This document shows positions 1-64,000 of a DNA stretch of 64,000 bases, piece by piece. This DNA is from an uncultured Gammaproteobacteria bacterium (lineage in GTDB: Bacteria > Patescibacteriota > Patescibacteriia > UBA1558 > 2-01-FULL-52-15), in assembly GCA_964422585.1 (NCBI GenBank), contig CAYRBH010000002.1, positions 13,428 through 77,427 on the forward strand, in the 5' to 3' direction. The notes beneath the pieces were generated by a model, which worked only from the letters and a program-made list of their open reading frames with translations, was not told where the DNA came from and did not search any database. The translations under genes and the position numbers were made by a program. Position 1 is the first letter of the stretch. The number at the start of each line of letters is the position of its first letter.

Positions 1-813
1 TCTGAAACCTATGCCGATGAGATCCTGCAACGAAATTTCGGTCAGGACCTGCATCGCATCTTACAGAACCGTAAAGAAAAACTCTTCGGCGTGGTTAACG
101 GCATCGACTATATTGAATTCGACCCCGGCCGTGATCCGCATCTATCCAAGCAGTATTCATCGACAAAAACGGAGCGCAAGCTGGTCAATAAAGAAGTCAT
201 ACAAAAACGGTACAAGCTCGACAACGACCCTTCCGCATGCGTCATCGTCATGACCTCGCGCATCGCTGAACAGAAAGGCTTCGATATACTACTTCCGATC
301 ATCCCCGCGCTCATGCACCTGCGCTTGCAAATGATCTTCATGGGCGATGGCGACAAAGACTATATCAAGCTTATTTCCAAATTGACGAGGCAGTATCCAA
401 AGCAGATAGCGCTTACCGGTTTCGATGACAACCGTACAGACGAGACTATGCTCTATGCTGGTGGCGACCTCTCTCTGTTCCCGTCCCGCTTCGAACCCTG
501 TGGTACGAATCAGCTCAAAAGCATGCGCTATGGCTGCATACCGGTCGCGCGGGAGATCGGCGGACTCTCGGATACAGTCACCGATGTCGACACCAAAGCA
601 CCAGAAAGCAACGGCTTCGTATTCACTGACTACGACTCATTTGCCTTTCTCACGGCCATCGCGAGGGCCTATGCGCATTTCCAGCATCCAATAAGCTGGA
701 AAGAGCTGGTCATGCGCGCGATGCAACAGTCGAACTCCTGGGAATTACCGGCGCGCACATACGTGGAGCTCTACAAAAAAGCATTGAAATTCAAGCATGA
801 TGCCAAAGTCTAA
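1..813 (+). CDS. Glycogen/starch synthase (GT5) C-terminal portion; 5' end lies outside the window
   Basis: Frame 1 is open from base 1. C-terminal GlgA-like motifs are present (PSRFEPCG, MRYG) and the fragment is paralogous to the full glgA at 4065..5516. Confidence 0.6.
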   Translation, partial: SETYADEILQRNFGQDLHRILQNRKEKLFGVVNGIDYIEFDPGRDPHLSKQYSSTKTERKLVNKEVIQKRYKLDNDPSACVIVMTSRIAEQKGFDILLPIIPALMHLRLQMIFMGDGDKDYIKLISKLTRQYPKQIALTGFDDNRTDETMLYAGGDLSLFPSRFEPCGTNQLKSMRYGCIPVAREIGGLSDTVTDVDTKAPESNGFVFTDYDSFAFLTAIARAYAHFQHPISWKELVMRAMQQSNSWELPARTYVELYKKALKFKHDAKV

Positions 814-1975
814 ACCTCGACTTACCTGGGTGAACTGTCTCCATATCTACCAACCGCCCTGGCAGCGCGAAGAAGTGGTACGATTAGTCACGAGAGAAAG
901 CTATGAGCTTATCATAGCGACTCTGAAAAAATTTCCTCATTGGAACCTAACTCTCAATATCTCAGGCACCCTACTCGATACCTTCGAGAAGCTTGGCTAT
1001 CAGACACTGCTGAAAGATATCGCTCTGCTGGTCAGACGAAAACAGATCGAGCTGACCGGTTCATCCCAGTATCATGCCTTCCTCCCCCAGCTGCCGGCGA
1101 GCGAGATAGTGCGGCAGATCGATCTCCAGGAGCAGACGCTCAAAAAATATTTCAAGAAGTATCGGCCAAAAGGATTTTTCGTTCCTGAACTTGCCTATAC
1201 CACACGTATCGGAAAGCTGCTGCGCGAGCGAGGCTATCACTGGATCATGCTTGACCCTATCAGCACTACGAGCAAGCCTGCTACCTCGACCCGTTACATT
1301 GAAAAAGCCACCGGACTTACCGTCGTCTTCAGGAATCGAGCGATTTCGAAAGGCTACCCGCCTGAATTGCTGTTCAAGTCTTTGAAAAAGAAGAGCGCTG
1401 CGGCTCGCACCGTTATTACCGCAACTGATGGCGAGCTCTATGGTCATTTCCATAAGGATTGGCAGGATCATCTGAAGCAGCTGCTTGAATCTGATACTAT
1501 CTCGACCGCTCGGGTGAGCGATTATATCGCGACCCTGGGAAAAAAAGAACTGATCAAACTACATGATGCCTCATGGGAAACAAAATCACATCAGCTGCAT
1601 GCCAAGAATCCCTTCAGTATCTGGTACAATAGACATAATCCCATACATCGAGACCTCTGGTCGCTGGCGCACTATGCGATACACTCGCTCAAGCATCATG
1701 TATCGGATCCGAACTATCGCTGGGCAAGGGAACATCTCGACCGCGGTCTCGCCTCTTGCGCCTGGTGGTGGGCGTCCGAGGTCAAAACATCGACATTCGG
1801 TTCGCTGGCCTGGAGTCCGGATGAGATAGAGCGTGGTGCCACCGAACTAATCAAAGCGGTCCGCTCCCTCACCACGATATCCTCTGCAAGCAAGATACGG
1901 GCTGAAAAACTATATAGCACCTTACTCGGACATATGTGGACTAAACATTGGAAATCCTATGGGGCGACAACATAA
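797..1975 (+). CDS. Glycoside hydrolase family 57-like alpha-glucan enzyme
   Basis: N-terminal LHIYQPP motif resembles the GH57 'HQP' signature. 392 aa, sits between glycogen synthase genes, and overlaps the upstream gene by 17 nt. Confidence 0.5.
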   Translation: MMPKSKPRLTWVNCLHIYQPPWQREEVVRLVTRESYELIIATLKKFPHWNLTLNISGTLLDTFEKLGYQTLLKDIALLVRRKQIELTGSSQYHAFLPQLPASEIVRQIDLQEQTLKKYFKKYRPKGFFVPELAYTTRIGKLLRERGYHWIMLDPISTTSKPATSTRYIEKATGLTVVFRNRAISKGYPPELLFKSLKKKSAAARTVITATDGELYGHFHKDWQDHLKQLLESDTISTARVSDYIATLGKKELIKLHDASWETKSHQLHAKNPFSIWYNRHNPIHRDLWSLAHYAIHSLKHHVSDPNYRWAREHLDRGLASCAWWWASEVKTSTFGSLAWSPDEIERGATELIKAVRSLTTISSASKIRAEKLYSTLLGHMWTKHWKSYGATT

Positions 1976-3053
1976 TATCGACAAGCTCATTGAGGCAAAT
2001 CCGGTCAATAGAGGGCTCGATTATACTTTTGTCGATCAACTGATGAGCGGCATTACCTTAGCTCATTTCCCAGAGTTCGCCTCGATTAGCAACCTGCGAC
2101 ATGTCAGCCACAAACGTCGCGTCGGCAAACATCATAGCACCTTCATCTATAGCTACTATATTTCCGGCATGACCAAAGACCGGACGCCGATACAGAAACA
2201 CCTAATCTACAGCTCGCACTCTGATGCGTCGCGACTCATCGCTTACAATAATATGCGACGCTTCGACGCTGCAGGCTTTAATGCTGATCATACCTATATG
2301 ACCATCGTGCCACTAGAGTTCGTGCCCGAAGTAAAAGCCCTTATCTATGAAGCGGCCCATGGCAAAACACTCTATGAGCACATGAAATCCCATACTGCGG
2401 CCGAACTCGAGCCCCTCCTGAAGCAAGTGGCTGCTTGGATACGGAAGTTCCATGCTTTTACCCTGCCAGCGAGTTCATTCGAAGCGCTGCCTCTCGCATC
2501 ATCAGCCAATATGAATTGGAAAGTCGACGAATTCCAGACCGAGGTGCAGAGAAAGAATGCGCAGCAAGGCGAAAAGTTGCGCTACTTCTCAGAGACCTTT
2601 TTCACACTTGAGAACAAAGTACATCAGAACATGACACCACAGCTGATTTATGGCGACCTGCACCCAGAGAATATCATCACCGAAACACTACACCCCGAGA
2701 CACTGACCCTGATCGATTTCACTGATGTCGCGCGCGGCGATCAAATGCGGGACATCGGGACCTTCCTTCAGCAAGTGCAATTCATGGGCTCACAATTCTA
2801 TGCGCAGCAAGACACTGAACATCTGAAAAAATTCTTCCTAGAACAGTATTTCCAGAAACCATTCGACTCGATCGATCAGGACCTTCTCGATCGCATTAAC
2901 CTCTACCAAGCGTGGAGTTCACTGCGAGGATTCGTGTACTTCTTCTTTCAGCCTGACTATCTCGAAAAATCCTATGGACTCCTCGAAGATGCCTGGCGCT
3001 ACCTCTACTTCGCGGGGCATAGCATGAGAACCCTGCACCTGAACTATACCTAG
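1959..3053 (+). CDS. Aminoglycoside/choline-kinase-family phosphotransferase (possible sugar kinase of the maltokinase type)
   Basis: Brenner-like motif YGDLHPENII and DFTD...D motif are typical of APH-fold kinases. Lies in the alpha-glucan gene neighbourhood. Confidence 0.45.
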   Translation: MGRQHNIDKLIEANPVNRGLDYTFVDQLMSGITLAHFPEFASISNLRHVSHKRRVGKHHSTFIYSYYISGMTKDRTPIQKHLIYSSHSDASRLIAYNNMRRFDAAGFNADHTYMTIVPLEFVPEVKALIYEAAHGKTLYEHMKSHTAAELEPLLKQVAAWIRKFHAFTLPASSFEALPLASSANMNWKVDEFQTEVQRKNAQQGEKLRYFSETFFTLENKVHQNMTPQLIYGDLHPENIITETLHPETLTLIDFTDVARGDQMRDIGTFLQQVQFMGSQFYAQQDTEHLKKFFLEQYFQKPFDSIDQDLLDRINLYQAWSSLRGFVYFFFQPDYLEKSYGLLEDAWRYLYFAGHSMRTLHLNYT

Positions 3054-3089
3054 TACATAGACGCTCCCATTCTGTGGTACAATGGATGT

Positions 3090-3956
3090 ATGCAAAAATC
3101 CATTGACCTCCAAATGCACTCCCATTACTCGGACGGCTCCAAGAGCCCGACCGAGCTTATTGATATCCTCGTGTCAAAAAAAATAGTCGTTGCCGCTCTG
3201 ACCGATCACAATACGATACATGGCCAGTATGAATTCCAGGCTGCCGCGAAGAAGAAGAATATCAAGACCATCAATGCCGTGGAGCTCTACATAGAGTACA
3301 AACAGCGCAAACTGCACCTCTTAGGTTACAATATTGACATCAATAACTCTGAGCTACATGATGAGCTACGTGAGACTCAGATCAGGCGCAAGAAGCTCAT
3401 CGAGGGACTGGTACCGAAACTCAAGCGCGTAGGGATCACCTTGAATATCAGCGAGCTATTCGCGCAGCCAGCGACCTATATCGGCATCGCGAACGTTGTC
3501 CGCACGATCGAACGTGATGAAAAAAATCGCCAGGCACTACAGAAAGCCCTGAAAAAGAAGCAGTATGACTTCTTCGAGGTCTATAATCGCTTCTTCTCGA
3601 AAAATGCTCCGTGTCACTTACCTGAAGTATCGCTACCAGCGAAAGAGGCCTTCATGCTTATCAAAAAAGCCGGAGGCACACCGATACTGTCGCATCCAGG
3701 CTGGCAACTCTCATTCCACGATGATCATGTGATCGCAGAGCTTACCAAGCTCGGCATGAAGGGAATCGAATGCTTCAGCTCACACCATAACTGGGATCAG
3801 ACCGCGCATTACCTAAGCCTCGCCCGACAGCAAAAGCTCATCATTACCGGCGGTTCTGACTATCACGGCGATTTGCCTGGTGACTTCATCATTGAGAATT
3901 ATCACGAGTATACCTCGCTGCCGTACGAAATCTACGAAAATATAAAAGTGTTTTAA
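3090..3956 (+). CDS. PHP-domain metal-dependent phosphoesterase (TrpH/YciV-like)
   Basis: N-terminal HSHYSDGS...LTDHNTIHG matches the PHP-domain histidine motifs. 288 aa. Confidence 0.6.
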   Translation: MQKSIDLQMHSHYSDGSKSPTELIDILVSKKIVVAALTDHNTIHGQYEFQAAAKKKNIKTINAVELYIEYKQRKLHLLGYNIDINNSELHDELRETQIRRKKLIEGLVPKLKRVGITLNISELFAQPATYIGIANVVRTIERDEKNRQALQKALKKKQYDFFEVYNRFFSKNAPCHLPEVSLPAKEAFMLIKKAGGTPILSHPGWQLSFHDDHVIAELTKLGMKGIECFSSHHNWDQTAHYLSLARQQKLIITGGSDYHGDLPGDFIIENYHEYTSLPYEIYENIKVF

Positions 3957-4064
3957 GATTCACGATTGACAGCAGGCTGACTCATGAACCACATGGGCCG
4001 ACTGCTTTTTAAAATGAAAAATATGCCTCGCGCTTATCATTTTTATGGTACTATATAAAGCAGT

Positions 4065-5516
4065 ATGCCAAGGAAAAAACTCTCTATCGTCTTTACCGCT
4101 GCTGAGTGCGCGCCTTTTGCCAAAGTCGGAGGACTTGGCGATGTCATAGGCTCACTACCGCAAGCGTTGGCTGAACGAGGTTGTACTGTAACGGTTATCA
4201 TACCCCTCTATGGGAGTATTGATCGTACAAGATACCGGTTAACAAAATTCGGCGCTCTTACGTTTGAACATAACAAACGCACGGAACGCTGTGTGGTCTG
4301 GAGAGCACAGCTCCGTGGCAACCCAGTCACGTACTTGTTCATCGAGCATCCTCTCTTCAAGGCAAAAGAAATATATCGAGCTGGCAGCGTTGTCACAAGC
4401 GGCATTGACCCTGATATTGATAAATTCGGATTCTATAGTAAGGCGGCTGTCGAAGCAATACAGCAACTGCCTGTCGCCGCCGATATCATCCACTGTCATG
4501 ATTGGCATGCAGGGCTCGTCCCGACTTTTGTCGATCAATTAGCGGTGACCAAAAACTACCCTTTCACGAAGACAGTCTACACCATCCATAATCTAGGCAA
4601 TCAGGGCATTACACCGCGCTCTGAGATCAGGAGGCTCACGCTAGCGCTGTCGGAGCCGGCAGTGCTAGAAGATTACTATGATCTGGATGAAGAAAAACTG
4701 AATCTCATGAAGATAGGCATCTTGACCGCTGATCGGATCTCTACCGTGAGCGAGACCTATGCGAAGGAAATACTTACACCAGAATACGGTGGCGGACTTG
4801 AATCATTCTTATCGCGGAGAAAAAAAGATCTCTCTGGTATCGTCAATGGCATCGATACGAAACTCTTTGACCCAGCGAAGGATGCCTTTCTCATAAAGAG
4901 ATACTCTCTGAAGACATGGAAACAGGGAAAGCAGAAGAACAAACAAGCAGTGCAGCGCAGCTTGGGTCTGCCGCGATCTGGCGCTCCGCTCTATGGATTA
5001 GTGAGCCGACTCGTTGCTCAAAAAGGCTTGGATATTCTAGTGCAATCACTCGAAACGTTTCTACGGAATGATGTTCAAGTGGCGATCTTGGGTACTGGTG
5101 AAAAAAAATTGGAGTTGCAGCTCGTCGAGCTCGCCAAGCGGTTCCCGGAGAAGCTGCATGCAACCATTGGTTTTGACCTGCGACAAGCGCAGCAAATCTA
5201 TGCTGGTTCTGACGTGTTCCTGATGCCATCACGTTTCGAGCCCTGCGGCCTGGGACAGCTCATTGCTATGCGCTACGGGACTCTTCCTCTAGTCAGAGCG
5301 ACCGGAGGGTTACAGGATACCGTGCAGCACCTGAGAACCGGGATCGTATTCAGTGAATATTCCGCCCAAAAATTATCAACGGCGCTTGAGCAAAGCTTAG
5401 CGCTGTATGGCAAGCCAAAATCTTGGTATACTATGGTAGAACGATGTATGAAGCAAGATTTCTCTTGGGCATCATCGGCGAAAAAATATATCGCACTCTA
5501 TAGAAGACTTATCTAG
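4065..5516 (+). CDS. glgA: Glycogen (starch) synthase
   Basis: KVGGLGDV motif at the N-terminus and C-terminal PSRFEPCGL...MRYG motifs. 483 aa. Confidence 0.85.
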   Translation: MPRKKLSIVFTAAECAPFAKVGGLGDVIGSLPQALAERGCTVTVIIPLYGSIDRTRYRLTKFGALTFEHNKRTERCVVWRAQLRGNPVTYLFIEHPLFKAKEIYRAGSVVTSGIDPDIDKFGFYSKAAVEAIQQLPVAADIIHCHDWHAGLVPTFVDQLAVTKNYPFTKTVYTIHNLGNQGITPRSEIRRLTLALSEPAVLEDYYDLDEEKLNLMKIGILTADRISTVSETYAKEILTPEYGGGLESFLSRRKKDLSGIVNGIDTKLFDPAKDAFLIKRYSLKTWKQGKQKNKQAVQRSLGLPRSGAPLYGLVSRLVAQKGLDILVQSLETFLRNDVQVAILGTGEKKLELQLVELAKRFPEKLHATIGFDLRQAQQIYAGSDVFLMPSRFEPCGLGQLIAMRYGTLPLVRATGGLQDTVQHLRTGIVFSEYSAQKLSTALEQSLALYGKPKSWYTMVERCMKQDFSWASSAKKYIALYRRLI

Positions 5517-5535
5517 CATTCTTTTTTCGAACACT

Positions 5536-6465
5536 ATGCTGAAAAAACCAGAACTCCGCAAAGACTATGTGCAGGAAAAGTATGTGATCATAGCGCCCTT
5601 GCGATCGAAGCGTCCTAATGTGTTCAAAAAGCCTCATATGGCGGTACGCGAACACTTATCGCTGCCGACCGTCTTTACTCCACAGTCGCTCAAGAAAGAG
5701 AAGGCCCTGCTCACTATCGGTCATGGTCTTAAATGGCAGATAAAGGTCTTGAAGAATAAGTACCCTATCGTTGACCCAAGCTACCCGAAGGCCTACGGCT
5801 ACCATGAGGTAGTGGTCGAGACTCCGGACCCGCGACCAGAACTGGAAGATCTTCCCATTCCTCATATCGCCAAAATTCTCGAGGTCTATGCCACGCGGAC
5901 CGAGGCGATCACTCGTGATCCTCGTATCAAGTATGTCCTGATCTTCAAAAATAATGGTGGTAATGCCGGCGCTTCGCTGCAGCATGCACATTCTCAGATC
6001 TTCGCCACCGAATTCCTGCCATCGCATCTGTTCGATAAATCACAAAAACAGCAGGAGTATAAGTTGAAAACCGGCCGCTGCGTGTACTGCGATGTCATCA
6101 AAAAGGAAAAAGACGGGCCACGCAGGATCTTCGTCGACAAGCATATCATCGCTTTCTGTCCCTATGCCTCACAGTATAACTATGAGGTTTGGATGATGCC
6201 TCGACGCCACATCGATAATATCACTGACCTGAATGAAGTGGAGCGCACTGATTGGGCCCGCATACTCAAAAAAGTTACTAAAAAAATCAGCAGGTTGAAC
6301 TTACCGTATAATTTCTATTTCCATCAAGTCGTGAAAGATGAAGACCAGCATCTCTACCTGAAGATCGTGCCCCGCGGCAGCGCGTGGGCGGGCGTCGAGA
6401 TAGGCTCAGGACTCATTATCAATCCGATACCACCAGAGGACGCTGCCAAGTATTATCGGCAATGA
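5536..6465 (+). CDS. Galactose-1-phosphate uridylyltransferase-family (HIT superfamily) nucleotidyltransferase
   Basis: HxHxQ active-site motif (LQHAHSQIF) and a CxxC zinc motif (CVYCD). 309 aa. Confidence 0.6.
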   Translation: MLKKPELRKDYVQEKYVIIAPLRSKRPNVFKKPHMAVREHLSLPTVFTPQSLKKEKALLTIGHGLKWQIKVLKNKYPIVDPSYPKAYGYHEVVVETPDPRPELEDLPIPHIAKILEVYATRTEAITRDPRIKYVLIFKNNGGNAGASLQHAHSQIFATEFLPSHLFDKSQKQQEYKLKTGRCVYCDVIKKEKDGPRRIFVDKHIIAFCPYASQYNYEVWMMPRRHIDNITDLNEVERTDWARILKKVTKKISRLNLPYNFYFHQVVKDEDQHLYLKIVPRGSAWAGVEIGSGLIINPIPPEDAAKYYRQ

Positions 6466-6466
6466 C

Positions 6467-7219
6467 ATGAAACTACGGGCATTCACGCTTATAGAGCTTG
6501 TCATAGTGATGACGATACTGATGGTCATAATAGCCATCGGCATCGTAAGCTATGATACTGCGATAGCAAAAACTGATATCACCCATGGCAAAAGTGATAT
6601 GGCTGAGATAGCCAAGGCTGTCCTCGTTGCACAATACAAAAGCGGCTTATCTCTACGGGATATGATGCACAATGCTACCGGCGGCGCAGACGGTTGCTAC
6701 ACCACACAAGGATGCTATAAATCCTACCGAACGCAAAATGGGTTATCACTTGATCTACGCAATATACCCAACACCGACCCTTGCTACACTCAGTGGGCTA
6801 CGGCATTACAGGCCATAAAAAATAATACCGGCGGACAGCTGTCCTATGATACGAATGCCTTGCAGCGTGATCCCTGGGGCAGTCCCTACATTTTGCGCAT
6901 TAACGATGGTTGCACAACCTATATCACCGACCGCAATCAATGTTCTGCTCCAACCTATACTTGCCTCCCTGGGCTCCCCTATCAAGCATGTTGTCAGAAC
7001 GACGGCCTTATTTCTGTCGGCCCTGATGGTCTTGAGGGTACGGCGGACGACTTTTCTTTTGGCACAACACCCCTCCCGCATATATCGGTAGGCTTTGATG
7101 GCGTCGCAAACAATGCTGACGACGATCTCGGTGGACTTATACCGCGAGCGTATACGGGTAAATGCGCCTTCAACCAAGACGCCAGCCATGGAGGAGCAGC
7201 CTACTGTGACGGAGACTAA
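6467..7219 (+). CDS. Type IV pilin / pseudopilin-like protein with a Cys-rich C-terminal domain
   Basis: N-terminus MKLRAFTLIELVIVMTIL is a class III prepilin-peptidase signal with conserved Glu5. The C-terminal ~180 aa contain about 11 Cys. Confidence 0.6.
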   Translation: MKLRAFTLIELVIVMTILMVIIAIGIVSYDTAIAKTDITHGKSDMAEIAKAVLVAQYKSGLSLRDMMHNATGGADGCYTTQGCYKSYRTQNGLSLDLRNIPNTDPCYTQWATALQAIKNNTGGQLSYDTNALQRDPWGSPYILRINDGCTTYITDRNQCSAPTYTCLPGLPYQACCQNDGLISVGPDGLEGTADDFSFGTTPLPHISVGFDGVANNADDDLGGLIPRAYTGKCAFNQDASHGGAAYCDGD

Positions 7220-7221
7220 AC

Positions 7222-8256
7222 TTACTGCTTCTGCTGCTGCGGGAAGAGCTTAACTACTTCCTGGTACACCAATCCTGAAACATCAGAAATAGTCGTTGCC
7301 ATCTGATCATAGTCGACTCCCTTCGTCATGACACATAAGAAATAAGGATGATCAGGATAGTATACGATGCCACAATCATGCAGCTCCCGATCCGTGACAG
7401 CGCCAGTACTCCCCGTCACAGTATGCTTACCGAATTTATGCGCGACGATCAGGGGCGCGCCAAGACCTTTCACGATACCGTCCGCGAAGGTGGCCTGCGT
7501 CAGTACATGCAATGCGCGTTGTGACATTTCTTTATCCAAATACGTCGCGTTATAGAGCACTCTGAAAAATGTTGAGTAGTTCTTCGCTGACATCTGATCC
7601 GGTTCGGTCGGATCTTGTCCGGTACCGAAAGGAACGCCTAGGTCGCTGTATACCTCCTTCAAAGAATTCGGGTCAATACTATTCGCGAGCAGATATAGTG
7701 CTACATTATCTGATTTTGTGATCATCTGCTCGATTAACTCCTCAATAGTATACTCTTTATTCTCAGTCAACAGATCCGGGGCGTCAAGATTGATCAATGA
7801 GCGCATAGCCGGAGTGATGGCATAGGTGACTTTTTTGGTAAGTATGTCAGGACTGGCCTCTGCCTCCTTATAGTAGGCTATCATGATTGGGACTTTCAAC
7901 AGGCTCGCTGGGGTATACTTTTCATTCTCATTCACCCCGACCCAGCGCCCGCTATTCATGGTGCGAAAATACACTGAAATCGAAGTAGCTTGGTTCGTGC
8001 TTACTTTCCGATCCACAAGGGCCTGGATGACCTTCTCAATAGGAGCGAACTCGGTGAATTCTTTCTGATCAGGGATATCACAACTCAGGAGCGGATTCAC
8101 CAAGTTATCATAGCCCTCTCTCTGTACTTGCATGCGTTCGTTTGCTGGGACGGTTGCTGGCAATGCGCTTCGCGCAGCCCAACCACCATAAAAGGAGGTC
8201 GCGAGGGCGGCAAGAACGAGTACAGAGAGTACCGCTCGGTTTCTGAGTATAGCCAT
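7222..8256 (-). CDS. Class A beta-lactamase-related serine hydrolase, membrane-anchored
   Basis: SxxK (ASLLK) and SDN (KSDNVA) motifs and a KxG-like element. N-terminal hydrophobic segment. Confidence 0.5.
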   Translation of the reverse strand: MAILRNRAVLSVLVLAALATSFYGGWAARSALPATVPANERMQVQREGYDNLVNPLLSCDIPDQKEFTEFAPIEKVIQALVDRKVSTNQATSISVYFRTMNSGRWVGVNENEKYTPASLLKVPIMIAYYKEAEASPDILTKKVTYAITPAMRSLINLDAPDLLTENKEYTIEELIEQMITKSDNVALYLLANSIDPNSLKEVYSDLGVPFGTGQDPTEPDQMSAKNYSTFFRVLYNATYLDKEMSQRALHVLTQATFADGIVKGLGAPLIVAHKFGKHTVTGSTGAVTDRELHDCGIVYYPDHPYFLCVMTKGVDYDQMATTISDVSGLVYQEVVKLFPQQQKQ

Positions 8257-9503
8257 TATGTGATCTTTACAAATTTCCTCTTGCCAACTTGCACAACATC
8301 ACCTTTTTGGAGAGCAATCATTACGTTAGGGTTACGAGTTAGCTGGTCCCCATTAATTCTGACTGCGCCCTGTTCAACCATACGACGAGCCTCAGACTTT
8401 GATGAGCACAGTTTGAGCTTAACAAGAATACTCAATATCCCCTCGTCCGTTAGTGTCGTGGGAACTTCTCTGATGCCCGTTGGGATTTGCTTCTTTGTAA
8501 ACTGCTTTACGAATTCGTACTCTGCTTGGATGGCCTCCTTTGCAGAGTGAAATCTCGTAACTATCATTCGAGCAAGCTCAGCTTTGGCATCACGTGGGTT
8601 CAGCTTGCCAAACTGCATCTGCTTCTGACGATCCTGAATGGCGGCCATCGGCATTGTGGTGATCAACTCTAATGCAGGCAGAATCATCGCATCGGTCCAT
8701 GACATAATTTTGCCGAACATTTCCTTGGGAGAATCAACAAGCGTCACCATATTCCCTTCTGTCTTCCCCATCTTCTTACCCGTTGCATCTTCCAGGAGCT
8801 TTGTGGCTATGACGAATTTTTCCTTATTTTTGTACTTCATCATTAGATCGCGACCGGTCAACATATTGAATGTCTGATCATTACCGCCTACTTCACCATC
8901 GACATTTATTGCAACTGAATCGTAGCCTTGCATCAGGGGATAGAGAAATTCGTGCATCAAGAGCGGTTTGCCTGATTTCATCCTTCTGTCGAATAGATCT
9001 CTCGCGAGCATTCGCTGTACGCTTTCTTTCGAAGCAAGCATCAATATATCCTCGAGTTTTAATTTCGAGAGCCAGGTGCTATTGAATTGGTACTCAGCCG
9101 CGTTCGGACCCGTGAATTTCAAAATAGTTGCTGCTTGTTTTTTGTAGTTCTTACAGTTGGCAAGGATTTCCTTCCTCGTAAGAATTTTCCGCGCTTCGGT
9201 CTTGTCCGGATCACCGGCAATTGCTGTAAAATCACCGATGAGAAGAATAACCTTGTGGCCAAGTGCCTGGAACTGGGCCAATTTCATAAGTGGAATAGCG
9301 TGCCCCAGGTGAAGCGCAGGCCCTGTCGGATCAATACCAAGGTACAAAGTCAGCTGCTTACCACTCTTCAACATCTTTTCCAGATAGTCGTGTGATGGAT
9401 ATATATTCTCGACACTTCGTGTCAGCAGCTCTTGTATCTTTTTTGGATTTGTATCAATCTTCATACTCCTTATAATTATAGCGCACCTTTGGTATAATGA
9501 CAT
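8256..9503 (-). CDS. tyrS: Tyrosine--tRNA ligase
   Basis: Class I HIGH variant (HLGH), KMSKS variant (KMGKT) and a C-terminal S4-like domain. 415 aa. Confidence 0.9.
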   Translation of the reverse strand: MSLYQRCAIIIRSMKIDTNPKKIQELLTRSVENIYPSHDYLEKMLKSGKQLTLYLGIDPTGPALHLGHAIPLMKLAQFQALGHKVILLIGDFTAIAGDPDKTEARKILTRKEILANCKNYKKQAATILKFTGPNAAEYQFNSTWLSKLKLEDILMLASKESVQRMLARDLFDRRMKSGKPLLMHEFLYPLMQGYDSVAINVDGEVGGNDQTFNMLTGRDLMMKYKNKEKFVIATKLLEDATGKKMGKTEGNMVTLVDSPKEMFGKIMSWTDAMILPALELITTMPMAAIQDRQKQMQFGKLNPRDAKAELARMIVTRFHSAKEAIQAEYEFVKQFTKKQIPTGIREVPTTLTDEGILSILVKLKLCSSKSEARRMVEQGAVRINGDQLTRNPNVMIALQKGDVVQVGKRKFVKIT

Positions 9504-12463
9504 CCTCTATGCCTATTCGTCAACTGAAACGAAAAGATGCTGAGGAGCCACGAAGCGCTTTTAGCACGCATAGTTTTACCAACGACAATACTATGAGCAC
9601 CGCCGACAGACGCAATGCTTCACGAAATACTCCAACCTCATCATCATGGACTACAAGCCCGCGAAGAGGAGGAACGCCAAAGAAACGCATACGCCGGCAG
9701 AAGACGCTCCTTGCGACATTCATTCGCTTGGGGTTGTTACTATTCCTGATCGGCGGAATTGGATTAGTGACTGTCTTTGCCTACTACTCGAAGGATTTGC
9801 CCGATCCGAATAAGATCATACAGCGCGATGTTGCTCAGAGCACGAAAATCTATGATCGTACCGGCACGGTATTGCTCTATGAGATACATGGAGCTGAGCG
9901 CAGGACCTCTATCGAGCTCTCTGACATACCGCAATATGCGATTAATGCGACTATCGCTATCGAAGATAAAAATTTCTTCAAGCATAGCGGTCTTTCATTC
10001 CCCAGTATCCTCAAAGCTATCGTCCTGGACGTCGCGAGCAAGATCGGCTTATACCATGGTATCGTTCCTGGCGGCTCAACCTTGACCCAGCAATTCATCA
10101 AGAACGCAGTACTCACAACCGAGAAAAGTTACTCCCGTAAAATTAAGGAGTTCGTGCTTGCCTATAGACTCGAGCAGAAATTCAGCAAAGAGCAGATACT
10201 CAAACTCTATTTCAATGAAATACCCTATGGCTCGACAGCGTATGGCATTGAGGCCGCCTCTCATATCTACTTCGACAAATCAGCGAAAGACCTGACCCTC
10301 GGCGAAGCCGCGATTCTCGCCGCATTGCCACAGGCCCCAAGCTACTACTCGCCTTATGGCGAGCATAAGGACGAGTTGATCGCGCGACAGCGTCTGGTCT
10401 TGAAACTCATGGTCGAGCAGGGTTATATCACCCAAGATCAGGCTCAGGCCGCTCGTGATGAAAAGATTGTCTTCAAGAGAAAACAGGAGGATATCAAGGC
10501 GCCGCATTTCGTGTTCATGGTGAAAGACGAATTGGCGCAGCGCTATGGAGAACGCCTCGTGGAGCAAGGCGGCCTGAAGATCATCACGACACTTGACTAT
10601 GATAAGCAAAAGATCGCCGAACAAACTATCAATGAGATAGGCGCTACCAATCTCGAAAAATACAAGGCGCAGAACGCGAGCCTGGTCACCATCGATGTGA
10701 ACACCGGGCAGGTGCTCGCGCTCGTAGGCTCGAGGGACTATTTCGATGACTCTATAGACGGGCAGGTCAATGTAGCGACAAGCCTCCGGCAGCCTGGCAG
10801 CTCCTTGAAGCCGATGATCTACTCTGAAGCATTCAATCAAGGCTACCGACCAGATACTATGATTTTCGATCTGCGGACAGCCTTCTCGAGCGACTACTCT
10901 CCTCAAGACTATGATGGCAAAGAGCGGGGCCCGATCTCGCTGCGCGATGCCTTACAAGGTTCGCTCAATATCCCTGCAGTTAAAATGCTCTATCTCATAG
11001 GCGTGCCGCGCGCCATCGAGCTCGCCCAGCAGCTTGGTTATACCTCACTCACCGATCCAAATCGCTACGGCCTATCACTAGTGCTCGGAGGTGGTGAAGT
11101 GAAGCTCATCGAGCATACGAACGCCTATGCGGCCTTCGCGCGCGAAGGTGTCTATAAACCCTATGCGGATGTACTGAGCGTTCAAGATGCTAATGGTAAC
11201 ACCTTAGAGCAATTCACTGATACTGAAGGACAGCGCGTGTTACCGCGAGAAGTCACCCGGCAGCTTTCAAATGTACTCTCAGACAATGATGCGCGCACGT
11301 TCATCTTCGGCGCGGGCAATCATCTCGTACTCGACGGCAGGCCGGTCGCGGCAAAAACCGGTACGACGAATGACTACAAGGATGCCTGGACCATGGGCTA
11401 CACCCCCTCCATAGTTACTGGCGTCTGGGTCGGTAATTCTGATAACACCTCCATGGGCCCGAAGGCTGACGGTTCTGTCGTGGCTGCTCCCATTTGGCAG
11501 AAGTATATGAATGCTATCCTCAAAGACACTCCTGTCGAACAATTCAAAGCGCCGGAGCCCTTGCCTGCGTGCACGAAACCTATGCTCTGCGGGACCTTAG
11601 GAAGCGAACGGGTTGTCAGGATTAATATGGATAATGGTAAACTTGCTGGCCCTGCGACACCGCCATCGAAAATCAAAGAAGTCACCTACAAAGAAGTGCA
11701 TGAGTTGCTGCAGTATGTAGACAAAACGAACCCAACCGGCCCTGAGCCAGCTGATCCCACTGCGGATCCACAATACAGCGCGTGGGAAGCGCCCGTACAG
11801 CAGTGGGCGCAAAAACAAGGATACCTCACTGATGTCCCACCGACCGAGATCGACACGACGTATAGCACCGCTGACCAACCATCGATCAACTGGACTTCGC
11901 TACAAGATGGCGCAACTATCACCTCGTTGCCTATCACTCTCAGCTCACAAGCTTCTGGGCCGCATGGCGTTGCAAAGGTGACCTATCTGTTGAACAATCA
12001 GATTATAGGCACGGCGACACAAGCTCCGTACACCTTTGCCTTCACGCCAAACACAACAGTACAAAATGGTACGTACACCTTAAGCGCCCGCGCGACTGAT
12101 AGTCTTGGCGATGAGCAACAAAACGATATTACGGTAACCATTAACCTGCCGCCTGACCCGAATGCCTGGTCAATTAACTGGATAGCGCCAGAACCGAACG
12201 CAACCTACGCGCTTGCGAATGTGCCAACAGAGCTACAGATAGGGATTACCAATCCACAGCGCATTAAAAAAATTGACTTCTACTATGCCAACGAAGGCGC
12301 GCCGCATTTCATTGGTTTCCAGAATGTCAGTGGCCAGACGCAACTAAATGAACCCTGGATAAAACCAGATTCGCCGGGGACCTATCAACTCTACCTTGTC
12401 GTGACTGATATACATAACCAGTCAATGACAGATCCTCTCATCTCTATTTCGGTCACCAATTGA
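9497..12463 (+). CDS. Bifunctional class A penicillin-binding protein (transglycosylase/transpeptidase) with long C-terminal Ig-like extension
   Basis: GT51 motifs EDKNFFKHSG, GGSTLTQQ and RKIKE. Transpeptidase motifs SSLKP, SLN and KTGTT. Single N-terminal TM segment. 988 aa. Confidence 0.9.
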   Translation: MTSSMPIRQLKRKDAEEPRSAFSTHSFTNDNTMSTADRRNASRNTPTSSSWTTSPRRGGTPKKRIRRQKTLLATFIRLGLLLFLIGGIGLVTVFAYYSKDLPDPNKIIQRDVAQSTKIYDRTGTVLLYEIHGAERRTSIELSDIPQYAINATIAIEDKNFFKHSGLSFPSILKAIVLDVASKIGLYHGIVPGGSTLTQQFIKNAVLTTEKSYSRKIKEFVLAYRLEQKFSKEQILKLYFNEIPYGSTAYGIEAASHIYFDKSAKDLTLGEAAILAALPQAPSYYSPYGEHKDELIARQRLVLKLMVEQGYITQDQAQAARDEKIVFKRKQEDIKAPHFVFMVKDELAQRYGERLVEQGGLKIITTLDYDKQKIAEQTINEIGATNLEKYKAQNASLVTIDVNTGQVLALVGSRDYFDDSIDGQVNVATSLRQPGSSLKPMIYSEAFNQGYRPDTMIFDLRTAFSSDYSPQDYDGKERGPISLRDALQGSLNIPAVKMLYLIGVPRAIELAQQLGYTSLTDPNRYGLSLVLGGGEVKLIEHTNAYAAFAREGVYKPYADVLSVQDANGNTLEQFTDTEGQRVLPREVTRQLSNVLSDNDARTFIFGAGNHLVLDGRPVAAKTGTTNDYKDAWTMGYTPSIVTGVWVGNSDNTSMGPKADGSVVAAPIWQKYMNAILKDTPVEQFKAPEPLPACTKPMLCGTLGSERVVRINMDNGKLAGPATPPSKIKEVTYKEVHELLQYVDKTNPTGPEPADPTADPQYSAWEAPVQQWAQKQGYLTDVPPTEIDTTYSTADQPSINWTSLQDGATITSLPITLSSQASGPHGVAKVTYLLNNQIIGTATQAPYTFAFTPNTTVQNGTYTLSARATDSLGDEQQNDITVTINLPPDPNAWSINWIAPEPNATYALANVPTELQIGITNPQRIKKIDFYYANEGAPHFIGFQNVSGQTQLNEPWIKPDSPGTYQLYLVVTDIHNQSMTDPLISISVTN

Positions 12464-12632
12464 CCGTCAGGTACTATTACTTGGTTATTGACAAGGATAC
12501 CGTACTGTTGTACCGTAGAGCGTTCTATGGTTAAATTGAATAAACGCACACACAGGCCTATTCCATAGTGGAATTTGCCCAGCGTGCACTCAACGTACCT
12601 TGACTTATAGGTTTAGGAAGGTGGTGATACCA

Positions 12633-13340
12633 GTGCGCCGATTCGTTTCTCTGTTTGTGACCGTGTTCGCTCTGTGCGCTCTCGAAGCGTACGCCGGAGA
12701 CCAGCCGAAGCCCCTCGTCATCCCTGACAACTTCTTCATGGCCTACGTCAAGCCGGACAACACCGTGGCCTTCGGGTTCTCGGTGCCGCCCGACGCAAAC
12801 CCCAACTTCGCTGAAGCAGACGCCAGTTGGTGGAACGTCGTCGCCAAGCACCGGGTCCTCATGGACACGAACGCCGACTACAAGGCGGCCTACTTCGCGA
12901 CAGCGAGCGATCCTGATCTCCAATCCACCGGCATTACGTTCAAAGCCTGGTCTACGGCATCGCAAGATGAAAAGGCCACGTTGCGGGCCACGTTGCGGCA
13001 GCGCGTCGCAGACGTACTCCAGAAACATGGTCTTCGAGACCAGCTCGCGAGCCTGCAGGCAGACAACCAGCAAGTCGCCCTCATGGCGATGCAGTTGAGC
13101 GGAGCGAAACGCACCGCTCTCCCCCTCGTCCGGTTCTGTCCGGGTGCCGAAGGCAACATCTCCGTCAATCACAACGACCCCGACTTCCCGAAGCTTGAGC
13201 AAGCGATGAAGACACCACGCTACGACGAGGCTCTCGTCGCTTTCAAGAACTTCGAAGCCGAACACCCCAACGCGTCGATCGACGACCGCACCGCTAAGCT
13301 CAACGAGCTCGTGCGGCCACTGCTGACCGCGTCCCAATAA
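12633..13340 (+). CDS. Secreted hypothetical protein (GC-rich, likely horizontally acquired)
   Basis: GTG start preceded by GGAAGGTGG RBS. Signal peptide (LFVTVFALCALEAYA|G). Coding GC is markedly higher than flanking genes. The ORF track extends to 12600. Confidence 0.5.
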   Translation: MRRFVSLFVTVFALCALEAYAGDQPKPLVIPDNFFMAYVKPDNTVAFGFSVPPDANPNFAEADASWWNVVAKHRVLMDTNADYKAAYFATASDPDLQSTGITFKAWSTASQDEKATLRATLRQRVADVLQKHGLRDQLASLQADNQQVALMAMQLSGAKRTALPLVRFCPGAEGNISVNHNDPDFPKLEQAMKTPRYDEALVAFKNFEAEHPNASIDDRTAKLNELVRPLLTASQ

Positions 13341-13385
13341 CCGACCTCTCCAGGAGGAGGGTCACTTCGAAAGAAGGAGTCTGGA

Positions 13386-14114
13386 ATGATGAAGAACAGA
13401 CCGTCTCTCGTCCTCGGCTTGATCGCGTTCGCCGCCATGACCCCCGCCTCGTTCGCGGCGCAGAAGTCCGCGTCACCCCCGGTCAGTCTGACCCACAACG
13501 GGAGACTGAACGCTCCGCTTACGCCGATGCAGAACGAGATCTCGATCTACGTGACCGACACCGGCCGGCTGATCAGCCCGCCACCCATCGACTCGGCGAC
13601 CAACCAGCCGACACTGGACCTCGAGAAGGTCGCGAAGCACGAAGCCACGCAGGTCTGGATCAACGACAACCTGGACCATCTGAACGCCGTCGTCGGCAGA
13701 TTCGCCGCCGAGGCAAGAACGGCCAAGGCATCCGACGTGACCGGATACATCAATACCGCCTTGCAGGCTCACCTCGCGCAGATCGGAGCAGGCCGCGAAA
13801 TCGACAGGATCAACGCGACCATGATCCACCAGCTGGCAACGCCGGCGCCAAGCCCGGTTTCGACCGTCGGCAACAACCCGACCAACGCATCCCTCGTCGG
13901 GAACGTCGGGAAGGGCCAGGAGATCGACCCCAACAAGTACGCGCAGCTGAACGGCAGCTGCGGTCCTCGGGGCACGTGCCTCACCGTGGTGGAGATCTGC
14001 ATCACCGACCCGACCGGGACGAGTTGCAGCGTCATCGACTGCGACACCGGTTGCCGTGGCTGTTGCGGCTACGGCCTCAAGATGGCGGCGGTCGACCCGC
14101 CGGCGGCTTTCTAG
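13386..14114 (+). CDS. Secreted hypothetical protein with Cys-rich C-terminal tail
   Basis: AGGAG RBS and signal peptide. About 10 Cys lie in the last ~50 aa (CGPRGTC...CSVIDCDTGCRGCCGYG). GC-rich. Confidence 0.5.
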   Translation: MMKNRPSLVLGLIAFAAMTPASFAAQKSASPPVSLTHNGRLNAPLTPMQNEISIYVTDTGRLISPPPIDSATNQPTLDLEKVAKHEATQVWINDNLDHLNAVVGRFAAEARTAKASDVTGYINTALQAHLAQIGAGREIDRINATMIHQLATPAPSPVSTVGNNPTNASLVGNVGKGQEIDPNKYAQLNGSCGPRGTCLTVVEICITDPTGTSCSVIDCDTGCRGCCGYGLKMAAVDPPAAF

Positions 14115-14161
14115 CCGTACCTTCCTTCCCACAACCAGCCCGCGCGCAAGCGCGGTCTTCA

Positions 14162-14201
14162 GGGCGCGGGGACCTCACGGTTCTCGCGCCCTCCTTTTTT
14201 T
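14162..14201 (+). terminator. Rho-independent terminator after the GC-rich two-gene block
   Basis: GGGCGCG...CGCGCCC stem followed by a T7 run. A GNRA-loop hairpin lies just upstream. Confidence 0.5.
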
Positions 14202-14290
14202 GGAGGCAGATATGCCTATCGTCCTTGCCAGAAGAATTCGGCTACGGCGCATCTCCACACGGGGGGGGTGCGCTTTTCTTTTACAAAAAT

Positions 14291-15001
14291 TTAGAGGCGC
14301 CAGGGCAAGAGAAGTGTATCGAGGATATTCGAGCGGCCGATCTTCGAAGCCCCGATCGTCCTATCTCGAAAGGTAATAGCGACCTCCTCAATCCGCGCAT
14401 GCGCTTTCACAGCTGCCCAGCTTGTTTCTATTTGAAAAGCATACCCATCTGATCGTGTAGCTGTTATACCAATGCGCTCAAGCAAAGAAGTTTTCCAGAT
14501 CTTATAGCCGCTGGTCGAGTCTTTAATATGATACTGCGGATCTTTGAAGCGAAGGATGGCGTTAATATATATGTTCGCTATACGGCTTACTAGCAAACGA
14601 AAGTATGACCAATGAGAAATGGAACCGCCTTTGACATAACGACTACCAATGACCAGCTCAGCGTCCTGCGCTTTTTCTAGCAGCCCCCGCAGGGCATGAG
14701 GGTCATGAGATCCATCAGCGTCCATTTGGACGACGATATCATATCCCCGCTCGAGCGCCCAGCGAAAACCATCACGATAGGCGCTTCCAAGCCCTTGTTT
14801 AGAGCCTCTCTGCACAAGATGTATCGACGGGTGCTGCGCGCACTGTTCCCGCATATACTCCCCCGTACCATCGAGGGACCCGTCATCAATGACGAGTATA
14901 TCCAAGGGCAGCCCCCTGAGCGCATCGATAAGGATCGGGAGTGCTCCGCGCTCATTATAGGTTGGTATCACTACCAGTGTTTTTGCGTCGAGCACAGCCA
15001 C
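14291..15001 (-). CDS. Family 2 glycosyltransferase (polyprenyl-phosphate sugar transferase-like)
   Basis: N-terminal VVIPTYNE...DDGSxDGT motifs of GT2 / Dpm1-like enzymes. Confidence 0.75.
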   Translation of the reverse strand: MAVLDAKTLVVIPTYNERGALPILIDALRGLPLDILVIDDGSLDGTGEYMREQCAQHPSIHLVQRGSKQGLGSAYRDGFRWALERGYDIVVQMDADGSHDPHALRGLLEKAQDAELVIGSRYVKGGSISHWSYFRLLVSRIANIYINAILRFKDPQYHIKDSTSGYKIWKTSLLERIGITATRSDGYAFQIETSWAAVKAHARIEEVAITFRDRTIGASKIGRSNILDTLLLPWRL

Positions 15002-16107
15002 TACTGTTTAATGGGCATGATGACATACACAAACCCATCCTCCTTCGGCGCAGTAAGTACGGCGGGCGTGGTTGGCTCATTGGTCCTTAGTGTCGCGCGG
15101 TCGCTTGAAATATGCGCGAGACCATCAAGTAAAAATTTATAGTTAAAAACTATATCAAGCTCCTGTTCTTTGACCAAACTTGGCACATTCGAAATGTTCT
15201 TGCCGAATGTACTGTTCTCAGCGTTGATGGCAATGTCTGAGAAGCGCTTGTCGAGAGAGATTCGTACGTCATTGATACCTTGCTTACAAAACAGAGAGGT
15301 TGTTTTGATCGCCTGCGCCATATCATATACCTTGAACTCCACGATATTCTTGAATGTGGTTGGGATTATTTGTTTATAGTCCGGATAGTCGCCGGTGATA
15401 ATGCGGGAAACTAGTTGTGTTTGGCCACATACAAAAAGTATCTGGGTATCATTGATGGTGATTGTTGTATTTTCCTCTTCCGAGAGCGGCAACACTCGAA
15501 CTAACTCCTGCAATGTCTTTGAGGGAATGATTATTGCTCGGGGATGTGGGGTTTTTGTTGCGAGCGAAACCTTTTTTTCAACGAGGCGATAGCCGTCTGT
15601 CGCCACAAATATACAGTGTTTGTCTTCAAGGATGATATACACACCAGTGAGTTCTGGCCGAGACTCGTCGTTTGACACCGCGAAAACAGTTTGATTAAGC
15701 GCCTCGATGAGTGTTGCTGTTGGCAGGGTGATTGTGGTTTTTGCCTCTACCTCTGGGATTACCGGAAAGTCGGATGATTCAAGGCCACGAATAGTTGTTT
15801 GGTGGTTCTCGCCGCGTAAGTGCAGTGTTTTGTCCACCAACTCAACCTCGACATTCTCTTTTTTCAATGTGTTAACAAATTCGGAGAGAAGCTTCGCTTG
15901 TACCGTAAAGTCTCCCTCAGACTCGATCTTACCACGCACCTTTGTTTTTATGCCTATCTCTAAGTTTGTTGAAACCAACAGTAAACCATCTTTTCTTGCC
16001 TGCAAAAGCACATTATTTAAAATGGGCAGGTTTGTGTTTTTATCACTTAATCGCGCGACAATATTTAATCCTCTGGAAAAATTTTCTTGTGTGCAGGTTA
16101 ATTTCAT
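15001..16107 (-). CDS. dnaN: DNA polymerase III beta sliding clamp
   Basis: 368 aa with a conserved N-terminal region (NLPILNNVLL). Sits directly downstream of dnaA. Confidence 0.85.
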   Translation of the reverse strand: MKLTCTQENFSRGLNIVARLSDKNTNLPILNNVLLQARKDGLLLVSTNLEIGIKTKVRGKIESEGDFTVQAKLLSEFVNTLKKENVEVELVDKTLHLRGENHQTTIRGLESSDFPVIPEVEAKTTITLPTATLIEALNQTVFAVSNDESRPELTGVYIILEDKHCIFVATDGYRLVEKKVSLATKTPHPRAIIIPSKTLQELVRVLPLSEEENTTITINDTQILFVCGQTQLVSRIITGDYPDYKQIIPTTFKNIVEFKVYDMAQAIKTTSLFCKQGINDVRISLDKRFSDIAINAENSTFGKNISNVPSLVKEQELDIVFNYKFLLDGLAHISSDRATLRTNEPTTPAVLTAPKEDGFVYVIMPIKQ

Positions 16108-16356
16108 ACAACTCTTATTAGGGGTTTTATATACTATTGATAGTTATAATAATAGGGTGTGTGGATAGGTGGGTAAGTGTTGGGGGGTGGGTTTTGGCTT
16201 GATTATGTAGTAAAAAATGAGGTGCTGTGTGTGTACAAATTTTGGATGAGGCTGGGTATGTTGTTGTGGATGTTTGGGTGAAGAAAAAAGTAAGTTTTTT
16301 GTTTTTGTGTATAAGGTTTAGATATTCAGAATATGAGAAACAGTTAAACACATTTT
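16108..16356. promoter_or_regulatory. Candidate oriC region (dnaA-dnaN spacer) with G/T-rich, C-depleted top strand and degenerate DnaA boxes
   Basis: TGTGGATAG at 16160..16168. Further TGTGGAT-like 9-mers near 16241 and 16265. G-tracts GGGTAAGTGTTGGGGGGTGGG. Almost no C on the + strand over ~200 nt. Confidence 0.4.
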
Positions 16357-17733
16357 TTACTCATACATTTTTTGACGCAGCAGGGCCACATCATTCCTAA
16401 TTTTTTCATTCGAATTCAAATACTCTTCTATCTTACCGCAAGCGTGCATGGCGGTTGTGTGATCCCTGCCACCAAGCTGCTGGCCAATATGCGGATATGA
16501 ACAGGACATTTCTTCGCGCAATAAATACATCGTGATCTGTCGAGGTATGACCAGCTCTTTTCTTCTAACCGGCCCGGCCAGATCTTTCAGTGATATGTCA
16601 AAGAAGTCGGCGACCAGCTGAATGAGCTTTTTACTGGTCAGACCGCCTTTTTGAGGCTTTGAGCTCGTGGAAACCAAGAGTGTTTTGGTGGATTCTTTTG
16701 TTGGCGTTGAATTAGAAAGTTGATGGTAGGCCACGATTCTATTTAAAGCGCCCTCAAGCTCACGAATATTTTCAGAAACGGTTTCAGCGATCGACCTAAT
16801 GATATCAGGGTCTAATAAGAGACCTCGTTCTTGGCACTTTGATTCAAGAATAGCGATGCGAGTCTCAAGGTCGGGCGCGCTGATATCAGCTATCATCCCC
16901 CACTCAAATCTTGAAACAAGCCGGTTTTCAATAGAAGGTATTGATTTTGGAGGCCTATCTGAACTCAGAACGATCTGCTTGTTTGTTTGGTGCAGGGCGT
17001 TGAAAGTGTGGAAAAATTCCTCTTGGGTCTGTTCTTTGCCGGCGATGAATTGTATATCATCAATCAATAATACATCGACCGATCGGTAGGTCTTCTTAAA
17101 TTTCTCAGTCGTTCCTTGTTTGATGGCGCTTACGAAATCATTCGTGAACCGCTCGCTATTTACGTAGAGCACCTTTAGCTTTGGGTTCGTACTTGCAAAA
17201 TGATTCCCGACAGCCTGGATTAAGTGCGTCTTGCCGAGGCCAACGCCGCCATAGATAAAGAGCGGGTTATAAATTTCCCCCGGCCTTGTGACAACAGCCT
17301 TTGCTGCCGCATGGGCCAGCTCATTACCAGAGCCAACGATAAAGGTATCGAAGGTATATTTTTGGTTCAAACCAAGCTTCCCATTCTCAGAATCAGAGCG
17401 ATCAAGCGGGAAAGGTGCCTCAGCAGATGGAGTGTGTTTAGCTGTTTTTTGTCCTGAGCTCGGTGATGGTTTCTCACCCTCTTGTTTTGCGGAGACGCGA
17501 TACGAAATAGTCAAATTTTTCTCACCAGTGATATTCCCTATGGCAGTCGCTATCTGGTCATTATATTTTTTTTCCAACCAAGCCTTGGTAAAAGCGTTGG
17601 GCACCCCGATCACTGTTTCACGCGGACCATGTTCGATTATAAAAGTGTTCTTGAACCAGGTCGTGAAGTTGACCTTGCTTATCAATATCTCGAGCTCACC
17701 GAGAACAGCGTGCCAGAGTTGATTAGTATCCAT
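16357..17733 (-). CDS. dnaA: Chromosomal replication initiator protein DnaA
   Basis: Walker A GLGKTHL and LLIDDIQF motifs. C-terminal DNA-binding domain motif DHTTAMHAC. Confidence 0.95.
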   Translation of the reverse strand: MDTNQLWHAVLGELEILISKVNFTTWFKNTFIIEHGPRETVIGVPNAFTKAWLEKKYNDQIATAIGNITGEKNLTISYRVSAKQEGEKPSPSSGQKTAKHTPSAEAPFPLDRSDSENGKLGLNQKYTFDTFIVGSGNELAHAAAKAVVTRPGEIYNPLFIYGGVGLGKTHLIQAVGNHFASTNPKLKVLYVNSERFTNDFVSAIKQGTTEKFKKTYRSVDVLLIDDIQFIAGKEQTQEEFFHTFNALHQTNKQIVLSSDRPPKSIPSIENRLVSRFEWGMIADISAPDLETRIAILESKCQERGLLLDPDIIRSIAETVSENIRELEGALNRIVAYHQLSNSTPTKESTKTLLVSTSSKPQKGGLTSKKLIQLVADFFDISLKDLAGPVRRKELVIPRQITMYLLREEMSCSYPHIGQQLGGRDHTTAMHACGKIEEYLNSNEKIRNDVALLRQKMYE

Positions 17734-17968
17734 GGGTTTTTGTATACAAGCTTTTGATAGGTCCTAGAATAGCACAAAAGGATATTCACAGAAACGCCCT
17801 TATCGTGCACATACTGTTGATAATCTGTGTATGTCGTAGTACCTCATATTTTTTATTCTGTCCAGCCCTCTACTTGTGGCAATGCTGCTCAAAAATCATT
17901 GTACTAGTACACTCCGCGACCTATGCATTTACAAAGCAAGGTATATGTGATACTTTTTTCTAGTATCT

Positions 17969-18109
17969 ATGGCAACAAAACGAACCTATCAACCGAAAAA
18001 ACGAAAGCGTGTGCGAGCGCATGGATTTAGGGCTCGTATGGCGACCGCCGGTGGCCGCAAGGTTATTCGTCGCAGAAAAGCCAAGGGACGAAAAAAACTA
18101 ACAGTCTAA
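17969..18109 (+). CDS. rpmH: 50S ribosomal protein L34
   Basis: 46-aa [27 protein letters not shown]... It is absent from the ORF track because it is under 60 aa. Confidence 0.9.
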
Positions 18110-18115
18110 GTCTGT

Positions 18116-18466
18116 ATGCTTTCCCGTGCTCATCGTTTGCGCGGTGATCCGGTATTTAAGAGGCTTGCGCGCATTGGGCAACCTTTTTTTGGTACTTCAT
18201 TGACCTTTCGCATTGCTCCACAAGGAACAGATCGCTCACTGCCAACCCGTTTTGCCTTCGTAGTCTCCACAAAGGTGAGCAAGAAGGCAGTTGAGCGCAA
18301 CTTATTGCGCAGAAGGCTTCGAGAAATTATCCGGGCAGAACTTCCTCAATTAAAAACAGGCCTTGAAGTCTTGATCATTGCGCGTCCCCAGGCACGGCAG
18401 CTTGATTTTCAAGCTTTGAAACAAGAAGTCGAAGCCTTACTCACAAAGTCTCGCCTATGGCTATAA
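18116..18466 (+). CDS. rnpA: Ribonuclease P protein component
   Basis: 116 aa, basic, with the RNLLRRRLRE motif. Immediately downstream of rpmH. Confidence 0.85.
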   Translation: MLSRAHRLRGDPVFKRLARIGQPFFGTSLTFRIAPQGTDRSLPTRFAFVVSTKVSKKAVERNLLRRRLREIIRAELPQLKTGLEVLIIARPQARQLDFQALKQEVEALLTKSRLWL

Positions 18467-18720
18467 GTACTAGCGTGCTCCTACTTCCACGCAGAGCTGT
18501 TCTGCAGCTGATACGGCTCTATCAGAGGACGGTATCTCCGGATACAGGCATAGTTGCGGCCCTTTTCCCACATGGTTATTGCCGTTTTCATCCAACCTGC
18601 TCAGAATATACATACCAAGCTATCGAACGGTATGGTATAGTACGAGGCAGTCTGAAGGGCGTCTACCGTATTATTCGCTGTAATCCCTGGAATACAGGCG
18701 GCATTGACCCTATAACCTAA
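18457..18720 (+). CDS. yidD: Membrane protein insertion efficiency factor YidD
   Basis: Conserved Cys pattern (CRFHPTCSEY...RCNPW). Overlaps the rnpA end by 10 nt. Confidence 0.8.
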   Translation: MAISTSVLLLPRRAVLQLIRLYQRTVSPDTGIVAALFPHGYCRFHPTCSEYTYQAIERYGIVRGSLKGVYRIIRCNPWNTGGIDPIT

Positions 18721-18729
18721 CACCACAGT

Positions 18730-19419
18730 ATGTTTATTTATACCGAAGTATTATACAAGCCACTTTTTAACCTATTGATCTTTTTGTATAACACCATCCC
18801 AGGTCATGACCTGGGTGTTACTATCATCGTGCTGACGCTGATCATCAAGTTGGTGCTGTATCCACTGAACCGGCGCGCCATCATATCCCAGAAAGCGCTG
18901 CAGACCATACAGCCGAAAGTTGAAGAGTTGAAAGAGAGGTATAAGGATGATCGCGAAAAGCTTGGTACGGAGATGATGCAGTTGTATAAGCAAGAGAAAA
19001 TAAATCCTTTTTCTTCCTGTTTGCCGCTCTTGATACAGCTACCGATACTCATCGCTGTCTATCAGGTGTTTATACATGGTCTCAAGAATCAAAGCTTCGA
19101 ACTGCTGTACCCGGGTATAGCGAGTCCAGGCTCTTTGAGCACCTTCGCTTTTGGCTTCCTTGATCTTTTGAAGCCGAATCTTATACTCGCGCTCATGGCA
19201 GGGCTCGCCCAATTCTGGCAGACGAAAATGCTTATGGCCAAGAATAAAAAGGCCGGTTCCATGACTTCAGCCATGAATTCCCAGATGCTCTATATGATGC
19301 CGGTAATGACTGTTATTATTGGATCTCGTTTTCCGGCCGGCCTGGCACTCTATTGGTTCTCGACTACTTTTTTCTCAGTACTCCAGCAGATGTGGATGTT
19401 CAGGAAAAAAACCGCTTAG
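18730..19419 (+). CDS. yidC: Membrane protein insertase YidC (short form)
   Basis: 229 aa polytopic protein in the canonical rnpA-yidD-yidC position. Confidence 0.8.
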   Translation: MFIYTEVLYKPLFNLLIFLYNTIPGHDLGVTIIVLTLIIKLVLYPLNRRAIISQKALQTIQPKVEELKERYKDDREKLGTEMMQLYKQEKINPFSSCLPLLIQLPILIAVYQVFIHGLKNQSFELLYPGIASPGSLSTFAFGFLDLLKPNLILALMAGLAQFWQTKMLMAKNKKAGSMTSAMNSQMLYMMPVMTVIIGSRFPAGLALYWFSTTFFSVLQQMWMFRKKTA

Positions 19420-19448
19420 TGGGTGCTAACAGTGAGTATGTATATACA

Positions 19449-19478
19449 CCGCCCTCCTGCACTGCAGGAGGGCGGTTT
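19449..19478 (+). terminator. Rho-independent terminator after yidC
   Basis: Near-perfect 12-bp GC-rich palindrome CCGCCCTCCTGCA...TGCAGGAGGGCGG followed by TTT. Confidence 0.5.
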
Positions 19479-19509
19479 CGGCTACTCTGTTTTCATGAGA
19501 TGGGACTAT

Positions 19510-20292
19510 TTATTCAAACATTCTATTCGTCCCGACGATAACCTTGAGTTTCCCAGGCGCTATTTCTACATCAGCAGGTGTTTTTAATATGATCTGCTCG
19601 TCAGTAAGGATGGATACAACATCCTCCCCTGTTGCCTGGATGCGTATCTTCGTGAAAGGCAACACGGTTGGTTGCAATTCTTTTTTTGAAAGCCAGCCGC
19701 CCTGTATCGGGGTGATAATAGCTTCTAGTCTGCCATCCATTGGGTTTGAACGGATCGGACCGCCATAGGAGCCTACATTGCAGATACGAACCGTGTTTAA
19801 CTCGGTGAGAGGCGCCAGCGAATAACCATTGCATGTTATCTGAACCTTCGCATTTGTTATTTCCGCGGCATTCAAGAAATAATAATTGTTGATTCTTCCC
19901 AGATCGAGTTTTTTCACGATGCGTCCCGCGATTACGTCGCAGGCCAATTCTTTTGGGGGAATACCCAAGACGCGAGCGATCCGACTCGAATTGTCTGAAG
20001 GAATGAGTCCGAGTGTTACATCGAGCGGCGCTATGGTATTGATAATTTTTGCAAACGTTTGATCATCGCCAACCGCAACAATCGTCGTAACGCCTCGCTT
20101 CACAGCATCGGTCACCACTTCTTTGATATTCTTCAAAATGGTCAGTCGAACTATTTTTCCATTGATACCAAGATCAGTACAACGACGCTCGACATTCGTG
20201 AGGAATGAGCTGTATTTTTGATGACTCAGCAATGAGTCATAGATGTAGAGATACATAGCAGGTAGAAGAAGAGCTGCCGCAGAGAGCAGCAA
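19510..20292 (-). CDS. Diacylglycerol-kinase catalytic-domain lipid kinase (YegS/BmrU-like)
   Basis: GGDGT-like motif (AVGDDQT) and an N-terminal TM segment. 260 aa. Confidence 0.55.
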   Translation of the reverse strand: MLLSAAALLLPAMYLYIYDSLLSHQKYSSFLTNVERRCTDLGINGKIVRLTILKNIKEVVTDAVKRGVTTIVAVGDDQTFAKIINTIAPLDVTLGLIPSDNSSRIARVLGIPPKELACDVIAGRIVKKLDLGRINNYYFLNAAEITNAKVQITCNGYSLAPLTELNTVRICNVGSYGGPIRSNPMDGRLEAIITPIQGGWLSKKELQPTVLPFTKIRIQATGEDVVSILTDEQIILKTPADVEIAPGKLKVIVGTNRMFE

Positions 20293-20299
20293 TCAGTAA

Positions 20300-20731
20300 T
20301 TAAGCCTTGCTCTTCTCAGTATGCTCTTCTGTGGACGGGCGCTCAGCCGCGGTACCTTCTTTAGCCATCTTTTCTTTGCTCATATTGACCTTACCATTCA
20401 GGACTGCGCCCTCTTCTATTCCTATTGCCTGAGTTTTGACATCGCCCTGAATAACAGCTGTTCCCGCGAGCTTGAGTAATCCAGATATATTCAAATTTCC
20501 CTTCACCTTTCCTGCGATTTGAGCATTTTTTGCCCTAATCTCAGCCTCAATAAGAGCCTGTTGACCAATACGAACATCCCCTTTTGTGGCTAAAGTCCCG
20601 ACTAAAATACCCTCAATAACAACATCGCCATCACCAGAGAAATTACCTTCCATTTTTACCGAAGGTCCTATAAATGTTTCTGTAGCAGCGCCCTGCGAGC
20701 CCTCCCGTGGATTATTGCTAAACATAGCCAT
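20300..20731 (-). CDS. Bactofilin-family cytoskeletal protein
   Basis: Repetitive beta-helical G-x-V-x-G-x-I/V pattern typical of the bactofilin domain (DUF583). Confidence 0.7.
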   Translation of the reverse strand: MAMFSNNPREGSQGAATETFIGPSVKMEGNFSGDGDVVIEGILVGTLATKGDVRIGQQALIEAEIRAKNAQIAGKVKGNLNISGLLKLAGTAVIQGDVKTQAIGIEEGAVLNGKVNMSKEKMAKEGTAAERPSTEEHTEKSKA

Positions 20732-20983
20732 AGTTTTTCAGGTTAACATTAAGTTTTAACGCTTGAATAGTAGTTAGTTTCTAGGTAAATGTCAAAACTA
20801 ATTCCTTTAGATAGACAAAAAAATAGCCCTCATATACTATTGTAATGCTTTTTAGTTGACTCAGGGTCAATGTATGTAGGTATGATTTATTTTATGACGC
20901 ATTTAATTAGCTAATATAAAATAAATATCTATATTTAATTTTAATAAATCCTTTGGAATGTTCCACAAGGAACAAAAACATAA

Positions 20984-21058
20984 GCCCTTGTAGCTCAACG
21001 GATAGAGCAAATCCGTCCTAAGGATGAGATGGGGGTTCAATTCCCTCCAGGGGCACCA
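20984..21058 (+). tRNA. tRNA-Arg (anticodon CCT), CCA encoded
   Basis: Manual cloverleaf: acceptor GCCCTTG/CAGGGGC, anticodon loop GUCCUAA, T-loop TTCAATT, 3' ACCA. Confidence 0.8.
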
Positions 21059-21165
21059 GCTATACTTTGGATATATTAAAAAAAAGTTCCTCGCGGAACA
21101 TGCTATATAGTTTGAAAGCCCGATCCGCTGATGCGTTTCGGGCTTTCAGTGTTCTTGCCTAGTTC

Positions 21166-21480
21166 TCATTGTTCGCCGTTTTCTTTCGGGACCACCATTC
21201 GGTAGCAGAGGACGACGAAGGCCTTTGCCAGGTCCCAGAAAACAGCGAGGAGTACCATGGCAAAGAAGCCTAGGATGATCGTCATGCTCGGCAGGGCGCC
21301 GAAGATGACTCCGACTGCCTGCGGGGAAAGGGGCTGATGCGACCCGTACTTCTGCAGAAGGGCTGAGGGGCCTTTCGCAAGAATGATGAGCAAGGCCGGG
21401 TAAGCGATGAGCAGAAACGAGAAGACGATAAAGCCCATCACCACCTTTCTGAACAAAGAAGCCTTCTTCTTTTCGGGCAT
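21166..21480 (-). CDS. Small membrane protein, hypothetical
   Basis: 104 aa with 3 predicted TM segments. A terminator hairpin lies downstream at ~21118-21150. Confidence 0.4.
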   Translation of the reverse strand: MPEKKKASLFRKVVMGFIVFSFLLIAYPALLIILAKGPSALLQKYGSHQPLSPQAVGVIFGALPSMTIILGFFAMVLLAVFWDLAKAFVVLCYRMVVPKENGEQ

Positions 21481-21599
21481 GACTTAGACTCCTAAGAGGA
21501 GGGTTAACTGCAGTTTGAAGAGCTTAATATATAATATTAACATTTAATAAAGTATTTGTCAATAGCTATAAATAGTAGGATCATTTGACTTATTGATCT

Positions 21600-21627
21600 A
21601 TATACTCTATACTGGTATATAGTATAT
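21600..21627. promoter_or_regulatory. Near-perfect 13-bp inverted repeat (candidate operator) at the csoR-like start
   Basis: ATATACTCTATAC tg GTATATAGTATAT has 12 of 13 arm positions complementary. It overlaps the ATG at 21626. Confidence 0.4.
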
Positions 21628-21874
21628 GAAATGTGATAATAAACAGTTTTTAGACAGAACACATAGAATAGCTGGGCAAATTGCCGCCCTTGAGACTATG
21701 TATGATGATAAACGAACTGCCCAGGACATAGTTCAGCAGATCGTTGCCGTACGTTCATCACTCTCATCTTTAGCAAAACTAGTAGTTGAGGCAGAGGTGA
21801 AAGGTTGTCTGCCGTCAGATCAGTCATCGGCGCCTGTTGCTCAATTGGTTGATACTTTGTTTAAGATCTCTTAG
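21626..21874 (+). CDS. CsoR/RcnR/FrmR-family (DUF156) transcriptional repressor
   Basis: RIAGQIAAL...LAKLVVE helix pattern of the DUF156 family. 82 aa. Confidence 0.5.
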   Translation: MKCDNKQFLDRTHRIAGQIAALETMYDDKRTAQDIVQQIVAVRSSLSSLAKLVVEAEVKGCLPSDQSSAPVAQLVDTLFKIS

Positions 21875-21935
21875 AACTTGCCATAGAGATAGAGCTTAAC
21901 TATAATTGAAACCTATTAATTAACTTTTCAAATAT

Positions 21936-22265
21936 ATGGCCGTCGAATTTACTGATAGTAATTTTGCAACCGAAGTAGAGCAGTCTAAAGGGGTTGTGTT
22001 GATAGATTTTTGGGCGCCATGGTGTGGCCCCTGTAAGATGCAGGGACCGATTGTTGAAGATATTGCGAAAGAATTCGCTGGCAAGCCACAGGTGAAGATT
22101 GGCAAGACCAATGTGGATGAGAATCCGAATCTTTCACAGCAGTTTCAGGTGTTCAGCATTCCTACGATCATTATTTTCAAAGATGGTAAACCAGTTGATC
22201 AGGCAATCGGATTGCAATCGAAGGCTTCTATTTTAAGTAAGCTGAATCGTCAGGTCGGAGTCTAG
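21936..22265 (+). CDS. trxA: Thioredoxin
   Basis: WAPWCGPCK active-site motif. 109 aa. Confidence 0.9.
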   Translation: MAVEFTDSNFATEVEQSKGVVLIDFWAPWCGPCKMQGPIVEDIAKEFAGKPQVKIGKTNVDENPNLSQQFQVFSIPTIIIFKDGKPVDQAIGLQSKASILSKLNRQVGV

Positions 22266-22375
22266 TCATATGTACGATCTCATCATCATCGGCGCCCTGC
22301 ATCACTCACTTCGTTCGGACGCGGCGCCTGTAACCTTCTCATCGGGCAGAAAGTTAATCTGTAAGTAACAAAGTA

Positions 22376-23302
22376 ATGCAGGATTTAATAATCATAGGGG
22401 GCGGAGCAGCAGGCCTTGGCGCAGGGTTATATGCCGCACGTTTTAAATTAAGTGTGTCCATCATCGCGAAAGAATTTGGTGGCACAGGCAACATCGCGCA
22501 CCTAGTCGACAATTGGATCGGCGATCCAGGTGTCGGCGGCTATGATTTGATGCAGAAATTTATCAAGCATGTCGAGCAGTATCAAGTACCGATGATTCAG
22601 TCGACGATTATGTCTGTTGAAAAAACATCTGGCGGTTACGCAGTGGTTCTTGAGGATGGAGCACGTCACGAAGCTAAGGCAATACTTTTTGCCAATGGTA
22701 TGCAACATAAAAAATTGGGTGTGCCTGGTGAAGAAGAGTATGCGGGCAGAGGAGTGCACTATTGTTATACTTGCGATGGGCCTTTGTATAAAAATAAAGT
22801 GTTAGCGGTTGCCGGAGGTTCTGATTCCGCGGCGCTTGGGACACTGTTTCTCGCGGAATACGGCTCGAAGCTCTATACCATTTTTCGTAAAGACACGATG
22901 ACTGCTGAGCCTATTTCAGTCGAGAAAGTTTCGAAACATGAAAAAGTAGAATTAATTCCTAGGGCGAATATTGTCGAGATTATCGGCGATGGCAACCATG
23001 TGAAGCAATTGAAGCTCGATACTGGTCGTGTGATAAATCTTGACGGACTATTTATTGAGATCGGGCATTTACCATTGTCTGAACTTGCGAAAAAACTCGG
23101 CGTTGCGACGAATGATCATGGGTATATTATCGTTGATCGTAAGCAGGCGACGAATCTTGCCGGCGTCTATGCAGCAGGAGACATAACCAACGCAACAGAA
23201 TTGAAGCAGTTTATTACCTCCGCAGCAGAAGGCTCTATCGCGGCACAAAGTGTCTATCATTGGATACAAGGCATGGGTGAAACGCATGCAAATGTACAGT
23301 AA
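22376..23302 (+). CDS. trxB: Thioredoxin-disulfide reductase
   Basis: FAD motif GGGAAGLGAGLYAAR, redox-active CYTCDG and NAD(P) motif VAGGSDSA. 308 aa. Confidence 0.85.
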   Translation: MQDLIIIGGGAAGLGAGLYAARFKLSVSIIAKEFGGTGNIAHLVDNWIGDPGVGGYDLMQKFIKHVEQYQVPMIQSTIMSVEKTSGGYAVVLEDGARHEAKAILFANGMQHKKLGVPGEEEYAGRGVHYCYTCDGPLYKNKVLAVAGGSDSAALGTLFLAEYGSKLYTIFRKDTMTAEPISVEKVSKHEKVELIPRANIVEIIGDGNHVKQLKLDTGRVINLDGLFIEIGHLPLSELAKKLGVATNDHGYIIVDRKQATNLAGVYAAGDITNATELKQFITSAAEGSIAAQSVYHWIQGMGETHANVQ

Positions 23303-23469
23303 TCGAGGCGCCGTAATCCGTACTGTTCTAACGTTGAATGAGTGCCGAGGGGCAAACGTTGAAAGCCGCTCGCGGAGCGCCGGGGCTTGAGACGTGTGCC
23401 CCGAAGGCAAGCAGACTTGAGACTCTTTACCTTCATGTAAGCTCATGACCAGAATGACCAAGACAGTAT

Positions 23470-24192
23470 ATGAAAGCAACAGTTAAAAAAGTAATTCAAG
23501 AAACGCCACGAGTGTATAGTGTGGTTATCGAGCTAGAGCAACCGGTATCCATCAAAACGGGGCAGTGTATGCGCTGGGAAGCGATGCTGCCTGATAAAAA
23601 AGGCGGCAGGCTATTTTCTATGGCTAATGCCGGTGGCGACGCTATCCGCGAAATGATGTTTACGTTCCGCATCATGCCTGAAGGTATGGTTTCCTCCTGT
23701 GTCCCGGCACTGAAGTCAGGAGATACAGTGCAGGTATCGGGGCCATTTGGGAAATTTATTTTCGATGATACTGATACGAGAGATATTGTGTTAATTGCTG
23801 GCGGCACTGGGATTTCAGTTCTTCGGGCGATTTATGATCACGTGCTCACCAAAGGAATGAAGAATGCCGTGCATTTGCTCTTCAGTGTGTTGAATGAAAA
23901 AGAGATTATCTACCAAAAAGAACTAGAGGAATTACCAAAGCAGTATCCGCAATTTACGACAACCATTCTTTATACTGAAGCGCCGCCTGAACTGAAAGTA
24001 CATAGGGGACTTGTGAGCGAGTTTTTATTCGACGAAGAGTTTGCCGGCAAAGATTACCAACAAGTATTTTATATTTGCGGACCGCCGCCATTTATCGATG
24101 CTGCAGAAAAGATTTTGAAAGAAAAAGGCGTGACTGAAGACAGGATTCGTATCGATCGATGGAAATTCTACGCGCCGACATTGATGAAGTAA
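23470..24192 (+). CDS. FAD/NAD(P)-binding oxidoreductase of the ferredoxin-NADP reductase family
   Basis: RxFS-type FAD motif (RLFSMA) and GGTGIS NAD-binding motif. No Fe-S Cys cluster. Confidence 0.55.
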   Translation: MKATVKKVIQETPRVYSVVIELEQPVSIKTGQCMRWEAMLPDKKGGRLFSMANAGGDAIREMMFTFRIMPEGMVSSCVPALKSGDTVQVSGPFGKFIFDDTDTRDIVLIAGGTGISVLRAIYDHVLTKGMKNAVHLLFSVLNEKEIIYQKELEELPKQYPQFTTTILYTEAPPELKVHRGLVSEFLFDEEFAGKDYQQVFYICGPPPFIDAAEKILKEKGVTEDRIRIDRWKFYAPTLMK

Positions 24193-24196
24193 TACT

Positions 24197-24832
24197 ATGA
24201 CCATTAAAAAAATAGGCCACAGCTGTATCGTGGTTGAGACAAAGGGTGTTCGATTTCTTTTTGACCCTGGTGTTTTCAGTAAAGAGCAAAACGAGCTGAC
24301 TGGTCTTGATGCGGTTATTATCACGCATGTTCATGCGGATCATTATGATGTTGATTCGATTAAACAAATTCGAATTAAAAACCCCAATGCGATTTTTGTG
24401 ACAAATCACGAGGTTGGCGCTTTGCTCACTGAGCTTGGTATTCCATTTGAACAAATCGAGGATGGCGGATCAATGACTCTTAAAAATATTTCCATTGAAG
24501 CATATGGTAGTAAACATGAATTCATTTATCAGGGAGTTCCAGAGGTGATCAATACGGGCTATGTGCTTGATGGAACATTGTATCATCCTGGAGATGCGTA
24601 TCATGTATTGAAAAATTCAGCTCCTGTGCTTGCGTTACCGGTCACGGCTCCATGGGGTACGCTGCGAAACACCATTGATTATGCAAAAACATTCAAGCCA
24701 AAAGTTTGCTTTCCAGTCCACGACGCAACGCTGAAAGAACCGGGTCTCTATCACCGTTTGCCAAAACAATTTCTTGAACCGGCTGGTATTGACTTTAAGC
24801 CTTTGTGGAGCAATCAAGAATTTACTGTGTAA
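24197..24832 (+). CDS. MBL-fold metallo-hydrolase
   Basis: HxHxDH motif (ITHVHADHYD). 211 aa. Confidence 0.65.
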   Translation: MTIKKIGHSCIVVETKGVRFLFDPGVFSKEQNELTGLDAVIITHVHADHYDVDSIKQIRIKNPNAIFVTNHEVGALLTELGIPFEQIEDGGSMTLKNISIEAYGSKHEFIYQGVPEVINTGYVLDGTLYHPGDAYHVLKNSAPVLALPVTAPWGTLRNTIDYAKTFKPKVCFPVHDATLKEPGLYHRLPKQFLEPAGIDFKPLWSNQEFTV

Positions 24833-24834
24833 CC

Positions 24835-26055
24835 ATGAACGCTTTTGAATCAGCCATGCAGCAGCTATCGCGCGCCGCAAAGATCGCGAAAGTCGATGAG
24901 AAAGTTATTACTCGCTTGCAGCAACCAGAGCGACATATCGAGGCTGCCATCCCAGTGACGTTAGATTCTGGCGAAGAAAAAATATTCACCGGATTTCGGG
25001 TGCAATATAATTCAGCGCGTGGGCCCTATAAAGGTGGTATTCGTTTTCATCCGAACGTTGATCTGAACGAGGTGAAAGCACTTGGATTCTGGATGTCGAT
25101 CAAATGCGCGGTTGCAGATATTCCTTTGGGCGGAGGCAAAGGCGGCGTCATCGTTGATCCGAAAAAGTTGTCTGAAGGAGAAATAGAGAGATTAGCACGA
25201 GCCTTCGTAAAGGCTTTTCACCATGTATTAGGACCTCAGATCGATGTGCCTGCGCCAGATGTCTATACCACACCGCAGATCATGGCATGGATGGCAGATG
25301 AGTATGTACGATTGACCGGCGATCCGAAAGGCATCGCGACATTCACCGGTAAACCTATCGATACTGGAGGCTCATTGGGTCGCGGTAACTCGACAGCGCA
25401 AGGGGGGTACTATGTGCTTGAGGCATTCGCTCAAAAACAGCATGTTCCACAAGGAGCAATGATAGCGATCCAGGGTTTTGGTAATGCAGGCAAGCATATG
25501 GCAGCGCTTGCGAGTGAAGCGGGCTACAAAGTTGTCGCAGTTTCAGATTCATCGGGTGGCATCTATGATCCGAAGGGCTTGGATATACCGAAACTTGCGG
25601 GGCATAAGGATGCGACTGGCTCGGTGCAAGATTTCAATGACCTGAAGCATATCTCGCAGGAAGATCTATTGAAGCTCGAAGTCGATATCTTGATACCAGC
25701 TGCTTTGGAAGACCAGATCACCGCCGAGAATGCTGATCATATTAGAGCAAGATATATACTCGAACTTGCTAATGGCCCGATAGCATCTGAAGCGGATCAA
25801 ATATTGTTCAAGAAAGGCATCGTCGTGATCCCCGATGTACTTGCTAATTCTGGCGGCGTGATTGTTTCTTGTTTTGAATGGCAACAGAACTTAGCTGGTG
25901 AGAAATGGACTGAGGAGAAAGTGCAGGAGGAATTGCGAAAACATATTGTCCCGGCCTTTGAGGCGATCTATGAACGCGCTCAAGTAGAAAAGGTTGATCT
26001 GCGGACCGCGGCGTTCGCGATCGCGATTGAGAGGATTGCACACGCGATGCGTTAG
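24835..26055 (+). CDS. gdh: Glutamate dehydrogenase (Glu/Leu/Phe/Val dehydrogenase family)
   Basis: GGGKGG motif (IPLGGGKGGV) and NAD Rossmann GFGNAG. Start chosen at the in-frame ATG 24835 (MNAFESAM...) rather than the track start 24805, which overlaps the upstream gene. Confidence 0.85.
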   Translation: MNAFESAMQQLSRAAKIAKVDEKVITRLQQPERHIEAAIPVTLDSGEEKIFTGFRVQYNSARGPYKGGIRFHPNVDLNEVKALGFWMSIKCAVADIPLGGGKGGVIVDPKKLSEGEIERLARAFVKAFHHVLGPQIDVPAPDVYTTPQIMAWMADEYVRLTGDPKGIATFTGKPIDTGGSLGRGNSTAQGGYYVLEAFAQKQHVPQGAMIAIQGFGNAGKHMAALASEAGYKVVAVSDSSGGIYDPKGLDIPKLAGHKDATGSVQDFNDLKHISQEDLLKLEVDILIPAALEDQITAENADHIRARYILELANGPIASEADQILFKKGIVVIPDVLANSGGVIVSCFEWQQNLAGEKWTEEKVQEELRKHIVPAFEAIYERAQVEKVDLRTAAFAIAIERIAHAMR

Positions 26056-26099
26056 AGTTTTACTGTTGCGCATTCTTTATTTTTAACTATACTTGCTGC

Positions 26100-27512
26100 A
26101 TGCAGATAACCTTTTATGGCGCAGCAGGCGCAGTCACCGGCTCAAAACATCTCATTACCACGGATGATGGAGTGAGGCTGCTGCTTGACTGTGGTTTACA
26201 TCAAGGCAAGCGGCATGAAGCCGATGCCTTGAATCGGGAGTTTCCTTTCGACGCCAAAGCACTTACTGCGGTCATGCTATCTCATGCGCATGCGGACCAT
26301 TGCGGCATGCTTCCGATGCTGAAGATGGCTGGGTATCAAGGCTCGATCTATACCACATCGACAACAGCAGACCTGGCTCGCCTTATCATGCTGGATTCTG
26401 CTAAATTGCAGCTGCATGATTTTCAGTATATGCAGGAGAATCCTGTGGGTGGCGAAGCGCCGATACCACCTCTTTATTCAGTCGATGATGTCGAAGCGGT
26501 CAGCGCTGATTTCAAAACAATCGAATGTTCTCGCGGGAGTGACATATGGTTCAACTTCAATCCGCAGACCCGCGTGAAGCTCTATGATGCAGGCCATATC
26601 TTGGGCTCAGCTATCACTGTTATTGAAAACACTGTTGCCGGTATGACCAAGAGGATCGCATTCACCGGCGATCTCGGGAATACGAATGTCCCCTTGCTTC
26701 GTGAGCCAGAAGTCCCGACCGAAGAGATAGAAACCTTACTCATCGAATGTACCTATGGTGATAAGCTGCACCGGCCTATGAGCGAGGTCGATTTGCATCT
26801 GAAAGAAATTATCACTGACGCGGTCAAGAACAAGCGAAAGATCATCGTGCCGGCATTTGCGCTCGGCCGCACGCAGGAACTACTCTATACCTTACATAAA
26901 CTCTATGATGCTGGAGAAATACCGGTGATACCTATCTATGTGGATAGTCCGCTTGGTAATGAGATCACGGAGGTATTCATGAAGCATACCGAGGACTATG
27001 ATCAGGAGACATGGACAGATTTCGGCAGCAAGCATGAATCGCCATTCGCCTTCACCAATCTGATGACGATACGCACCACCGAAGAGTCAAAAGCGCTCAA
27101 TACGAAGCCGGGGCCGTTTATGGTGATCGCTTCGTCAGGGATGTGCGAAGGAGGTAAAGTGCTGCATCATCTGGAACACAATGTATCGAACCCAGACTCG
27201 GTTATCATATTGACCGGTTTCCAAGCTGAAAATACTCTGGGGAGGAAATTGCAGGAAGGTGTGTCGCCGGTTATGATCTACGATCGAGCATATGCTGTGC
27301 GGGCTCGCGTGATAACGGTCAGTGAGTTCAGCGCGCATGCGGATCAGCAAGGGCTCTATGATTTCGTCTCGAAGATCAAAGGGCTTAAGAGAGTGTTTCT
27401 GGTACACACAGAAATGCCGCAAGCAGCGGCATTCTCCGCAGTATTGAACGAGCGGATGCCTGCGCTGCAGGTCGTGACGCCGAAAGCAGGGGAGAGCTTT
27501 GATATAGAGTGA
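26100..27512 (+). CDS. MBL-fold beta-CASP ribonuclease (CPSF/RNase J-like)
   Basis: HAHADHCG motif with an N-terminal MBL domain. 470 aa with a beta-CASP-like C-terminal region. Confidence 0.7.
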   Translation: MQITFYGAAGAVTGSKHLITTDDGVRLLLDCGLHQGKRHEADALNREFPFDAKALTAVMLSHAHADHCGMLPMLKMAGYQGSIYTTSTTADLARLIMLDSAKLQLHDFQYMQENPVGGEAPIPPLYSVDDVEAVSADFKTIECSRGSDIWFNFNPQTRVKLYDAGHILGSAITVIENTVAGMTKRIAFTGDLGNTNVPLLREPEVPTEEIETLLIECTYGDKLHRPMSEVDLHLKEIITDAVKNKRKIIVPAFALGRTQELLYTLHKLYDAGEIPVIPIYVDSPLGNEITEVFMKHTEDYDQETWTDFGSKHESPFAFTNLMTIRTTEESKALNTKPGPFMVIASSGMCEGGKVLHHLEHNVSNPDSVIILTGFQAENTLGRKLQEGVSPVMIYDRAYAVRARVITVSEFSAHADQQGLYDFVSKIKGLKRVFLVHTEMPQAAAFSAVLNERMPALQVVTPKAGESFDIE

Positions 27513-27561
27513 CCTGTGCAGCTGGCCGCTGTTTTGGTAGGATATCTCTACTGTAGAGAGT

Positions 27562-28392
27562 ATGAAAAAAGAAGTAAGCGGAATAGAACCACGACCACAA
27601 GAAAGCCCAGAACACGCTCCGATGGGCATGGAGGAGCTGCCACCAGAGGCTGCGCAAGCACAGGCTCGAGTCTTGAACATAGAGCATGATCGAGAGGCGC
27701 AACAGCCGTACTTTGTTGATTATTTGGATCCCGAGATTCCCCTCGAGGAGAGACTTGCTACGGCTTTTGGCGAGCTGCAGATTAGCCAAGAGCAGCAGGA
27801 TAAAATCTTAGCGTATTTGAAGCTCCTCGAGTTGAAGCATACAGAAACATTCTATCACTCTATCCGAGTCGGCCTTGCGGCCCGAGGCATTGCCAAGCAT
27901 TTGAACATGGATGAGAAGGCACTTTTGTATGCCGGCCTATTGCATGATATTGGCAAAAGCATGGTGCCTCTGTCCACCTTAAGTAAAACAGAGGGCTGGA
28001 CCGCTGATGATACGGCCGCTATGGATGAGCATGTCCTGAAGAGCTATGAGCTCTTGCGGGATACCTTTGATTTTTCCGCTGAGATTGTGAAGCTGCATCA
28101 TCGCTTTCAATCACGGCCATACCCGGAGAAAGTGCCAGAGCCGCTGCATCCCTATACTGATGACACAAAGAAGAAAATAGAGAGCGGCGGACGTATGCTC
28201 GCTCTGGCTGACGTGTATGACGCATTGCACCGCATCAACGAGAAGTTCGGTGGCAGGGAGGCGTTCTCAGGAGACAAGGTGAAGGAACAGATGCTGCAGA
28301 TGAACCCTGATCAAACTGAGCTTGTGGAAGAGCTCTATGACGCCGGGATCTTTACCACAGCGACATTCCCAAGAACAGAAAGTTCGCAGTAA
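27562..28392 (+). CDS. HD-domain phosphohydrolase with degenerate HD-GYP-like motif
   Basis: H...HD motif (YHS...LLHDIGK). Downstream HHRFQSRPYP resembles a degenerate HHExxDGxGYP. Confidence 0.55.
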   Translation: MKKEVSGIEPRPQESPEHAPMGMEELPPEAAQAQARVLNIEHDREAQQPYFVDYLDPEIPLEERLATAFGELQISQEQQDKILAYLKLLELKHTETFYHSIRVGLAARGIAKHLNMDEKALLYAGLLHDIGKSMVPLSTLSKTEGWTADDTAAMDEHVLKSYELLRDTFDFSAEIVKLHHRFQSRPYPEKVPEPLHPYTDDTKKKIESGGRMLALADVYDALHRINEKFGGREAFSGDKVKEQMLQMNPDQTELVEELYDAGIFTTATFPRTESSQ

Positions 28393-28459
28393 GAGCGATG
28401 ACATTTACTTTACCAGGAGCTACTGATACAATGGCTTTGTTAAAAGGTACTAAGGTACT

Positions 28460-28681
28460 ATGGCGTATAAAGTAACAGTTGATAAAGATTTGTGCACGAG
28501 TATTGCATCCTGCGTTGCTATCGCTACCAATACGTTCGAATTAGATAAGGATGGATTCTCGACCGTCAAGAAACAGAATGGCGATTCTGATGAGTTGATC
28601 TTGCAGGCAGCGAAGAATTGCCCGACGAATGCCATTTTGGTTTATGATGAAACAGGGAAAAAGATCTGGCCTGAGGAGTAG
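28460..28681 (+). CDS. Small single-cluster ferredoxin
   Basis: 73 aa. Cys pattern C-x5-C ... CP resembles archaeal/Thermotoga-type 3Fe/4Fe ferredoxins. Confidence 0.55.
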   Translation: MAYKVTVDKDLCTSIASCVAIATNTFELDKDGFSTVKKQNGDSDELILQAAKNCPTNAILVYDETGKKIWPEE

Positions 28682-28699
28682 TAGATGCTGACCAGCGCA

Positions 28700-28738
28700 G
28701 CCCCGCCTCAGGCAACCGGCTGAGGCGGGGCTGCTTTT
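28700..28738 (+). terminator. Rho-independent terminator after ferredoxin
   Basis: 12-bp stem GCCCCGCCTCAG...CTGAGGCGGGGC followed by TTTT. Confidence 0.6.
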
Positions 28739-28769
28739 CATTTTCCCTTCATTTCGCTACGCTGAAGCA

Positions 28770-29330
28770 ATGTCTAGGAGTATCGGTGTAGATGAAGTTG
28801 GGAGAGGAGCGCTGGCCGGCCCACTTATTGCCTGCGCGGCGCGCATTGTCAATGAGAGACGATTTCCTTTCAAGCGGGTGAAAGATTCAAAGCTGTTAAC
28901 TGATAGCGAGCGCCGCGCTCTTATGCCGTTATTGCAGACGTCCTGCGCATGGTCCTATGGTATCGTAAGTAATAATGTGATCGATCGTAGTGGTATTCAA
29001 GCGGCGAATGTATTGGCTTTCGATCTGGCATTGCTCGCTTTTCCTCGGTCATCACGCGTCCGAGCAGACCATGTTGGCGGCTTCGAGCAGTATACCAGTC
29101 CCCCGCGGAACATAGAGTTCCATACGCACGGCGAATCTAAATTCCCTGAAATAGCGGCAGCTTCAATACTCGCGAAAGTGTATAGAGATGATATGATGAT
29201 CGCGTTCGGCGCTAGGTATCCTCAGTATGGATTCGCTCAGCATAAGGGCTATGGCACCGAAGCGCATCGCGCAGCGATACAGCAGTACGGCCCACTATTT
29301 CTTCATCGTATAACATTCATATCTCTATGA
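28770..29330 (+). CDS. rnhB: Ribonuclease HII
   Basis: GVDEVGRGALAGPL motif at the N-terminus. 186 aa. Confidence 0.8.
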   Translation: MSRSIGVDEVGRGALAGPLIACAARIVNERRFPFKRVKDSKLLTDSERRALMPLLQTSCAWSYGIVSNNVIDRSGIQAANVLAFDLALLAFPRSSRVRADHVGGFEQYTSPPRNIEFHTHGESKFPEIAAASILAKVYRDDMMIAFGARYPQYGFAQHKGYGTEAHRAAIQQYGPLFLHRITFISL

Positions 29331-31039
29331 AGCGAGCTTCTCGCACGACCTACCTGCTTATGGCTGTTCTAGTAGCTGGCGCCTTTCTTCGTCTCTATGC
29401 GTTGAGCAGAGGAGATGCTATTTCCGATGAGGTGCTCTATGGCTTCCGCGCCATCGGTATGCTAGATTTTGATTTTGCTGTAGCGCAGCCAACGACACTG
29501 CAGCTGTTCAATGCTGCGGCACCATGGTGGGTTCATCTCTCCTTCCATGATCATCCGCTGCTCGTCTTCCTCGTCCAGCATGTCTCCATGGGACTTGTTG
29601 GCGTGAATCTTTGGGGACTTCGTCTGCCCTCATCCTTTTTCGGCATCGCTTCTATAGCACTGGTGTATTTGATAGCGAAGAAATTATTTTCAGAGAAAGC
29701 AGGGCTCATCGCGGCAGCGCTCATGGCTTCGAATGTGCTCATGGTCTACGTGGCACGTGTCGCAGTACAAGAATCACAAGTCATTTTTTTCATGTTGCTG
29801 AGCGTCTATTGTTTCTTACAAGCCCAAGATGAGAGGCGGTGGTATATAGCTTGTGGCATAGCATTCGGGTTAGGACTTCTTTCGAAATATACAGTCGGGT
29901 TCATCGCCGTGCCGCTGTGTATCTATCTGGTGCTCTATCAACGGAGCGTCTTTCGAAGCATGTGGCTGTATCTTGGATTGTTCTGCGCCTTCGTGCTATC
30001 TCTCCCTTTTGTTGTCTACAATATATTTTTGTATCGGACATTCGGGCATTTCGATTTTCAGCTATTTTATATCTTTGGGCAGCATGTGCCATATTGGACA
30101 GTGACACCTGGTAAAGATATCGGTAGCCTCGCTGATCGCATCGCTGGCATACCAGTAAATCTTTGGCAGTATGGCTCATGGCTTTTCATTTCGGTCGCAG
30201 CGGGTGCTCTGCTCTGGTGTCTCGCGCGAGTTGTCAGTGTTCAGTCAGAACAGAAACGCTCCCTGGTATTGTTGAACAGTAGTATAGTAGTGAACCTTAT
30301 ATTGTATCTAGCCATTGGCCCGTCCCCGCGTTTTCTGACTATGCTTATCCCCTGGTTATGTATTGCGATAAGTTACCTACTCAGCGCCGTACTCGATGTT
30401 CCAATAGTTCAAAAAGCATCTTATGCAGCTCTGGTCATATTGTTTCTGTTCTTCGGCTGGGAATATGCCTATGCCTATAATTCAGCCATACCGTATCAAC
30501 CGATCGGCCAAGAGGTGCTCAGCTATTCACGCATTCATTGGGATATGCACGCCTGGGGCTACAATGATCTCGATGAGTGGTTGAGCGAGACTATTCGTGG
30601 CAAGTATCCGAAACTGACTATTCCGTATACCTACCCATTTCTTGAGGATGTGAAGAGCAAGGCTCTCACAGCGGCGCAGGCTGCAGGCGAAAGTCCTGCA
30701 GCGTATCTGTTTGTCTATAATGACAATATGTCGAATCTTGCCTCGCTCTGGGTATTGAATAGGCAGGCGTTGTATGCGGCGTGGCCTATCATTACCGCTG
30801 AAAAATATTTGACGACTTTGAAACAAGAGGGCCAGGAGTATTATGTGAAGAATGGTTTCACGGATCTGTATTTCATACAGAATACTGATGCAGTATTGCC
30901 GAATATGCCGGATCGAATTACCGGGTATGGCGAAGCGCTCGAGCTGCAGATGCGCAATAATGGTATACAGCCGATTAGCATCAAAAATCATGCGGGCACA
31001 GAAGCGTTTCGCGTCTATCATGCGTCCGTCACTAACTAG
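29327..31039 (+). CDS. GT-C-fold glycosyltransferase (PMT/ArnT family)
   Basis: Loop-1 DE motif (GDAISDEVLYGFRA) after the first TM segment. Polytopic N-terminal half plus a soluble C-terminal domain. 570 aa. Confidence 0.65.
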   Translation: MKRASRTTYLLMAVLVAGAFLRLYALSRGDAISDEVLYGFRAIGMLDFDFAVAQPTTLQLFNAAAPWWVHLSFHDHPLLVFLVQHVSMGLVGVNLWGLRLPSSFFGIASIALVYLIAKKLFSEKAGLIAAALMASNVLMVYVARVAVQESQVIFFMLLSVYCFLQAQDERRWYIACGIAFGLGLLSKYTVGFIAVPLCIYLVLYQRSVFRSMWLYLGLFCAFVLSLPFVVYNIFLYRTFGHFDFQLFYIFGQHVPYWTVTPGKDIGSLADRIAGIPVNLWQYGSWLFISVAAGALLWCLARVVSVQSEQKRSLVLLNSSIVVNLILYLAIGPSPRFLTMLIPWLCIAISYLLSAVLDVPIVQKASYAALVILFLFFGWEYAYAYNSAIPYQPIGQEVLSYSRIHWDMHAWGYNDLDEWLSETIRGKYPKLTIPYTYPFLEDVKSKALTAAQAAGESPAAYLFVYNDNMSNLASLWVLNRQALYAAWPIITAEKYLTTLKQEGQEYYVKNGFTDLYFIQNTDAVLPNMPDRITGYGEALELQMRNNGIQPISIKNHAGTEAFRVYHASVTN

Positions 31040-31073
31040 TCCTAGCAGGGTCAAATAGTGTATACTATGCTAT

Positions 31074-31637
31074 ATGGCTACCACCATCGTTTCAGGAGGG
31101 AATGAGCTGCTCAATCCTATCGCAATACTGAAAGACCATTTAGGCATACGACCGAATCAGATCGTTGCTGATTTTGGTTGTGGCGGAGCCGGTTTTTTTG
31201 TATTGGCTTCAGCACGTCTCGTCGGTGAGCATGGTCAGGTCTATGCTGTCGATATCGTGAAGAATGTGCTTTCTAGTGTTGATGGTAAAGCAAAGCTGCA
31301 GGGGTTGTATAATGTAAAAACAGTATGGAGCGATCTGGAGATCTATGGTGCTATGACCATTCCTGAACAAAGCCTGGACCATGGTCTTCTCGTGAACACG
31401 TTATTTCAATCGAAGAAGCACGCGGATATTTTGAAAGAAGTAACTCGTTTGATAAAGCCGGGTGGTAAATTGCTGATCGTGGACTGGAATGATGTATCGG
31501 TATCATTCGGACCACCTGCGGCCGATAGGGTACGTCCTGAGTATCTGCGTGAGGTCGTGCCGCCGCTCGGGTATATGGAGGAGAAGTTTTTCCAAGCCGG
31601 TCAGTATCATTTTGGCATCGTTTTTACAAGGATTTAG
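31074..31637 (+). CDS. Class I SAM-dependent methyltransferase
   Basis: Motif I VADFGCGGAGFF and motif post-I VYAVDI. 187 aa. Confidence 0.65.
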   Translation: MATTIVSGGNELLNPIAILKDHLGIRPNQIVADFGCGGAGFFVLASARLVGEHGQVYAVDIVKNVLSSVDGKAKLQGLYNVKTVWSDLEIYGAMTIPEQSLDHGLLVNTLFQSKKHADILKEVTRLIKPGGKLLIVDWNDVSVSFGPPAADRVRPEYLREVVPPLGYMEEKFFQAGQYHFGIVFTRI

Positions 31638-31651
31638 CCTTACGCTCACCA

Positions 31652-31678
31652 TAAAAAAATCCCGCGGGGATTTTTTAA
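31652..31678. terminator. Bidirectional terminator-like hairpin flanked by A and T runs
   Basis: AAAAAAATCCC gcg GGGATTTTTT. Confidence 0.5.
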
Positions 31679-31882
31679 TAAAAGTAGCGGGCCCCCCACG
31701 TACGGAAATTCGTGAGGGGCCCTTGGTGTGGCGGTAGGCGACCGCCGGCGCAACAGGAGGGGGAGCGGATCAGACGACGACGTATCGAGCTGACTACAAG
31801 ATCATTGTAGATCGGGGGTATAGTTTTTGTCAAAGGGATATCGTTGACTTTTGTCGGCCAATAGGATTAAATACCCTCTGTT

Positions 31883-32290
31883 ATGAATAAACTGTTTGAT
31901 CTCAATTATCTTTTCTCAGTGCAGCCGGGCAGTTACAATAGTGTTTTTTGGCAGCCGGTAATGATGGTGTCGATGGCTGCTATTATCTTTAGCATGGTGG
32001 CTTTCTTCATATCTCGCAGATATCCTCATGATGGTTTACGCCGACATCTTTGGCAGCGATATATGGCATGGGGCCTTACCTTTGGTCTAGTATCCTTGAT
32101 CCTTGCTTTTTTCCGTCTGCAGAATGCCTATCTCCTGAGCATGCGTGCGCTGATATTCGTGTGGGTCGCACTTTCCGCTCTGTGGATCCTGCGCATCGCA
32201 GTATTCCATATGTGGAAGTATCCGAAGAGGCTGCGCGCCAGGGATGAGAAGGCCTTCTTCGAGCAGTATTTGCCGCATAAGAAGAAATAG
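31883..32290 (+). CDS. Hypothetical membrane protein
   Basis: 135 aa with 3-4 TM segments. A TTGACT -35 element lies upstream. Confidence 0.4.
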   Translation: MNKLFDLNYLFSVQPGSYNSVFWQPVMMVSMAAIIFSMVAFFISRRYPHDGLRRHLWQRYMAWGLTFGLVSLILAFFRLQNAYLLSMRALIFVWVALSALWILRIAVFHMWKYPKRLRARDEKAFFEQYLPHKKK

Positions 32291-32302
32291 TTTCAAGCAG
32301 CT

Positions 32303-32692
32303 TTGAGAACAGGGCATTACTTTTGGTACTGTCTTTTTGTGAAAACTGCACAACAACGTTTAGGTGCCTGGGGCGAGGATCTGGTGGCGAAGCACTACAG
32401 AAGATCGGGTTATAGCATTGTTGCCAGGAATGTCAGATATTCCTCCGGGGAACTGGACCTTATTTGTTCGAAGGATGGCGTACTCTATAGTATTGAAGTA
32501 AAGACACGACGATCATTGACTTTCGGATTTCCTGAAGAATCCATTAGCCACACAAAACAGGCTCGGTTGATGAGGTTAACGGCGGCTTTTCTCGAATCGC
32601 GCAAGGAAAGCTATAGGGCGATCCGGATCCAAGTCTGTGCTGTTGTCGTTACGGAGCAGCGGGTTATGCTCAAGATATACACGATTTCATAA
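32303..32692 (+). CDS. yraN: YraN-family (UPF0102) endonuclease-like protein
   Basis: GxxGE...GYxIxxRN...GEIDLI...EVK core motifs. The true start may be the GTG at 32339. Confidence 0.6.
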   Translation: MRTGHYFWYCLFVKTAQQRLGAWGEDLVAKHYRRSGYSIVARNVRYSSGELDLICSKDGVLYSIEVKTRRSLTFGFPEESISHTKQARLMRLTAAFLESRKESYRAIRIQVCAVVVTEQRVMLKIYTIS

Positions 32693-32750
32693 GGAAGTAC
32701 CCGCTCATTGTCCACTCGGTATGCACAAAGTATTCGTTGACGCTTAGTAG

Positions 32751-33518
32751 TTGGGAGGGTTTAATGCGACTATATCTATGCGTATTCCCCGGCTACGTTT
32801 TTTGTCCTGCATATCTATTGGAGGGTGTGCCCTCCTTTTTTTGTTATCTGCGCATCCGGTATTCGCGCGTGAGCGCCCCTGCGGAAATCCATTCGATTGC
32901 CTTGTGCCTGCGCCGACACTCATCCAGCCGACTTTTGAAAAAAGATTCTATTCGCCCCGGTCGGTGCTCATCACTGGCTTAAGTTGGAATCAAACCAAAG
33001 TGGATGTGTATATTGACGGTGTGTATAACGGACGCGCTACACTCCGTACTGATCCGAGCGACATAGGCAATTTTTTCTATAGGCCGTTCTTGCCGTTGAC
33101 ACCCGGGACGCACAGTGTCTATACGGTCGCTCGTAATCTCAGCGAAAAGGAGAGGAGCCCAGAGTCTCCTGAAGTTAGTTTTGTCGTACCAGCGCCCAAG
33201 CCAGCAACGGTGCTGTTGCCTGAGGGCACACGGCCCAAAGTAAGCTCGATCTCGACTACTACTGAGCCTGAGGCTGTGAACAATCAGAATGCAAATTCGG
33301 TACTTGATTGGTTTTTCAATAAACAGAATAATCCGCTTGCTACTACCGCATCGAGCACGATGCCATTCTTCGGCACTGATTTAGGCCGTGAGCTTATGGT
33401 TCTGCTAGGTATAGCAGGGCTAAGCTATGCAGGGTTCTATTTCTTCAAGCCGCGCTATGAAGAGCCATTACCCTATGACGAGGAGAAGAAGGATCAGGGG
33501 CCGCCGGATGGCTCATGA
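32751..33518 (+). CDS. Hypothetical secreted protein with C-terminal TM anchor
   Basis: N-terminal signal/TM segment. C-terminal hydrophobic segment followed by an acidic tail. Confidence 0.4.
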   Translation: MGGFNATISMRIPRLRFLSCISIGGCALLFLLSAHPVFARERPCGNPFDCLVPAPTLIQPTFEKRFYSPRSVLITGLSWNQTKVDVYIDGVYNGRATLRTDPSDIGNFFYRPFLPLTPGTHSVYTVARNLSEKERSPESPEVSFVVPAPKPATVLLPEGTRPKVSSISTTTEPEAVNNQNANSVLDWFFNKQNNPLATTASSTMPFFGTDLGRELMVLLGIAGLSYAGFYFFKPRYEEPLPYDEEKKDQGPPDGS

Positions 33519-33654
33519 TTATTTAGAAATGTAGAAGCTCCCGGGCGCTGAGGCAGACGGGGCTAGGTTTCTTGCTTTTTCCAGAAAAAACCGCTATAGT
33601 GCCAGTACGCTAGTTTATTTAAAACTAGCGCTTTTTATTGACTAAGAGTCGTCT

Positions 33655-34857
33655 ATGGCAGATAGTAATGAGATAATTCAAGCGATACGCCAAGTCTGTG
33701 ATGAGAAAAACATCTCTATAGATTCGGTTATCACAACGATCGAGGCAGCTTTGGCAGCCGCCTATCGTAAAGATTTCGGTGATAAGAGCCAGAATATCGT
33801 AGTTGAGTTCGACGCCGAGAATGGCGGTTCGAAGGTCTATGATGTGAAAACCGTTGTGCCTGATATAGATCTGGAAGAGTTAGAAAAGCAATTGGAAGAG
33901 CAGAAAGTTCGTAAAGAAGCCGGCGAAGAGATTCCGGAGGATCAGGAAGTGAAGCGTTTCAATCCGAAGAGCGAGATCATGCTCACTGACGCAAAGGCAA
34001 TCAAGAAAACCGTCGAAGTAGGTGATCAGATGAAGACGCGTCTCACCGTACCAGCAGAGTATGGCCGTATGGCAGCACAAACTGCGAAGCAGGTCATCAT
34101 TCAGCGCTTACGAGAAGCTGAGCGTGAGAAGATTTTCAATGAGTATAAGGACCGTGAAGGCGAAGTGCTCGTCGCGACTGTGCAGCGCCAAGAAGGGTAT
34201 ATGGTACTGTTCGACATCGGTCAGGCAACGGCCGTGATGCCGCCTGAACAGCAGGTGCGCAAAGAGCACTATGAATCAGGTCGCCGCATGAAAGTGTTGT
34301 TGCTCAATGTTGGCATGACTGCGAAAGGACCTCAAATAATCGTTTCGCGTTCGTCTGAGCAATTGGTAGCGAAACTTTTCGCGCATGAAGTGCCTGAGAT
34401 CAGTTCGGGCTTGGTCACCATCAAGGCCATTGCTCGTGAAGCGGGCGAGCGGACGAAGATAGCGGTTGCTTCAGAAGAGGCGAATATCGATCCGGTCGGT
34501 TCCTGCGTCGGACAGCGTGGCACTCGCGTGCAGACCGTCATTCAGGAATTGAGCGGCGAGAAGATTGATATCGTGGAATGGAGTGACAGCATCGAAACGT
34601 TGATAGAGAACGCTATTGCGCCAGCGAAGGTTATGAGTGTGACCGTGCATCAAGAGCAGAAGGCGGCTATTATCAAAGTGAAAGAGGATCAGCTGTCCCT
34701 CGCGATCGGTCGTGGCGGACAGAATGTGCGTCTTGCTTCGAAGATGGTTGGCATGCGTATCGATATAGCGAAAGAAGACGGCACGATACAAGCTGATGAA
34801 GTTGCTACTGAGGGCGAAACGCCAGCAGCCGCAGCGGCAACTGAAACTAATGAATAA
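33655..34857 (+). CDS. nusA: Transcription termination/antitermination factor NusA
   Basis: S1 and tandem KH domains (GSCVGQRGTRVQ...IDIVEWS). 400 aa. Confidence 0.9.
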   Translation: MADSNEIIQAIRQVCDEKNISIDSVITTIEAALAAAYRKDFGDKSQNIVVEFDAENGGSKVYDVKTVVPDIDLEELEKQLEEQKVRKEAGEEIPEDQEVKRFNPKSEIMLTDAKAIKKTVEVGDQMKTRLTVPAEYGRMAAQTAKQVIIQRLREAEREKIFNEYKDREGEVLVATVQRQEGYMVLFDIGQATAVMPPEQQVRKEHYESGRRMKVLLLNVGMTAKGPQIIVSRSSEQLVAKLFAHEVPEISSGLVTIKAIAREAGERTKIAVASEEANIDPVGSCVGQRGTRVQTVIQELSGEKIDIVEWSDSIETLIENAIAPAKVMSVTVHQEQKAAIIKVKEDQLSLAIGRGGQNVRLASKMVGMRIDIAKEDGTIQADEVATEGETPAAAAATETNE

Positions 34858-34885
34858 TTTTTTACTAGTGTACTAACTAAAGACT

Positions 34886-36934
34886 ATGACACCACAACTC
34901 ACCATGGTAGTTCTTATGTCGCTCGCTGCAGCTGCGATTGCTATTATTTACGGTTTATTCTTGGCGCAGATGATTTTCAAGAAATCTGCCGGTAATGAAC
35001 GCATGCAGGAAATCGCGAAAGCGATACAGCAGGGAGCAAAAGCGTATCTGAAACGCCAGTATACTACGATCGCGTATATCGCCGCGCCGCTTTTCCTGAT
35101 CGTTGGATTTGCTATCAGCTGGGGTACCGCAATAGCGTTCTTGATTGGCGCGGCGCTATCAGCTGCAGCGGGTATCATCGGTATGAATGTCTCGGTTCGT
35201 GCCAATGTGCGTACGGCTGAGGCTGCTCGCTCAGGCCTTGCCGCGGCGCTCGATGTCGCGGTCAAAGGCGGCGCCGTAACCGGTTTTCTCGTCGCCGGCT
35301 TGGCACTTTTTGGAGTGACAGGATTGTATTTTCTAAACCCGGTGTTTTTCTCCCCGAAAGTACTGGTCGGTCTCTCATTCGGCGGTAGCTTGATCTCGGT
35401 TTTTGCGCGTTTGGGTGGTGGTATTTTCACCAAGGCTGCTGATGTCGGTGCTGATCTGGTGGGTAAAGTAGAAGCAAATATTCCGGAAGATGATCCACGG
35501 AATCCGGCGGTCATTGCGGATAATGTGGGTGACAATGTGGGTGACTGCGCGGGTATGGCGGCTGACCTCTTCGAGACCTATGCGGTCACGTCGGTCGCGG
35601 CCATGCTGCTCGCGTTCCTGACATTCAAAGATAATACGAACGCGGTTATTTTCCCGCTCGTCATTGGCGCGGTCGGCATCATTGCTTCGATCATTGGGTT
35701 GTTCTTCGTACGATTGGGCGCCAAAAAGAATATTATGAATGCGCTGTACAAAGGATTGATCGCGTCGGGCATTATCTCGGCGGCGCTCTTGTATCCTGCT
35801 ACGAAGTATTTGATGACTGATCTGAAGACGATCAGCGCCTCGAACATTTATTTTTCCGCGCTCGTCGGTCTGATTGTTACTGGTCTTATGGTCGTGATTA
35901 CTGAGTATTATACTTCCACGAAATACAGCCCAGTTAAATCTATCGCGAAGGCTTCGACAACCGGACATGGAACCAATGTTATCGCAGGCCTTGCGGTCAG
36001 TATGAAAGCAACGGCATTGCCGGTACTGACGATCGTCCTCGGTATCTTCGTCAGTTTTTCATTCGCGGGGATCTACGGCGTCGCAGTCGCCGCGATGAGT
36101 ATGTTGTCGCTTGCCGGCATGATCGTCACGATCGACGCGTATGGTCCTATCACGGATAACGCTGGTGGTATCGCAGAGATGAGCGAGATGGATAAGCAGG
36201 TCCGCGATGAGGTTACTGATCCGCTCGACGCGGTCGGTAATACGACCAAGGCGGTCACCAAGGGCTATGCGATCGGTTCAGCGGGTCTCGCGACCCTGGT
36301 GCTCTTCAATGCCTATATCATCGAATTGCAGGATAGGAATATCTCGACGAATTTCCTGTTAAGCGACCATTTGGTCCTGATAGGATTATTCGTCGGAGGA
36401 TTATTGCCGTTCATATTCAGCGCGCTTTCTATGGAAGCAGTCGGTAAGGTCGCAGGCTTGGTCGTCGAAGATGTGCGCAAACAATTCAAGGACAAGCCGG
36501 GCATCATGCAAGGAACGGAGAAACCTGATTATTCTAGTACGGTAGACATTGTTACCAAGGGCGCTATCAAGCAGATGATCGTTCCAGCGCTGATCCCCGT
36601 TCTGGTGCCGGTCATCATTGCTCTGCTGTTCTCATTCGCGCCTGATGGCAGAAATACCATCGCTCTGGTGTTGGGCGGAGCATTGATCGGTAGTATCGTG
36701 ACCGGATTATTCCTCGCGGTGTCTATGACGTCTGGCGGCGGCGCTTGGGATAATGCGAAGAAGTATATTGAGCAAGGAAATTTCGGCGGTAAAGGATCTG
36801 ATGCGCATAAAGCTGCTGTGACCGGCGATACGGTCGGTGATCCCTATAAGGACACTGCGGGCCCTGCTATCAACCCGATGATCAAAATTTTGAACATCGT
36901 AGCGCTGCTCCTTATCTACATCATCTTCAAATAA
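34886..36934 (+). CDS. hppA: Membrane-bound proton-translocating pyrophosphatase
   Basis: Signature [14 protein letters not shown]. 682 aa, polytopic. Confidence 0.9.
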
Positions 36935-38214
36935 TGAAATCCACAGTAAGTGATAAAGTGAAAGGCCAGGTAACCCTGACCATAGAGATCCCTGTCGATG
37001 AGACAGAGGCGTATCTGAAGCGCGCGGCTGATCGGCTTTCACAGAAAACATCTATTCCGGGTTTTCGTCCGGGCAAAGCGCCGGTCAATGTCATCAAACA
37101 GCGCTATGGCGACATGGCTTTGTATGAAGAAGCGCTGCAAGATATCGTGACGCAGACTTTGTGGACTGCTCTCAAGGAACAAAAAATTGATTCGGTGGGG
37201 CAGCCGCAGATTAATGTCGAGAAAATGGCCCCGGGCAATCCCATTGTGTATACGGCGATCGTTTCCGTTTTGCCAGAGGTGAAGCTCAATGAGTGGCAGA
37301 AAGTGCGTGTAGCGAAAAAGGAGATCACCGTCACTGATGCTGAAGTTGAAGAGATGATAGATAATCTACGTGGCATGCAGGCAACGGAAGCATTAGTACA
37401 GCGCGCTGCCCAGAATGGTGATAAAGTAGAAGTGAACTTCGAGGTGAAGCATAATGGCGCGGTTATCGAGGGTGGTACCGGAACGAAGTATCCTTTGATC
37501 CTTGGCAAAGGTTCTATGATCCCGGGTTTCGAAGAAGAGATACTTGGCGCGACAGCAGGCGCTACCAAGGAATTCATGCTGACATTCCCTAATCCATATT
37601 TTCAGGAATCGCTCGCCGGCAAACAGGCGACCTTCAAGGTAGAATTGCTTGGTGTGTATGAACGTAACTTGCCCGAGAAGAATGACGAATGGGCTCGGTC
37701 GATGATGGGCCGATCCTATCCTGAGCTAGCCACTCTCTTGAAAGAAAATCTGAAGAGTGAGAAGGAGCAGAAGGAAAAGAATCGCCTCGAACAAGAGATC
37801 GTCGAAGCTATCGTCAAGGGCGCCACCTTCTCCGACATTCCGGAGAACATGGTACATTCTGAAGTTGAAAAGATGCTCTATGAACTCGAGGATGATGTGA
37901 AACATCGCGGCATGGAGTGGGAGAAGTATTTGTCGAGCATGAAGAAAACCAAGGAGCAGATCGAGAAAGAATTCGAACCGCAGGCGATCCTGCGCGCGAA
38001 AGCTGGACTGGTGTTGCGTATCTTGGCTGATGAGCTGAAGCTGCAGGCGACTGAGCCCGAGATAGAAGCGGAGCTGCTGCAGCAGCGGGATAGTTATGCG
38101 GGGAATGAAGAGGTCCTGAAGAATCTCACGACCAGAGAATTCCGGCGCTATGTAGCAGTGACCTTGACGAATAGGAAAGTGATTGATGTACTGATAGAGA
38201 AACTAGCTAGTTAA
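36934..38214 (+). CDS. tig: Trigger factor
   Basis: N-terminal ribosome-binding region with GFRPGKAP and a central PPIase-like domain. 426 aa. Start overlaps the hppA stop. Confidence 0.9.
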   Translation: MKSTVSDKVKGQVTLTIEIPVDETEAYLKRAADRLSQKTSIPGFRPGKAPVNVIKQRYGDMALYEEALQDIVTQTLWTALKEQKIDSVGQPQINVEKMAPGNPIVYTAIVSVLPEVKLNEWQKVRVAKKEITVTDAEVEEMIDNLRGMQATEALVQRAAQNGDKVEVNFEVKHNGAVIEGGTGTKYPLILGKGSMIPGFEEEILGATAGATKEFMLTFPNPYFQESLAGKQATFKVELLGVYERNLPEKNDEWARSMMGRSYPELATLLKENLKSEKEQKEKNRLEQEIVEAIVKGATFSDIPENMVHSEVEKMLYELEDDVKHRGMEWEKYLSSMKKTKEQIEKEFEPQAILRAKAGLVLRILADELKLQATEPEIEAELLQQRDSYAGNEEVLKNLTTREFRRYVAVTLTNRKVIDVLIEKLAS

Positions 38215-38255
38215 AATACTACCCTCATAGCTGTGGCTGTGTTACTATCCAAGAT

Positions 38256-39008
38256 ATGAATAGAGAGAGACCAGAACACAGTGAAAATGAGCATGAGCCA
38301 AAGCCCTTATTTAGGGCTGTTTTAATGAGGCATGAGGAGACGAACTATAAGGACGAGGGTCATGATTTAACAGATAAAGGCGTTGCTGGTGCTCTAGAAA
38401 CTGGAAAGAAATTGAGGGAAGAAGGATTTTTTTCTGATGATGATCCAGTGTTGCTCCTTCACTCTCCGAAACCGCGCGCAGAGGGCACCTTAGATTTTGT
38501 TGCAGAAGGAGCGCAATTATCCGCTGGCATCAAAAGATCAATAAACGCATTGGGACAAAGTAAATTTGCTGATCGTGATGCGTTTATGGAGCGCGTCAAA
38601 GAGTTGGGCTCTGATCAGGAGTTGATTGCAAAGGACCACTATACTCATGAGATGCATCAAAACCGTCCAGATATCATTGAGCCCCACTCAAAGAAGAAAG
38701 AACGGTTGTATCGTTCTTTGGAGTATCTTATAAGATCAATTCTTTCAGATGTTAATCAAAGCGAGGATTCGACCCCTCAGATTTTAGCGGTTTCACATTT
38801 TGAGGTAGTAACGCACATTGTGAATGATGTTTTTGGTATAGAAAATCTCGGAGCGTATAATGCTCCAGCTTTCGGCGAACAGGTAAAAATTGTTGCATTT
38901 CAAACTGATAACCCTGATATCATTTCATTGAAGGTTTCGTTTCGAGAGTTTGAAAAAGAGGTACTTTTCAATAGAGCAACGCGAGAGATTGAGCAGAGAG
39001 ACAATTAA
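38256..39008 (+). CDS. Histidine phosphatase superfamily (branch 1, PGM-like) protein
   Basis: RHG-type motif (LMRHEETNY). 250 aa. Confidence 0.55.
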   Translation: MNRERPEHSENEHEPKPLFRAVLMRHEETNYKDEGHDLTDKGVAGALETGKKLREEGFFSDDDPVLLLHSPKPRAEGTLDFVAEGAQLSAGIKRSINALGQSKFADRDAFMERVKELGSDQELIAKDHYTHEMHQNRPDIIEPHSKKKERLYRSLEYLIRSILSDVNQSEDSTPQILAVSHFEVVTHIVNDVFGIENLGAYNAPAFGEQVKIVAFQTDNPDIISLKVSFREFEKEVLFNRATREIEQRDN

Positions 39009-40015
39009 TGCAAATGAATAATCAACTATCTACTCTCCTTCAGCGCGGCATGGTCGATGGTTTTTCTTCTACCCCAACAGTTATAGAAACGGTCATCTCT
39101 CGTGTTTTCATTTTTGATACAGAAAACAGAGTACTTAAGTTTTATAAGAGGGACAATGAGTGGTGGAACACTGACATGAAAGATTTGTCAGGAGGGAATT
39201 CGAGAATAGATTTTATTCGTAATGACTTTGAGTTTAATCATTTTTTAAACCCCACTGTATACATTGATCTCAAGCAGGCGATCGCTGAGGATGGGAAAGT
39301 GAAGTTAGTAAATCCGAAGTCTGGCGATGATGAGTTAGTCATTATAATGCATAAGGAGGATATTCAGGGAACACTGACCGAGGTCTTGTATCAGAATACT
39401 TTGTCAGTAGCAGAGTATAGGTCTATGGGAGAGGCTTTCGCGAAAATTAAATTAGCGCTACCAGAGAAGTTTTTGCCTGCCACAGAAGCTAATTGGTATG
39501 AACTTATGTGTGAAAGAGTGAAAGACGTAAAGACATGGGCATTGAGTGAAAAAGATTTCCCCAAAGATCTAGCTGACAAGGCCTTGGCAATATTATCCAG
39601 AGAACTGGAAGAAAATAAAAATAACTTTAGGTTAATTACAAAAGATAGCCTTTTCGTGTCGATAGATTGCAACTCTGAAAATCTTATTTATACGAATCAT
39701 AAACTTCGGTTCCTAGATGCATACCCTCCAAAGGATGATTGGAGAATCAGCGCCTTTAATGTTGATATTTTCAGGGTTGGCTATGATATATACACTTTTG
39801 CTGGGAAAGAGTCGTATGATGCTTTTTTAGAAGGTGTGCGCACAGTTGCTGGCGATCGCTTGGATCGAAGTACGTCACATTTTTATCTTCTATATGCTGG
39901 ACTGATAGTAACGCCCTATTTTTACATGTTGGATAAAAGCAAGAAGGATCAAAAATATTTGGTTCGTGCTGAAAAAAGCATTTCACTTCTAAAAGAGTTA
40001 CTACAGAGAGCATAA
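39008..40015 (+). CDS. Hypothetical protein, translationally coupled to the phosphatase; weak kinase-like motifs
   Basis: Start ATG overlaps the upstream stop. IDCNSEN and FLDAYP segments faintly resemble APH-fold catalytic and DFG-like loops. Confidence 0.3.
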   Translation: MQMNNQLSTLLQRGMVDGFSSTPTVIETVISRVFIFDTENRVLKFYKRDNEWWNTDMKDLSGGNSRIDFIRNDFEFNHFLNPTVYIDLKQAIAEDGKVKLVNPKSGDDELVIIMHKEDIQGTLTEVLYQNTLSVAEYRSMGEAFAKIKLALPEKFLPATEANWYELMCERVKDVKTWALSEKDFPKDLADKALAILSRELEENKNNFRLITKDSLFVSIDCNSENLIYTNHKLRFLDAYPPKDDWRISAFNVDIFRVGYDIYTFAGKESYDAFLEGVRTVAGDRLDRSTSHFYLLYAGLIVTPYFYMLDKSKKDQKYLVRAEKSISLLKELLQRA

Positions 40016-40158
40016 GGGTTGATTTATTTTCAAAGCTTGCTATAGTGGTAACGCTTTGAAATCGAGCGGGAGTAGTTTCGCCCACCGGGCGATCACCCCG
40101 TGGGTGACATCGGTTGAGAAGCATGTTTGAGTAGTGAGAGTCAGTAGTTAGTTTTCGA

Positions 40159-40233
40159 GCGGGAGTAGTTCATCGGTAGAACGCTTCCTTGCCAAGGAAG
40201 AGGCGGCGGGTTCAATTCCCGTCTCCCGCTCCA
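40159..40233 (+). tRNA. tRNA-Gly (anticodon GCC), CCA encoded
   Basis: Manual cloverleaf: acceptor GCGGGAG/CTCCCGC, anticodon loop UUGCCAA, T-loop TTCAATT. Confidence 0.85.
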
Positions 40234-40315
40234 TCGAGTGAGAACTCGTCCAAGACACAACCCTGTACTAGGGTTGTTGTCGTTTATGAAAAGTATTGCT
40301 ACAGTAGTATCGCTT

Positions 40316-40399
40316 GCCCGGGTGGTGGAATGGTATACACGAAGGACTTAAAATCCTTTGGCGCAAGCCTTGCGGGTTCGAGTCCCGCCCCGGGTACCA
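40316..40399 (+). tRNA. tRNA-Leu (anticodon TAA), long variable arm, CCA encoded
   Basis: Acceptor GCCCGGG/CCCGGGT, anticodon loop CUUAAAA, variable arm ~14 nt, T-loop TTCGAGT. Confidence 0.85.
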
Positions 40400-40518
40400 T
40401 TCGACTTACTACGCTTCGCGTAGTTCGCTCATGGTTTCGGCCCAGTAGGGTCTCAACCAACCGCTAAAAAATGTGCTAGACTAGTACTAGGTTTTTCTAA
40501 AAACTAACTATATACTCT

Positions 40519-40938
40519 ATGGTCCCTGTTAATTATCTTGCAGTCATTGTCGCTGCGGTCGCCAGTATGGTTATTGGTTCTCTGTGGTATGGTCCGCTCT
40601 TTGGAAAGCAATGGATGGCATTGATGGGGGTTACGAAAGAAAGCATGGCCGGAGCAAAGGTGAATATGGGCAAGCTCTATGCCATACAAGCAGTTGCCTC
40701 GTTGATCATGGCTTTTGTCTTGTCCCATGCATTGATTTTCGCAGCAACCTACTTACATGAGAGTGGTGTTTCTGCTGGATTGCAAACTGGTTTCTGGAAT
40801 TGGATCGGCTTCGTGGCTCCGGTGACACTCGGTTCAGTACTCTGGGAACAGAAATCATGGAAGTTGTGGCTTTTGAATAATGCGCATTATTTGGTGAGTT
40901 TGTGTATCATGGGAGTGATACTTGCCCTCTGGCAATAA
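40519..40938 (+). CDS. Hypothetical membrane protein (DUF1761-like)
   Basis: 139 aa, 4 TM segments. Confidence 0.4.
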   Translation: MVPVNYLAVIVAAVASMVIGSLWYGPLFGKQWMALMGVTKESMAGAKVNMGKLYAIQAVASLIMAFVLSHALIFAATYLHESGVSAGLQTGFWNWIGFVAPVTLGSVLWEQKSWKLWLLNNAHYLVSLCIMGVILALWQ

Positions 40939-40944
40939 CTCTTC

Positions 40945-41511
40945 ATGAAAAAAAGAGCTTTCATTATTCATGGTTGGGGAGGTTATCCTGAGGAAGCCTG
41001 GTTTCCTTGGTTGAAACAAGAACTAGAGTCGCGTGGTTTTGAAGTGCAGGTTCCGGCTATGCCGGATTCAGATACTCCGGTGATCGAAACATGGGTTTCG
41101 TTTTTGAGTAAACTCATTGGTGATCTTGACGAAAAAACGTATCTCATCGGACATAGTATTGGTTGTCAGGCAATACTCAGATACCTTGAGCGTCTGCCTG
41201 AGAACGTGAGAGTTGCAAAAGCGGTTTTTGTCGCAGGTTGGTTTACTTTGCAGGGTTTAGAAACAAAAGACGAAGAAAGAATTGCTGAACCCTGGCTTGA
41301 GCAACCGATTAACCTAGAAAAAGTTCGTGCGCATATTCAGGAAAACACTGCCATTTTTTCTGATGACGACCCCTTCGTTCCATTGATAGATAAGGATATT
41401 TTTTCGGAGAAACTTCAATCGAAGATTGTCATCGAACATGCAAAGGGCCATCTCAGCACTGAACATGGCATTACGGTATTGCCTAGTGTGTTGCAGGCAG
41501 TCATTGAATAA
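40945..41511 (+). CDS. Alpha/beta hydrolase of the RBBP9/YdeN serine-hydrolase family
   Basis: FIIHGWGG N-terminal motif, nucleophile elbow GHSIG and a C-terminal His. Confidence 0.6.
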   Translation: MKKRAFIIHGWGGYPEEAWFPWLKQELESRGFEVQVPAMPDSDTPVIETWVSFLSKLIGDLDEKTYLIGHSIGCQAILRYLERLPENVRVAKAVFVAGWFTLQGLETKDEERIAEPWLEQPINLEKVRAHIQENTAIFSDDDPFVPLIDKDIFSEKLQSKIVIEHAKGHLSTEHGITVLPSVLQAVIE

Positions 41512-41562
41512 AAAAACCCCGCCGACCAAGTCGCTGCTTGATGGGCGGGGTTACTGCTTTTT
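41512..41562. terminator. Bidirectional rho-independent terminator at the low-GC / high-GC boundary
   Basis: A7 run, then stem CCCCGCC...GGCGGGG, then a T6 run. It works for the + hydrolase and for the - strand purA. Confidence 0.55.
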
Positions 41563-41568
41563 TCGAAA

Positions 41569-44600
<3,032 letters not shown>

Positions 44601-44750
44601 TGTGTATTCCTCCTCAAGTCGTGAGATGTACGGTGGGGGTAAGTAGTTTCGTTCTGTCAAAGGACATGAAATCCCACTTAGGCTTTCTGTGGGATGCAGA
44701 GCTACCTTACGAAAAAATAGTGATAGGCGCAAGATCATTTTTTGTTCCAC

Positions 44751-44779
44751 TTGACAGGTTTTCAATAACCTGATATAGT
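44751..44779 (+). promoter_or_regulatory. Consensus sigma70-type promoter (TTGACA-17-TATAGT) reading into a non-coding GC-rich segment
   Basis: TTGACA at 44751..44756 and TATAGT at 44774..44779. The surrounding region is AT-rich. Confidence 0.4.
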
Positions 44780-45693
44780 ACTTGATTGTTACATATTTTG
44801 ATCTTTTTATCTTTGAAATAGTGGCCAAGAAAAGGCTAATTTTGTATCAAGTAGGCAGCCATGCTGTCTAATGAAAGCTGCTATCCAGACTCGTAATGAC
44901 GAGCATCTTGAGGATAGCAAGCTCAGCCGATACTTACTTGTTAACGGAAAGTATAAGGAATAGAGCAAGTTAGTCTTTTCTTGGCCATCGATAGACGTAT
45001 GGGACGTTTCGGCATGGTCAAGGAAGAGAGGTGCTGCTTGAGGCTCGGTCCGGGAGATTTTTTCCACACCATCATGAAAGACCAGTTGCGTAGCGACTCC
45101 GTGACCACGACCAAGGCCGTCGGCGCCGGCTCGGGCCAGACTCAGCCGACCTCCGCGACTTCCTGAAGCGCATGTACGTCGACGTACGCGCGGTTACGGT
45201 CCGCGTTCAGTAGGTCGGCACACAGGCGCTCGACGCCACAACTGTCAGCCGACAGGTGGTCGGCAGAGGAGCATGCGAAGATGCAGCTAAACGTCAAGAA
45301 GGGGGGCGCGGTTCCCGCGTTCGACGCGCAGCGTCGCTGACATCATCACGGTCGAAAGACCAACAGTTGCCTCTGCTAAGAGGGGGTAGAGCTCGCACAT
45401 GCGGCAGACCAACCGGGTAGCACAAGGATTATATCCTTCCCTCCCAACAGGTCGTGCCCGCGCCAGCACAAGACCCCATGGTGAGCCGCACCCGATCGAC
45501 CCTACGTTTGTGAGGACTCCCAAACCTCACCTCATTCATCGCAGCGAGCGGCGGCCTCTGTAGCGCCACTCAACCCCACGCGATGGGCGCGTAATGCCGA
45601 CCCTACCAGGTCGCGCGAACGTCCGCCGGCCGGCGATAGTGAGACCGCATCAAGCGGTGGGTGCACAGGTCAACCTGTGCAGTTTCTGTCCCT

Positions 45694-45745
45694 GGGGGAC
45701 CTTCGGGCGTTCGCAAGAACGTTCGTTGGTCCCCCTTTTATTTTC
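45694..45745 (+). terminator. Strong rho-independent terminator closing the GC-rich non-coding segment
   Basis: Stem GGGGGACC...GGTCCCCC with a nested CGTTC-GCAA-GAACG hairpin, followed by TTTTATTTT. Confidence 0.5.
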
Positions 45746-45797
45746 CTAAGATTTCTGATTGCATTTTTTATCGCCTATGATAGTATCGTGCAAGATT

Positions 45798-45812
45798 CCG
45801 TAAAATTTACGG
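45798..45812. promoter_or_regulatory. Perfect 7-bp-arm palindrome downstream of a TTGCAT-16-TAGTAT promoter, upstream of the ParB-like gene
   Basis: CCGTAAA a TTTACGG. Promoter -35 at 45759..45764 and -10 at 45781..45786. Confidence 0.35.
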
Positions 45813-45878
45813 ATCGTTCATTTCTAACACTAATTGTTTCTTTTCTCAGCCAAGATGGCTGATCAAGGAGGAGACTGA

Positions 45879-46805
45879 ATGACCACTCCGGCCGCTGCGA
45901 AGAGCCTGAAGTCTGTCCGCAAGCCGACCGCTCCCTCGTCCGGGGTCGTTCTCGAGATCCCCTTGGGATTGATCCGTAATTTCGTCGGACAGCCCAGGAA
46001 ACATTTCAACCAGGCACGTTTGGCCGAGCTTGCTACGAGTATCAAGAAGCACCGTCAGATCACGCCGGGGATGGTCATCGAACTCCCTCCGGGCGAGGTG
46101 TACCGTTACGAACTGGTCGATGGTGAACGTCGTTTCATCGCTTGTAAGATGGCCGACACGAAGATCTTCCGCGCTGAAGTGGTAACGGTCACGGATTCGA
46201 GAGAACAGCTTCTCAGGTCGGCGATCGCGAACTACCATCGCGAGCCGCATACAGCCCTCGAGGATGCTGAGACCTGTCGTCGGCTTGCTGAGATCTATGA
46301 GATGTCATGGCCGGAGGTTGCGGCCACGCTCGGCAAGTCTCTCACATGGGTGACACAGTCTCGTATCCCGCTGCTCCAGCTGGATAAGCGGGTGCAGGCG
46401 ATGATCGAGCCCTCATCCTCGAAGTTGGGCGAGCTGCCCGTTCTGATGGCGGTCGAGCTGACCAAGGTGCCAGCGACTAAGCAGTATCAGATGGCGGTGA
46501 AGGCCGTGCATGACGAGATGCGTTTATCCGATATGCGCCACGCCGTTCGCCGTTTCCAGAACAAGACCGGCTACCGACATGGTACGAGGCGTATTCGTAC
46601 CCCCGGCGATGACTACAAGTCGATTACTACGTTCTATCGGAGATCTACTGCTGATGCGCAGCTGTGGCTCTCCATGACTCCTGTGGCGCTCGCGAAGATG
46701 TTCGAGAACCGTCCGGAGATGGACTATCGGCGGTTGCTCAAAGCATCGGCGAACGCGGCCATCATCTATGGCCGTCTGATGAAGAAGATCCAGGATTTGA
46801 AGTAG
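45879..46805 (+). CDS. ParB/Sulfiredoxin-domain (ParB N-terminal nuclease-like) protein
   Basis: GERRFIA motif of the ParB N-domain. 308 aa. No adjacent parA. Confidence 0.6.
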   Translation: MTTPAAAKSLKSVRKPTAPSSGVVLEIPLGLIRNFVGQPRKHFNQARLAELATSIKKHRQITPGMVIELPPGEVYRYELVDGERRFIACKMADTKIFRAEVVTVTDSREQLLRSAIANYHREPHTALEDAETCRRLAEIYEMSWPEVAATLGKSLTWVTQSRIPLLQLDKRVQAMIEPSSSKLGELPVLMAVELTKVPATKQYQMAVKAVHDEMRLSDMRHAVRRFQNKTGYRHGTRRIRTPGDDYKSITTFYRRSTADAQLWLSMTPVALAKMFENRPEMDYRRLLKASANAAIIYGRLMKKIQDLK

Positions 46806-46846
46806 TCAGTACGCACCCGTTCCTTCCTACACGCGGCACAAGGGAG

Positions 46847-48133
46847 ATGATTATGTCTCGTAAACAGATTGAGTTGAGCCCCGAAGAGTTGGCAGAGGCT
46901 GCTCAGTTTGCGCGCGAGGCAGAAGAGCTTCACGCGCAACTCGATACAGGTACTGATCCGGTGATCGAAGAACCGTCTCGGGCTTTGAGGCCGATCGCTG
47001 AACGTAAGCCTCGATCGGCCAAGGGTCAGCCGAGCTCGACTTCTAAACAGCAGGCAACACTGGCAAGGCTCAAGAAAAAGGATCCTTACTCGGTGGTCCC
47101 GTTCACGCAGTATCTGCACGAGATGAGCCGGCACAGTCTGATCGACTATGACAAGGAGCAGGAGACGTTCACGCGTCTCGGAGAGCATCGGGTCAAGTTG
47201 CAGCTCTTGGCTGGCGGTTTGTCCGAGCACTGTCGCGCGTTCTGCGAGAAGGAGTCTGAGTTCGAGATGGCGAATGAGGAGTGGCGTTTCACTGACATAG
47301 AGAGTTTCGTGGGACGCCTCAGGTTCTACCATGGGGAGCCTCGGGTCTCTGACGAGGTCTTTGCTGAGGCGCGGAGCCACCTCAATGCCATCAGGGCTGC
47401 TCGGGATGAGATGATCCACGCGAACTTGCGTCTGGTCATTCACATCGCGAAGAAGTACCTGACGCACGGCGTTCCGTTCATGGACCTGATCCAGGAGGGT
47501 AATGTCGGTCTCATGAAGGCCGTCGAAAAGTTCGAGTACAAGCGAGGCAACAAGTTCTCTACGTACTCGTACTGGTGGATCAAGCAGTCGATCGAGCGGG
47601 CCATCGCGGACAAGGGACGACTCATCCGTGTTCCAGTGCATAAGCAAGAGAAGATCAAGAAGATGCAGCGCGTGTTGCGCGAACTGCCGGATGGCTTGAG
47701 TCGCACGGAAAGAGCGGCCGAGGTCGCGAAACGGCTCCGGTGGGCCTTGGGTCAGGTCGAGTCGCTCATGCTGGTCGTCGAGGAGCCAATGAACCTCGAT
47801 GATTTCATCGACGATTCGCATGAGCAAAACTTCCACATGCTTGTTGCTGATCCGCAAGCTGTCGATGGCGAGGAACAGTATGAGCAGCAGCAGTTCCGAG
47901 AGCGCGTGCGTGCCTTGCTGCACCAGATCAAGGAACCGCGGGATCGGTACATACTCGACTTGCGCTTCGGGATTAGCAGTGGTACGCCGATGACCCTCGA
48001 GGATATCGGTCGGAAGTTATATCTCTCCCGCGAACGGATACGCCAGCTTGAAACATTAGCGATGAATCAGATCCGTGAGTATTTGGACACTGACACCGCT
48101 GAGCTGCGGACACTTCACGAGTTACTGCAATGA
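46847..48133 (+). CDS. RpoD-family (group 1/2-like) sigma-70 factor
   Basis: Region 2 DLIQEGNVGLMKAVEKFEYKRGNKFSTYSYWWIKQSI and region 4 HTH LEDIGRKLYLSRERIRQLE. Start set at the in-frame ATG with GGGAG RBS; the track ORF begins at 46664 and overlaps the ParB-like gene. Confidence 0.8.
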   Translation: MIMSRKQIELSPEELAEAAQFAREAEELHAQLDTGTDPVIEEPSRALRPIAERKPRSAKGQPSSTSKQQATLARLKKKDPYSVVPFTQYLHEMSRHSLIDYDKEQETFTRLGEHRVKLQLLAGGLSEHCRAFCEKESEFEMANEEWRFTDIESFVGRLRFYHGEPRVSDEVFAEARSHLNAIRAARDEMIHANLRLVIHIAKKYLTHGVPFMDLIQEGNVGLMKAVEKFEYKRGNKFSTYSYWWIKQSIERAIADKGRLIRVPVHKQEKIKKMQRVLRELPDGLSRTERAAEVAKRLRWALGQVESLMLVVEEPMNLDDFIDDSHEQNFHMLVADPQAVDGEEQYEQQQFRERVRALLHQIKEPRDRYILDLRFGISSGTPMTLEDIGRKLYLSRERIRQLETLAMNQIREYLDTDTAELRTLHELLQ

Positions 48134-48155
48134 GGGGCAGAGCATCAACTAACAA

Positions 48156-48203
48156 GGGGTCGGACAGACTAAAGCAACATCGCGTCCGGCCCCTTTTCAT
48201 TTT
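48156..48203 (+). terminator. Terminator-like hairpin plus T-run after the sigma factor gene
   Basis: GGGGTCGGAC...GTCCGGCCCC followed by TTTTCATTTTTT. Confidence 0.45.
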
Positions 48204-48275
48204 TTCATTCTATTTTTTATGAAAGACGAGTATAGTCTTGAAGAAAGGCTTGCTATAGTGTACAATCCTTTGAAC

Positions 48276-49010
48276 ATGAGTTCTCCCATCGAGATACATT
48301 TAGACAAGGTTACGAAAACGTATAAGAATGGCTTTCAGGCATTGAAAGGCATCTCTCTGGATATTTACAAAGGAGAGATTTTCGCTTTATTAGGGCCGAA
48401 TGGCGCTGGCAAGACTACCATCATTAATATTATTGCTGGTCTTACGCGGAAAACCTCAGGCGAAGTTCTGGTCCAAGGAAAAGATGTTGAGAAAGACTAT
48501 CGCTTCACGCGTTCGAAGATCGGCTTGGTGCAGCAAGAGGTGAATACCGATTTCTTTTTGAAAATTTTCGAAGTGATTAAGTATCAGGGCGGCTACTATG
48601 GCAAAACGGATCTTGACGCACGCGTCGAAGAGATCCTGAAGAAACTGCATTTCTGGGATAAAAAAGATCAGCCAGGAAGATTCTTATCTGGCGGTATGAA
48701 GCGACGGATCATGATAGCGAAAGCGTTGATCCACGATCCTGAGATCATTTTTCTGGATGAACCAACGGCTGGCGTTGATGTCGAGTTGCGCGCTGACTTG
48801 TGGGACACGATACGTGAGATGAAGTCACTCGGGAAAACGATCATTCTCACTACGCATTATCTCGAAGAAGCGGAAGACTTGGCTGATCGCATCGGCATTA
48901 TCAGCGGAGGAGAGCTGCAATTAGTCGAGGATAAGAAAACATTGATGCAGCGCTACGGCACGAAGCTGCAGGATATATACCTTGAGGTGATACAGAAAGG
49001 AGTGAAATAA
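48276..49010 (+). CDS. ABC transporter ATP-binding protein
   Basis: Walker A GPNGAGKTT, signature LSGGMKRR and Walker B IIFLDEPTAGVD. Start moved to ATG 48276 because a TTGAAG-17-TACAAT promoter lies inside the track ORF's first 57 nt. Confidence 0.8.
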   Translation: MSSPIEIHLDKVTKTYKNGFQALKGISLDIYKGEIFALLGPNGAGKTTIINIIAGLTRKTSGEVLVQGKDVEKDYRFTRSKIGLVQQEVNTDFFLKIFEVIKYQGGYYGKTDLDARVEEILKKLHFWDKKDQPGRFLSGGMKRRIMIAKALIHDPEIIFLDEPTAGVDVELRADLWDTIREMKSLGKTIILTTHYLEEAEDLADRIGIISGGELQLVEDKKTLMQRYGTKLQDIYLEVIQKGVK

Positions 49011-49011
49011 G

Positions 49012-49773
49012 ATGAATCTCATTGGCGTCAAGACACTCATGAAGAAAGAGCTGGTGCGCTTCATCCGCGTGCCGCTGCAAACGATCGCCACGCCGGTCAT
49101 TACGACGGTGCTGTATTTCGCGGTGTTCAGCACATCGATCGGTAGTCGTATTGGTTCAGTGCAGGGTCTAAGATATGGAGAATTCATCATGCCGGGACTG
49201 CTCATGATGAACTTGGTTATGACGGCATTCGAGGGCATTGCGTCAGGCATTATGCTCACGAAATTCATGAATACGATGACGGATATTTTGGTAAGTCCAA
49301 TGTCCTATGGCGAAATTATCTTAGGCTTCGTGGCTTCATCGACCATTCGTACCATGATCACCGGAACAATCCTCTACGGCACGGCATTATTTTTCATACC
49401 ATTCCGCGTTGATCATCCGTTCTTTCTCATCGGATTTTGTATCTTAGTCTGTCTGATCTTTTCTTTGATAGGACTGGTGATCGGCATCTGGGCGGATGAT
49501 TTTGAAAAGCTCAGCATCATCCCCACCTTCCTCCTAACGCCATTGAGCTTTTTGGGTGGCGTTTTTTATTCGACGACAATGCTGCCGAAGCTCGCGCAGA
49601 TGATAGCGGTGTATAATCCGCTGCTCTATATGATCAACGGCATGCGCTATGGTTTCTATAGCATCTCTGATGTTGCTCCTGTGTTCGCGGTGAGTGTGCT
49701 GGTCATCATGACAGTTGCCATGATCTGGTTCACTCTGTATCTTTTTAAAATCGGTTATAAGCTGAGGAGCTGA
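49012..49773 (+). CDS. ABC-2 type transporter permease
   Basis: 253 aa, 6 TM segments. Start abuts the ATPase stop. Confidence 0.6.
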   Translation: MNLIGVKTLMKKELVRFIRVPLQTIATPVITTVLYFAVFSTSIGSRIGSVQGLRYGEFIMPGLLMMNLVMTAFEGIASGIMLTKFMNTMTDILVSPMSYGEIILGFVASSTIRTMITGTILYGTALFFIPFRVDHPFFLIGFCILVCLIFSLIGLVIGIWADDFEKLSIIPTFLLTPLSFLGGVFYSTTMLPKLAQMIAVYNPLLYMINGMRYGFYSISDVAPVFAVSVLVIMTVAMIWFTLYLFKIGYKLRS

Positions 49774-49844
49774 TACTCGAGACGCCTTGCGTTATAAGGC
49801 TATTTTCAGTAAGGTTGGGCTGTCAGTTGCCTAATAGTAGGAGG

Positions 49845-49876
49845 GCGGGAATACTCCCGCTTTTCTGATTTTTTGG
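49845..49876 (+). terminator. Rho-independent terminator after the ABC operon
   Basis: GCGGGA atac TCCCGC stem followed by TTTTCTGATTTTTT. Confidence 0.5.
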
Positions 49877-49919
49877 CGAAGTTCATTAACACGTGTAACT
49901 ACGTAGAGAAGGGTTACCC

Positions 49920-50267
49920 ATGAAGCGCAACCTGACTGATGTGATGCATCCGAAACTCGTCCGAGATAAGATCCCCGATAGGATACGTAGAGATCAGCGT
50001 ATCCCGGTGACGCGGGAGGCCTTGCCGGAGGAGCGTCTGGGTTTTGTGGTGGCAAAGCTCTGTGAGGAAGCGCGCGAGCTCCATGACAATCCCGATGCTA
50101 AGGAATACGCTGATGTTCTCGACGTCGTGCGGCTGCTCCGGATCGAATTCGAAAAAAAATTCGACAAGAAGTTTCTCGGCGCCGAACGTCGACGCAAGAA
50201 GAAGGAAAACGGTGGCTTTCGTAAGTTCATCATCTTGGTGGACATTCAAGAGTCTTCATCAGTCTGA
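49920..50267 (+). CDS. MazG-like / HisE-like nucleoside triphosphate pyrophosphohydrolase
   Basis: EExxE...E/D-x-x-D metal-binding helices (KLCEEARELHD...EYADVLDVV) and C-terminal KKKENGGF. 115 aa. Confidence 0.5.
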   Translation: MKRNLTDVMHPKLVRDKIPDRIRRDQRIPVTREALPEERLGFVVAKLCEEARELHDNPDAKEYADVLDVVRLLRIEFEKKFDKKFLGAERRRKKKENGGFRKFIILVDIQESSSV

Positions 50268-50294
50268 CAGCAGTGCTGTCAGCGGGAGGATCGC

Positions 50295-51572
50295 ATGAGC
50301 CGCAATGTCATGGTCGTCGGCAGCGGCGGCCGTGAAGGGTCGCTGTTGCATAAGTTGAGCGGATCGCCGCACAAGAAGAAGCTGTTCTGCTCACCCGGGA
50401 TCGGTAATGCGCATGAGATGGGCGTTTTGAATACCGGCATCGCCCAGGACGATATCCTTGGGATCGTCGCATTCGCGAAGAAGCATCACATCGAGCTCAC
50501 GGTCCCTGGTCCGGATGTGGTGTTCGCCGCGGGGATCGCGGACGCATTTCGCGCGGCCAAGCTCCGGATTGTCGGGCCTACTCAGGCGGCCGCGCGCGTC
50601 GAATCCTCGAAGGTGTTCGCCAAGCGCCAGATGCAACGTCTGGGCATACCTACGGCGGCCTTCGAGGTTGCCTATTCGATGAGTGAGGCGCTCGACATTC
50701 TGGGTCGACGCTCATTCCCGTGCGTGATCAAGCTGGATCGCCTCGCTCGAGGTACCGGCGCTACGCCCGTGCATTCCTATTCGGCGGGCATCGCAGTTCT
50801 CTCAGGGTACTATCAGAAGAACCCGAGAGAGGCCATCCTGATCGAAGATTTCCTCGTGGGGCATGAGGTGTCTACCCATGCGCTCTGCAGTGGAAATCGA
50901 GTCCTCATGTTTCAGGGGGCACGTGATTACAAAACGCTCAACGGCAGGAATACCGGCGGTATGGGTGCCTACTCTCCGGTACCCGACATCGACGATGCCT
51001 TCTTGGCGCAGGTCAGGCAGGTCGCTATCGATCCGCTACTTCGGATGCTCGCGAAAGCTGGCACTCCATTCGATGGTTGTTTGTACCCGGGACTCATGGT
51101 AACTGCCGAAGGGATCATGGTGATCGAGTACAACTGTCGCTTCGGCGACCCTGAGGCGCAGGTGTTCATGCGCAGACTTGGAAATGAGAGCGATCTTTTG
51201 CTACTTCTCGAGTCATGCGCTGACGACAACCTGGACACCACTCCATTGCACTGGAACGCTGAACCTGCCGTGTGCGTGGTGCTGGCTTCGGCGGGCTACG
51301 GCGTGCCGGGTGCTCTCTGCCCGTCCTCAGAGTATCCGTCGATGCCGATCAGTGGCTTGCGAGAAGCCATGAAGGTGCCTGGCGTGGAGATATTTCACGC
51401 GGGTACCCGACTCGAGAAGGGTGTGTACTGGACCAATGGTGGTCGCGTGCTGAACGTCACTGCAGTCGGCGCAACACTTGCCGAAGCCCGTGCGCGCGCC
51501 TACGCCGCGGTTGCCTTGATTCACTTCGACGGTATGCAGTACCGTCTGGACATCGGCGAGGTAGCAGCATAA
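50295..51572 (+). CDS. purD: Phosphoribosylamine--glycine ligase
   Basis: N-terminal VVGSGGREGSL motif and an ATP-grasp body. 425 aa. Confidence 0.85.
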   Translation: MSRNVMVVGSGGREGSLLHKLSGSPHKKKLFCSPGIGNAHEMGVLNTGIAQDDILGIVAFAKKHHIELTVPGPDVVFAAGIADAFRAAKLRIVGPTQAAARVESSKVFAKRQMQRLGIPTAAFEVAYSMSEALDILGRRSFPCVIKLDRLARGTGATPVHSYSAGIAVLSGYYQKNPREAILIEDFLVGHEVSTHALCSGNRVLMFQGARDYKTLNGRNTGGMGAYSPVPDIDDAFLAQVRQVAIDPLLRMLAKAGTPFDGCLYPGLMVTAEGIMVIEYNCRFGDPEAQVFMRRLGNESDLLLLLESCADDNLDTTPLHWNAEPAVCVVLASAGYGVPGALCPSSEYPSMPISGLREAMKVPGVEIFHAGTRLEKGVYWTNGGRVLNVTAVGATLAEARARAYAAVALIHFDGMQYRLDIGEVAA

Positions 51573-51597
51573 CCACGCTGACAGAGAGGAGATAGTC

Positions 51598-51927
51598 ATG
51601 CTAGGAGATCCAAGTGGTAATCTGAACGCAGATGATTCAGCAGAGCCAACCATTGCTCAACGTGAGCTCAACTACGTTGAGTACTTTTTCCCTGAAGCAG
51701 AAGAAGCTGAAGGGGAATCTACTGACAAGCTTCGGTGTGGCGAGGCTCAGGTAACGGAGACGACGGATCCTGCAGCGATGCAGTTTCCTGAGGGAGCGGT
51801 CGCTCTTCGTTTCTATCGGGCAGCCGAAGTTCGTCATCTGCTCAACGGCAGTTGGAAGTTAGCTAGCGCTAAGCGCGTCTGGGAGTCGCCTATGATTCCC
51901 ATCACGCGAACACGCTTCAAGAGGTAA
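51598..51927 (+). CDS. Hypothetical protein
   Basis: 109 aa with an acidic N-terminal half. No recognisable motif. Confidence 0.3.
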   Translation: MLGDPSGNLNADDSAEPTIAQRELNYVEYFFPEAEEAEGESTDKLRCGEAQVTETTDPAAMQFPEGAVALRFYRAAEVRHLLNGSWKLASAKRVWESPMIPITRTRFKR

Positions 51928-52142
51928 GGACGCCCCATCGGGTTTGCTGAGCATAGGCTCGGCCGACTCGGTGGGGTTTTGAATCGTCTTGTTTTTTATA
52001 GTACATCATCTAGTATGCAGATAGACGAGTCAGACCAGGAGGCCTGGCTTGTATGTTCTTCGAAAACTGAGTGAATTGATAATTTTCTTTGGCCGAACAA
52101 CATCGTCGCGACTACTAGGTCGCACTAAAGGAGACAGATAGC

Positions 52143-52919
52143 ATGCTGGCAAAGCACCGGATTATCGTGGCATTGGATGTTGACAACCCGAAGCGAGCGA
52201 CCTCGCTCATCAAATCTCTGGCGTCGCATGTGGGCTACTTCAAGATCGGCCGTGAGATGCAGGCCGCATTCGGCCTTCCGCAAGCGATCGATTTCGTTCA
52301 CGCTGCCGGCGGCGACATCTTCCTGGATGGTAAGGAGAATGACATCCCGAACACGGTCGCAGCGACAGTGCGGGTCATCGCGCAGAAGAGGGTCGCGATG
52401 CTCAATGTTCATTGTTTGGGCGGCGAGGAGATGATGCGCGCGGCTGCGCAAGCAGCGCGCGAGGTTGCACAGGAGACTGGAAGTCACTCCTTGGTTCTCG
52501 GTGTCACGCTTCTGACGAGTCAGGATTACGGCACCTTGCAGCGCCTGGGCTTCGTCGACTCGCTGGATCGGATGCAGGGCCCGCAACAGCGGCAGGAGAT
52601 AGCGGAGGTCAAGCTCAGCGCCATCGTGAACCATCTGGCAGTTCTTGCCAAAGACTGCGGGCTCAACGGGGTGATTTGTTCTCCGAAGGAAACAGAGATG
52701 GTGCGCGGCAGTTGCGGCGATGACTTCTGCATCGTGAATCCGGGTATCAGACCCGCAGGCACTTCGCTCGACGATCAGAAGCGGGTTGGCACGCCGGCTA
52801 TGGCTATCAAAGCGGGAGCAACGCATCTGGTGATCGGACGACCCATCACCGGAGCAGCGGATCCTGTTGCGGCAGCGATCGCCATCGCTGCCGAGATTGA
52901 AGCAGCGCAGGCTGTCTGA
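52143..52919 (+). CDS. pyrF: Orotidine 5'-phosphate decarboxylase
   Basis: IVALD N-terminal motif and catalytic D-x-K-x-x-D-IPNT (FLDGKENDIPNT). 258 aa. Confidence 0.85.
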   Translation: MLAKHRIIVALDVDNPKRATSLIKSLASHVGYFKIGREMQAAFGLPQAIDFVHAAGGDIFLDGKENDIPNTVAATVRVIAQKRVAMLNVHCLGGEEMMRAAAQAAREVAQETGSHSLVLGVTLLTSQDYGTLQRLGFVDSLDRMQGPQQRQEIAEVKLSAIVNHLAVLAKDCGLNGVICSPKETEMVRGSCGDDFCIVNPGIRPAGTSLDDQKRVGTPAMAIKAGATHLVIGRPITGAADPVAAAIAIAAEIEAAQAV

Positions 52920-52965
52920 ATCCGTGCTTCCCACACCAATACTTTTTCTGCCCTAAGGAGGGACC

Positions 52966-53736
52966 ATGACCATTCGTCGTGACATTCCGCCACACATCGA
53001 CCCGATCGAACTCTGGAAAGCGGCCGGTGGCTTCTACCAGTGCCCGAAAGACGCTGATGGTAAGCGCCTCGGCCCGCTCGTCGGTTACGCGGGGACTTAC
53101 CAGGACGATCTTGACTTGAACAAGCACTATGTCGGCGAAGTATACTTCAACTTCGCCGCGGTCGAACAGTACCCTCGGCCATTGCGTCGTTTCGCTCAAC
53201 TTCTGATGCTGCAATTGGAGCAGGAGGGGGACATCTCTGTCTTTCTCGGCGCTCCGATGGGTGGCATCGGCCTTGCGTTCGCGCTTGGTGACTTCTTCGA
53301 AGACGTTCGTGTCGTCTTCGCAGAGAAGAAAGTTCTTGCTCCGGGATCGGAGCGAGAGCAATCTTCGCTCGTCATCGCGCGGCATGAACTCGATCCCGAC
53401 GATCGAGTCGTCATCATCGAAGATGTCTGTAACAACTTCTCCACGACTGAGCAGCTAATCAACCTCGTTCAGGCCTCCGGCGCCACCGTTTGCGCCATCG
53501 GCTGCGCCTTGAATCGTTCGGAGATGAGTTGCTACCATCCGCCCTCGGCGCCTCTGGGCGATCATCTGCCCGTTCGATCCGTCATCCACATTCCTTCGCC
53601 GCAGTTCAGGCAGAAGGATCTCGAGGTCTGGGAAGACGTCAGGGATGGCAACATCGTGTGGAAGCCGAAGGTCGACTGGGAACGACTCATGACAGCGATG
53701 AACGCATCGGGTCAGGAGACTCCCCATGGCAAGTAG
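52966..53736 (+). CDS. Phosphoribosyltransferase-fold protein, possible divergent orotate phosphoribosyltransferase
   Basis: PRPP-binding-like motif DRVVIIEDVCNNFSTT. Adjacent to pyrF. Confidence 0.45.
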   Translation: MTIRRDIPPHIDPIELWKAAGGFYQCPKDADGKRLGPLVGYAGTYQDDLDLNKHYVGEVYFNFAAVEQYPRPLRRFAQLLMLQLEQEGDISVFLGAPMGGIGLAFALGDFFEDVRVVFAEKKVLAPGSEREQSSLVIARHELDPDDRVVIIEDVCNNFSTTEQLINLVQASGATVCAIGCALNRSEMSCYHPPSAPLGDHLPVRSVIHIPSPQFRQKDLEVWEDVRDGNIVWKPKVDWERLMTAMNASGQETPHGK

Positions 53737-54083
53737 CCGAAATGCCCGCCGGCGTCGAAGACGCGCGCGTAAGGGCGGTCAGTACTTCAAGCAAGGCCGC
53801 AAAGTCAAAGCCTGCTATCATAACTACTGGCCGCACTCCGGTCGCCGCTGAGCGAGCGCGGCCGCTCATTCACTCATAACAAACCGCAGAATAGGAGGCT
53901 GCGGAGGAGGCAAAGGTTAGCTATGGCTAACCTTTTTGCTTTTGCTGAGTAGGTTGAAATTTTCTGGTACTTGACTTTTTAAAGTAGATTATGTATAGTA
54001 GGTGTTTAGTTTGTTCTGCTCGCATAGTGCGAGTAGGGCGCGGGTTCATTTAATGTTTCCTTTCAAGGCATAGGAGAAGAAAC

Positions 54084-54608
54084 GTGTATTACTGCGTCGT
54101 TTTGAGTCGCCCTGATAGTCGCGGTCACCTCAAGGAAGCCTTGGCTGCTAAACTTCGTCGCAAGGACGAGCGTCTGCACACCAATCTCACTGACGCTTAC
54201 GACGAGTTCGGCATCGCGATGAGCGAGATCTCGTTTTTTGCGAACAACCAGGAGGTCTGTATGATCGCCGGTGAGCGTCTGCTCGACGGCGGTTCCGGCA
54301 CGGCCTTCGCTCAGCGTTTCAAGGCGAAGTACCCGAAAGGGATCTTCATCCTTTTCACGCAGTTCAGCCTGGACGGCATCGACACGGACAATCCTCTGAT
54401 CGACGCCGTGATCGCCCAGCATCCCGGCGGAAACAATCCGTTCGAGACGCTCGCCGAAATTCTGGTCACGCATCTGCACTTCATCGATGTGCATTCCCTG
54501 AAGCGAGAGCACCCCGCGCTGCTGCTTCGTCACGAAGTGCGGGTGCTGCAGGAGCGCAAGAAGGCCGAGTATCGTTTCTCGCGAGTTGCGGTGGAAAGAC
54601 GGTCGTAA
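54084..54608 (+). CDS. Hypothetical protein
   Basis: 174 aa. Preceded by a TTGACT-17-TATAGT-like promoter in an AT-rich spacer and followed by a hairpin and T-run. Confidence 0.35.
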   Translation: MYYCVVLSRPDSRGHLKEALAAKLRRKDERLHTNLTDAYDEFGIAMSEISFFANNQEVCMIAGERLLDGGSGTAFAQRFKAKYPKGIFILFTQFSLDGIDTDNPLIDAVIAQHPGGNNPFETLAEILVTHLHFIDVHSLKREHPALLLRHEVRVLQERKKAEYRFSRVAVERRS

Positions 54609-55120
54609 GGCCTGCCTTGAACGAAAACAGTTGCCTGCCGTGCGTAGTGTGCACGGTGGGCGTTTTTGTTTGCAGAAAAATATTGAACTGTGAGCGAGTC
54701 TTTGTTAGGATACTTAGGTCAGTAAGTACCTTGAGAGAAAAATAAGCCGTCGAAGTGTCTCGTTGATATGAAAAAAAGAATATTCTTTGGTGGAATAGTC
54801 TGAGTGAATGAGTATGCCGTCCGCAGCAGTCGACAGCTTAAGAAAAAGTGACTAACAGTTCTCACGGGATGGTTCGTCTTCAGTGGATGCTTCCTGGGTC
54901 TCGGCTCGGAATATGCTACTGTTGGATAAACCAAAAATCCCCGAAGGGACTTTTGGCGAAAAGCGATTTCGATGCCGTACATTTGGTGGAACGGCATCAC
55001 CGATATAGTACCACTGCAGTTTTTGAATTGTCAACTACTACAACGGGTGATCGCTTGTGCGATCATTTTTTTGCTAATTAGTGGCGATGTCATGGGTGAC
55101 GATCCGTGGCAGCGCTGTAA

Positions 55121-55549
55121 TTGAATAGTGATATGGATGTGAATAAAGTCACGCTCATTGGGCGTCTGACAAAAAAGCCCCAGCTTCGGGAAACCGCTTC
55201 TGGGCAGAAGGTCGCGAGTTTCAGTGTCGCGACCAACTATATGTGGAGGGATTATAAGACGAAGGAGAAGCATGATACAACCCAGTTCCATCGGGTTATT
55301 GTCTGGGGCAAGCTCGCGGATATTGCCTCGACCTACCTTGATAAGGCCTCACGTGTCTATCTGGAAGGCAGGCTCCAGTATCGTGAGTGGCAGGATACAG
55401 AAGGTAAGAAGCGTTATGGTACCGATGTCATCGCTGATGAGCTCATCATGCTCGGGCATAACGGCAGTTCAAAGAAATCTTCCTCATCAGAAGCAGCGTT
55501 TGTGAAAGAAGGTCCTGGTGAAAAGGAGTTAGTGGTCGAGGAAGTTTAA
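55121..55549 (+). CDS. ssb: Single-stranded DNA-binding protein
   Basis: OB-fold N-terminus (VNKVTLIGRLTKKPQLRETASGQKVASFSVAT) and an acidic/Gly-poor C-terminal tail. Confidence 0.8.
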   Translation: MNSDMDVNKVTLIGRLTKKPQLRETASGQKVASFSVATNYMWRDYKTKEKHDTTQFHRVIVWGKLADIASTYLDKASRVYLEGRLQYREWQDTEGKKRYGTDVIADELIMLGHNGSSKKSSSSEAAFVKEGPGEKELVVEEV

Positions 55550-55625
55550 TGTGAACCAACGTGGAGCGATGCGGTTTTAAACAATGCCCTGTTTCCGTGT
55601 CGCTCCACATGGTTGTACTAGTACT

Positions 55626-56480
55626 ATGCGCTTTAACTTTTTTTCAAAATACATCATTGCATCTGGTTGGTATATCGTGATCAGCTTACTACTGCCATTA
55701 CTGGCGGCGGCTCAGACTCTTTCGACGACGCCCACCTCGACAGACACTATGCAGCATCGAGCTAAGAAGAGCACCATCAATGTGCCGCCTTCTCAGACAG
55801 TGCGGGGCATTGTCATCGTACCCCCGCATACATTGTATAAGCAGAAAGCATATATACAAGTTGGCAGCGATGAAATCATCGAACTGTATAGTGCGAAAGG
55901 AACATTCCCGAAAATGTCATTCGGAAGTTCGGTCGAAGCAACAGGTATTCTCTCCTCTGACTATGATCCATCTCGCTTGAAGATCGTTTCAAAAGCGAAT
56001 ATACAAACCCTTGCATCCGGCGCGATGCCGAGCAGTACTCAGATGAGCGTATCTGAGATAAGTCCGGATAACGCTTTTTCATTGATTCAAGTCGAAGGTC
56101 AGATAACCCACTATGCTCAGAAGTCATTGCTCATGGCTCAAGGTGATGCTCAAGTGGCTATTCGCCTGATGCAGAGCGGTAAGCTATTTCCCAAAAGCAT
56201 GGCCAAAGGCTCGCGCATTCGAGTCAGCGGCTTTTTGAAGTATGAAGCGAATGATCCGGTGCTGTATGCGCCCGATCTTAAACATATTGCGGTCCTCGCA
56301 AAAGCGCCTGCTGCGGTAGGAGCTTCTACGCTGCCAACAACTACGCCGCCGGAGCGGGTGATCCAGGGCGTGGTTAGTAGTACTCCCACAGGAGCGCAAT
56401 GGTATGTAGTCGCAGCTATACCGATACTCCTCATCCTTGGTTTTGCAGTAAAGAAATATGTAGGACCGAGGCTGGGGTAA
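55626..56480 (+). CDS. Secreted hypothetical protein with Thr/Pro-rich linker and C-terminal TM anchor
   Basis: Signal peptide begins at the internal Met (MRFNFFSKYIIASGWYIVISLLLPLLAAAQT). The track ORF starts at 55584. Confidence 0.4.
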   Translation: MRFNFFSKYIIASGWYIVISLLLPLLAAAQTLSTTPTSTDTMQHRAKKSTINVPPSQTVRGIVIVPPHTLYKQKAYIQVGSDEIIELYSAKGTFPKMSFGSSVEATGILSSDYDPSRLKIVSKANIQTLASGAMPSSTQMSVSEISPDNAFSLIQVEGQITHYAQKSLLMAQGDAQVAIRLMQSGKLFPKSMAKGSRIRVSGFLKYEANDPVLYAPDLKHIAVLAKAPAAVGASTLPTTTPPERVIQGVVSSTPTGAQWYVVAAIPILLILGFAVKKYVGPRLG

Positions 56481-56544
56481 GGTTCTCATAGTGAGACGCG
56501 GATGAAAGTTTGACGTGCTTTCATTTTTTTTATACAGTTAGTGC

Positions 56545-57576
56545 ATGCAAAAAAAACAATCCATTGAATTACTTATTCGGCGCCTCGATAAATCGCAAGT
56601 GGGACTTTCAGTCGCGCTATTGAAAGAACAGATACTGCAGGCACATCGCGACTTTCCTAAAAAAACGAGTCTTCCAAAACGTCGCTGGAATGCAGTCGTT
56701 GTCTGCGCTATGGGTGGCTCGGCTTTAGGAGCGGATGTGCTACGATCACTCTATAAACATTATCTCAAAGTTCCTTTCGTCATTGTGAACGGATACTCGC
56801 TCCCTCACTTTGCTGATAAAAACACCCTGGTACTATTATGTAGCTATTCAGGTACTACTGAGGAAATCATTTCTTGCCTTTCGGAAGCTCGTGAACGAAA
56901 ATTGCCTTCCTTTGTGATCGCCGAAGGTGGAGCGCTTAGTACCGCTGCAAAGAAATTCCGCATACCGCACTTTACTTTTCATCCTGATAATAATCCTTCC
57001 AAGCAGCCGCGCATCGGTACCGGGTATACTATGACGGCAATGTATGAGGTGCTGAAGAAAGAAGGCTTGTTAGCAGCGAGCGCGCCGGATCTGATCGCCG
57101 CGACCAAGCACATGACGATCGATACCGCAGTACCATTTCGTTTCGCGGAAGAACTCCTCGGACAGTCATTTGTGATTATTGCCGCAGAGCACCTAGTTGG
57201 CAATGCTCATGTTATAAGTAATCAGCTAAATGAAACTGCCAAAGCATTCGCGCCCGCCTTTTTCTTGTCAGAATTGAATCATCATCTACTTGAAGGTTTA
57301 GGCAGTTTGAGAGAAGCCCGAAAACACTGGACATTCCTGTTTCTTGAGTCAAAGGAATATACGCCTCGTACGCGGAAGCGACTTGCTATTACTCGTCAGG
57401 TAATAGAGAAGCAAGGTTTCAACACTAAAACTATTTCATTCAATGGATCTCGTGTGGCGCAGTGTTTGAAGATGTTGTCATTCAGTGGATTTTTTACCTT
57501 TTACTCTGGTATTCTCGCGAAAAAAAATCCAGCTGCAATTCCGTGGGTTGATTATTTCAAGAAGCGTTTAGCATAA
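56545..57576 (+). CDS. SIS-domain sugar isomerase, bifunctional phosphoglucose/phosphomannose isomerase-like
   Basis: SIS motif VVVCAMGGSALGADVL. 343 aa. Confidence 0.55.
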   Translation: MQKKQSIELLIRRLDKSQVGLSVALLKEQILQAHRDFPKKTSLPKRRWNAVVVCAMGGSALGADVLRSLYKHYLKVPFVIVNGYSLPHFADKNTLVLLCSYSGTTEEIISCLSEARERKLPSFVIAEGGALSTAAKKFRIPHFTFHPDNNPSKQPRIGTGYTMTAMYEVLKKEGLLAASAPDLIAATKHMTIDTAVPFRFAEELLGQSFVIIAAEHLVGNAHVISNQLNETAKAFAPAFFLSELNHHLLEGLGSLREARKHWTFLFLESKEYTPRTRKRLAITRQVIEKQGFNTKTISFNGSRVAQCLKMLSFSGFFTFYSGILAKKNPAAIPWVDYFKKRLA

Positions 57577-57579
57577 ACT

Positions 57580-59178
57580 ATGGGTGAACTCTGGCGAGCG
57601 ATACGGGCGAGGAGGCTCGACTACCTTTTTTTATTCGTCGGATTTTTCGCGATAGCAGTATATATTCAATACAATCAGGTGATGGGCGATCCAGACGGCT
57701 TCTATCATGCCGCGATGGCGCAATTTCTTTCACGCGGGGTGATCTTGAAGGATATGCCCTGGATGCAGGCAACGACTCTGCGGATGTATTTTACGGATCA
57801 TCATTTGCTCTACCATGCATTGCTCATACCGTTCGTCATACTCGGCAATCCGCTCTTAGGGGTAAAGCTCGCGACCGCTGCGTTCGGAGCCGCCTTTTTC
57901 GTCACACTCTATGGGACCTTGCGCAGGTTACGTTTCGCCGGTCCGCTGCTCGCGACACTGACGCTATTCTTCTCAAGCGGGTTCCTCTTTCGCCTGAGTC
58001 TGGTTAAAGCGAACAGTGTTTCGCTGATACTACTCTTGTGTATTTTGATATGCTTATTCGAACGGCGTTGGTGGCTGCTTGCCATGCTCAATACTATATT
58101 CGTGTGGCTCTACGGTGGATGGATCGTGGCGTGGGTCGCTGCCTTTGTCTATAGCTTCGTCGCCTTTTGGTATTGGGTATTCTTAGCCCGAGGTTTCAGG
58201 CGTCATCGCTTCTTGAGTAGATTGCGGGGATTGCGCCGCATACCGATGCTGAAGCCAGTGCTCGCTACGGTCGGGGGGTCTTTGGTCGGCCTGATAGTGA
58301 ATCCGTATTGGCCGCACAATGTGCGGTTCTACTGGCAGCAAATTTGGCAGATAGCTATCGTTAATCAAGGAAGTGTGGTGAATGTCGGTGGTGAGTGGAG
58401 CAGTCTCTCGCCATATGAATTCGTAAATAACTTAGGACTGACGGCCATTGCTGGCGCGCTACTCTGTACCTTGATCATACTTGAGGTGCGACGTATTACA
58501 TTTCGTACCTGGGTACTGTTCGCTCTCACGCTCTTGTTCTCGGTGTTCATGTATAAGTCGCGTCGCTACATAGAGCTTGCGGCGCCTTCGATGATCATTG
58601 CGGCATCTTCCGCATGGGCCGACGTGTTCCAGTATCATATCTTCGAACACCTGTGGCGATCCTGGCATATGCATCGCCGAATGAAGCAGAATCTCACTAT
58701 CGTTGCCTTAGTTGTCATAGCCATGCTCGTCGCCCTGCCGCGAGCTGGACTATGGGGTCGTATCGAACAAGTACGCGCTGAGGTTGCGCAAGGTATCCCA
58801 TTGCATCAGTATCAGAAGGTATCCAACTGGTTGGCGCAGAACACGTTGCCGGAAACAATCGTGCTGCAGAGTGACTGGGATGATTGGCCGATGCTTTTCT
58901 ACTATAATCAGAGGAACTATTATCTCGTAGGGCTTGATCCGACATTCATGTATAACTATAGCCCGAAGCTCTATGCGGAATGGGCTGATCTTACCGCGAA
59001 TGGCAGCACTGATAATTTGGTACAAGTAGTAGACCAGGATTTTCACGCCCGCTATGTACTGGTTGATAAAGACCATGCTGCATTTCAGAAAACAGTAGCC
59101 TCGAACATTTATTTCAGGCTCGTGTATGAGGATGATGAGGTGTGGCTCTATCGATACACACCAGCACAAGCGCTCTAG
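57580..59178 (+). CDS. Large polytopic membrane protein (possible GT-C-like)
   Basis: 532 aa, more than 10 TM segments, loop-1 DPDGFYH motif. Confidence 0.45.
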   Translation: MGELWRAIRARRLDYLFLFVGFFAIAVYIQYNQVMGDPDGFYHAAMAQFLSRGVILKDMPWMQATTLRMYFTDHHLLYHALLIPFVILGNPLLGVKLATAAFGAAFFVTLYGTLRRLRFAGPLLATLTLFFSSGFLFRLSLVKANSVSLILLLCILICLFERRWWLLAMLNTIFVWLYGGWIVAWVAAFVYSFVAFWYWVFLARGFRRHRFLSRLRGLRRIPMLKPVLATVGGSLVGLIVNPYWPHNVRFYWQQIWQIAIVNQGSVVNVGGEWSSLSPYEFVNNLGLTAIAGALLCTLIILEVRRITFRTWVLFALTLLFSVFMYKSRRYIELAAPSMIIAASSAWADVFQYHIFEHLWRSWHMHRRMKQNLTIVALVVIAMLVALPRAGLWGRIEQVRAEVAQGIPLHQYQKVSNWLAQNTLPETIVLQSDWDDWPMLFYYNQRNYYLVGLDPTFMYNYSPKLYAEWADLTANGSTDNLVQVVDQDFHARYVLVDKDHAAFQKTVASNIYFRLVYEDDEVWLYRYTPAQAL

Positions 59179-59226
59179 CGTCAATGATAGTCTATGATGG
59201 CAGAGCTGTGATAGAATACTTTCAGT

Positions 59227-60849
59227 ATGGAGACACGAAAGCAACGATGGTTCATCGGCATTGGAGTGCTTTTTCTGCTTGCGACGAATATCGTTTTTGT
59301 ACGTTTGTATCTTGAAACGCCGCCAGGGCATCAGTATACTGGCGCCGGCCTGGAAGCGGTCGCTGATAAGTTCGTATACTATTCGATGATACAGCAGGGA
59401 GCGGAAGGCAGACTCTTCATGCAGAATGTGCACACGTCCGAACCGCAGCTCGGCCTACTCTTCTCGCCGCACTGGTATCTTATCGGCATGACTTCGCGAC
59501 TTCTCGATATGCCGATACCGCTCGCCTATCATCTCTATCGTTGGATAGCGACAGTTGGTTTTTTATTGCTGCTCTATAGCTTTATCCGAAAACTGTTCGC
59601 TCACACAGGGGATCAGATCGGAGCTTTCGCCCTGGTCCTTTTCAGCTCAGGCCTTGGCTGGTTGTATTTCATAGCTCACCCTGAGATTGCCGACAGCTCT
59701 GTGCATTGGTTGCAGCATTTTAATCAAACACCGATAGATCTGTATGTGACAGAGTTCAGCGCCTTCACGAATACGCTGCAGTCGCCGCTATTCATACTCT
59801 CACACCTGTTGATACTTGCAGTGTGGCTCTTGTTTTTACGAGAACGGAGGTCGTTCAAGTCGAGTGTGGCGCTCATGTGCATCGTTGCCCTCTTCGGTGC
59901 GATGCATCCCTATGATCTACCGCTGCTTATCATTGTTACTACCGCTCTAGCTCTGAGCGAAGTGTTCCAACAAGACGTCGCGAGTATTGTTATTCGCCTC
60001 TGGCCACTCGTGACGGGCGCGGCACTAGCATGCATCTACCACGGCATCAGCCTTATTCGAGAGCCCGCATTATCTGGCTGGCTATCTCAGAATATCGCCT
60101 TTTCGCCTTCCATCAGTAATTATCTATGGGGTATTGGTATGACTGGACCGCTCGCGCTGCTCGGTGTTTGGTACTTGGTGCGTAACCGAGCCTTGGACGA
60201 CCAATATTGGCGCTTAGTCTTGTTTTGGGCGCTCGCGATACTGCTATTGATCTATGAGCCGACATCCATCAATCGGCGTTTCGCGAATACCTTGTTGATA
60301 CCCTTGGGTCTCCTTAGCTGGTATGGGCTTACGCATTTGCTGCGTGCAGTAAAACCCTTTGCTCTACGCGCCGCGGTTGGTATTTTCTGTGCTATGCTGC
60401 TTTCTTCAGGAGTGCTGTATCAGATCGCTGAGCAGCTGTTCTATCAGCCCACCTTGAGTGAGAAGTATAACTACTATCTCGATCCGTATATAACCGATGC
60501 CTTGACGCAGCTGCACAACCAGCTGACCTATCAGGATGTGCTCTTGCCGAGCACTAGTTTTATTGGCATACTCTCAGCTGCATATGCGCCGACGAGGCTC
60601 TTCGTCGGGCACGCGCATCAGACGGTACAGTATGAGCTGAAGAAGAATGAGATGGATTGGTTCTTTGCCGAACCTCAGACATCAGTAGCCTTTACGAATC
60701 GTAGGGATTTTCTCATTCACAACAAGATCACCAGCATTATAATCTATAAACCTAGTATGACAGCCTCGTATGATTGGCTGGATACACTGCCAGGAGTACA
60801 GCGCGTCTATGATTCGGTCGCTGTCAGAATTTTTAAGGTACGTTCATGA
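59227..60849 (+). CDS. Large polytopic membrane protein, tandem paralog A
   Basis: 540 aa. Shares long colinear motifs with the next gene (YTGA..ADK.VY..MIQQG.EG.LFM.NVHT..PQ; MDWFF.EP.TS). Confidence 0.45.
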   Translation: METRKQRWFIGIGVLFLLATNIVFVRLYLETPPGHQYTGAGLEAVADKFVYYSMIQQGAEGRLFMQNVHTSEPQLGLLFSPHWYLIGMTSRLLDMPIPLAYHLYRWIATVGFLLLLYSFIRKLFAHTGDQIGAFALVLFSSGLGWLYFIAHPEIADSSVHWLQHFNQTPIDLYVTEFSAFTNTLQSPLFILSHLLILAVWLLFLRERRSFKSSVALMCIVALFGAMHPYDLPLLIIVTTALALSEVFQQDVASIVIRLWPLVTGAALACIYHGISLIREPALSGWLSQNIAFSPSISNYLWGIGMTGPLALLGVWYLVRNRALDDQYWRLVLFWALAILLLIYEPTSINRRFANTLLIPLGLLSWYGLTHLLRAVKPFALRAAVGIFCAMLLSSGVLYQIAEQLFYQPTLSEKYNYYLDPYITDALTQLHNQLTYQDVLLPSTSFIGILSAAYAPTRLFVGHAHQTVQYELKKNEMDWFFAEPQTSVAFTNRRDFLIHNKITSIIIYKPSMTASYDWLDTLPGVQRVYDSVAVRIFKVRS

Positions 60850-62498
60850 ATATTCGATCAGCCTATCAGTATGTGAGGCGAGTAACGCGGGAGCATTGGT
60901 TGTATGGTGTAGCGTCAGTAACATTCGTGCTGCTCACAAGTATGGGACAGTTGAACTTTGCCGTGCATACGCCGGCAGGGTATGCGTATACTGGCGCGAA
61001 TCCCTACACTGCTGCTGACAAGATGGTCTATAAGAATATGATACAGCAGGGAAGGGAGGGGATACTGTTCATGCGCAATGTGCATACGACCGATCCGCAG
61101 CATGGACGTATGCTCTCGCCAGTATGGTATGTGATAGGGCAGACTGGGGCTTGGTTCAACCTGACGAACAATGCGGCTTACCAGATCTACCGAGTTCTTT
61201 TCACGCTTATCTTTTGCTGGCTGCTATATTTATTTTTGGCGCAGCTCTTTGTTCATGAAGTCGAGCGGGTCATCGCCGGTCTTTTCGTCTATTTTTCCGG
61301 AGGGTTTGGCTGGCTCTATCTGATCACGCATCCGTGGCTCCTACAGGCGTCGAGTCAGATAAAATTTTTCTTTTCGCCGGTTGATCTGTATGTTACTGAG
61401 GGGAATACCTTATTGAATTTCGCTCAAGCGCCTTTGTTCAGTTTTTCGCAGGTCGCCTTAGTCGCGAGCGCGTTCATCTTTGTCAGGTATCGAGAGAAGG
61501 TTAATTGGCTCTGGGATAGCGTGAACGCTGCCATCATACTGGTGCTCGGTACTATGCATCCCTATGATATGCCTATTGTCTTCGCCGTCTTAGGCTCATG
61601 GACGGTGTGGCATATCTATACTTCTGGCTCATGGTTGAGCTTGAAGCGTTTCATGTTATTGGGTTGCGCCGCGCTCATAACTATTGCCTATAATTTCTAC
61701 GCGCTTTTCAGTGAGCCGGTCTTGCGATCATGGTATGAGCAGAACCTGGTGTATTCGCCGCTCATAACGAACTACCTCTGGGGATATGGATTGCTCCTAC
61801 CCTTAGCGCTCGTGGGATTGTTCATGATGGGCACACAGAAGAAGCATGATCCATGGTGGGCGATGATCTTGATTTGGTGCGCTATCATACCGCTGCTCTT
61901 ATATCTTCCGCTCGATGTGAATAGGCGCTTCATCAATGGCTGGCATATTGTTTTGGCGATAACGGCCTATGCTGGATGCAGCTACCTTTTCCGCGCGATA
62001 CACAGGCAATGGCTTCGGGTAATCTACGTGCTTATCCTTGCTGTGGCGCTCGGCAGTTCTCTTGGTCTGTATTTTGTTATCAATCTCTATTTTGAACCGA
62101 GCGCGTATGGGTATGGCTACTACTATATCACGCCAGATGAGAAGCAGGTGATAGATTTTCTGCGAGGTGCAACGACGGTGAATGATCACCTGCTGACTTC
62201 AGACATGAAAACATCGTTCACGCTCACCAGCGAATTGAATCGGCTCGTCTTTCGCGGACATGATCATCAGACACCGCAGGCGCCGCTGAAACAGCAGCAG
62301 ATGGATTGGTTCTTTTCAGAGCCGGAAACCTCGGCGAGTCTTGAGTTGCGCAAGAACTTTTTACAACAAGAGACGATATCTTATATCGTCGTTAGCTCAC
62401 TTCGGTTAGGGCATGAAGTGCAGTGGCTTGAGACAGCGCCTTTCGTGAAGAAAGTTATGAACGCAGGGCCGCTCACGGTCTATCGCGTTGTATTGTAA
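60846..62498 (+). CDS. Large polytopic membrane protein, tandem paralog B
   Basis: 550 aa. Overlaps the upstream gene by 4 nt. Paralogous to 59227..60849. Confidence 0.45.
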   Translation: MNIRSAYQYVRRVTREHWLYGVASVTFVLLTSMGQLNFAVHTPAGYAYTGANPYTAADKMVYKNMIQQGREGILFMRNVHTTDPQHGRMLSPVWYVIGQTGAWFNLTNNAAYQIYRVLFTLIFCWLLYLFLAQLFVHEVERVIAGLFVYFSGGFGWLYLITHPWLLQASSQIKFFFSPVDLYVTEGNTLLNFAQAPLFSFSQVALVASAFIFVRYREKVNWLWDSVNAAIILVLGTMHPYDMPIVFAVLGSWTVWHIYTSGSWLSLKRFMLLGCAALITIAYNFYALFSEPVLRSWYEQNLVYSPLITNYLWGYGLLLPLALVGLFMMGTQKKHDPWWAMILIWCAIIPLLLYLPLDVNRRFINGWHIVLAITAYAGCSYLFRAIHRQWLRVIYVLILAVALGSSLGLYFVINLYFEPSAYGYGYYYITPDEKQVIDFLRGATTVNDHLLTSDMKTSFTLTSELNRLVFRGHDHQTPQAPLKQQQMDWFFSEPETSASLELRKNFLQQETISYIVVSSLRLGHEVQWLETAPFVKKVMNAGPLTVYRVVL

Positions 62499-63991
62499 CT
62501 GTAACTACTGATTTCTGTGGCATCGCTCGTCGGATGGATGCTCTTGATCCCGCTCAACTCAATCGATCCTTTGCTCCAGGCATAGAGCCGCAGCATAATA
62601 TTTTTCGTGGCCGGACCAATGAATACAGGCATGTGTACGGTAGACGCTCCGTCGAGCTCGCCAATTCCAAACAGATCGTACCCGAGCGGTAGGCGGAATG
62701 TTTCGCTAGCGTCAGACACTTCAAGGTAGTAGTATTTCTGGGTGTTTGTCTTTTGCGGCAGAGCGATCGTTACGGCGATATGATCAGCATCTGGCGATAC
62801 TTGCGTGATAGTCGCTGCAGCGTCCGCGGTTTGAGAAGTATGCCGTAGTGCGGCAAGCTGCTGTACTGTGCCGGCATCAGTAGCTCGTTGTAATACATAG
62901 ATAGGACCTTCTGCTCTAATGATAGAAAATTGAGATAGTATAGTTCGAAGATTTTTGGGTACCGTATCTGCATACGGACTGAAAGCGGCGTTTTGACTGA
63001 AATGCATCTGCGCTAATACCATTTCATCCCAATCAATAAGCAGATACTCGGTGTTTTCCGGCAGCGCATACTCACTCAATGCGAATTGATTTTTACCGAT
63101 CGCGGCATAAGGGAATAAGTACACATACTGTCGACTAGAAACGGTCGGTAGCAGGGAGTAGGTCGTAGCGACTGCAGCATCGCTAGGCAGTGCAGCAAGC
63201 ATATGCTCTTTAGCAACTAGCTCATGCGGCTTCTGCCACCAAGCAAGAGCGGTCGAGATCGATCCATAGGTCGCGGCAGCATAGAGTGCGGCACAAGCGA
63301 TGATCGCAGAGAGTACGCGTCGTGAGCGGAGTTCTACCGGCAGCCATCCAGGAAGTTTTGTGAAGTCGAAATCTCGTACCTGCAGCGCGAATAAGAGGAA
63401 CAGTATGGCAACAAGGTAACCGGCATAGTAGGTGCCGAGTATGAGTCCGCTTCCTCCGAAACCTGCCAGCAGTATTTGCGCCGCAGGAGGAATGAGTAGC
63501 AGGGAGTATCGATTCCGGAATGAGACAAAGAAGAAGAACGGGAACAATAACCCAAGCACGAATTCCAGGTTATACCAGGTGGTGAGATGCGCGAGTACTT
63601 GGATCGGATGCAGGGCGAAACTCGCGATGATGGACCAGAGAGTAGTGCCCCCGAGCCAGTCATAGTAGCGTAAAAATTTATACGAATTCTGTGGCGCATA
63701 GAGACTGATCGTCCAGAAGGCAAGAATGCCCCATGCCGCCGAAGAAAGGATTGGATAGAGCTTCCAGAATAGTGATCGTTTATCCAGCAGGGCCAGTATG
63801 CTGAATACAAAAAAGATACAGACGAAGTCTTCGCGCATGCCGAGAGTGAAGAGAGAAGCAATGATGAAGAGGGTTGGTTTCTCTTTGAGATAGGCCCAGA
63901 TCGTCCAGAGTAGCCCCAGCACAGCAAAGGACATAAGCTCGAACTCAAAGAAATTCATATTATGTACCAGAGGATTCACCAGCCAGAGCAT
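62480..63991 (-). CDS. Large polytopic membrane protein (convergent, 19-nt 3' overlap)
   Basis: 503 aa with multiple TM segments. N-terminus close to the window edge. Confidence 0.4.
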   Translation of the reverse strand: MLWLVNPLVHNMNFFEFELMSFAVLGLLWTIWAYLKEKPTLFIIASLFTLGMREDFVCIFFVFSILALLDKRSLFWKLYPILSSAAWGILAFWTISLYAPQNSYKFLRYYDWLGGTTLWSIIASFALHPIQVLAHLTTWYNLEFVLGLLFPFFFFVSFRNRYSLLLIPPAAQILLAGFGGSGLILGTYYAGYLVAILFLLFALQVRDFDFTKLPGWLPVELRSRRVLSAIIACAALYAAATYGSISTALAWWQKPHELVAKEHMLAALPSDAAVATTYSLLPTVSSRQYVYLFPYAAIGKNQFALSEYALPENTEYLLIDWDEMVLAQMHFSQNAAFSPYADTVPKNLRTILSQFSIIRAEGPIYVLQRATDAGTVQQLAALRHTSQTADAAATITQVSPDADHIAVTIALPQKTNTQKYYYLEVSDASETFRLPLGYDLFGIGELDGASTVHMPVFIGPATKNIMLRLYAWSKGSIELSGIKSIHPTSDATEISSYSYNTTR

Positions 63992-64000
63992 GCTGATGAA

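Follow-up and report, generated by a model that had tools for sequence, protein, structure and literature searches.

Two exported proteins from uncharacterised and extremely rare families, here called A and B, are encoded side by side in a GC-rich islet of a Patescibacterial genome, and the best overall explanation of what we observe is probably that they form an acquired operon whose products act as a pair outside the cell. The islet lies within the window, i.e., the whole 64,000-nucleotide stretch of DNA that was analysed. According to the mechanism that we propose, a horizontally acquired operon of ~1.65 kb would occupy a variable gap that separates PBP1A from the convergent GT2-dnaN-dnaA genes, would be transcribed from host-like sequence upstream of it and would have a GC-rich terminator of its own. 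A large share of bacterial diversity belongs to the Patescibacteria, which live attached to other bacteria, and to our knowledge very few molecules that mediate the contact between them and their hosts are known. The pair is a concrete and cloneable candidate for a host-interaction factor; should it be a passenger without a role, the finding would amount to an ordinary islet of horizontal gene transfer.

The elements of the islet are listed in Table 1. The two tandem genes proposed in an earlier sequence-only reading are real open reading frames, each is preceded by a Shine-Dalgarno-like sequence where that reading saw a strong ribosome-binding site, and the terminator that it placed after the second gene is present as a stem of 14 pairs (14161-14192; G-C in 10 of the 14) followed by a T-run. 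Comparable GC-rich hairpins with a T-run follow the B gene of a more distant Patescibacterium (L094). The host-like block between PBP1A and the islet is ~75% identical to its equivalent in a sister species (L006), where the layout TTGTAC-17-TGnTTnAAT is kept, and it is probably the promoter and 5' leader of the operon; we infer the promoter role, since a consensus scan of the region called no sigma-70 promoter. The inverted repeat noticed earlier within this block does exist and is mostly kept in the counterpart block of the sister species, but its occurrence is not above chance: the window contains 35 perfect inverted repeats with 6-bp arms if the loop is 3 nt long, and 182 if loops of 3-8 nt are allowed. 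Beyond the right end of the islet, a hairpin in the sister species stands at the position that matches the second hairpin of the window. Rfam gave no match over 12400-14400 even at E<=1, and no paralogue of A or B was found elsewhere in the window.

Table 1. Elements of the A-B islet and its borders (positions of the window)
Feature	Position	Strand	Remarks
Host-like low-GC intergenic block	12464..12575	+	Downstream of PBP1A stop; probable promoter and 5' leader
TTGACA	12488-12493		Inside the 12464..12575 block
Promoter-like TTGTAC-17 nt-TGgTTAAAT	12508-12536		Inside the 12464..12575 block
Inverted repeat ATTCCAtagTGGAAT	12560-12574		Inside the 12464..12575 block
Left junction zone	12576..12632	+	Alignment with L006 breaks into indels; includes AGGAAGGTGGTGA
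Shine-Dalgarno-like AGGAAGGTGGTGA	12615-12627		Ahead of gene A
Gene A	12633..13340	+	GTG start, 235 aa, ORF confirmed
Shine-Dalgarno-like AAGGAG	13374-13379		Ahead of gene B
Gene B	13386..14114	+	242 aa, ORF confirmed
Cys-rich module of B	13959..14066	+	Residues 192-227
GC-rich intrinsic terminator of the operon	14161..14201	+	14-bp stem, 4-nt loop, T-run
Second hairpin and T-run	14246..14283	.	By the stop codon of convergent GT2; host sequence right of the islet

Heuristics predict that both proteins carry Sec-type signal peptides, which were recognised by a basic n-region, a hydrophobic h-region 8-15 residues long, small amino acids at positions -3 and -1 and the absence of a further transmembrane segment. 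The N-termini of A (MRR-FVSLFVTVFALCAL-EAYA/GD, predicted signal peptide at residues ~1-21) and B (MMKNR-PSLVLGLIAFAAM-TPASFA/AQ, ~1-24) combine K/R residues with a hydrophobic core (maximum Kyte-Doolittle value 2.7-2.8 over 10 residues) and end in AYA/G or SFA/A. The n/h/c features recur in 11/11 A and 10/10 B sequences in this heuristic check, in agreement with the signal peptides seen at first reading, and no later transmembrane-like segment was found in any of the 21 family members, the 19-residue Kyte-Doolittle value past residue 35 being at most 1.35.

Without the signal peptide, A is a mainly helical protein of ~210 aa that represents a new family. It has one conserved unpaired cysteine, C169, in an FCPG (CPG) motif, and a second pair of cysteines (in TCP... 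and WWNACAK) is found in six members and is missing from five, always both or neither. Lipoprotein anchoring of A was considered and rejected: a lipobox would read L-[AS]-[GA]-C where the h-region ends, whereas the FALC of A has Leu at -1, and that cysteine is missing in homologues. A role as a papain-like protease was also rejected, the sole support for it being one single-member Pfam match (E = 0.02), as there is no conserved His and the cysteine does not lie at a helix N-terminus in the model. A and B are not paralogues, the profile-profile comparison of the two giving a probability of 0.4%.

Protein B consists of an N-terminal beta plus four-helix domain (residues ~50-148), a low-complexity Pro/Ser/Thr/Asn linker (~149-190) and a cysteine module. 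The sequence-only reading had described a C-terminal tail of 10 cysteines; there are in fact eight (residues 192, 198, 205, 214, 219, 223, 226 and 227), arranged as C-5-C-6-C-8-C-4-C-3-C-2-CC and followed by GYG, and the module does not stand at the very end of the protein, which continues for 12-15 residues past it, the last 12 being LKMAAVDPPAAF. The module is 36-45 residues long across the family, and the N-terminal domain is conserved to the same degree as the module is. The cysteine count of the tail is even in 10/10 family members (8, 10 or 12), and the second cysteine and the one that precedes the final CC are both present in 6/10 and both missing in 4/10. Even counts and loss in pairs fit a disulfide-bonded module, which would be compact, and the marks of a knottin-like disulfide-rich mini-domain, i.e., an even number of cysteines, a conserved framework and co-variation of cysteine pairs, are all found in the B tails. 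The AF2 model of the tail has a pLDDT of 26-40. A C-terminal sorting signal (LPXTG, PEP-CTERM, MYXO-CTERM or GlyGly-CTERM) was rejected for B, which ends in ...CCGYGLKMAAVDPPAAF; the residues after CC are few (4-26), variable and not hydrophobic in the family.

It is improbable that the tail is instead a metallothionein-like metal binder or a redox module and that the pair handles metal outside the cell. Cysteine does account for 21-27% of the span of ~38-45 residues from the first cysteine to the GYG-type motif, and CC, CxC and CDCD motifs occur in the tails of the family. However, the even parity and paired loss suit disulfides better, B is exported, no metal-transport or resistance genes lie nearby, and the residue after the final CC is aromatic or hydrophobic in 10/10 members (Y in eight, F in one), a hint of a packed fold. 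Metallothioneins have no aromatics, hold their thiolates reduced and are usually cytoplasmic, and B does not conform to this description.

Searches of Pfam-A, NCBIfam, PHROGs and PADLOC returned no consistent match for A, B or the members of their families; for A and B of the window, no Pfam family matched at E<=1, and the scattered single-member matches (E>=0.014) included none common to the members. Neither sequence-profile searches of the PDB with both family alignments nor PDB fold searches for A and B gave a match, and in no library did either protein match a toxin, bacteriocin or adhesin family or fold. The B family amounts to 12 clusters among 1.84 billion representatives and is thus very rare. 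The search for the same cassette in other genomes, which the sequence-only reading had proposed, located the pair in high-GC contigs, in the sister species and in the more distant Patescibacterium, while linking it to no known family. A and B are adjacent on the high-GC contigs L001, L092, L009/L010, L096 and L003, where their GC is near native. In L001 a regulator of XRE-TPR type and aconitase lie by the pair, and in L092 the context is a region with an integrase fragment; in L007 an IS cuts A. In two loci A adjoins another exported protein instead of B, a 71-aa peptide with six cysteines (L005) or a 223-aa protein with 16 cysteines (L093, the one further locus obtained from a scan of JGI metagenomes). 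A scan of 185,579 GTDB species genomes with an A-family pattern that would miss divergent members such as the one in L094 returned none, no plasmid among 72,556 matched A or B in tblastn, and no A was found in the viral contigs scanned. Our literature search on cysteine-rich secreted proteins horizontally acquired by Patescibacteria found nothing relevant.

The sequences of the family show that A and B are inherited, transferred and diverging as a unit. The two genes are 11-45 bp apart, and between the window and the sister species they have diverged in parallel (identity 36% for A and 38-42% for B), with dN of 0.62-0.65 for A and B versus 0.13-0.18 for PBP1A, dnaN and tyrS. In the donors, too, their rate of evolution is 2-5 times that of their neighbours, and A is 48% identical in a place where the adjoining regulator is 72% identical. 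Close homologues have a dN/dS of 0.15-0.21, which is not raised in the cysteine module. The pair is of interest for this combination of fast divergence with purifying selection, and for the evidence of more than one capture from high-GC bacteria.

The foreign origin of A and B is well supported by donor-like codon usage, high GC3, absence from relatives and presence in high-GC contigs. A and B have a GC content of 0.607 and 0.645, respectively, versus 0.51 for PBP1A and 0.513 for GT2 (0.496 for the whole window), so that the foreign composition pointed out in the sequence-only reading is borne out; the step is sharp at both ends of the islet. The GC3 values of A (0.771) and B (0.868) are the top two among the ~56 ORFs of the window, the others ranging from 0.35 to 0.73. 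The relative synonymous codon usage of A and B correlates with that of the genes of the high-GC contigs L005, L092 and L001 at r = 0.89-0.90 and with that of host genes only at r = 0.34. Other genes of the window are GC-rich as well, namely purA, guaB, a sigma-70, purD and pyrF; rRNA was ruled out as the cause of these other blocks, since Rfam gives only three tRNAs in the window. Given that the composition of the genome is heterogeneous in this way, GC alone is a weaker argument for foreignness. The direction of the transfer, from high-GC bacteria to Patescibacteria, is suggested by composition only.

The pair is absent from 80/80 PBP1A neighbourhoods of other Patescibacteria species in GTDB. 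In 26 relatives, the gap between PBP1A and dnaN varies from 9 to 4161 bp, PBP1A being within 450 bp of dnaN in 15 of them, and it is thus a variable spot. L078-like genomes, with 68-78% identity in PBP1A, are the nearest relatives. In the sister species the pair occupies the same site and is likewise a GC-rich islet, so that a close relative with a copy of uniform composition, which would have spoken for vertical inheritance, was not encountered there. The site is common to two species whose flanking proteins are only 75-90% identical, so the pair was not inserted recently in a single strain. In the more distant Patescibacterium, whose rnc and nusB are 58% and 54% identical to those of L030, a divergent copy forms an islet with a GC of 0.61-0.64 in a background of 0.47 between smc and a HAD gene. 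Since the gap is variable and the contexts in L094, L001 and L092 are unrelated, the placement between PBP1A and GT2 is uninformative on function, and the link to cell-wall genes drawn in the sequence-only reading does not hold. In line with this, it is very improbable that A and B are native Patescibacterial genes of odd composition tied to PBP1A and GT2: the pair does lie by these genes in two species, its upstream region is conserved and the window contains other GC-rich genes, yet it is missing from the related PBP1A loci, occurs in unrelated contexts elsewhere and has the codon usage of high-GC contigs, and the A-family pattern is absent from the species genomes scanned. A chimeric assembly, or contamination by DNA of a high-GC organism, would give a sharp compositional step at both ends, but we regard it as extremely improbable because the same junctions are found in the NCBI contig and the Logan assembly, near-identical A and B (in the same 90%-identity clusters) are also present on a 91-kb contig, another run yielded a diverged copy that has the same flanks and the host-like promoter block is conserved.

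How the islet came to its present state may be read in two ways: the site and derived characters that it has in common with the sister species speak for one old insertion, whereas GC3 that has not ameliorated speaks for import that was recent or repeated. The pair may well have been inserted once, in the common ancestor of the two species, and have been strictly vertical since, with some other force keeping GC3 high; this account is quite plausible, if short of probable, and selection on synonymous sites or on mRNA structure and biased repair are the candidate forces. The junctions are the same in both species, with the upstream block conserved up to 12575 and the position of the downstream hairpin kept. 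The window and sister-species copies have the identical 8-Cys framework C-5-C-6-C-8/10-C-4-C-3-C-2-CC, and they have in common an insertion of 7-9 residues in the N-terminal domain and a GxxGKG-containing insertion in the linker. Neighbour-joining pairs them as well, with a bootstrap of 77% for B and 42% for A, and A and B evolve fast in the donors too. The composition of the genes is what this account has difficulty with. Fourfold sites of the flanks are near saturation (identity 0.355), and of the GC/AT-state (S/W) signal only ~9% survives along the whole path, or ~30% per lineage. As GC4 of the host is ~0.56, genes imported before the split with a GC4 of 1.0 would now be at ~0.69-0.71, an estimate that is rough, being based on 789 flank sites and 91 cassette sites, whereas the observed GC3 is as high as given above and uniform along the genes. 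GC3 of the adjoining GT2, on the other hand, follows each host (0.52 in the window, 0.39 in the sister species).

Alternatively, the site may be ancestral or a hot spot, the content of which was imported or replaced recently and separately in each lineage from related high-GC donors, for which the host bacteria of the epibionts, via DNA uptake, are possible sources; we consider this account possible and hold it tentatively. It would explain why un-ameliorated GC3 and donor-like codons are seen in all three Patescibacterial copies (GC3 0.73-0.87 in the window, L006 and L094) and why the GC of the cassette is 0.55-0.66 across its carriers irrespective of a host GC of 0.47-0.69. B of the window is closer to B of L001/L002 (46-48%) than to that of the sister species (40%), and A of the window is 39% identical to A of L001 and 36% to that of the sister species. 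The copy in L094, located at another locus, represents at least one further independent acquisition. Separate import would, however, require two hits within one junction zone of ~60 bp. No donor with the 8-Cys framework is found among the 12 clusters, DNA identity within the family is too low for ordinary homologous replacement, and GC3 is evenly high along both genes in all three copies, which implies that there is no mosaic structure. The coexistence of an old shared site with un-ameliorated codons poses a puzzle about gene flow, or about synonymous-site selection, in reduced genomes.

Small acquired islets without mobility genes are known, including those acquired by CPR/Patescibacteria from other phyla. 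The islet described here resembles them in the sharp step of GC, GC3 and codon usage, in being missing from relatives, in having distant high-GC homologues that are native in composition and in its insertion between convergent genes; in the terms used for genomic islands, its composition is atypical and it is absent at the site in relatives while present in distant taxa. The islet shows no sign of mobility, be it an integrase or transposase, a tRNA target or direct repeats on either side, and no convincing direct or terminal inverted repeats were found in its flanks, repeats D7 and D11 (10-11 nt) being at chance level for a 2-kb region; integrase fragments and an IS are seen solely near donor copies. 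It differs from known acquired islets in that integrase, tRNA and direct repeats are lacking, in that its GC3 is still donor-like at the same site in a species with saturated synonymous divergence and in that there was a second independent capture in another Patescibacterium.

With regard to function, we propose that A and B may act together outside the cell. In this arrangement the linker of B would display the module, which would be the active part, a ligand or a warhead, and A would bind or handle its Cys-rich partner, possibly by thiol-disulfide chemistry of the free cysteine. With low confidence, we suggest that the pair serves interaction with other cells, i.e., attachment to or antagonism of hosts or neighbours, and not cell-wall synthesis; this reading derives from fast divergence, patchy distribution across phyla and debris of mobile elements. 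A bolder version, which we regard as doubtful, is that the pair is a mobile host-interaction module repeatedly captured from high-GC bacteria, possibly the epibionts' own hosts; the evidence for repeated capture covers at least two independent loci and three genomes. If this were true, the pair would retain donor codons even at a site whose insertion predates a speciation with saturated synonymous divergence, so that it would be continually re-imported or replaced from host DNA, or some force would keep GC3 high. An epibiont would then secrete a disulfide-knot protein of host type together with its partner, which would serve at the host surface as molecular mimicry or as a weapon. The pair may also mark links between epibionts and hosts via near-identical cassettes in co-occurring high-GC genomes.

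Precursors of knottin, defensin and conotoxin type and disulfide-rich bacteriocins are composed of a signal, a pro- or carrier domain and a disulfide-rich mini-domain, and B resembles them in its tripartite layout and in having 8-12 cysteines in ~38-45 residues, even in number and lost in pairs. It is conceivable, although unlikely, that B is a bacteriocin-like or toxin pro-protein whose mature part is the cysteine module and that A is an exported immunity protein, chaperone or maturation factor. Periplasmic immunity proteins and chaperones encoded beside their effectors are of a known kind, and A is like them in being exported, adjacent to B, co-diverging with it and found with varied Cys-rich partners. 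The order of signal, domain, linker and module in B, the strict coupling of A and B, the pairing of A with other exported proteins that have an even number of cysteines and the fast evolution and patchy spread, with integrase fragments in L092 and the IS in A of L007, agree with this idea. Unlike such precursors, however, B gives no sequence or fold match, shows no processing site, has an N-terminal domain as conserved as its module and depends on an obligatory helical partner gene, and no protease, ABC exporter, modification enzyme or membrane immunity gene was found in the window, L001, L005, L006, L092 or L094. Unlike known effector partners, A cannot be assigned to any known family of immunity proteins or chaperones and has no fold match, and the effector activity of B is putative. 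Moreover, neither the pair nor its neighbourhood contains, in any context, a toxin, bacteriocin, immunity, protease or ABC-exporter domain, the dN/dS without excess in the module does not favour the idea, and a monoderm cell has no periplasm to hold a soluble immunity protein.

A likeness to RNPP systems is seen in L001 and L009/L010, where a 397-aa regulator with HTH_31/HTH_3 and TPR lies divergently and directly upstream of A; the identity between the two regulators is 72%. Unlike in RNPP systems, the regulator is limited to one donor lineage, being absent from the window, L006, L094, L092, L005 and L093, the products are proteins of 210-240 aa rather than short pro-peptides, and no Opp-type importer lies nearby. 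The operon and the gap that surrounds it sit near the replication origin.

The reading best supported by our analysis is that the two tandem genes between the PBP1A and GT2 genes, here called A and B, are an acquired operon for two exported proteins that would act jointly outside the cell. Open reading frames in 12400-14400 place both genes on one strand, 45 bp apart, and the tandem arrangement, Shine-Dalgarno-like sites, GC-rich terminator hairpin and raised GC content described in the sequence-only reading are all borne out (see table). The inverted repeat at 12560-12574, to which that reading also drew attention, does have its 6-bp arms but is unremarkable by itself, the window holding 35 perfect equivalents with a 3-nt loop. 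The GC content of A and B is 0.607 and 0.645 versus 0.496 for the window, and their GC3 values (0.771 and 0.868) are the two highest among ~56 window ORFs, against a range of 0.35-0.73. Gene A contains a perfect 12-nt tandem duplication at 12974-12997 (GGCCACGTTGCG twice), which encodes the peptide ATLRATLR.

Features of the gene pair and its surroundings (window positions)
Feature	Positions	Strand	Remarks
PBP1A gene	9497..12463		upstream of the pair; Transgly, Transpeptidase and Big_7 domains
Shine-Dalgarno-like site before A	12615-12627	+	AGGAAGGTGGTGA
Gene A	12633..13340	+	GTG start, 235 aa
Shine-Dalgarno-like site before B	13374-13379	+	AAGGAG
Gene B	13386..14114	+	242 aa
Hairpin and T-run after B	14161-14201	+	GC-rich, 14-bp stem
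GT2 glycosyltransferase gene	14291..15001	-	downstream of the pair
dnaN	15001..16107	opposite to A/B	downstream
dnaA	16357..17733	opposite to A/B	downstream

The long contigs carrying the pair or A (L001, L005, L092 and L093) have a GC content of 0.63-0.69, and there the GC content of the pair is equal to or slightly below that of its surroundings. In each of three low-GC Patescibacteria carriers the pair forms a sharp GC-rich islet: in the window (0.61-0.645 in a background of 0.49), at the same site in the sister-species locus L006 (0.58-0.61 in 0.47) and in L094 (0.61-0.64 in 0.47). By its sequence L094 is also a Patescibacterium, its RNase III and NusB being 58% and 54% identical to those of the compared locus L030, with the same gene order, and its SMC 47% identical to that of L013. 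Since the L094 pair lies between smc and a HAD gene, away from the PBP1A gap, and is ~25% identical to the window pair, it must have been acquired independently. In relative synonymous codon usage the window pair resembles genes of L005, L092 and L001 (r = 0.89-0.90) far more than 29 host genes (r = 0.34); the host genes correlate at 0.3-0.8 among themselves and mostly below 0.5 with L005. The foreign composition and acquisition proposed earlier are thus upheld by GC3, donor-like codon usage, absence from 80 related PBP1A loci and GC-rich islets elsewhere, and the L006 copy is itself such an islet rather than a copy of uniform composition. An assembly error is an unlikely source of the islet, since its junctions are identical in the NCBI contig and a Logan assembly, a 91-kb contig also yields A and B proteins so similar that they fall into the same 90%-identity clusters, and the same arrangement recurs, diverged in sequence, in L006 from a different run. 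L006 has a second GC-rich islet at 3000-4200 (GC 0.58-0.62 in a background of 0.42-0.47), which codes for a 358-aa protein without a Pfam match; the window lacks an equivalent.

In protein comparisons, the nearest relatives of the window PBP1A come from MAGs labelled Patescibacteria or Magasanikbacteria (identity 55-58% to L011, 68-78% to L078 over a partial match and 42-50% to many others), and the window therefore derives from a Patescibacterium. PBP1A and dnaN are convergent neighbours in 26 relatives with a gap of 9-4161 bp, which is shorter than 450 bp in 15 of the 26, implying that the adjacency is ancestral and the gap a spot that collects extra genes. The window gap (12464-15000) holds A, B and GT2, none of which is encoded by any of 80 related PBP1A loci, while the L011 gap holds unrelated small genes. 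The gap resembles a spot close to the origin at which accessory genes have landed repeatedly, and the weight earlier placed on proximity to cell-wall genes is misplaced: the pair adjoins PBP1A by accident of where it was inserted, and a cell-wall role is hence not supported. Gap contents differ between Patescibacteria lineages (the window and loci L011-L084). Cumulative GC skew has its minimum at ~14-15.5 kb and a second low at ~20-21.5 kb (window ~14000-21500), adjoining dnaA/dnaN and rnpA-yidD-yidC; the islet therefore lies a few kb at most from the probable replication origin.

L006 shares the order tyrS-PBP1A-[A][B]-GT2-dnaN-dnaA with the window, and identity between the two is 75% for TyrS, 80% for PBP1A, 82% for DnaN, 90% for DnaA, 58% for GT2, 35-36% for A and 38-42% for B. 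Either the cassette was inserted once, before the two species split, and its content was kept while something held GC3 high, or its content was re-imported or replaced after the split. A single old insertion is favoured by the low-GC block past the PBP1A stop (12464-12575), which is ~75% alignable with L006 and includes a promoter-like TTGTAC-17 nt-TGnTTnAAT layout and most of the inverted repeat, and by the hairpin beside the GT2 stop, whose position is conserved. Common to the two B proteins are also a reduced 8-Cys framework, 7-9 extra residues in the N-domain and a linker insertion with GxxGKG, the framework and the extra N-domain residues being missing from other B members, and neighbour-joining trees pair the window with L006 (bootstrap 77% for B, 42% for A). 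However, fourfold sites at conserved residues of the flanks are near saturation (identity 0.355), with ~9% of the GC/AT-state signal left over the whole path and ~30% per lineage, so that with a host GC4 of ~0.56 a pre-split cassette should now stand at ~0.69-0.71 at most, a rough estimate from few sites. The two window genes have GC3 values of 0.77 and 0.87, evenly over their length, and the L006 cassette 0.74-0.77; GC3 of the adjoining GT2 tracks the host (0.52 in the window versus 0.39 in L006); moreover, window A and B are no nearer to L006 than to L001.

A word-indexed search of 5.8 billion clusters returned for A the window protein only and for B the window protein and two others. On the high-GC contig of one B match, L001 (GC 0.65-0.69), a 237-aa protein encoded just upstream of B is 39% identical to A (E = 1e-54), and a profile built from these two A proteins recovered eight A-family clusters; an exhaustive HMMER profile search of 1.84 billion representatives yielded 12 B proteins at E<=0.001. 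The cassette was found elsewhere, as the earlier reading had suggested looking for, with A and B adjacent and 11-45 bp apart in L001, L003, L006, L009/L010, L092, L094, L096 and the window. For both families, comparison with Pfam, NCBIfam, PHROGs, PADLOC and PDB sequences gave no match, nor do they match each other; a plasmid search found neither A nor B, and a pattern scan found no A on viral contigs. A and B are new families, with no relative detected whose function or fold is known. Several copies show decay or disruption: A of L093 (900-1631) has an in-frame stop at codon 58, in L002 (1-877) all that is left of A, ahead of an intact B, is its last ~21 codons, and in L007 (1040-2626) an IS with an rve transposase cuts A at the 3' end.

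A signal-peptide-like n/h/c start, with no later hydrophobic segment, is common to all 11 A and 10 B sequences, and the signal peptides claimed earlier for the window proteins are thus recovered, as heuristic predictions. A has the conserved motifs IPDxFF, GWWN(A/V)xAK, DPDLxxTGxT and (F/Y)CPG. The Cys of CPG occurs in every member covering that region and is the sole Cys of the mature window protein; a second pair (TCP... and WWNACAK) is present in 6 members and absent in 5, always both together, as expected for a disulfide in an exported protein. B has a conserved N-terminal region (NGRLA..., SGKLISP, WEATQVW, Y.N..LQ.HL, EI.RI.ATM.H), and AF2 models its residues 50-148 confidently as a small sheet and four helices; a linker of very variable length, longest in the window and rich in Pro, Ser, Thr and Asn, leads to a Cys module that begins with CGPxG, terminates with CC(G/M/W/D)(Y/F) and has a pLDDT <40, its fold not being captured by the model. 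The earlier description of a 10-Cys tail holds as to a Cys-rich C-terminal module; the count is 8, and twelve residues follow ...CCGYG. Across ten members the module has 8, 10 or 12 Cys and never an odd number, and the second Cys and the one before the final CC occur together in 6 members and are missing together in 4. Such even, pairwise-lost Cys argue for disulfides rather than metal thiolates, and a metal-binding role for the pair is less likely. The window GT2 is Dpm1/Ppm1-like and missing from the gap in relatives other than L006, and a PMT_2-family membrane glycosyltransferase is encoded 15 kb from the pair (29327-31039, +); that the two glycosylate exported proteins, with the B linker as a plausible substrate, is pure speculation.

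Close homologues of A and B differ with a dN/dS of 0.15-0.21, which is not raised in the Cys module, meaning that both genes are functional and kept by purifying selection. Compared with their neighbours they nevertheless evolve 2-5 times faster (dN 0.62-0.65 versus 0.13-0.18 for housekeeping flanks), and among donors A is 48% identical while the adjacent regulator is 72% identical. This regulator, a 397-aa XRE (HTH_31/HTH_3) and TPR protein, is encoded divergently upstream of A in the related high-GC contigs L001 (614-1807, -) and L009/L010 (L009 285-1478, -) and may control the pair there. A STAS-domain gene lies upstream in L005, and in L092 the pair lies amid integrase fragments and small unknown genes; the gene context is otherwise not conserved, with no consistent neighbouring enzyme, transporter or protease. 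A and B travel and diverge jointly, and A without a neighbouring B adjoins another exported even-Cys protein, namely a 71-aa peptide with 6 Cys directly downstream in L005 (10839-11054) and a 223-aa protein with 16 Cys just upstream on the opposite strand in L093 (51-722, -), which suggests that the role of A is tied to an exported Cys-rich partner. In the acquired operon, B would display on its flexible linker a mini-domain held by disulfides, and A, with its conserved free thiol, would bind or handle B. The pair diverges fast, is rare, moves across phyla and has been captured repeatedly by reduced-genome epibiotic bacteria; judged by this behaviour only, its role would be interaction with other cells, either adhering to a host or neighbour or antagonizing it; that the pair is a bacteriocin with its immunity protein is less likely. 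A horizontally transferred islet encoding an exported Cys-rich protein is of a familiar general kind. Less usual are the independent capture of the same pair by different Patescibacteria, the obligatory coupling of A to Cys-rich partners and the persistence of donor-like codon usage at a site common across a deep species split.

Elsewhere in the window, the blocks 41569-44828, 45846-48133 and 50295-54608 are also GC-rich (GC 0.53-0.60, GC3 0.59-0.73). Preceded by two tRNA genes (40159-40396), they encode purA (adenylosuccinate synthetase), guaB (IMPDH+CBS), a ParB-like protein, a 489-aa sigma-70, purD (GARS), pyrF (OMP decarboxylase) and unknown genes. Six of them (purA, guaB, sigma-70, purD, pyrF and one unknown), with their codon usage pooled, correlate at r = 0.845 with the high-GC contig L005 versus 0.70 with host genes, and the nucleotide-synthesis genes are possibly foreign in origin. 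Four consecutive same-strand ORFs lie at 55584-62498; neither the three largest (532, 540 and 550 aa) nor a 298-aa ORF matched Pfam at E<=1e-5. A cluster for glycogen or sugar metabolism at 91-7219 encodes GT1, GH57, an APH-like kinase, a PHP-domain protein, a GT5 starch or glycogen synthase and a GalT-like protein, and is followed at 7222-8256 by a gene for a class-A-like beta-lactamase-family protein.

Follow-up and report, generated by a model that had tools for sequence, protein, structure and literature searches.

The dnaA–dnaN spacer of an uncultured Patescibacteria genome as the probable unwinding half of a bipartite, Firmicute-style oriC

Descriptions of the Bacillus subtilis incC region and its BUS were taken from Richardson et al. 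2019 (PMC6669920), Pelliciari et al. 2021 (PMC8287927) and Pelliciari et al. 2023 (PMC10721633). The B. subtilis BUS reads TTATCCACA/AATCCACA/GGCC/CTACTATTACTT..., with a 12-nt spacer, and the trio part of the module is given as CTACTATTACTTCTACTA after GGCC (PMC8287927, supplement). A distal box subregion is also present in incC, where the orientation of boxes 6/7 is strictly required (PMC6669920). The published search rule for a BUS calls for a DnaA box with at most two mismatches, 0–16 bp from at least three 3'-NAN-5' trios, and gives preference to 3'-GAT-5', tandem boxes, a GC-rich gap of ~4 bp and a spacer of 10–13 bp (PMC8287927). In the excerpted account of the Clostridioides difficile origin, the layout is bipartite, with oriC1 between rpmH and dnaA and oriC2 between dnaA and dnaN; DnaA-dependent melting was mapped to the dnaA–dnaN spacer, and the oriC2 trio is given as CACCTACTACTATTACTACTATGA (PMC7561715). 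A literature search found no paper describing the origin architecture of Patescibacteria.

The DNA analysed here, a stretch of 64,000 nt from an uncultured Patescibacteria genome (the window), carries the gene order yidC–yidD–rnpA–rpmH / dnaA–dnaN, the adjacency that flanks origins. The rpmH, rnpA, yidD and yidC genes (the last encoding a short YidC) all lie on the + strand, and all six flanking genes matched NCBIfam models well above the cut-offs, in agreement with the identification of dnaA and of the rpmH–rnpA–yidD–yidC cluster in an earlier sequence-only reading of this DNA. The closest solved structure to the encoded DnaA was 8btg_A (chain 6–444), matched over the full length with E = 6e-125 and annotated as chromosomal replication initiator protein DnaA. 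On our reading, 8btg is the complex of B. subtilis DnaA on the BUS described in PMC10721633, and its position 190 is the single-strand DNA-contact residue I190; the residue of the present DnaA that aligns to 8btg chain position 190 is V201. Rfam searches (14–20 kb at E ≤ 1; the whole window at gathering thresholds) gave no match in the dnaA–dnaN spacer, and the sole match nearby was a sub-threshold AsdA inside dnaA. Coordinates of all features are collected in Table 1.

Table 1. Genes and candidate origin features in and around the dnaA–dnaN spacer (window coordinates)
Feature	Positions	Strand	Remarks
dnaN (beta clamp)	15001..16107	-	TIGR00663, 284.7 bits; directly downstream of candidate DUE
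Whole dnaA–dnaN spacer	16108..16356	-	Putative incC/oriC2-type half of bipartite oriC: DnaA-box array, BUS, DUE
CCCC, weak ribosome-binding site (AAGAG, 16112–16116) and approach to dnaN start	16108..16124	-	From sequence
Candidate DUE	16125..16155	.	Least stable 31-mer of the spacer, 87% A+T
DnaA-trio array	16132..16155	+	5'-TAC TAT TGA TAG TTA TAA TAA TAG-3' on top strand
GC cluster CACC	16156..16159	-	4 nt, between boxes and trios; from sequence
BUS downstream DnaA box CTATCCACA	16160..16168	-	1 mismatch; 11.3 bits; top strand TGTGGATAG
BUS upstream DnaA box TTACCCACC	16168..16176	-	2 mismatches to TTATCCACA; 8.8 bits with clade matrix
G-tract segment	16167..16191	+	G4Hunter 1.92, window maximum; overlaps BUS boxes
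Weaker same-orientation box TTGTACACA	16230..16238	-	7.3 bits; position -62
Second tandem pair TCACCCAAA/CATCCACA	16265..16281	-	ACATCCACA (16265–16273) 9.0 bits; position -97
Upstream DnaA box TTATACACA	16306..16314	-	10.5 bits; BUS orientation; 138 nt upstream of first BUS box
Distal reverse box pair TGAGAAACA-G-TTAAACACA	16334..16352	+	Degenerate; adjoins dnaA stop; TTAAACACA (16344–16352) 6.2 bits
dnaA	16357..17733	-	TIGR00362, 534.6 bits; full-length canonical initiator
rpmH–dnaA spacer box ATATTCACA	17782..17790	+	8.8 bits
rpmH–dnaA spacer box TTATCAACA	17815..17823	-	dnaA orientation; 12.2 bits
rpmH–dnaA spacer box ACATACACA	17826..17834	-	dnaA orientation; 5.9 bits

GC skew was negative from position 1 to ~15 kb and positive from ~21 kb on, and the cumulative G–C minimum within the 64-kb window fell at 15046, ~1 kb from the spacer. 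A second, shallower local minimum occurred at ~21 kb. The segment at 20.7–21.9 kb, which is very AT-rich and coincides with this second minimum, was considered as an alternative origin and rejected, having neither a box cluster nor a BUS-like site. When related spacers (described below) were pooled, a weak change of skew sign was seen at the BUS.

The spacer itself has a strand asymmetry that is unique in the window. The top strand of 16108–16356 consists of A69 C12 G73 T95, and a scan of the window gave 5 C and 66 G for the lowest-C 200-nt stretch of the spacer, compared with a lowest C or G count of 21 per 200 nt elsewhere. The top strand is thus C-poor and G/T-rich over ~200 nt, as had been remarked beforehand, and the dnaA-sense strand is nearly G-free over the same distance. 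An ORF on the minus strand at 16127–16351 was considered as a real protein and rejected: its product is low-complexity and T/H/P-rich, and chance alone gives related spacers stop-free stretches of comparable length, with a median of 54 and a maximum of 84 codons. Together with the divergence of these spacers even from the closest relative, this makes the earlier view of the ORF as spurious a reasonable one.

A complete candidate BUS, made up of tandem boxes, a GC cluster, trios and an unstable AT tract, is found at the dnaN-proximal end of the spacer. The sense strand reads TTACCCACC/TATCCACA/CACC/CTA TTA TTA TAA CTA TCA ATA GTA/TATAAAA CCCC TAATAAGAGTTGT ATG, where the ATG of dnaN is the complement of 16105–16107. 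The downstream box abuts the upstream box as the 8-mer TATCCACA, and the pair spans 16160–16176. Judged by the definition of Pelliciari et al. 2021, both boxes have at most two mismatches and lie within 0–16 bp of the trios: CTATCCACA is 4 nt from the first trio, and TTACCCACC ends 12 nt before it, a distance equal to that in B. subtilis. The succession of 9-mer, 8-mer and CACC thereby gives the same 12 nt that the published table lists for B. subtilis and Listeria. At least three consecutive trios follow downstream of the boxes, on the strand opposite the 5'-TTATCCACA-3' reading. The box-proximal trios (16147–16155) read 3'-GAT AAT AAT-5' on the top strand (sense CTA TTA TTA), that is, three perfect [G/A]AT; only these three are both perfect and consecutive, and one further match comes after one mismatched triplet. 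From its sequence, the top strand of the trio array is predicted to be the single-strand binding track for a DnaA oligomer.

For comparison with the rest of the window, a composite score (box + box + trios) was calculated on both strands of all 64 kb, and its top value was obtained at 16176 (-). The second best composite (24.0) belonged to an opposite-facing arrangement at the dnaA end of the spacer. This candidate second BUS was rejected because relatives have no trios at that place but a pair of reverse boxes directly adjoining the dnaA stop, past which coding sequence follows. Duplex stability was lowest in the spacer at 16125–16155, an AT-rich candidate DUE adjoining the DnaA sites, with a nearest-neighbour dG of -27.8 kcal/mol (window mean -42.3). 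Among 63970 31-mer positions, this segment ranks 22nd in instability, which makes it the window's third least stable locus; the AT tract ahead of CCCC is short (31 nt). A DUE had also been suggested for the rpmH–dnaA spacer, a proposal that finds little footing here, the least stable 31-mer of that spacer ranking 248th.

Relatives were collected by a DnaA search, which yielded 80 related genomic loci with 53–76% identity, many of them labelled Patescibacteria, Komeilibacteria, Kerfeldbacteria, Buchananbacteria or Parcubacteria, from which the window is assigned to a CPR genome. The highest DnaA identity was 76% in the genome collection (locus L001) and 66% in the metagenome collection. Nucleotide-level footprinting was uninformative, as the pairwise alignment of the spacer with that of L001 was too diverged. 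In 76 of the 80 loci dnaN follows dnaA; in one it lies elsewhere, and in three it would be past the end of the sequence fetched. With metagenomic loci included, 123 distinct spacers were available, with a median length of 263 nt (5th–95th percentile 211–313 nt). When spacers were anchored on the dnaN start, the same arrangement recurred: an abutting box pair, a G+C-rich gap of 3–4 nt, a YTA run and, usually, an AT-rich tract. In 73 of 77 related spacers the box pair, gap and YTA run are no farther than 80 nt from the start of dnaN, and a G+C-rich box-to-trio gap of 3–4 nt is present in 56 of the 77 loci. A strict search demanded an unbroken run of three or more perfect YTA triplets, with a 9-mer of at most two mismatches within the 16 nt before them; 69 of the 123 distinct spacers qualified, against 0.7 for shuffles and 8 for the opposite strand. 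Upstream box and first trio were most often 12 nt apart in this set.

DnaA boxes outside the BUS were then considered, a box-like 9-mer being defined as one with at most two mismatches to TTATCCACA. Eight such 9-mers fall within 300 nt at the spacer, compared with a maximum of five elsewhere in the window, and seven of the eight point in the same direction; a perfect TTATCCACA occurs nowhere in the 64-kb window. A clade box matrix was built from the BUS boxes of the relatives (T-T-A-T-C/A-C/A-A-C-A), from which it follows that TTATCAACA is as common as TTATCCACA in this clade. Scanning with this matrix recovered same-orientation boxes at 16306, 16265 and 16230 in addition to the BUS pair. The 9-mers quoted in the sequence-only reading are all present on the top strand (TGTGGATAG at 16160–16168, TGTGGATGT at 16265–16273 and TTTGGATGA at 16241–16249), but TTTGGATGA is a poor match to the clade matrix, at less than 5 bits. 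That reading did not mention the DnaA-trios, TTACCCACC, TTATACACA or TTGTACACA.

The positions of these boxes, counted upstream from the BUS, agree with those in relatives. Relatives have a same-orientation box at about -139, where TTATACACA lies at -138; they also carry boxes matching position -97; and a cluster at -64 to -66 corresponds to TTGTACACA. Within the second tandem pair, 16265–16279 repeats the BUS box pair over 15 nt in direct orientation, at a distance of 105 bp (10 helical turns). In relatives, same-orientation boxes occupy -140 to 0, and reverse boxes occupy -220 to -145, those in tandem lying at -200 to -145 and abutting the dnaA stop; for the upstream part of their spacers, 86 same-orientation boxes were counted against 11 expected, and 98 reverse boxes against 5.5 expected. 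The box cluster is thus beyond chance and conserved among relatives, and its own positions match theirs. For this spacer taken singly, the composition itself favours box-like matches, and the composition-controlled count of upstream boxes is marginal (three or more boxes reach 7 bits with P = 0.075, and a 9-bit threshold gives P = 0.029).

A further group of boxes lies between rpmH and dnaA. Same-orientation boxes are strongly enriched in this spacer among relatives (138 against 12 expected) and are concentrated 120–80 nt before the dnaA ATG; the conserved box pair of the present locus lies about 90–100 nt before the dnaA start. A promoter-like site (17882–17855, - strand) is found just upstream of the boxes. 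On this arrangement, the boxes at 17782–17834 are probably an oriC1/incAB-like origin half and a site of dnaA autoregulation.

From sequence anatomy, conservation, geometry, the local skew minimum and low duplex stability, we estimate at roughly 85% the probability that the dnaA–dnaN spacer serves as the unwinding half in a Firmicute-style, bipartite oriC of this Patescibacteria genome, acting by a BUS-type mechanism. The earlier proposal of an oriC region for DnaA binding and unwinding is supported in the same way by the genes, the skew minimum of the window, the BUS, its conservation, the B. subtilis geometry and the instability of the duplex. DnaA binding, unwinding at this site and a role for looping are what we infer from these features, and the following sequence of events can be envisaged. 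Domain IV of DnaA would bind the abutting pair TTACCCACC/TATCCACA (16160–16176), and ATP-DnaA would oligomerise from this box platform across the 4-nt GC cluster onto the top-strand trios (16132–16155). The oligomer would stretch the trio strand and so melt the AT-rich DNA from 16125–16155 on towards the dnaN start, and helicase would be loaded at the melted tract. The three same-orientation boxes (16230–16314) and the degenerate reverse pair (16334–16352) would form a distal subregion that probably either concentrates DnaA locally or contacts the BUS by looping, a role demonstrated for boxes 1–3 of B. subtilis. The boxes between rpmH and dnaA would be the second origin half, probably autoregulating dnaA.

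The strand asymmetry can be set against that of the clade. On the dnaA-sense strand, C exceeds G in 93% of the 123 distinct clade spacers, with a median skew of -0.27; at -0.72, the present spacer would rank second if placed among them, and L001, in spite of its 76% DnaA identity, has only -0.32. In relatives, the BUS part of the spacer has a skew of -0.73 and the part upstream one of about -0.17. Resolved by position, positive values between -220 and -145 give way to negative ones from -140 on, so that skew sign and box orientation switch together at about -145, i.e. ~145 nt upstream of the BUS. The same skew break is present in this spacer, whose dnaA-proximal 40 nt (sense) contain 4 G and 5 C, and whose other 209 nt contain 8 G and 68 C. 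All elements from about -140 to the dnaN start (TTATCMACA boxes, YTA trios and C-only GC clusters) are G-free on the sense strand and point in the same direction, and the asymmetry is therefore regarded as mainly a by-product of co-oriented, G-free origin motifs. CA-rich, G-free tracts are also found in some higher-GC relatives (L065, L155, L040); they are missing in L063 and L066 and so are not required for this type of origin.

G is almost absent from the inter-box DNA, where a direct count over 111 nt gave 3 G and 43 C; this is an extreme of the clade-wide trend and is only partly explained. Counts of the half-sites CMACA, CCAC and ACAC in the spacer were not above dinucleotide shuffles, so the G-freeness of the inter-box DNA is not explained by recognisable sites, and many weak DnaA half-sites were rejected as its source here; in pooled relatives, the same half-sites exceeded dinucleotide shuffles with z of 3–5. 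Mutational and weak-site ideas may contribute to what the recognisable sites leave over. As the origin of the extra G-freeness between the boxes, mutation in place of selection appears quite unlikely. It would hold that the top strand by the DUE is often single-stranded, so that C-to-T deamination strips it of C and amplifies the leading-strand excess of G and T. The top strand is indeed rich in G and T (G73 and T95 against C12 and A69), and such an excess has the sign expected to the right of an initiation point, but a magnitude of 0.72 is far above the ~0.1 of replication skew, the closest relative reaches less than half of it, some relatives have no bias or one of opposite sign, and the sign flip at -145 tracks motif orientation. 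That the near-total absence of G over ~200 nt is instead a functional device, beyond what boxes and trios require, is unlikely. It might be a strand-marking track by which the directional filament of DnaA is carried across very weak sites, or a G-rich non-template strand stabilising an R-loop or quadruplex that arises from antisense transcription begun in the DUE. A promoter-like site on the + strand lies at 16126–16153, and a transcript from there would be G-rich; if the idea were true, this RNA could, in the minimal replication system of a CPR bacterium, assist priming or opening.

Explanations that do without an origin in the spacer, or that place the function in RNA or DNA structure, were weighed against the same data. 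A very unlikely one is that dnaA–dnaN read-through produces a ~200-nt C-rich, G-poor leader serving as a Rho loading (rut) site or an enhancer of dnaN translation. No terminator-like or minus-strand promoter-like site was found in the spacer, which makes read-through from dnaA plausible; the leader would be essentially unstructured (-9.3 kcal/mol over 249 nt), and many spacers of the clade have a sense-strand excess of C over G. Shuffled sequences are, however, just as unstructured (z = +0.5), the spacer belongs to no Rfam family, and several high-GC relatives lack any C > G bias. G depletion is also strongest over the boxes and trios, and a leader-wide property would not flip inside the spacer at the switch of box orientation; it is this joint flip in relatives that assigns the asymmetry to DNA and not to an RNA leader. 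A purely regulatory box cluster, controlling dnaN transcription or titrating DnaA while replication starts elsewhere, is highly improbable. DnaA boxes do also serve as operators, those of the spacer are degenerate without a perfect consensus, and the view is limited to 64 kb. Against this, an oriented pair with trios at the canonical 12 nt and a highly unstable AT tract characterises an unwinding module and not an operator, the skew within the 64-kb window turns near the spacer, and no comparable box cluster exists elsewhere in it. Hardly credible, finally, is a G-quadruplex or i-motif formed by the top-strand G-tracts (sense C-tracts) as a functional origin element, for example in duplex opening. 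The G4Hunter maximum of the window does sit directly on the BUS boxes, and a quadruplex potential had been noted from these runs of G, but the spacer has no canonical four-tract G3+N1-12 motif, as a 13-nt loop would be needed, and such a motif is found on that strand in only 2 of 77 related spacers. In a genome of ~48% GC, C-rich box variants and the GC cluster suffice to account for the tracts.

If the origin reading is right, it places the origin of an uncultured Patescibacteria genome to within ~50 bp and indicates that one CPR branch (with Komeilibacteria, Kerfeldbacteria, Buchananbacteria and Parcubacteria labels) shares the Bacillus/Clostridioides BUS, including its 12-nt spacing. A shared BUS in CPR would agree with the view, already in the literature, of the BUS as an ancestral bacterial system. 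As a practical matter, the site offers an anchor when CPR assemblies are oriented or when read coverage is used to estimate replication rates, and the DnaA-box model of origin finders for CPR could make use of TTATCAACA, the ~260-nt spacer and the joint flip at -145. The element is of a well-understood, ordinary kind that is unsurprising to a specialist, with an unusually extreme strand bias.

Among known systems, the origins of E. coli and Thermotoga maritima, in the excerpted accounts, resemble this locus in having mixed-affinity box arrays whose sub-arrays are fixed in orientation relative to the DUE, and differ in lying outside the dnaA–dnaN spacer (PMC10316083, PMC10325909); E. coli gives a weak BUS score. 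The C. difficile origin shares the bipartite layout, and its trio sequence with the GC cluster before it, CACC TAC TAC TAT TAC..., is nearly identical to the CACC CTA TTA TTA found here, although it belongs to a different phylum and its boxes differ in number and position; comparable strand asymmetry is not among the features described for it in the excerpted account (PMC7561715). Compared with B. subtilis, the putative boxes here are degenerate (TTACCCACC, CTATCCACA) and the downstream one is the better, only three consecutive trios are perfect, and TTATCAACA is as frequent in the clade as TTATCCACA; the distal boxes at the dnaA stop are reversed, and the sense strand is almost G-free for ~200 nt. 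In other respects the locus follows B. subtilis incC closely, with its location between dnaA and dnaN, rpmH upstream of dnaA, and the same order and orientation of elements. As in B. subtilis, a 9-mer abuts an 8-mer followed by a 4-nt GC cluster, the upstream box is 12 nt from the first trio, 3'-[G/A]AT-5' trios lie opposite the 5'-TTATCCACA-3' reading and lead through an AT-rich tract to dnaN, and a distal box subregion is accompanied by a second box cluster upstream of dnaA.

In the spacers between rpmH and dnaA of 80 related loci (L001–L080, retrieved with the DnaA of the window), a pair of DnaA boxes in the orientation of dnaA was found to be conserved 120–80 nt before the dnaA start, and boxes of this orientation in these spacers numbered 138 where 12 were expected. 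The window carries a predicted pair at the equivalent place, adjoining a promoter-like site (see table below). Because the pair is conserved in the relatives and lies next to this site in the window, autorepression by DnaA is suggested as a feature conserved across the clade.

Elements upstream of dnaA in the window
Element	Position	Strand or orientation	Remark
DnaA-box pair	17815-17834	dnaA orientation	
Promoter-like site	17882-17855	-	immediately upstream of the box pair

The tandem DnaA-box pair of the dnaA–dnaN spacer occurs twice, as a 15-nt direct repeat (16160-16174 and 16265-16279, 80% identical). The copies are spaced by 105 bp, or ten helical turns, so that both box pairs would face the same side of the helix. 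Long CA-rich, almost G-free tracts, for example ACCACCCACAACTCATCCACAACCACACACCCC, were also seen upstream of the basal unwinding system (BUS) at three related loci (L155, L065 and L040), and these are independent occurrences in other lineages; the spacer of L155 measures 117 nt, a short length that may stem from a misplaced dnaN start in the automatic extraction. Many of the nearest genomes (L001–L005 and numerous other loci) are titled "uncultured Gammaproteobacteria bacterium." These titles look like mislabels from automated submission, since DnaA, synteny and origin architecture place the genomes with Patescibacteria MAGs.

Around the tRNA at 20984-21055, the window is very AT-rich and largely non-coding (20700-21900). 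The two least stable 31-mers of the entire window (20913-20943 and 21525-21555) lie in this zone, and here too, at ~21 kb, cumulative G-C reaches its second local minimum; neither a DnaA-box cluster nor a BUS-like site was found within it. Blocks of 53–59% G+C were observed at 12000-15000, 41000-47000 and 50000-54000, the rest of the window having 42–50%; they may represent foreign DNA or islands of distinct composition directly beside the origin. The ORFs at 12600-13340 and 13386-14114 gave no NCBIfam match and are overlapped by long ORFs on the opposite strand.

Within the dnaA coding region, 17174-17253 (+) gave an Rfam match to AsdA, a Salmonella antisense RNA to dnaA mRNA, at 30.9 bits (E = 0.002), below the gathering score of 52; the likeliest explanation is conservation of the coding sequence of dnaA, rather than a gene for an antisense RNA. 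The YidC encoded at 18730-19419 has only 229 amino acids and is the short, monoderm-type form without the large periplasmic domain, which fits both the Firmicute-like origin layout and the monoderm-like envelope that has been proposed for bacteria of the Candidate Phyla Radiation.

Follow-up and report, generated by a model that had tools for sequence, protein, structure and literature searches.

Genomic context of the locus

The divergent genes guaB and a ParB-like gene are separated by a gene-free gap of 1267 nt (1.27 kb) in the window, by which we mean the whole 64-kb stretch of DNA that was analysed. To the left of the gap lies the minus-strand gene guaB (43089-44600/44612), which encodes IMP dehydrogenase (IMPDH) and comes after purA, the gene for adenylosuccinate synthetase. 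To the right lies the plus-strand gene for a ParB-like protein (45879-46805), and directly behind it, on the same strand, a gene for a sigma-70 family protein, the two forming one ParB-like/sigma-factor operon. The gap itself holds a predicted plus-strand unit of about 960 nt with a promoter and a terminator at its ends, an AT-rich domain of strong folding potential behind the promoter and a GC-rich core. Candidate-phyla bacteria have very compact genomes, and against this background it is unusual, and calls for an explanation, that 1.27 kb should hold no gene and yet carry near-perfect signals for expression.

For the two flanking proteins, the best matches come from Patescibacteria/CPR (Parcubacteria, Minisyncoccia and similar) and from some DPANN archaea, the nearest relatives being 60% identical to IMPDH and 34-38% identical to the ParB-like protein. 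The latter occurs in one sequencing run and one NCBI record only, and a contig scan with it returned nothing above 37% identity. Judging from the names of the matches, these low identities and the rare occurrence of the ParB-like protein point to an isolated uncultured lineage. A Parcubacteria relative keeps the ParB-like/sigma pair, with ordinary small genes upstream, about 150 nt before the pair, and no element of the present kind. A Patescibacteria relative (L024, GCA_964357225.1) shares the gene order H+-PPase, trigger factor, purA-guaB and OMP decarboxylase and carries unrelated secreted-protein genes at the position of the segment, so that the segment is lineage-specific; two genes on the guaB strand lie directly upstream of guaB in this relative. 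No counterpart of the segment was found in the loci around homologues of the ParB-like protein and IMPDH.

Promoter and terminator

A predicted sigma-70-type promoter occupies positions 44751..44779 of the plus strand, with a -35 hexamer TTGACA (44751-44756), a 17-nt spacer, within the 17 ± 1 nt expected of this promoter type, and a -10 hexamer TATAGT (44774-44779). The two hexamers match the consensus at 11 of 12 positions and a TG extension is present (extended -10 TGaTATAGT, 44771-44779), which bears out the near-consensus promoter reported here by the first-pass annotation, a reading of the DNA by eye. Both strands of the 64 kb contain four sites with at least 11 of 12 matches, compared to about 1.2 expected from block shuffles, and the promoter at 44751 alone among them combines a 17-nt spacer with a TG. 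Another site of at least 11/12, at 21878, is situated 58 nt upstream of a thioredoxin-like ORF. Transcription from the 44751 promoter would start near 44786, and the predicted transcript would begin with an AT-rich unstructured 5' end (44786..44820, plus strand) that includes 2.4 copies of TTTTGATC at 44796-44814.

At the far end of the unit lies an intrinsic terminator (45694..45744, plus strand), the stem of which pairs 45694-45712 with 45717-45735 and is followed by UUUUAUUUU. The hairpin comprises 17 bp including two G·U pairs, a GCAA loop and a 2x2 internal loop; its energy is -34.4 kcal/mol (z = -6.1) and the minimum free energy (MFE) structure accounts for 92% of the ensemble. The combination of hairpin and U-tract that characterises Rho-independent terminators is found on the plus strand. 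Since the wobbles are G·U on this strand and a U-tract is missing from the other, the terminator serves the plus strand, and the strong terminator that had been noted at the end of the unit is upheld in this orientation alone. The sigma-factor gene is followed by a terminator of the same architecture (~48154-48195). A perfect 8-bp hairpin, TGCACAGG-tcaa-CCTGTGCA, with a weak U-run behind it, precedes the terminator at 45662..45681 on the plus strand, and the 3' end folds with z = -7.3. A tRNA with an intron was considered for this part of the unit and rejected: the hairpin at 45662-45681 is by eye unlike a T-arm, ARAGORN predicts no tRNA and there is no match to group I introns.

A structured domain at the 5' end

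About 35 nt past the presumed transcription start begins an AT-rich domain of 168 nt (44821..44988, plus strand) which is predicted by folding to form a four-way junction. Its closing helix, P1, pairs 44821-44842 with 44967-44988 over 21-22 bp and encloses hairpins A (44847-44874), B (44879-44919) and C (44921-44966), all on the plus strand. The MFE of the plus strand between 44806 and 45000 is -71.3 kcal/mol (z = -6.42), and none of 200 shuffles was equally stable; the opposite strand reaches -56.4 kcal/mol (z = -4.6). As DNA, the inverted repeat of P1 is 21 nt long and 90% complementary. P1 contains two non-Watson-Crick pairs only, both of them G·U on the plus strand and hence A·C on the other, and hairpin A carries one more plus-strand G·U. 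The 15 kcal/mol asymmetry between the strands results from these G·U pairs, and on the folding model the domain is a structure of the RNA, on the plus strand.

The strength of this signal can be gauged against the remainder of the DNA. The 64 kb were cut into 319 non-overlapping 200-nt windows with 20 dinucleotide shuffles each, which gave a background of mean z -0.42 (sd 1.33). The 200-nt window 44801-45000 has the most negative value of all 319 (z = -6.7) and out-scores those that hold tRNAs; together with 45601-45800 (z = -5.3), at the terminator end of the unit, it makes up the two most extreme of the 64 kb. The promoter, the G·U pairs and the U-tract agree in strand, and the promoter-to-terminator unit that had been annotated stands as a unit, although the accompanying idea of a large RNA in its core does not, for reasons of folding that are set out below.

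Composition and folding of the GC-rich core

The first-pass annotation had placed the interest of the locus in a GC-rich island within AT-rich DNA, rich in perfect hairpins and short GC stems, and had read it as a candidate for a large structured non-coding RNA (ncRNA). The core is indeed GC-rich (61.5-64.5%), compared to 35-40% in the left flank, i.e. the promoter/leader zone, and 44% in the right flank before the ParB-like gene. However, neighbouring genes have a GC content of 53-61%, so that the core is only modestly enriched relative to its surroundings; the island was overstated, the AT-rich zones being no more than the short promoter and leader.

Folded as a whole, the 960-nt unit is far more stable than its shuffles (z = -7.9 on the plus strand and -5.6 on the minus strand), but about 48 of the 57 kcal/mol of excess fall in the two 200-nt blocks that hold the 5' domain and the terminator region. 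The three 200-nt windows over 45001-45600 between them have z values of +2.2, -1.3 and -0.9, and the core alone (44996-45660) folds with z = -1.30, one of 20 shuffles being equally stable. Sub-windows of 150-300 nt within the core range from z = +1.5 to -3.1, and the strongest 150-nt signal among them, at 45140-45289 (z = -2.9), is equal on both strands. Folding energies below those of dinucleotide shuffles, the generic hallmark of a structured RNA, are thus found in the 5' domain and at the 3' end and not in the GC-rich core. The hairpin at 45662-45681 is perfect, as had been described, but the remaining hairpins and stems are no more than chance would supply: the GC stems of the core are a product of its 63% GC composition. 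The downstream part of the core is a GC-rich (~63%), C-/A-rich tail (45320..45661, plus strand) in which neither a coding signal nor extra folding stability is seen, with GC skew down to -0.20 and z values mostly between -1.3 and +0.4. The extreme value for the whole segment came mainly from two short end elements, and GC-richness alone is no evidence of structure. The feature of interest had thus been put in the wrong place, for what is remarkable is the fold of the AT-rich 5' domain and not that of the GC-rich core.

Coding signals in the core

The absence of a convincing long ORF, on which the earlier reading had relied, is confirmed, inasmuch as no ORF in 44780-45760 exceeds 86 aa. Nevertheless, a codon-like three-base periodicity runs through 45030..45320, indicative of coding or formerly coding sequence on one strand or the other. 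Between 45030 and 45300 the periodicity reaches chi2 = 18.5, which was equalled by 3 of 2000 block shuffles when all windows of the core were scanned; real coding windows have a median of 8.5 and a 90th percentile of 18.6. Over 45300-45700 the values drop to 0.1-1.2, under the 10th percentile of coding windows, and across the tail (45320..45661) all six frames are near or below zero in codon score.

On the plus strand a short ORF extends over 44999..45166 and ends with the TGA at 45164-45166; it has 55 codons when counted from ATG 44999, 50 from ATG 45014 and 42 from TTG 45038, and its predicted residues read MGRFGMVKEERCC.../(M)RLGPGDFF.... A gene caller independently predicted the 50-aa version on the Logan contig, and this version forms a singleton cluster without relatives. 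Every gene in the interval 41.5-54 kb has a strong Shine-Dalgarno (SD) sequence. No such sequence precedes ATG 44999 or ATG 45014, both in frame, and the start codon behind the one candidate site is the TTG: a purine run, AAGGAAGAGAGGTGC (45020..45034, plus strand), ends 3 nt before TTG 45038. The predicted duplex of AAGGAAGAGAGGTGC with the anti-SD has an energy of -12.1 kcal/mol, compared to -8.6 to -11.6 kcal/mol for the SDs of the neighbouring genes. The SD-like run may also be incidental to the Lys-Glu-Glu-Arg codons that it spells.

Codon usage was scored as log-odds trained on the neighbouring GC-rich genes. The plus-strand ORF (44999/45038-45166) scores about 0.24-0.26 per codon, near the average of 0.32 for true frames, and open segments of at least 40 codons in the wrong frames of real genes average -0.25 (sd 0.23), 0.9% of them reaching 0.24; with 27 open segments tested, chance alone would yield a score of at least 0.24 with a probability of about one quarter (~0.24). 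The overlapping minus-strand frame scores 0.01-0.07 per codon and shares its third positions with the plus-strand ORF, in the manner of a shadow frame. Past the TGA of the ORF, positive codon scores continue in another plus-strand frame (45100-45220) and then in the first frame again (45250-45310), a frame-hopping pattern that suggests a reading frame broken by frameshifts. Alternatively, the signal can be followed in one single minus-strand frame that is interrupted by one TGA at 45142-45144. The putative coding character of the core consists of the periodicity at 45030-45300 and the codon usage and SD-like site of the plus-strand ORF; it is limited to 42-55 codons of open frame, and 45320-45690 has no such signal. 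Read on the plus strand, 44999..45166 would be a tiny gene in its own right or else the N-terminal stump that a decayed gene has left.

Searches for relatives

The segment was compared with known RNA families, proteins and DNA at several levels of sensitivity. At the gathering threshold, Rfam 15, which includes RNase P, tmRNA, SRP, 6S, OLE, GOLLD, ROOL, HEARO, raiA, group I and II introns and riboswitches, matches three tRNAs in the 64-kb window and nothing at the segment. When the whole region and two sub-regions were scanned at E<=10, noise alone was returned (best score 20.5 bits against a cutoff of 155 bits), and the 5' domain on its own matches no Rfam family at E<=10. ARAGORN finds neither tRNA nor tmRNA in the segment. 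A single-sequence covariance model of the 5' domain yields no second copy in the 64-kb window with filters off and no match in 18 loci from relatives, and an exact/IUPAC pattern of the stem arm has no match in viral contigs. Pseudo-proteins derived from the 5' domain and from the core likewise detect no relatives in degenerate DNA scans of viral contigs and JGI metagenomes, the latter having been scanned twice; these scans yielded no homologues from which covariation could be read, and the annotated RNA is matched by no Rfam family. At the DNA level, 'distant' blastn against phages and plasmids gives no match, and a self-blast of the 64-kb window reveals no paralogue.

Protein searches were similarly barren. 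Six-frame scans against Pfam, NCBIfam and PHROGs identify no family, tblastn against plasmids gives no match, and phmmer against PDB sequences returns one match at chance level (E = 0.051, 17 bits). No intact protein was found to which the translation could be aligned through frameshifts or stops, as would be expected of a pseudogene from a known family. A 133-aa concept of the minus-strand frame, searched with phmmer against 1.84 billion representatives, gave four matches, all of which were rejected: the two sequences that were retrieved and the aligned top match are tandem-repeat proteins, in which weak repeats sum to an inflated score. A chimeric query of the 27 open segments found nothing among 5.8 billion proteins, and this search, which was capped at 8000 candidates, is discounted because it missed even the 50-aa ORF of the segment itself, which that collection contains.

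Several specific element types were also tried and set aside. A TIGR/CRISPR-like array was rejected because there are no repeats. The palindromes GTACGTCGACGTAC and CGCCGGCCGGCG are perfect, but they are neither significantly enriched nor repeated, and a parS site or operator was dismissed. A retron msr-msd would fit the inverted repeat, but no downstream frame contains a reverse transcriptase domain and the next gene downstream is the ParB-like one.

A proposed reading: the message of a tiny or decayed gene

The locus is an orphan, and the observation itself is real. Our preferred reading, offered tentatively and with somewhat less than even confidence, is that the lineage-specific plus-strand unit of about 960 nt is no large structured RNA but an mRNA, whose gene is either very small or in decay. 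The near-consensus extended -10 promoter would fire rightward, away from guaB, and nucleotides ~36-203 of the predicted transcript would fold into the very stable four-way junction closed by the 21-22 bp helix, in which we see a putative stabilising or regulatory leader. A perfect helix of the length of P1 is the kind of duplex that RNase III cuts. Directly behind the junction, the SD-like run and the 42-55-codon ORF with the codon usage of its neighbours would provide the coding part of the message, and the periodicity that continues for ~150 nt beyond the stop in other frames may be the relic of a once longer frame broken by frameshifts. There would follow an untranslated tail of ~530 nt, the last ~380 nt of which are GC-rich, degenerate and devoid of any sign of coding or of structure, before the predicted transcript ends at the strong hairpin and U-tract, 130 nt ahead of the ParB-like/sigma-factor operon.

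Structured leaders with a long RNase III-type helix are carried, for example, by the pnp and rnc mRNAs of E. coli. The present unit is reminiscent of leaders of this type in having a long near-perfect helix near the 5' end and just upstream of the putative ribosome-binding region, a helix that is specific to one strand and has a strong promoter upstream. It differs from them in that the helix closes a 124-nt insert of three hairpins and that the gene behind it is tiny or dead; no sequence relationship was found, and cleavage is here a prediction. The unit also shares the attributes of a unitary pseudogene or gene remnant in a compact genome, namely a promoter, an SD-like site, a start codon, a terminator, residual periodicity and frame hopping. 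Unlike such a pseudogene, it has no intact or disrupted homologue in the databases searched, more than half of its body is devoid of coding signal, and its flanking signals are near-perfect. The decayed gene that the first-pass annotation had offered as its second option gains partial statistical support from the periodicity at 45030-45300, the gene-like codons and the SD-like run, but the disrupted known protein that would have identified it was not found.

Some further properties of the locus sit uneasily with the preferred reading. An ORF of 42-55 aa followed by an untranslated tail of ~530 nt is odd for a live gene; a single frame on the minus strand fits the periodic signal about as parsimoniously; and the searches described above found no homologue of the ORF or of any frame. 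If the unit is a dying gene, it would capture gene loss at a stage when the reading frame has gone and its promoter, leader and terminator are still in place. If instead the 5' domain acts as a functional RNA, a regulator confined to this lineage would adjoin a sigma-70-family gene.

Alternative explanations

The foremost alternative, which we consider possible and distinctly less probable than a coin toss, is that the unit is an ncRNA whose functional module is the 5' junction, maybe a small RNA of ~125-170 nt that RNase III would set free by cutting the 21-22 bp helix, with the rest of the unit, GC-rich, as a dispensable or unstructured tail. In its favour, the domain is the strongest structure in the 64 kb, it is strand-specific, and immediately upstream of it lies a promoter that ranks among the four best matches of the window. 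P1 forms 21-22 consecutive pairs with zero mismatches on the plus strand, and the ORFs that begin inside or right behind the domain (ATG 44871, 44999 and 45014) have no SD. Against this, the domain lacks an Rfam match and a second copy in the window or in the 18 loci of relatives, and without DNA relatives there can be no covariation; there is no terminator behind it, and the two differences between the arms, if they are transitions, would both produce G·U pairs by chance about 1 time in 4. Among known RNAs, 6S RNA is similar to the 5' domain in size (~170-200 nt), in its long closing helix and in the adjoining sigma-70 family gene. However, the three separate hairpins found here differ from the central bubble and terminal helix of 6S, and the Rfam 6S models are not matched at E<=10. 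Target prediction with RNAduplex against 48 translation-initiation regions was uninformative and was dropped. A bolder version, and an unlikely one, would make 44821-44988 the founder of a new small-RNA class from an unsampled Patescibacteria lineage, cut from its precursor at P1; less likely still, the entire 960 nt would be a long ncRNA with the GC-/C-rich tail as an unstructured platform.

Two further readings are each improbable. According to the first of them, the core would be what is left of a minus-strand gene that formerly belonged to the guaB operon and preceded guaB in it, and the plus-strand signals would be unrelated or secondary. A minus-strand frame whose first codon positions fall on coordinates with mod 3 = 0 runs from 45342 to 44944 without a stop save for one TGA and has positive Markov and codon scores over 44980-45220, and the syntenic relative described above does have two genes on the guaB strand in just this position. 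But its score per codon is typical of the shadow frame of a plus-strand gene, the frame has no SD and is unlike the neighbours in that relative, its phmmer matches are repeat-protein artefacts and plasmids contain no match; the plus-strand terminator, moreover, would be left unexplained.

The second reading, held with equally little confidence, regards the 960 nt as a long regulated leader of the ParB-like/sigma-factor operon, with the 5' domain as a sensor and 45694-45744 as a conditional terminator, i.e. an attenuator. The unit shares the orientation of the operon, the ParB-like start lies 130 nt past its end, and between the terminator and the ParB-like gene there is only a weak promoter (9/12). 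Known attenuators, however, are far shorter than such a leader would be. A competing anti-terminator pairing is not apparent, the terminator's MFE structure making up 92% of the ensemble, and the ParB-like/sigma pair of the Parcubacteria relative manages with ~150 nt upstream and without any comparable element.

A large structured ncRNA of a new class in the ~0.7-kb GC-rich core, the reading that goes back to the first-pass annotation, is now very hard to sustain: the z of -7.9 for the full unit on the plus strand, the values of some sub-windows (45095-45394, -2.5; 45140-45289, -2.9; 45195-45494, -2.85; 45395-45694, -3.1) and the presence of GNRA-capped and perfect short hairpins speak for it, but the excess sits mostly in the two end blocks, the core folds like its shuffles (z = -1.30), the 45140-45289 signal does not distinguish the strands, ~300 nt show a codon periodicity that is foreign to structured RNAs, and there are neither Rfam matches nor homologues. 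OLE, GOLLD, ROOL, raiA and HEARO resemble the unit in size (~0.6-1 kb), intergenic location, their own promoter and terminator and the lack of an ORF. Those classes are defined by conserved, covarying structure, whereas the present unit has no homologue family, matches no covariance model at E<=10 and includes a long GC-rich part without excess folding energy.

It is just as improbable that the 5' inverted repeat is an element of the DNA, either a repeated palindromic or MITE-like sequence or a hotspot of rearrangement, and not a structure of the RNA. There is no second copy in the 64 kb, the two positions at which the arms differ form G·U pairs on the plus strand alone, with the 15 kcal/mol asymmetry that goes with them, and the geometry of the breakpoint is by reasoning unfit for an inversion between the 21-nt arms. 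An invertible segment was rejected for that reason, as the contig breakpoint does not fit a crossover within the arms. What speaks for a DNA element is the assembly: two independent Logan contigs, 43080-44849 and 44821-54980, meet with a 29-nt overlap exactly at the base of the helix, a junction that points to a branch in the assembly graph. The guaB contig is also broken at its other end, so that such breaks may be common in this sample.

A GC-rich gene block and the contig junction

Between positions 41500 and 54000, composition and translation signals change abruptly relative to the rest of the window. From purA to the gene for a 256-amino-acid ORF at 52966-53736, the genes of this block have a GC content of ~55-58%, and nearly all of them carry a strong Shine-Dalgarno sequence, with duplex energies of -8.6 to -11.6 kcal/mol (median across the window -1.95). 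Genes elsewhere in the window have ~44-51% GC and mostly lack a Shine-Dalgarno sequence. This split in both GC content and Shine-Dalgarno signals suggests that the block was horizontally acquired or is evolving differently. However, the larger gene order is common to the window and to L024, a GC-rich syntenic relative from the Patescibacteria.

Two independent Logan contigs assembled from sequencing run SRR12313479, spanning 43080-44849 and 44821-54980, meet at the base of the helix that closes the 5' domain of the predicted transcription unit. Their 29-nt overlap (44821-44849) falls exactly on this helix base and thereby indicates a branch in the assembly graph, due either to a variant within the population or to a 29-30-mer that is repeated. 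The Logan contig of guaB, 1.77 kb long, breaks at both its ends.

Relatives of the flanking genes

The guaB-purA gene pair is common to Patescibacteria and DPANN-type archaea, as are IMPDH sequences with close scores in the list of homologue matches, and one of the retrieved loci (L025) carries genes for an archaeal-type ribosomal protein and a Cdc45-like protein. Taken together, these observations hint at an inter-domain transfer of the purine genes.

On the other side of the transcription unit, a ParB-like gene encoding ParB_N and HTH_ParB domains is directly followed by a sigma-70 family gene (45879-48133). The same pair is kept on a Parcubacteria metagenome contig (L017, 6001-7858) despite an identity of only 34%. 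A further ParB-like homologue, P0005, which is 31% identical, stems from the same sequencing run as the ParB-like protein of the window (loci L019 and L020). It is encoded on a 333-kb contig of 64% GC (GCA_964551765.1), so the sample also contains an organism of much higher GC content.

Putative origin region and other unusual stretches

An rnpA-like ORF (18116-18466) and a YidD-like ORF (18457-18720), both assigned by eye on the basis of the translated sequences, are located near the minimum of the cumulative GC skew at ~20-21 kb, a proximity that suggests a replication origin region close by. If the former is indeed rnpA, the RNase P RNA gene would lie outside the window.

The segment 12558-14132 (62.6% GC) contains ORFs of ~220-260 amino acids mirrored on opposite strands, at 12600-13340 and 13386-14114 (+ strand) and 12558-13337 and 13473-14132 (- strand), none of which has a match in Pfam; the 200-nt window 14001-14200 is highly structured (z = -4.2). 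A second gene-poor gap of ~460 nt, at 54660-55120, is without a match in Rfam. It is associated with terminator-like hairpins at 54632-54662 and 55045-55068, and a promoter-like site on the - strand (TTGACA-18-TACTAT, 55034-55005; 10/12 with TG) is directed into it.

Two other near-consensus promoters (both 11/12) were located at 21878 (+ strand), with a thioredoxin-like ORF 58 nt downstream, and at 31833 (- strand), directed leftward. Since the latter faces a methyltransferase gene of the + strand (31074-31637) from its 3' end, transcription from this predicted promoter may yield an antisense RNA or a small one.
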